A stretch of DNA of 14,748 bases from Spirochaetaceae bacterium (GTDB lineage: Bacteria > Spirochaetota > Spirochaetia > DSM-2461): assembly GCA_051531975.1 (NCBI GenBank), contig JAOPTT010000025.1:1-14748 (forward strand), in the 5' to 3' direction. Below the pieces are notes generated by a model. It did not search any database. It saw only the letters and a list, made by a program, of their open reading frames with translations, and was not told the DNA's origin. The translations under genes were made by a program, and so were the position numbers. This document shows positions 1 through 14,748 of the stretch, in pieces. How positions within the stretch are numbered: position 1 is the stretch's first letter; every line of letters begins with the position of its first letter.

Positions 1-99
1 CTCTATTACTGTTGTTAATACCCAAGTGGTTAATAAATTAACTTAAGGATTTATGCTACAAGATTAAATCGTTACGACTTGTTCCTGTGATGCTCGATG

Positions 100-128
100 A
101 ATATAGCAAATCAACATATTTTTGTCAA
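100..128 (-). promoter_or_regulatory. Strong sigma70-type promoter firing leftwards out of the window
   Basis: On the minus strand: TTGACA (128-123), 17-bp spacer, TATATT (105-100), with an extended -10 TGn (TGC at 108-106). The target gene lies beyond position 1. Confidence 0.7.
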
Positions 129-155
129 TAACTATTTATCATTTTTGCTATAATT

Positions 156-932
156 TTAATCTTTCCAAGGAAATATCATTCCTCTTAAAGATCTAGGACC
201 TATATTTTCATTTAATTCATAGGTTAACTCTCTCCAAGGTATCTTTTTTCTATTGGCATCAGGGTTTTCTTCCAAGTATGTATACTTTAAATCATACATA
301 TGTACTGTTGTATCTAAAACACAAGCAATCGAAGATAAACCAGGAGGTAATAGTCCTAAAGATGGCAACGAAAGTAAAAGTAGTATAATTGAATATATAT
401 ATATAAAGATACCAGCAAGTGGATTATCCAATAATATAATAAAACACTTCTTTAAAACCTTCTTAAAAGAACCTTCCAATCTTATTTTAATCGGAAAGAA
501 CATTAAAACAGCCATAGATGTCATTGCAGAGAACCAAAATACTAAAGCTAATGGAATTAATGAAAACATACCTTGACCATTTAAATAATAAAAAATAGAA
601 AATGATGTTATTATAATAAAGAAAGACCAAGTAACAGCAAACTTTATTTTAATGCTTAGATCCTTTTTTAAATATTTAACATACTCAGAAATAGGAGTTA
701 TAATACTATTACCAATATCTTTTATAAAATATGCTACGGTACCCTGATGAATTATAACTCCAATAAGAGCAATAAAAGCTACAGCAAAACCTAACAAACT
801 ACCACTAGAAACAATTTTCAAACCCAAATATGCCAAAAACAGAAATGGGATCGTCATAAAATTGAAAACTACAAACTTTAGGAGGTTATCCCAAGTATCA
901 AAAAATGCTTTTTTAATAATAAATCCAATCAT
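156..932 (-). CDS. Conserved hypothetical integral membrane protein (~5-6 TM helices, loosely DUF624/YesL-like)
   Basis: 258-aa ORF with several long hydrophobic segments and a polar C-terminal tail (NRKKIPW...GPRSLRGMIFPWKD) that I recall from spirochete hypotheticals. Family assignment is tentative. Confidence 0.75.
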   Translation of the reverse strand: MIGFIIKKAFFDTWDNLLKFVVFNFMTIPFLFLAYLGLKIVSSGSLLGFAVAFIALIGVIIHQGTVAYFIKDIGNSIITPISEYVKYLKKDLSIKIKFAVTWSFFIIITSFSIFYYLNGQGMFSLIPLALVFWFSAMTSMAVLMFFPIKIRLEGSFKKVLKKCFIILLDNPLAGIFIYIYSIILLLLSLPSLGLLPPGLSSIACVLDTTVHMYDLKYTYLEENPDANRKKIPWRELTYELNENIGPRSLRGMIFPWKD

Positions 933-938
933 AGTGTT

Positions 939-967
939 AATATATATATATAACTATGAATAGTCAA
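939..967 (-). promoter_or_regulatory. Sigma70-type promoter, probably giving a leaderless mRNA
   Basis: TTGACT (967-962)-N17-TATATT (944-939)-N6-ATG (932). No Shine-Dalgarno sequence upstream of the ATG. Confidence 0.55.
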
Positions 968-975
968 ATTATTCC

Positions 976-3069
976 TTAAAACTTCATTGAAAGTGAAATA
1001 CGTTTTCTAGGGATATCAACATCTAAAACTTTTACACTAACTTTTTGCCCTGTCTTAACAACAGTAGAAGGATCAGATACATACTTATTAGCTAATTGAC
1101 TTATATGTACAAGTCCATCCTGATGAACTCCAATGTCTACAAATGCTCCAAATGCAGTTACATTTGTTACAATACCAGGAACAATGGCATCTGGCATAAG
1201 ATCCTCAATATTTTTGATCTCACTATTAAAATGAAAAACTTCAAATTCATCCCTTGGATCTAAACCTGGTTTTGATAATTCTGATATTATATCTTTTAAA
1301 GTAGGTATTCCGACCTCAGTATTAACATATTTTTTTATATCAATAGAAGATTCTAATCCAGGTTTACCTATTAAATCTTCAAGTTTAATATCTATATCGT
1401 TAGCTATCTTCTTTACTAGATCATAACGTTCAGGGTGAACACTACTTCTATCTAATGGCATCTTAGAAGCTCTAACTCTTAAAAAGCCTGCAGCTTGCTC
1501 ATAAGCTTTTTGCCCAATACCTTTTACTTTCAATAACTCTTTTCTTGATTTAAAGCCGCCATGAGAATCCCGGTATTCTATTATATTCTGGGCACTACTT
1601 TTATTAAGACCAGCCACAAAGGATAATAACTCCTTACTTGAAGTATTTAACTCTACACCTACAGAGTTAACACAACTTATTGTTGTATATTCTAATGATT
1701 CTTTTAATAACTTCTGATCGACATCGTGCTGATATTGCCCAACTCCTATAGATTTAGGGTCTAATTTAACTAATTCGGCAAGAGGATCCATTAATCTCCT
1801 ACCAATTGAAATTGCTCCCCGGACAGTTAAGTCTAAATCTGGAAATTCTTCTCTTGCACAAGAAGATGCAGAATAGATACTAGCTCCAGACTCACTTGTC
1901 ATAATAACTGGTATTTTCAGGTCTAATTCTGAACAAAAATCTTCCATTTCACGTCCCCCTGTTCCATTACCAACAGAAATAGCCTCAATTGAGTATTTAT
2001 TGCATAGTCTTTTTAAAACCTGAGCTGATTCCACTTTTTTATTATGAGGAGGTAGAGGTTTTATCAAAGTATTCTCTAATAGTTTCCCTTGCTTATTAAT
2101 ACAAACAACTTTACTACCAGTCCTTAAACCTGGATCGATAGCTAATACTGTTTTTTCTCCTAAAGGTGGAGCTAGAAGTAGTTCACGTAAGTTCTCTTTA
2201 AATATATCAATAGCTTTTTCATCTGCAATTTTTTTGTAATTATTTTTCATCTCTGTCTCTAAGGATGAATGTAATAATCTCTTATAACTATCTTTTACTG
2301 ATTCTTCAATTATAGATTTATGAATTCCTTTCCCATATAATTGGCCAATAATCATATGAGCATCATCTTTATCAATATTAATACCAAATTTTAAGAAACC
2401 TTCAGATACACCTCTTTGAATAGCCAAAAACCGGTGTGATGGTATATTTTTAAGCTCCTCAGAATAATTAAAATAGTCTTTAAATTTTATAGCATCATCT
2501 TTTTTACTTTTAACAACAGAACAGCTTATCTTACCTTTCTTATTAAAATGATTTCTAAGATATCCTCTAACTCTTGAATCTTCGTTAATTATTTCTGCTA
2601 TAATATCTTTAGCACCATCAAGAGCAACATCTTCATTTAATACATCACTGTTTATAAATGAAGATATGTTAAATCTTTGTCCATTAAGTATATTTAGAGC
2701 TAATGGCTCTAATCCTAACTCTTTGGCCTTAACACCTCTAGTTTTTCGTTTAGGCTTATAAGGAAGATAAAAATCCTCTAATTCAGTTAATGTTCCACAG
2801 TTCTTTACAAGCTTTTCTAATTCTACAGTAAAAAAGTTATTATCTTTTAATGATTTTAAAATTGCGGCCTTTCTTTTTTCCAGATCTTTATATTTTTCAC
2901 TAAGTTCCTGTATAGCTAAAACAGCAACTTCATCTAGTTCTCCTGTTGCTTCTTTCCTATAACGAGAAATAAATGGAACAGTTGCTCCCCCATCTAATAA
3001 CAAAACGACACTTTCTACTTGTTTTATACTTATTTTTAACTCTTTAGCTACTTGTTCTTTAATATTCAT
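976..3069 (-). CDS. tex: Tex/YhgF transcriptional accessory RNA-binding protein
   Basis: 697 aa. Tex N-terminus (GATVPFISRYRKEATGELDE; LEDFYLPYKPKRKTR), YqgF/RNase H-like domain (LAIDPGLRTGSK; SESGASIYSAS), HhH region (DPKSIGVGQYQHDV) and C-terminal S1 domain (NVTAFGAFVDIGVHQDGLVHIS). Confidence 0.96.
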   Translation of the reverse strand: MNIKEQVAKELKISIKQVESVVLLLDGGATVPFISRYRKEATGELDEVAVLAIQELSEKYKDLEKRKAAILKSLKDNNFFTVELEKLVKNCGTLTELEDFYLPYKPKRKTRGVKAKELGLEPLALNILNGQRFNISSFINSDVLNEDVALDGAKDIIAEIINEDSRVRGYLRNHFNKKGKISCSVVKSKKDDAIKFKDYFNYSEELKNIPSHRFLAIQRGVSEGFLKFGINIDKDDAHMIIGQLYGKGIHKSIIEESVKDSYKRLLHSSLETEMKNNYKKIADEKAIDIFKENLRELLLAPPLGEKTVLAIDPGLRTGSKVVCINKQGKLLENTLIKPLPPHNKKVESAQVLKRLCNKYSIEAISVGNGTGGREMEDFCSELDLKIPVIMTSESGASIYSASSCAREEFPDLDLTVRGAISIGRRLMDPLAELVKLDPKSIGVGQYQHDVDQKLLKESLEYTTISCVNSVGVELNTSSKELLSFVAGLNKSSAQNIIEYRDSHGGFKSRKELLKVKGIGQKAYEQAAGFLRVRASKMPLDRSSVHPERYDLVKKIANDIDIKLEDLIGKPGLESSIDIKKYVNTEVGIPTLKDIISELSKPGLDPRDEFEVFHFNSEIKNIEDLMPDAIVPGIVTNVTAFGAFVDIGVHQDGLVHISQLANKYVSDPSTVVKTGQKVSVKVLDVDIPRKRISLSMKF

Positions 3070-3143
3070 AATTTATTATATCCAGTTTTTAATCAATTTA
3101 TATAGGCTTATATTTAATTATAACTTTAAGAGGTTGTTTTTAT

Positions 3144-3154
3144 GCCGATACTAT
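3144..3154 (+). promoter_or_regulatory. Sigma28/FliA-like -10 element GCCGATAC(TAT)
   Basis: 7/8 match to GCCGATAA, ~39 nt upstream of the ankyrin gene ATG. The -35 match is poor. The same CCGATACTAT 10-mer occurs at 11330-11339. Confidence 0.4.
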
Positions 3155-3182
3155 TAAAAAAATATACAAAATAGGAGATCTT

Positions 3183-5699
3183 ATGTCAAAAATAGGATTA
3201 ATAATACTAATTACCGGAATACTAATCTTTACATCATGCTCAACTGGATCAGATACTAATGAAATTCCAGACAACAGTGATAATAATGTAGAAGTTTTAG
3301 ATACCCAATCACTCCACTCTTTGGTTCTTTCGGGAGATCAAGATAAATTAAATGAAATATTTAAAATTGATACAGATATAAACGAAGTTGATGTTAATGG
3401 CCGAACTCCTTTACATATAGCAAGTAAAACAGGAAGTGATAAAATTGCAAAGTTTTTAATTTCTCAAGGTGCTGAACTAAACATACAGGATAAAGAAGGT
3501 TATACCGCATTACATTTAGCCATTATTGAGGGCAATAATAATATTAGTAGTGATCTAGCTGCTGCTGGAGCAAGTATATTTATAAAAGATTCACTTGGAA
3601 GAACTCCATATAATGAAGCAGTAAAAAAAGGCATCGATGCTGTAAAAGCTTTAATTTCTGATGAGAGCATTAAAAGTATAGATAATAATGGTAAAACATT
3701 ACTTCATTATGCTGCAGAAGAGGGCGATTTTGAGATTGCATCCTACCTGATAATAAATGGTGCTGAAGTTAATATGCGAGATAAAGCTTCTTTATTACCT
3801 TTAGACTACTCTTTATTAAATAAAGAGTCATTGAATCATGCTAAAACTGCTGCTCATCTTATTAGAAATAGATCTTACAATGCTGAGGATAATACATTTG
3901 ACTATCTTTATAGAGTATTAAAAACTGATGACTTAGAATTTAGATATGATTATAATAAAACAGCACTGCATATTGCAGCTGAAAATGGTCACTATGGTTT
4001 TGCATCACTTTTTATGCAAAACGGTATAAATGTTGAACTAAAAGACAAGCCAGGAAACACTGCACTACATACTGCCGTTGTAAATAATCATTATAAAATA
4101 ATAGAACTATTAATAAAAAATGGTGCTGACTTAGATTCAAGAGACTTTAATAATAATACTCCTCTACACCTATCTTTAGCATTTAGTTACTCAGGGCAGA
4201 TTCCTAAATATTTAATAAGTGAGGGTGCTGATATAAATGCTAAAGATAACTTTGGTAATACTCCTCTTCATTTAACTATTTCACTGAAACTAGAAAGTAA
4301 TATTGCTAAGTTATTATTAGATAACAGTGCTGATATAACAATAAGAAATAAAACAGGTAATACTGCATTAACTGAAGCAGTTAATAAAAACAACAAATCT
4401 ATTGCTCTACTGTTATTAGACAAAAAAGCCGAAATATATGCAAAAAATGACAAAGGAGAATCACCTTTAACTCTTGGTATTAAAAAAGGGTCCGTTGTTC
4501 TTGAATGGTTAATGAATGATGACAATATTAATTTCAAAAACAATGATGGTGATACACCTTTAATTATTGCTATAAGAGAATTAACAACACCAGAAATTGT
4601 GGCATTTTTAATTTCGAAAGGTGCTAATGTAAATACAAGAAACAAGAGTGGATCAACACCTTTACATGAAGCAATTATAATTGGTGATACAAGAATTATT
4701 AATATATTAAATGATAATGGTGCTGACTTTTTTGCAATAAATAATAATGGTGATAATCCATTTGATCTGATTTTTGAAAGAGGTGTAGATTTTTCAACTG
4801 AAATTTTGACTCCTGAACTTGTAGCTTTAAGAAACAATAGACAAAACACACCACTATTTTATGCAATTGATTGGGGAAGCCAAGATATAGTTCAAGTTAT
4901 TTTAGATAAAGGTGCTGATATAAATGCAATTAATATTAATGGAGAGACACCACTACACCAAGCAGTTTCAACTGATAATATTATTGTAGCAAATCTATTA
5001 ATAGAAAGAGGTTCAGCTTTAGAAGCCAAAGACTTCCAGCTAAATACTCCACTACACACCTGTGTTTATTGGAACGCTTCTGATACAGCTGATTTATTAG
5101 TTCAAAAAGGTGCAAATATTGATTCAAAAAATATAAAAAAAAGAACACCTTTACATGAAGCTGTTTTAACTGGGGACAAAAATATTGTTGGGTTCTTTAT
5201 TAGAAATGGTTCTAATATGAACTCTAGGGATAATAATGGCCAAACTCCACTGTTTTATGCTGTAAAAAATAACTTTTTTGAAGTTTTAAATATCTTAATT
5301 GAGGCTGGTTCTGATATTTCATTGAGAGATAGACAAGGGAATACTATATTACATGCAGCAGCTTTTGGTCAGAATCATGAAACTGTTAAAGTATTGATTG
5401 ATAAACAGTCAGATATATACGCAGAAAACAAATATGGAGATACTCCAGTATCAATTGCACTTACTTATGGATTAAGAAGTGTTTCAAGATTTTTTGATGA
5501 TAAAAACATTAATTCAATGGATAATAAAGGTTTTACACCTCTACATTTGGCTGTAAAATATCATGCTGATTACGAAGTTTTTGAATATTTAATTAAAATT
5601 GGTGCAGATAAAGAGAACATAAATAAAGATGGTAATACACCATATGATTTAGCACTTGAACTTAAATACGATGATATTTTATCTCTTATTAAAGATTAG
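3183..5699 (+). CDS. Ankyrin-repeat lipoprotein (~23-24 ANK repeats)
   Basis: RBS AGGAG at 3173-3177. Signal peptide MSKIGLIILITGILIFTS-C19 with a lipobox, then a polar linker. The rest consists of GxTPLHxA...GAdin ankyrin repeats to the C-terminus. Confidence 0.93.
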   Translation: MSKIGLIILITGILIFTSCSTGSDTNEIPDNSDNNVEVLDTQSLHSLVLSGDQDKLNEIFKIDTDINEVDVNGRTPLHIASKTGSDKIAKFLISQGAELNIQDKEGYTALHLAIIEGNNNISSDLAAAGASIFIKDSLGRTPYNEAVKKGIDAVKALISDESIKSIDNNGKTLLHYAAEEGDFEIASYLIINGAEVNMRDKASLLPLDYSLLNKESLNHAKTAAHLIRNRSYNAEDNTFDYLYRVLKTDDLEFRYDYNKTALHIAAENGHYGFASLFMQNGINVELKDKPGNTALHTAVVNNHYKIIELLIKNGADLDSRDFNNNTPLHLSLAFSYSGQIPKYLISEGADINAKDNFGNTPLHLTISLKLESNIAKLLLDNSADITIRNKTGNTALTEAVNKNNKSIALLLLDKKAEIYAKNDKGESPLTLGIKKGSVVLEWLMNDDNINFKNNDGDTPLIIAIRELTTPEIVAFLISKGANVNTRNKSGSTPLHEAIIIGDTRIINILNDNGADFFAINNNGDNPFDLIFERGVDFSTEILTPELVALRNNRQNTPLFYAIDWGSQDIVQVILDKGADINAININGETPLHQAVSTDNIIVANLLIERGSALEAKDFQLNTPLHTCVYWNASDTADLLVQKGANIDSKNIKKRTPLHEAVLTGDKNIVGFFIRNGSNMNSRDNNGQTPLFYAVKNNFFEVLNILIEAGSDISLRDRQGNTILHAAAFGQNHETVKVLIDKQSDIYAENKYGDTPVSIALTYGLRSVSRFFDDKNINSMDNKGFTPLHLAVKYHADYEVFEYLIKIGADKENINKDGNTPYDLALELKYDDILSLIKD

Positions 5700-5714
5700 T
5701 TTTTTAATATTACT

Positions 5715-5750
5715 AAAAAAGGGCTACTGTTTAAGCAGTAGCCCTTTTTT
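5715..5750. terminator. Bidirectional rho-independent terminator between convergent ankyrin and citrate synthase genes
   Basis: AAAAAAGGGCTACTG-tttaag-CAGTAGCCCTTTTTT: a perfect 15-bp inverted repeat with a GC-rich core and a U-tract on both strands. Confidence 0.92.
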
Positions 5751-7123
5751 TATCTTTCATTAGTTGGATGATACATATGCTTCTTAGCAACAGCTTTATA
5801 TGCTGGTCTAATAATTTTTCCACCTGAAACTATTTCTTCAATTCTATGTGCACACCAACCAGAGATTCTAGCAACTGCGAATATAGGAGTAAACATTTCC
5901 CTAGGAAGGTTTAGCATATCGTAAACAAAACCAGAGTATAAATCCACATTTGCACACATAACTCTGTCTGTATTTTTATGCTCTTGAAATAATTTAGGTG
6001 TTAATGTCTCAATTAAGTGATAAAGATGAAACTCCTTCTCTCTACCCTTTTCAATTGCCAAAGCTCTTGCTTTTTTTCTTAATAAAACTGCTCGGGGATC
6101 TGATATGGTATAAATAGCATGACCCATACCATAAACAAGGCCTGATTTATCAAATGCTTTTTTATTAAGAACATCTCTAATATACTTCTCAACTTCTTCA
6201 GCATCATCCCAGTTTTTTATAATTTTCATTGCGTCTTCCATCATTGCTCTAACTTTGATATTAGCACCACCATGTAAAGGTCCTTTTAGTGAACCAATGG
6301 CTGCTGATACTGCAGCAAAAGTATCTGTACCAGAAGATGAAACTACATGCATTGTAAAAGCTGAATTGTTACCTCCACCATGCTCAGCATGAATAACAAG
6401 TGAAAGATCTAATATCTCAGCTTCTAATTTAGTAAACTTTTTATTAGGTCTTAATAATCTTAAAATATTTTCAGCAGTTGAAAAGCCTGGTTCTGGTGCA
6501 TGAATATGTAGAGATGCTCTATCAAAATAGTGATTTTTGGCCTGGTATGCGTATGCAGCCATAACTGGCAGTTGTGCTATTAAAGACATACTTTGTCTTA
6601 CAATATTATTCACATCTAAATCTTCAGGATTTTCATCAAATGTGTAACAAGCTAGAACACTTCTAGCCAATTTATTCATAATATCAACACTTGGAGCTTT
6701 TAATATCATGTCTTCAATAAAACCATGAGGTAATGCTCTATGTTTTCCTAAATAATAATTAAAGTTTTCTAATTCATCTTTAGTTGGTAGCTTTCCAAAA
6801 AGCAGTAGAAAACTTGTCTCTTCAAAACCAAATCTGTCTTCATTTTGGAAACCTTCAACTATATCATATAAGTCATAACCTCTATATCTAAGTCTTCCTG
6901 GATGAGGTATTTTATCCCCTTCTTCTATGATATAACCATGAACTTCTCCAACTTCAGTAAGACCAACTACGACACCAGTACCGTCAGGATTTCTAAGTCC
7001 TCTTTTTACACTATATTTATCATAAAGATCCATTGGTATTTTATTATGTTCTTTGGCTAACCCTGTGTAATTATTTAATAATGGTCCAGAATCCAATTGC
7101 TTTAGTGTACTGTTTTTGTTCAT
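5750..7123 (-). CDS. gltA: Citrate synthase (citrate/2-methylcitrate synthase family)
   Basis: Catalytic motifs HAEHGGGNNS, GPLHGGAN, GMGHAIY, NVDLYSG and R..GWCAH, plus an N-terminal KRGLRNPDGTGV segment. Start moved from the track's TTG (7138) to ATG 7123 because GGAGG (7136-7132) lies 8 nt upstream, giving 457 aa. Confidence 0.93.
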   Translation of the reverse strand: MNKNSTLKQLDSGPLLNNYTGLAKEHNKIPMDLYDKYSVKRGLRNPDGTGVVVGLTEVGEVHGYIIEEGDKIPHPGRLRYRGYDLYDIVEGFQNEDRFGFEETSFLLLFGKLPTKDELENFNYYLGKHRALPHGFIEDMILKAPSVDIMNKLARSVLACYTFDENPEDLDVNNIVRQSMSLIAQLPVMAAYAYQAKNHYFDRASLHIHAPEPGFSTAENILRLLRPNKKFTKLEAEILDLSLVIHAEHGGGNNSAFTMHVVSSSGTDTFAAVSAAIGSLKGPLHGGANIKVRAMMEDAMKIIKNWDDAEEVEKYIRDVLNKKAFDKSGLVYGMGHAIYTISDPRAVLLRKKARALAIEKGREKEFHLYHLIETLTPKLFQEHKNTDRVMCANVDLYSGFVYDMLNLPREMFTPIFAVARISGWCAHRIEEIVSGGKIIRPAYKAVAKKHMYHPTNER

Positions 7124-7159
7124 ATAGTTAGCCTCCAAATAATTTTAATACCTTCATGC

Positions 7160-7177
7160 TTGTGTTATTTTTCACAG
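7160..7177. promoter_or_regulatory. Palindromic operator candidate (Rex- or CRP/FNR-family-like)
   Basis: TTGTGTT-ATTT-TTCACAG matches TGTGA-N6-TCACA at 9/10 and Rex TTGTGAA-N4-TTCACAA at 11/14. It lies in the trmB-gltA intergenic region ~37-54 nt upstream of the gltA ATG. Confidence 0.45.
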
Positions 7178-7199
7178 AGAAGAATAATTTTTTTTAGAA

Positions 7200-7871
7200 C
7201 TATTTTTTTCTAAAAAGAATTTCATTTATTTTATGTTGTTTATCTAGACCTTTTGACTCAAATTTAGTCCGTGGTCTCCAATCTTGTGCTGTTGCAAATC
7301 CATCATAGGGATTTGCTAATTCAGAAATACCAGAAAAAACATCTAATATGTGTTCTGCATAATCTTCCCAATCTGTAGCGACATAAATATAACCACCAAC
7401 TTTTACTATTTTTAAAACTTGTTGAATAAAATCAGTCTGAATTAGTCTTCTTTTATTATGTTTCTTTTTATGCCACGGGTCAGGGAAAAAAATATGAACA
7501 CCACTAATAGAATTTTGAGGGATCATATTATTTACAACTTCTACTGCATCATGTTCAATAACTTTTATATTATCGACACTATGCTCATTCATCTGGTGTA
7601 ATAATCTTCCAACACCTGGAGTATGAACTTCTATTCCAATATAACCATTTGTAGGATTATCTTGCGCTATTTGCCATGTTGCATCACCCATTCCAAAACC
7701 AATCTCAATTATTACATCCTGATTTGGAAAGTACTGATTCATATCTATTAAATTGCTTTGATATGGTATTGAGTTGCTTGGAAAGAGATTATCATAAGAT
7801 TTCCTTTGAGCATTGCTCATACGTCCGGCTCTAAGGACATAACTCTTAATCTGTTTTATCTTCTTATCCAT
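7200..7871 (-). CDS. trmB: tRNA (guanine-N7)-methyltransferase, m7G46
   Basis: Motifs SYVLRAGRMS, IEIGFGMG (SAM motif I), GIEVH, FFPDPWHKKKHNKRRLI, ATDWEDYA and TKFESKG. Confidence 0.96.
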   Translation of the reverse strand: MDKKIKQIKSYVLRAGRMSNAQRKSYDNLFPSNSIPYQSNLIDMNQYFPNQDVIIEIGFGMGDATWQIAQDNPTNGYIGIEVHTPGVGRLLHQMNEHSVDNIKVIEHDAVEVVNNMIPQNSISGVHIFFPDPWHKKKHNKRRLIQTDFIQQVLKIVKVGGYIYVATDWEDYAEHILDVFSGISELANPYDGFATAQDWRPRTKFESKGLDKQHKINEILFRKK

Positions 7872-7878
7872 TATTTAT

Positions 7879-7907
7879 ACATTACTCAAAAAAAACACAA
7901 AAATCAA
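7879..7907 (-). promoter_or_regulatory. Candidate sigma70 promoter for leaderless trmB
   Basis: TTGATT (7907-7902)-N17-TAATGT (7884-7879)-N7-ATG (7871). No good SD. Confidence 0.4.
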
Positions 7908-7916
7908 GGTATTCAA

Positions 7917-10900
7917 TTATGGCTTAAGCATCGAAATTCTATCTCTAATAAACTCAGACTTCTCTTTAAGACCAATATTAGGATCAACTTCCATCGTTAA
8001 ATAGTTAGGTCTAGACGGATTGTATCGAACTTTTCCTTTACTTATTGTTATTAATCTTAGAACCCTATCTGGTTCAATTGCAGTTAATTTACCAAACTCA
8101 ATATCAAGAACGTTCTTTCTTTCTATTATGCTTCTAATCCATAACTCTTTACAAACAATTTTAATTTCTGCCATAGATAATAGACTTAAAATCTCCTCTG
8201 GTAGAGGTCCAAACCTGTCATATATCTCTTTATGTACACCTTCAAGTTCTCCATCGTTATCAATACCAGCAATTTTTTTATAAATTTCCATCTTTTCACT
8301 TTGGCTAGTAATATAAGTTTCTGGTATAAAACCAGTATAACTAAGCTCTAAATAAACATCAGGTGCTCTCTGTTTACTATTTGGAGACCTATCAATTACT
8401 GCTTCTTCTAATAACCTTAAGTACATATCAAAACCAACAGTATGAATCTCACCAGATTGTTCCCGTCCAAGGAGATTACCAGCTCCACGAACTTCCATAT
8501 CTTTCATTGCAATTTTAAATCCAGCACCAAGTTCAGTAAAATCTGAAATTATCTGTAACCTTTTCATAGCTATATCTGATAGAGCTAACTTCTCTGGATA
8601 TAACAGATATGCATAAGCTTGTTTTCCACTTCGCCCAACTCGGCCTCGTAATTGATATAACTGTGAAAGACCATAAGTATTCGCTTTATCGATTATTATA
8701 GTATTCACATTTGGAATATCAATTCCATTTTCGACAATTGTTGTAGATACTAAAACTTGAAATGCTCCTCTAATAAAACGGTGCATAATATCTTCAAGAT
8801 CTGTAGGAGCCATCTGACCATGGGCAGTTTCTATCAATACTTCAGGCATAAGTTTTTCTAAAAAGAGTCTAACAGAATCTAAACTTTCAACTCTATTGTG
8901 TAAAAAGAAAACTTGACCACCCCTATCAACTTCACGCCTAATAGCTTTAACAACAACCTCTTCGCTAAATTCCTGTACAAATGTTTCAATTGGTTGCCTA
9001 TTATATGGAGGTGTTTTTAGAACAGACATGTCCCTTATTTTTACTAAAGACATATGTAAGGTTCTTGGAATAGGTGTTGCCGACAGTGCTAAAGAATCAA
9101 TTGAATGTTTTATATTTTTTAATTTCTCTTTATCTTTAACCCCAAATCTTTGTTCCTCGTCTACCATTACAAGACCTAACTTTTTATATTTAACATCTTT
9201 AGATAAAAGTCTATGTGTACCAATAACGATATCTGTTTCACCACTTTCAATTTGTTCTAATGTTATTTTTTGATCTTTTTTAGTTACAAATCTCGACAAC
9301 ATCTTAATTTTAACAGGAAATTGTTTAAATCTTTCAATAAAATTCTCATAATGTTGTTCAGCTAATATTGTAGTCGGACATAAGAATGCAACCTGTTTTC
9401 CACCCATAACACCCTTAAAGGCTGCTCTCATTGCAACTTCAGTTTTACCAAAACCAACATCTCCACACAAAAGTCTATCCATTGGTTTTGGTCTTTCCAT
9501 ATCTGCTTTAATTTCAGAAATTGCGGTTAATTGATCAGATGTTTCTTGGTATGGGAAAGATGCTTCAAAACCTAATTGAAAGTCGTCATCTGTAGGAAAT
9601 GAAAAACCGACTGCTTTTTCTCTTTTTGCATATAATTGAATTAGCATATCTGCTAGATCTTCAACACTTTTTCGGACTCTATTTTTTTTCTTAGCCCAGC
9701 TTTTACCACCAATTTGGTCAAGTTTTGGTTTTTTACCCTCTTGTCCTATATATTTTTGTACAAGATTTACCTGCTCAATTGGAATAAAAACGGTCTCTTC
9801 TTCAGCATATAATAGTGTAATGTAGTCTCTCTCATTTCCAGCAACGGTCATTCTTTTAATGCCTTTAAAAAGACCAATACCATGATTTACATGAACAACA
9901 TAATCACCAGGGTTTAGCTCAACAAATGAATCTATAATCTGAGATTTAACTTTTCTTACAGCAGTAGCAGTACGTTTTCTACGACCAAAAATCTCATTCT
10001 CTTGTATTACAGCAACTTTAAGGTCTGGTAAAATAAACCCTGAAGATATTCCTTCGGCAATTACTTTAACATTAAAACCCTTAAGCATATGAGATATTCG
10101 TTCAGCTTGGGATTCACTTTCCGCAAATATAAACACAGAATAACCATTATTATGATACATCTGAAGTTCTTCTTTTAAATAATTAACATTTCCAAAAAAT
10201 GAACGCCCTGTTTCACATACAAAATCCACATTTAATTTTGCTGTATGGTCAAACTCTTGTTTTAATGCTGGTAAAAGAACTCTTCTTTGTGTCTGATTAA
10301 ACAGTTCCTCGTATCTAGACATTACATCTTTAGGAGCTGGAACAACCATTTTAGTGGCAAGAGCTTTTGTATATAACTCTAAATACTCTTTATCTAAAAC
10401 GTCACTTCTTGCACTTAAAGATTCAGGATTGATTAGATAAACTGGAGAATCGATATCCAAATAATCCAGTATTGAATATGTTTTATCAAAACTTAGTGGA
10501 TATAATAGCTCCTCACCTCTTAATTCTCTAAACTCTCTAAGTTTATTTATGATTCCAGAAGAATCGCCATCATAACAAACTTGAATATTTTTTTCCAAAA
10601 CATCTATTCTATCATCAGACCATGTAACTTCTTTAGTTGGATAAATTACAACACTCTTTACTTTTTCTGTTGATATCTGGCTAACTGGATCAAAGAATTT
10701 TATCTCTTCAATTTCATCAAACTCAAATACAACTCTAACGGCTTCATTTACTCCAGGAGGATAATAATCTAAAACTTCTCCTCTTAGGGCATATTCACCA
10801 TGAATAGTTACTCTTGGGACCTTATTATAACCAAATTCACTTAACTTTTTATCAATATCATAAATATCAATATCGTCTCCAACCTTTAATTCCTCTTTTA

Positions 10901-11321
10901 TAGGATCAAGATATGACGGATCAGGTAAATTTGTAATAAAACTACGTAATGAAACTATAGTAATCACTTTTTTTTGATTTAATATTTTATTTAAACAATC
11001 AACTCTTCGACCAAAAATTTGTGAGCCTGGAGATATACCTTTATATAACATAGTCCCCCACCAAGGAAGTATTTGAACGTTTTTAGTGAGTAGACTTAAG
11101 TCGTTATATAAAGTTATAGCATCCTGTTCTGAGGGTACTACAACTAGAGAGTTCTCTTTTGTATATCTATTTAAAGAAGATAATATAAAAGTAGCAAAAC
11201 CACCTCTAATTCCTGTAATCTCTATAGGAAAATCTCTATCAATGAAAGCTGATGAGACCTTATTATACTCTTGACTCTTCTTAAGAAGTGATAATATTTT
11301 ATTTTCTAATAATGAAACCAT
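7917..11321 (-). CDS. mfd: Transcription-repair coupling factor Mfd
   Basis: 1134 aa. UvrB-homology region (GEYALRGEVLD), RNAP-interacting domain (GDYVVHVNHGIG), SF2 helicase motifs GDVGFGKT, DEEQRFG, SATPIPRT and QLRGRVGR, TRG motif DMEVRGAGNLLG, and C-terminal TRCF domain (DRFGPLP). Confidence 0.98.
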   Translation of the reverse strand: MVSLLENKILSLLKKSQEYNKVSSAFIDRDFPIEITGIRGGFATFILSSLNRYTKENSLVVVPSEQDAITLYNDLSLLTKNVQILPWWGTMLYKGISPGSQIFGRRVDCLNKILNQKKVITIVSLRSFITNLPDPSYLDPIKEELKVGDDIDIYDIDKKLSEFGYNKVPRVTIHGEYALRGEVLDYYPPGVNEAVRVVFEFDEIEEIKFFDPVSQISTEKVKSVVIYPTKEVTWSDDRIDVLEKNIQVCYDGDSSGIINKLREFRELRGEELLYPLSFDKTYSILDYLDIDSPVYLINPESLSARSDVLDKEYLELYTKALATKMVVPAPKDVMSRYEELFNQTQRRVLLPALKQEFDHTAKLNVDFVCETGRSFFGNVNYLKEELQMYHNNGYSVFIFAESESQAERISHMLKGFNVKVIAEGISSGFILPDLKVAVIQENEIFGRRKRTATAVRKVKSQIIDSFVELNPGDYVVHVNHGIGLFKGIKRMTVAGNERDYITLLYAEEETVFIPIEQVNLVQKYIGQEGKKPKLDQIGGKSWAKKKNRVRKSVEDLADMLIQLYAKREKAVGFSFPTDDDFQLGFEASFPYQETSDQLTAISEIKADMERPKPMDRLLCGDVGFGKTEVAMRAAFKGVMGGKQVAFLCPTTILAEQHYENFIERFKQFPVKIKMLSRFVTKKDQKITLEQIESGETDIVIGTHRLLSKDVKYKKLGLVMVDEEQRFGVKDKEKLKNIKHSIDSLALSATPIPRTLHMSLVKIRDMSVLKTPPYNRQPIETFVQEFSEEVVVKAIRREVDRGGQVFFLHNRVESLDSVRLFLEKLMPEVLIETAHGQMAPTDLEDIMHRFIRGAFQVLVSTTIVENGIDIPNVNTIIIDKANTYGLSQLYQLRGRVGRSGKQAYAYLLYPEKLALSDIAMKRLQIISDFTELGAGFKIAMKDMEVRGAGNLLGREQSGEIHTVGFDMYLRLLEEAVIDRSPNSKQRAPDVYLELSYTGFIPETYITSQSEKMEIYKKIAGIDNDGELEGVHKEIYDRFGPLPEEILSLLSMAEIKIVCKELWIRSIIERKNVLDIEFGKLTAIEPDRVLRLITISKGKVRYNPSRPNYLTMEVDPNIGLKEKSEFIRDRISMLKP

Positions 11322-11339
11322 ATAAACATCCGATACTAT
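11310..11339 (+). promoter_or_regulatory. Sigma28/FliA-like promoter
   Basis: TAAT (11310-11313)-N15-TCCGATAC (11329-11336), compared with consensus TAAA-N15-GCCGATAA. It overlaps the mfd start region on the opposite strand. Confidence 0.4.
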
Positions 11340-11371
11340 ATAAAGATAACACTACCAAGTATGGAGAGATC

Positions 11372-12313
11372 ATGCTAAAAAAAATTATAATAACTTTGAT
11401 AATACTTTTTGCAACAACATTTATATATGCTGATGATAGTAATATTCAGTGTACTATACGATATTTTAACAAAACAATTTATTATCCTAATAAAAGTATA
11501 CCTGTTAAGTTACTTATTCAGAATAATACAATGTTACCCAAAACATTTGATATTGCTGATCAACGATCATTTAACGTCGATTTTGTTGTTGAAACTCTAC
11601 AAAAAGAGAGACTTCCTCATAGAGAGAAATTTATCATAGCACGGAACACAAATCAACCTGTATTTGTAAGAGAAGTTAGATTAGAACCAGGAGATGAATA
11701 TAATTTTATAGTTGACCTTGCTCAATATATTGTTATTGATACCCCAGGACTATATAGAGTGACAGCAAATTTCCAGACTGAAGTTAATAGTGGAAACAGA
11801 TCAGAAATATTATTAAGTAATACTTTAGTACTTTCTGTTATGGATGGAACTGATAATAAAACTGAAGAATTATTAGCTAAAAAGATAACTACACAAACAT
11901 TAAAACTAGAAGCTCTATCTCCAGATGAAGTTGTTGAATATACAATTTTAGCAAGAGCTAGATCTCAGTGGAACAAATTTTTCTTATATCTAGACTTAGA
12001 CAGAATATTTTTAAATAGTGAAGAAAGAGAAAGAAAGTTTAAAAGAGCAAGTGAAGAAGAACAGTTAACAATGATAGAAAACTTCAAAAAAGATGTTATG
12101 GAAGGTAATGTTGAAAGTAATATGATTGCAGTACCATACACATATGAAATTACAAATACCGAATATACTCCAACAGAGTCTAAGGTAGTAGTATATACAA
12201 AATTTAAATTTCCAGATTATACAGAAAACAAAAAATATATTTATCATCTAACTAAAAATGATATGGTTTGGTACATAACTTCATACGAAGTATTAAATCT
12301 AGGTACTGAATAG
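11372..12313 (+). CDS. Secreted/periplasmic hypothetical protein (possible Ig-like N-domain plus NTF2-like C-domain)
   Basis: Start moved from 11288 (which overlaps mfd) to ATG 11372, which has GGAGA at 11363-11367 and a clear Sec signal peptide MLKKIIITLIILFATTFIYA/DD, giving 313 aa. Fold guesses come from patterns such as LEPGDEYNFIVDL...PGLYRVTA and YIYHLTKNDMVWYI. Confidence 0.8.
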   Translation: MLKKIIITLIILFATTFIYADDSNIQCTIRYFNKTIYYPNKSIPVKLLIQNNTMLPKTFDIADQRSFNVDFVVETLQKERLPHREKFIIARNTNQPVFVREVRLEPGDEYNFIVDLAQYIVIDTPGLYRVTANFQTEVNSGNRSEILLSNTLVLSVMDGTDNKTEELLAKKITTQTLKLEALSPDEVVEYTILARARSQWNKFFLYLDLDRIFLNSEERERKFKRASEEEQLTMIENFKKDVMEGNVESNMIAVPYTYEITNTEYTPTESKVVVYTKFKFPDYTENKKYIYHLTKNDMVWYITSYEVLNLGTE

Positions 12314-12316
12314 TTT

Positions 12317-12979
12317 ATGAAGTTATTATATTTAAGCAAAGAAATATTTTCAAATAAACACCGATCTCTATTTAAGTCTCTTGGAATAGAGACTGTGCAT
12401 TATAAAAACCCATTAAAAGCTATTGATAATCTACATGAGATTGAGCCTAATATACTCTATTTATGTAAAGATGATTTTCCAAGATTATGGAAAATTGTAT
12501 TGTCTGGAGTTAGAGATATTTTTTCTAATGAAGAGACCATCTTTATTTTAGAGGGAAAATTAAATGAGGATGAAACCAAAGCTTTTGATTTTTTAAAAGG
12601 CTCTTTATTGATATCAGAATTAGAACCTAAAGCTATAAAAGAGGCAATATTAGGTAAATTCCCTGTATCTTCGAATACTGATTCATATTATCCTACTAGT
12701 GGGGAGATTGGTCTTGGATTTATTAATCCAGATGATTATGCATTTATCAATGGTCAGATTTCTTTATTAACAAATAGTGAGCTAAATTTCACCCCAGAAA
12801 ATATAGAAGATCTTAATAACTTAGCTGTAGGTACAATAATAAAAGAAGCGTCATTAAGTTATGGAGACTTAGTTGTAACTCTACAAATAGAGATTAAAAA
12901 CATAAACTCAGAAATTATATTTTTATTAAAGGATAATTCTGATGAATATCAAAAGCTAGTATCCAAACTATTTGTATAA
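12317..12979 (+). CDS. Hypothetical protein: pseudo-receiver-like N-domain plus degenerate PilZ-like C-domain
   Basis: 220 aa, starting 3 nt after the upstream stop (operon-like). HYKNPLKAIDNLHEIEPNILYLCKDDFPRLWK resembles a spirochete family I recall being annotated as PilZ-domain proteins. The C-terminal half is beta-rich. Confidence 0.65.
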   Translation: MKLLYLSKEIFSNKHRSLFKSLGIETVHYKNPLKAIDNLHEIEPNILYLCKDDFPRLWKIVLSGVRDIFSNEETIFILEGKLNEDETKAFDFLKGSLLISELEPKAIKEAILGKFPVSSNTDSYYPTSGEIGLGFINPDDYAFINGQISLLTNSELNFTPENIEDLNNLAVGTIIKEASLSYGDLVVTLQIEIKNINSEIIFLLKDNSDEYQKLVSKLFV

Positions 12980-13000
12980 AATTCTATTATATAATATAAT
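12972..13000 (+). promoter_or_regulatory. Candidate sigma70 promoter of metK
   Basis: TTGTAT (12972-12977)-N17-TATAAT (12995-13000), with RBS GGAG at 13022-13025. Confidence 0.5.
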
Positions 13001-13033
13001 ATTCTCAAAATTAATTTACATGGAGACATATAG

Positions 13034-14212
13034 ATGGCAATAAGAAAAAACTATACTTTTACATCTGAAAGTGTTGGAGAAGGACACCCAGATAAAGTAT
13101 GTGACCAAATATCCGATGCTATATTAGATGCAGCTTTAACAAACGATCCTGATTCTAGGGTTGGTTGTGAATGTTTCGCATCAACTGGAATGGTACTTGT
13201 TGGTGGAGAAATGACCACTAATAGTTATATAGATATAATAAAGACTGTTAAAGAAACCTTAAAAAAAATTGGATATAATAACTCTGAATACGGTATAGAT
13301 CACCAAACATGTGCTGTATTATCAGTAATAAATGAGCAATCATCAGATATTTCCCAAGGGGTTACCGCTGGTTCAGGTCTACATAAAGAACAAGGTGCTG
13401 GGGATCAAGGAATGATGTTTGGTTATGCATGTAAAGATACACCAGAATTAATGCCTGCACCAATTTTTTACTCACACGAAATAATGAAGCAAGCATCTCT
13501 TGTTAGACACAATAAAGTTCTAGATTTTTTAAGACCAGACTCAAAATGTCAGGTTAGTGTTGAATACAAAGATGGAAAACCATTTAGAATTCCAGCTGTT
13601 GTACTTTCACATCAACATGATGATTTTGTAAATGGTAGAAAGATTACATATGAAGAGATTAAAGAAGGATTAATTGAAGAGATTGTAAAAAAAGCTCTTC
13701 CTGCACACTTAATTGATCAAAATACTATTTTTCATATGAATCCTACTGGTAGATTTGTTATTGGTGGTCCTCAGGGTGACGCAGGATTAACTGGTAGAAA
13801 AATTATTGTAGATACTTATGGTGGAGCTGCTGCACACGGTGGTGGTGCATTTAGTGGTAAAGATCCGTCTAAAGTAGATAGGTCTGCAGCATATATGGCT
13901 AGATATATTGCAAAAAATTTAGTTAAGGCTGATATTGCAGATAAATGTGAAGTTGAATTAGCATACGCAATTGGTGTTGCTGAACCAGTATCAATATATG
14001 TAAATACATTTCAGACAGGTAAAGTTGATGATAGTTTAATTGAAACTGCAATTAGAGATAATTTTACCCTAACTCCTTCTGGAATAATTACTACATTAGA
14101 TCTAAAAAGACCCATCTACTCTCCAACTGCTGCATATGGACATTTTGGTCGAGCTGAGTTCCCATGGGAGAATACAGATATGGCACAAAAATTAAAATCA
14201 CAATTGTTATAA
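13034..14212 (+). CDS. metK: S-adenosylmethionine synthetase
   Basis: [63 protein letters not shown] and TAAYGHFGR. Confidence 0.99.
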
Positions 14213-14214
14213 GA

Positions 14215-14252
14215 AAAAGAGTTAAAAATATTGACACATTTTTAACTCTTTT
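14215..14252 (+). terminator. Perfect 15-bp inverted repeat after metK (probable terminator), overlapping the tRNA promoter
   Basis: AAAAGAGTTAAAAAT (14215-14229), loop ATTGACAC, ATTTTTAACTCTTTT (14238-14252). It starts 2 nt after the metK stop. The stem is AT-rich, so terminator strength is uncertain. Confidence 0.6.
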
Positions 14253-14259
14253 GTATATT
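14231..14259 (+). promoter_or_regulatory. Sigma70 promoter of the tRNA-Asn array
   Basis: TTGACA (14231-14236)-N17-TATATT (14254-14259), 21 nt upstream of the first tRNA. Confidence 0.8.
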
Positions 14260-14280
14260 ACTGCTTGTTGTTAGAAACAT

Positions 14281-14353
14281 TCTTCTATAGCTCAGTTGGT
14301 AGAGCGGGTGACTGTTAATCACTAGGTCGGAGGTTCAAGTCCTTCTGGGGGAG
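14281..14353 (+). tRNA. tRNA-Asn (anticodon GTT), copy 1; CCA not encoded
   Basis: Cloverleaf TCTTCTA-TA-GCTC-AGTTGGTA-GAGC-G-GGTGA-CTGTTAA-TCACT-AGGTC-GGAGG-TTCAAGT-CCTTC-TGGGGGA-G. Anticodon at 14314-14316. U1-A72 and G73 are typical of bacterial tRNA-Asn. Confidence 0.96.
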
Positions 14354-14361
14354 AAATTTTT

Positions 14362-14460
14362 CGATGAGAAAATATTTCTTGTTGTAATTTTTGTATTTTT
14401 CGATGAGAAAATATTTCTTGTTGTAATTTTAACTTTTTTCGATAAGAAATATTCTTATTG
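14362..14460 (+). repeat. Three hairpin repeat units in tRNA spacer 1 (39-nt period)
   Basis: CGATGAGAAAATATTTCTTGTTG at 14362-14384 and 14401-14423 (identical), and CGATAAGAAATATTCTTATTG at 14440-14460. Confidence 0.9.
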
Positions 14461-14463
14461 AAA

Positions 14464-14494
14464 AGTTTTGGTAAAAACTATAAATATACCACAT
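14464..14494 (+). repeat. Conserved 31-nt pre-tRNA leader (second copy at 14700-14730)
   Basis: AGTTTTGGTAAAAACTATAAATATACCACAT versus AGTTTTAGTAAAAACTATAAAAATACTACAT: 28/31 identical, and both contain an AGTTTT-N4-AAAACT hairpin. Confidence 0.85.
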
Positions 14495-14567
14495 TCTTCT
14501 ATAGCTCAGTTGGTAGAGCGGGTGACTGTTAATCACTAGGTCGGAGGTTCAAGTCCTTCTGGGGGAG
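14495..14567 (+). tRNA. tRNA-Asn (GTT), copy 2, identical to copy 1
   Basis: Same 73-nt sequence, starting 214 nt after the start of copy 1. Confidence 0.96.
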
Positions 14568-14575
14568 AAACTTTT

Positions 14576-14695
14576 CGACGAGAAAATGTTTCTTGTTTTA
14601 ATATTTGTTAATGAGAAAATGTTTCTTATTTAATTTTTGTTAATGAGAAAACATGCTTTGTTGAAATGTATTCGATGAGAAAATATTTCTAATCG
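14576..14695 (+). repeat. Four hairpin repeat units in tRNA spacer 2 (32-33-nt period)
   Basis: CGACGAGAAAATGTTTCTTGTTT (14576), TAATGAGAAAATGTTTCTTATTT (14609), TAATGAGAAAACATGCTTTGTTG (14641, degenerate) and CGATGAGAAAATATTTCTAATCG (14673). Confidence 0.85.
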
Positions 14696-14730
14696 AATAA
14701 GTTTTAGTAAAAACTATAAAAATACTACAT

Positions 14731-14748
14731 TCTTCTATAGCTCAGTTG
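14731..14748 (+). tRNA. tRNA-Asn copy 3, 5' part only (cut by window end)
   Basis: TCTTCTATAGCTCAGTTG is identical to the first 18 nt of copies 1 and 2 and is preceded by the same leader. The anticodon is not visible. Confidence 0.8.

Follow-up and report, generated by a model that had tools for sequence, protein, structure and literature searches.

The two long spacers in the tRNA-Asn array of this marine spirochaete, at the end of the window (i.e., the whole stretch of DNA analyzed, 14,748 nt) were probably shaped by a REP-like repeat that was seeded at the tRNA end and tandemly amplified, and that would be co-transcribed with the tRNAs and trimmed off without serving a specific role. Each long spacer appears to consist of two parts, an old spacer of ~32 nt with a small hairpin and an ATAAA tract, and an insert of 110–130 nt. 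Long spacers between tRNA-Asn genes are specific to this genome (G000); in three congeners (G001–G003), the syntenic locus contains three tRNA-Asn genes with spacers of 14–60 nt, and none of the hairpin units described below was found in these spacers. The final ~32 nt of each long spacer is homologous to a full congener spacer, as positions 14461–14494 in spacer 1 (a small AGTTTT/AAAACT hairpin and then ATAAA) and positions 14697–14731 in spacer 2 (a hairpin plus ATAAAAA) align with the whole (30-nt) spacers of the congeners; these and all other features with coordinates given below are on the + strand.

The tRNA-Asn array and the hairpin units in its spacers

The array is predicted to form one transcription unit, with one promoter upstream and one terminator after the last unit. 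The only sigma-70-like promoter that the scan identified for the array is located at 14231–14259 (L001 1532–1560, equivalent to C25 14231–14259) and is predicted from its consensus match (TTGACA, 17 nt, TATATT; 11 of 12 positions). Its −35 hexamer lies in the loop of an inverted repeat 3′ of the metK stop codon (14218–14249); this inverted repeat, read from the sequence, is kept in all three congeners and is likely the metK terminator hairpin. The promoter is followed by two complete tRNA-Asn(GTT) genes, copy 1 at 14281–14353 (Rfam tRNA, 64.2 bits; 14280–14354 according to ARAGORN) and copy 2 at 14495–14567 (ARAGORN and Rfam tRNA), and by the 5′ part of copy 3 (14732–14748), which is truncated by the end of the window and a scaffold gap. 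Copy 1 does not encode CCA and has three G·U pairs in its acceptor stem, as read from the sequence. The N gap (C25 14749–14801) lies inside the array; the sequence beyond it (C25 14802–14932) contains units 8–10 and the operon terminator, a G+C-rich intrinsic terminator located 3′ of unit 10 (C25 14892–14932; L001 2193–2233). This was the only terminator detected in the scan, and no internal promoter-like or terminator-like sites were detected in the spacers at the scan thresholds. The units thus lie within one predicted transcription unit with the tRNAs, in line with the co-transcription proposed in the initial annotation of this locus.

Sequence analysis confirmed the seven units of 21–23 nt that had initially been described, with starts at 14362, 14401, 14440, 14576, 14609, 14641, and 14673 and T-rich linkers of 9–16 nt; the units are real, but their count was too low, as at least three more follow past the N gap and ahead of the terminator (C25 14805, 14835, and 14867). 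Spacer 1 has a tandem period of 39 nt and spacer 2 one of 32 nt (88–92% match). Conservation is higher in the unit core than in the linkers, which does not favor a role-free repeat. Matches to a 31-nt unit model (R1) at E below 1e-3 were confined to the array, as were all six matches to a 16-mer core with ≤1 mismatch, suggesting that the amplification was local.

The ordinary units fold weakly (−3.7 to −6.7 kcal/mol). Unit 1 (14362–14384) forms 10 pairs, including three G·U pairs, around an ATA loop and shares both its sequence and its folding energy (−6.2 kcal/mol) with unit 2 (14401–14423); the values for unit 4 (14576–14598) and for unit 5 (14609–14631), in which the left arm of the palindrome described below is missing, are −6.7 and −4.7 kcal/mol, respectively. 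Unit 6 (14641–14663) is degenerate and has mostly lost its hairpin (best fold, −1.3 kcal/mol; pairing initially proposed, ~−0.6 kcal/mol); it is also the second-weakest + strand match of R1. In both spacers, the stem of the final unit is extended, as had been pointed out initially, with 13–14 pairs and an ATA loop in unit 3 (14436–14464; −11.3 kcal/mol) and 8 + 5 pairs around a G·A mismatch in unit 7 (14669–14699; −10.4 kcal/mol).

The initial annotation described the units as covarying repeats. While the pair types it quoted for pairs 4/20 and 2/22 are correct, compensatory change in this hairpin does not exceed chance. Among 10 units (9 distinct) compared with 500 shuffles and with slid controls, 81.5% of cells were paired versus 80.1% after shuffling (a level reached in 105 of 500 shuffles), covariation scored 0.173 versus 0.146 (reached in 98 of 500), and two-sided change was found in one of 14 pairs, located in the stem extension. 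Changes in the stem from unit to unit are one-sided G·U-type transitions, at the level of the shuffled controls. The slid controls paired in only 48–57% of cells, which shows that the register of the hairpin is real. The minimum-energy folds of the whole spacers join arms of different units and do not merely form three or four local hairpins.

The whole spacers clearly prefer to fold on the + (i.e., tRNA-sense) strand, as initially stated, with energies of −35.0 (z = −5.46) for spacer 1 and −36.3 (z = −4.10) for spacer 2, as compared to −14.6 (z = −1.46) and −19.6 (z = −1.86) on the − strand; this bias stems from G·U pairs. Structure is usual in the tRNA spacers of this genome. For 16 spacers between tandem tRNAs, z averaged −3.2 on the sense and −2.2 on the antisense strand, with the sense strand more stable in 12 of the 16; since sense-strand structure is general in these spacers, some role of spacer hairpins in handling the tRNA precursor is plausible.

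The multi-hairpin spacers had been interpreted as a selected RNA that would be released by tRNA maturation and could act as a sponge for a protein or sRNAs, or as insulators of processing or folding. Folding that is specific to the sense strand and depends on G·U pairs is what selection at the RNA level would produce, and it counts against a purely neutral origin, for which the bias would have to come from the sense strand of the spacers being rich in T and G, or from a transcription-linked mutation bias. The location of the units within one predicted transcription unit and the widespread sense-strand structure of tRNA spacers in this genome point in the same direction, and the stable, independently extended stems with which the unit series ends in both spacers look less accidental. 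This interpretation is nevertheless unlikely, given that covariation of the proposed hairpin is at the shuffle level, that one unit has decayed and the ordinary ones are weak, and that the units are absent from this locus in three congeners. An Rfam search of positions 13000–14748 at E up to 10 returned nothing beyond the two tRNAs and chance-level rows, with no RtT row, so that the units have no match there either. Moreover, a competing hairpin is available to the first unit in both spacers, and the left half of the unit is part of a family that extends beyond tRNA operons and occurs in mixed orientation.

A dispersed palindrome near stable-RNA genes

This family consists of a bulged palindrome of ~30 nt with 11 pairs, one bulge, and a 5-nt loop. 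One copy adjoins the tRNA 3′ end in spacer 1 (14353–14378; −4.1 kcal/mol), with arms GAAAT+TTTTC and GAAAA+(T)+ATTTC and loop GATGA, and includes the tRNA discriminator G; a second copy is found at the tRNA 3′ end in spacer 2 (14567–14592; −6.4 kcal/mol), with GAAAC+TTTTC, loop GACGA, and GAAAA+(T)+GTTTC. Both were matched by a covariance model of the palindrome (R2), at 14350–14386 (E = 1.5e-6) and 14564–14600 (E = 1.2e-7), respectively. The palindrome at the tRNA 3′ end competes with the unit 1 hairpin, and in both spacers the first unit has these two alternative folds. A 24-nt stretch of the spacer 2 copy recurs with 100% identity after a tRNA-Ser gene (C13) and on C16.

Model R2 had 23 matches in this genome, 14 in congener G001, and none in each of 29 other genomes (relatives) searched. 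A 21-nt pattern with ≤1 mismatch showed a similarly narrow distribution, with 17 matches in this genome, three in G001, and none in any of 39 further genomes that were searched; the reversed pattern, used as a control, had no match in this genome. When a wide collection was scanned with the 21-nt pattern, excluding the records of this genome itself, 33 single matches were found in unrelated taxa, one per record, and these were taken as chance background. The palindrome, present in two of the four genomes of the genus searched, links the tRNA-Asn operon, a tRNA-Ser/SRP-RNA cluster, 5S rRNA trailers, where it forms repeats, and the 16S leader of G001, and is also found in plain intergenic tandem arrays. 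All 13 palindrome loci examined are intergenic; no real open reading frame of at least 100 aa overlaps them, and the sole overlapping frame crosses an N gap. Rfam at the gathering threshold identified only rRNA, tRNA, and SRP RNA at the other repeat loci. Orientation relative to stable-RNA genes is mixed, i.e., antisense in the 5S trailers and sense in the 16S leader and after tRNAs, in a tabulation of orientation and context that excludes six G001 copies and one copy at a contig end (C1). In addition, 9 of the 23 copies in this genome are located in ordinary intergenic DNA. The repeats are therefore not confined to tRNA and rRNA operons; the initial annotation had named orientation-independent copies outside transcribed sites as a sign of a DNA operator or REP-like element.

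In contrast to the hairpin initially proposed, the palindrome shows compensatory change well beyond chance. Its paired cells (89.1% versus 79.0% after shuffling), its two-sided changes (7 of 11 pairs), and its covariation score (0.298 versus 0.116) were each matched by none of 500 shuffles, and slid controls were 26–68% paired. All stem changes are two-sided and Watson–Crick, with no G·U intermediates, as illustrated by a T-A to C-G double change within the palindrome between unit 1 and unit 4. The dispersed copies fold at −8 to −15 kcal/mol, and the stability of the palindrome is equal on either strand. The bulged T, the first base (G) and the last base (A) of the loop, and the C-G pair closing the loop are invariant; the invariant bulge and loop ends suggest that something recognises the palindrome, which speaks against a merely tolerated repeat.

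Several of these properties are those expected of a binding site for a DNA-binding protein, with the tandem copies near stable-RNA operons resembling iterons or operators. Two-sided Watson–Crick changes that bypass G·U intermediates, equal stability on both strands, mixed orientation, and invariant bases in the bulge and at the loop ends are all consistent with a DNA site, as is the overlap, read by eye in both species, of the 3′ arm of the 5S-trailer copies with a promoter-like −35 hexamer. No candidate protein was identified, however, and with 11 pairs per arm and a 5-nt loop the palindrome would be an unusually long operator. The array itself fits such a site poorly, because the later Asn units have lost the left arm and would no longer be sites, and because the Asn units rely on G·U pairs, which are idle in duplex DNA. 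We thus attach a low probability to a DNA site. It is still more doubtful, though conceivable, that the bulged palindrome is a recognition hairpin for a factor of stable-RNA operons in this genus, with the tRNA-Asn array as a multivalent platform in the precursor or in the DNA; this factor could be, e.g., a processing, antitermination-like, or nucleoid protein. If so, the initial annotation would be right in spirit, but about a different hairpin.

A REP system driven by a RAYT was considered and rejected; Y1/RAYT transposase (PF01797) had no match in this genome, which is 98.5% complete; in a control search, 6 of 14 reference genomes had matches. The absence of a transposase that could account for the dispersal of the palindrome, and for its arrival at the tRNA end, weighs against the origin from a REP-like repeat that we favor. 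No published account of the palindrome was found in the titles and abstract openings of the papers retrieved in searches on REPs, spirochaetes, and tRNA.

Proposed formation and fate of the insert

The insert opens with a copy of the ~30-nt bulged palindrome flush against the tRNA 3′ end. If it derives from a REP-like repeat, the remainder would represent two or three partial tandem duplicates of this copy, repeated every 39 or 32 nt, and the duplication would be explained most simply by replication slippage or unequal recombination. The duplicates retain the right half, which is purine-rich (GAGAAAA), and a T/G-rich tail after it; together these yield the weak A-U/G·U hairpins. As the insert lies between one promoter and one terminator, these hairpins would be part of the tRNA precursor; given this position and the folding of the units on the sense strand, they would be released by RNase Z/P-type trimming, with the 5′ ends of the tRNAs generated by RNase P and their CCA-less 3′ ends by RNase Z-type cleavage. 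Any role is predicted to be generic at most, e.g., helping neighboring tRNAs to fold independently or slowing exonucleases; most likely, the insert is simply tolerated repeat DNA. Copying of the tRNA tail was rejected as a source of the units, since neither spacer has a word of more than 4 nt in common with the final 25 nt of the tRNA.

The T-rich linker after every hairpin could also suggest that the units serve as weak intrinsic terminators or pause sites, so that expression would be graded from one end of the array to the other. The A-U/G·U stems are weak, though, and the T tracts interrupted; the one terminator that the scan detects is G+C-rich and follows the array, and it is hard to see what would be gained by ending transcription within a series of identical tRNA genes, which makes this function very improbable. 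Short peptide genes, to which an ATG opening a frame of 3–15 codons in six of the seven units might point, were rejected, and can be set aside along with an assembly artefact as having next to no likelihood, because the frames have inconsistent lengths and stops and no ribosome-binding sites (only the tRNA 3′ end lies upstream of the first), and because the scaffold gap within the array notwithstanding, independent contigs reproduce the sequence.

These contigs, from a run (X1) that probably represents the source sample, cover positions 14327–14748 in overlapping pieces and match both spacers with 0 differences; they also reproduce the junctions beyond the gap. In two other runs (X2 and X3), cover is limited to promoter and tRNA parts. 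The sole RNA run (X24), a metatranscriptome that is likely from the source sample, matches the tRNA body only, at 90–95% likeness and with foreign flanks; the spacers have no read cover in this run, which is silent on their expression. One X1 contig joins two tRNA-Asn genes by a 29-nt spacer of the ancestral type at a depth of 35.2 (flanking unique DNA, 35.5); this contig may fill part of the N gap described above or come from a relative present in the sample. Another contig (depth 26.2) carries the leader and acceptor variants of relatives.

The array represents a cautionary case, as tandem self-complementary units can mimic a covarying RNA, while one-sided, G·U-tolerant changes among paralogs carry no statistical weight; the real signal here is a different, overlapping hairpin that is common to loci outside the array. 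With no recognisable transposase, the palindrome offers a tidy system for studying how REP-like elements are seeded and expanded next to stable-RNA genes, and whether they have any binding partner. Should the spacer RNAs be stable, they would provide a natural example of a repeat-derived RNA carried by a tRNA operon.

Comparison with known repeats and tRNA spacers

The tRNA-linked repeats of E. coli tyrT are 178 bp long, give rise to the RtT RNA, and consist of units in which the 3′ end of the tRNA itself is repeated at the start. Like these, the units described here are located directly downstream of a tRNA, in the same operon and before the terminator, and are predicted to be removed by processing; they differ in their size (32–39 nt, as compared to ~178 bp), in sharing no more than a 4-nt word with the tRNA tail, and in having no RtT match. 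The 3′ external transcribed spacer of E. coli glyW-cysT-leuZ acts as an sRNA sponge. The Asn spacers similarly represent a piece of a tRNA precursor that lies outside the mature tRNAs and might survive processing; the function of the E. coli spacer, however, involves a stable excised fragment and complementarity to particular sRNAs.

REP and BIME elements are imperfect palindromes of 20–40 nt, and include CGTC-tagged REPs that lack a dedicated transposase (PMC3733652, PMC12306157). As in these elements, the palindrome reported here is short, imperfect, and extragenic, is often located just past genes or terminators, occurs singly or in tandem clusters, has arms that stay complementary because changes are two-sided, has a narrow lineage range, and is possibly transcribed within neighboring RNAs. 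REP and BIME elements typically reach hundreds of copies per genome, as compared to 23 copies in this genome and 14 in G001. REPs carry GTAG or CGTC as a terminal tetranucleotide (PMC3733652), whereas none of 18 aligned copies contains GTAG, CTAC, or CGTC, and GACG occurs only in the loop, in three copies. The palindrome further differs from REPs in being A+T-rich, in its invariant single-base bulge, and in its strong tie to stable-RNA genes; a Y1/RAYT transposase, as noted above, was not found in this genome.

In the eukaryote Entamoeba, tandem tRNA genes are separated by lineage-specific short tandem repeats that change fast among relatives and have no known function (PMC2652664). The tRNA-Asn array resembles these arrays in combining tandem tRNA genes with rapidly changing, lineage-specific short repeats; the Entamoeba arrays differ in being huge, and their repeats are microsatellite-like rather than hairpins.

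The tRNA-Asn operon and its spacers

The window makes up positions 1–14748 of a 71-kb contig (C25) in a draft genome (G000) of 5.46 Mb with ~31% G+C and 29 contigs. FlaA, a family of flagellar sheath proteins in spirochaetes, presented three matches in this genome and none in 14 control genomes. Among public sequencing runs, the best DNA match came from a marine metagenome; G000 is accordingly taken to be a metagenome-assembled genome of a marine spirochaete. A metK ORF (13034–14212) is followed by a single σ70-like promoter (14231–14259), two copies of tRNA-Asn(GTT) (14281–14353 and 14495–14567) and the start of a third (from 14732), which is interrupted by a scaffold gap of 53 N (C25 14749–14801). 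Past the gap, three further repeat units (units 8–10) precede a strong intrinsic terminator (C25 14892–14932) and then a response-regulator/HD-type gene. Since the same scan found one promoter, one terminator and no promoter-like or terminator-like sites within the array, the array reads as one operon, with an end apparently formed by repeat units rather than tRNA. Downstream of metK lies an inverted repeat with 12-nt arms, followed by a T run (14218–14259); the tRNA-Asn promoter has its −35 hexamer within the loop of this repeat, so that a terminator and a promoter seem to overlap. All three congeners compared (G001, G002 and G003) show the same layout. The tRNA-Asn acceptor stem (14281–14287 with 14346–14352; TCTTCTA with TGGGGGA) includes three G·U pairs, as compared to two in the congeners; on one contig of a public sequencing run (X1), position 14284 has C instead of T, which resembles the congeners.

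The repeats and hairpins of the tRNA-Asn spacers are real. The seven 21- to 23-nt units (units 1–7) were located exactly where the initial annotation had placed them, with a Tandem Repeats Finder period of 39 nt in spacer 1 and 32 nt in spacer 2. Contigs from X1 match positions 14327–14748 with zero differences and reproduce the junctions beyond the N gap; a scaffolding artefact, a possibility that the initial annotation had raised against itself, can thus be dismissed, although X1 is probably the source sample of G000 and hence not independent biological support. Single units fold as had been drawn, but weakly: folding energies were −6.2 to −6.7 kcal/mol for units 1, 2, 4, and 9, −3.7 to −4.7 kcal/mol for units 5, 8, and 10, and essentially nil for unit 6, while the extended terminal units 3 and 7 reached −11.3 and −10.4 kcal/mol. 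The proposed preference for the tRNA-sense strand was borne out, with whole-spacer folding energies of −35.0 (z −5.46) and −36.3 (z −4.10), as compared to −14.6 (z −1.46) and −19.6 (z −1.86) for the antisense strand. In the best whole-spacer folds, arms of one unit pair with arms of another, which repeated self-complementary units would be expected to do.

In each of the three congeners, the corresponding locus holds three tRNA-Asn genes and the same promoter region, as well as, in two of the three, the same downstream gene; the tRNA-Asn spacers there are 14–60 nt long and contain different small hairpins; other genera have a single tRNA-Asn at each of 16 loci examined. The final ~32 nt of both long G000 spacers can be aligned with the complete 30-nt spacers of G003 and with the end of one G001 spacer, and this shared part consists of a 4- to 6-pair hairpin with compensatorily differing arms, followed by ATAAA. 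The 110–130 nt bearing the units are therefore an insertion or expansion confined to G000 among the genomes compared. In three of the four genomes compared within the genus, the downstream tRNAs of the Asn array are each preceded by a small hairpin followed by ACTATAAA (14461–14494 and 14697–14731 in the window); its stem arms differ compensatorily (AGTTC/GAACT and AGTTTT/AAAACT), and a look-alike occurs in the 27- to 28-nt spacers of a tRNA-Val array (C6 491550–492000, − strand). This hairpin could be a shared processing signal.

Covariation tests on the hairpin and on a dispersed palindrome

The initial annotation had interpreted the substitutions among units as covariation that keeps the stem paired. 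With all ten units aligned and its pairs counted against 500 shuffles of the 3′ partners, the covariation score was 0.173 versus 0.146 shuffled (98/500 as high) and 81.5% of cells were paired versus 80.1% (105/500 as high), for units that are paralogues within one locus rather than independent lineages. Five pairs vary one-sidedly and the sole two-sided pair sits in the stem extension; the listed changes (U–G, U–A, C–G) are single transitions absorbed by G·U tolerance and carry no statistical weight. The case for covariation in this hairpin is thus unsupported. The register of the hairpin is real, since pairing falls to 48–57% when partners are slid.

The element shared with loci outside the array is a ~30-nt bulged palindrome (a CAAAC-like outer arm, inner TTYTC, a 5-nt loop, GARAA, an unpaired T, and a GTTTG-like arm). 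Among 18 aligned copies, 89.1% of cells were paired versus 79.0% shuffled, two-sided changes affected 7 of 11 pairs with none varying one-sidedly only, and the covariation score was 0.298 versus 0.116 (0/500 shuffles as high in each case); slid controls gave 26–68%. The copies are kin by descent and the shuffle test thus overstates covariation; the contrast with the hairpin is nevertheless clear. Palindrome copies fold equally on either strand (−8 to −15 kcal/mol). Searches with a covariance model of the palindrome (R2) gave 23 copies in G000 and 14 in G001. The 29 further genomes searched had none; two of these, G002 and G003, are only 81% and 71% complete, and their zeros carry little weight.

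Units 1 and 4, the first to follow their respective tRNA-Asn, belong to this family (14350–14386 and 14564–14600), and their outer arm begins at the tRNA discriminator base. Between units 1 and 4, a T–A to C–G double change preserves the palindrome; this is the ATA/ATG difference previously assigned to the hairpin loop, here paired with AAAT/AAAC in the trailer. These Asn palindromes (−4.1 and −6.4 kcal/mol) compete with the hairpins (−6.2 and −6.7 kcal/mol) for the same GAGAAAA segment, and the palindrome left arm is lost in units 5, 6, 8, and 10.

In motif searches, the full unit is local to the array: its 16-mer core (≤1 mismatch) matched only there (6/6), and a covariance model of the full unit matched 15 sites at E ≤ 1, namely nine + strand array units (E at most 2.6e-4), the reverse strand of units 3 and 7, which are palindromic, and four sites elsewhere (E 0.006–0.7). 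The left half and centre recur outside the array, mismatch and profile searches having located some 30 copies distributed over about 10 loci; a spacer 2 24-mer is identical at C13 (20 nt past tRNA-Ser) and C16. A 21-nt pattern (≤1 mismatch) presented 17 matches in G000 (0 for the reversed-pattern control), three in G001, none in the other 39 relatives searched, and just 33 single matches, in unrelated taxa, across a species-representative collection.

Genomic locations of the palindrome

Confinement to tRNA/rRNA operons was contradicted by nine of the 23 R2 matches in G000, which lie in ordinary intergenic DNA; the tRNA-specific system envisaged initially is thus unsupported. Two others are in the Asn array, one follows tRNA-Ser in a tRNA-Ser/SRP-RNA cluster, and 11 are at contig ends (the ten inspected lying in ~165-bp repeats with 5S rRNA 3′-end pieces, the eleventh on C1). 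One intergenic tandem array contains six to seven 27-nt units (C2 161941–162111) and another, on C16, is interrupted by an N gap; no real ORF overlapped the palindrome at 13 loci examined. In the closed genome G001, where placement covers eight of 14 R2 copies, seven are just downstream of 5S rRNA genes, within repeats and antisense to the rRNA, and one is on the rRNA strand some 115 nt ahead of a 16S gene (L082 1501–1537, − strand); the copies thus occur in both orientations relative to transcription. At the matching site upstream of 16S in G000 (C28 40–80), the flanks are similar but the hairpin is a different one, with seven perfect pairs; an rRNA-leader hairpin may be the source of the palindrome family.

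Several further features were observed around these copies. In the 5S-trailer repeats, the palindrome 3′ arm overlaps a near-consensus promoter (TTGACA, 16 nt, TATAAT; G001 L032 1440–1530, − strand) on the antisense strand, directed toward the 5S gene, with a weaker version at G000 C17 108310–108345. Tandem ~24-nt repeats (GGGACGATCCCTCCTTTTGTCGGT-like) adjoin terminators ahead of 5S-tail repeats (C17 107950–108060 and C27, − strand, about 350–450). Between two tRNA-Ser genes (C13 114600–114700), a different ~38-nt unit occurs twice directly after a palindrome copy, with tRNA-Ser and the gene for SRP RNA following downstream. Two copies in the 698-kb contig C2 (482484 and 530119) have 5S-tail-like flanks remote from rRNA genes, one of them preceded by a second, TTCTTGATCAAAGAA-type palindrome.

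Origin of the units and comparison with known repeats

The most economical account is that a REP-like palindrome was placed at the tRNA-Asn 3′ end, that its right half and a T/G-rich tail were then multiplied by slippage or unequal exchange, and that the tRNA-plus-spacer repeats spread or homogenised the block along the array. Lying within the operon, the block would be transcribed and then cut away as the tRNAs are trimmed at both ends. CCA is not encoded in the tRNA genes, which fits an inferred endonucleolytic 3′ cut. Structured spacers are normal in G000 (mean z −3.2 sense and −2.2 antisense over 16 tandem-tRNA spacers), and the Lys-Glu and Thr-Tyr arrays have three unrelated hairpins per spacer, so hairpins between tRNAs may provide a generic benefit; nothing singles out the Asn units. 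These two arrays (C19 35100–36050 and C15 8300–9150) comprise three repeats each, with 65- to 100-nt spacers of about three hairpins (sense z −2.4 to −4.7) and stems that differ between repeats by apparently compensatory changes. Pure neutrality of the Asn repeats is opposed by the G·U-based strand bias of folding, the extended stems of the terminal units, and the family's invariant bulge and loop frame. A functional reading survives for the bulged palindrome only, and even there we consider it quite improbable.

Tandem repeats linked to tRNA genes in E. coli, defined by a copy of the tRNA tail, resemble the Asn units in position only; the units lack such a copy, and Rfam RtT gave no match. 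The tRNA-linked short tandem repeats of Entamoeba (PMC2652664), which have no known function, are an evolutionary analogue. No published description of the palindrome element was found in the literature searched. The closest known elements are REP/BIME, which are likewise short, imperfect, extragenic palindromes in tandem clusters; the palindrome family differs in copy number, in the absence of a RAYT from G000, and in lacking the GTAG or CGTC tag, a REP feature (PMC3733652). The locus is best read as a tRNA operon in which REP-like repeat DNA has been amplified.
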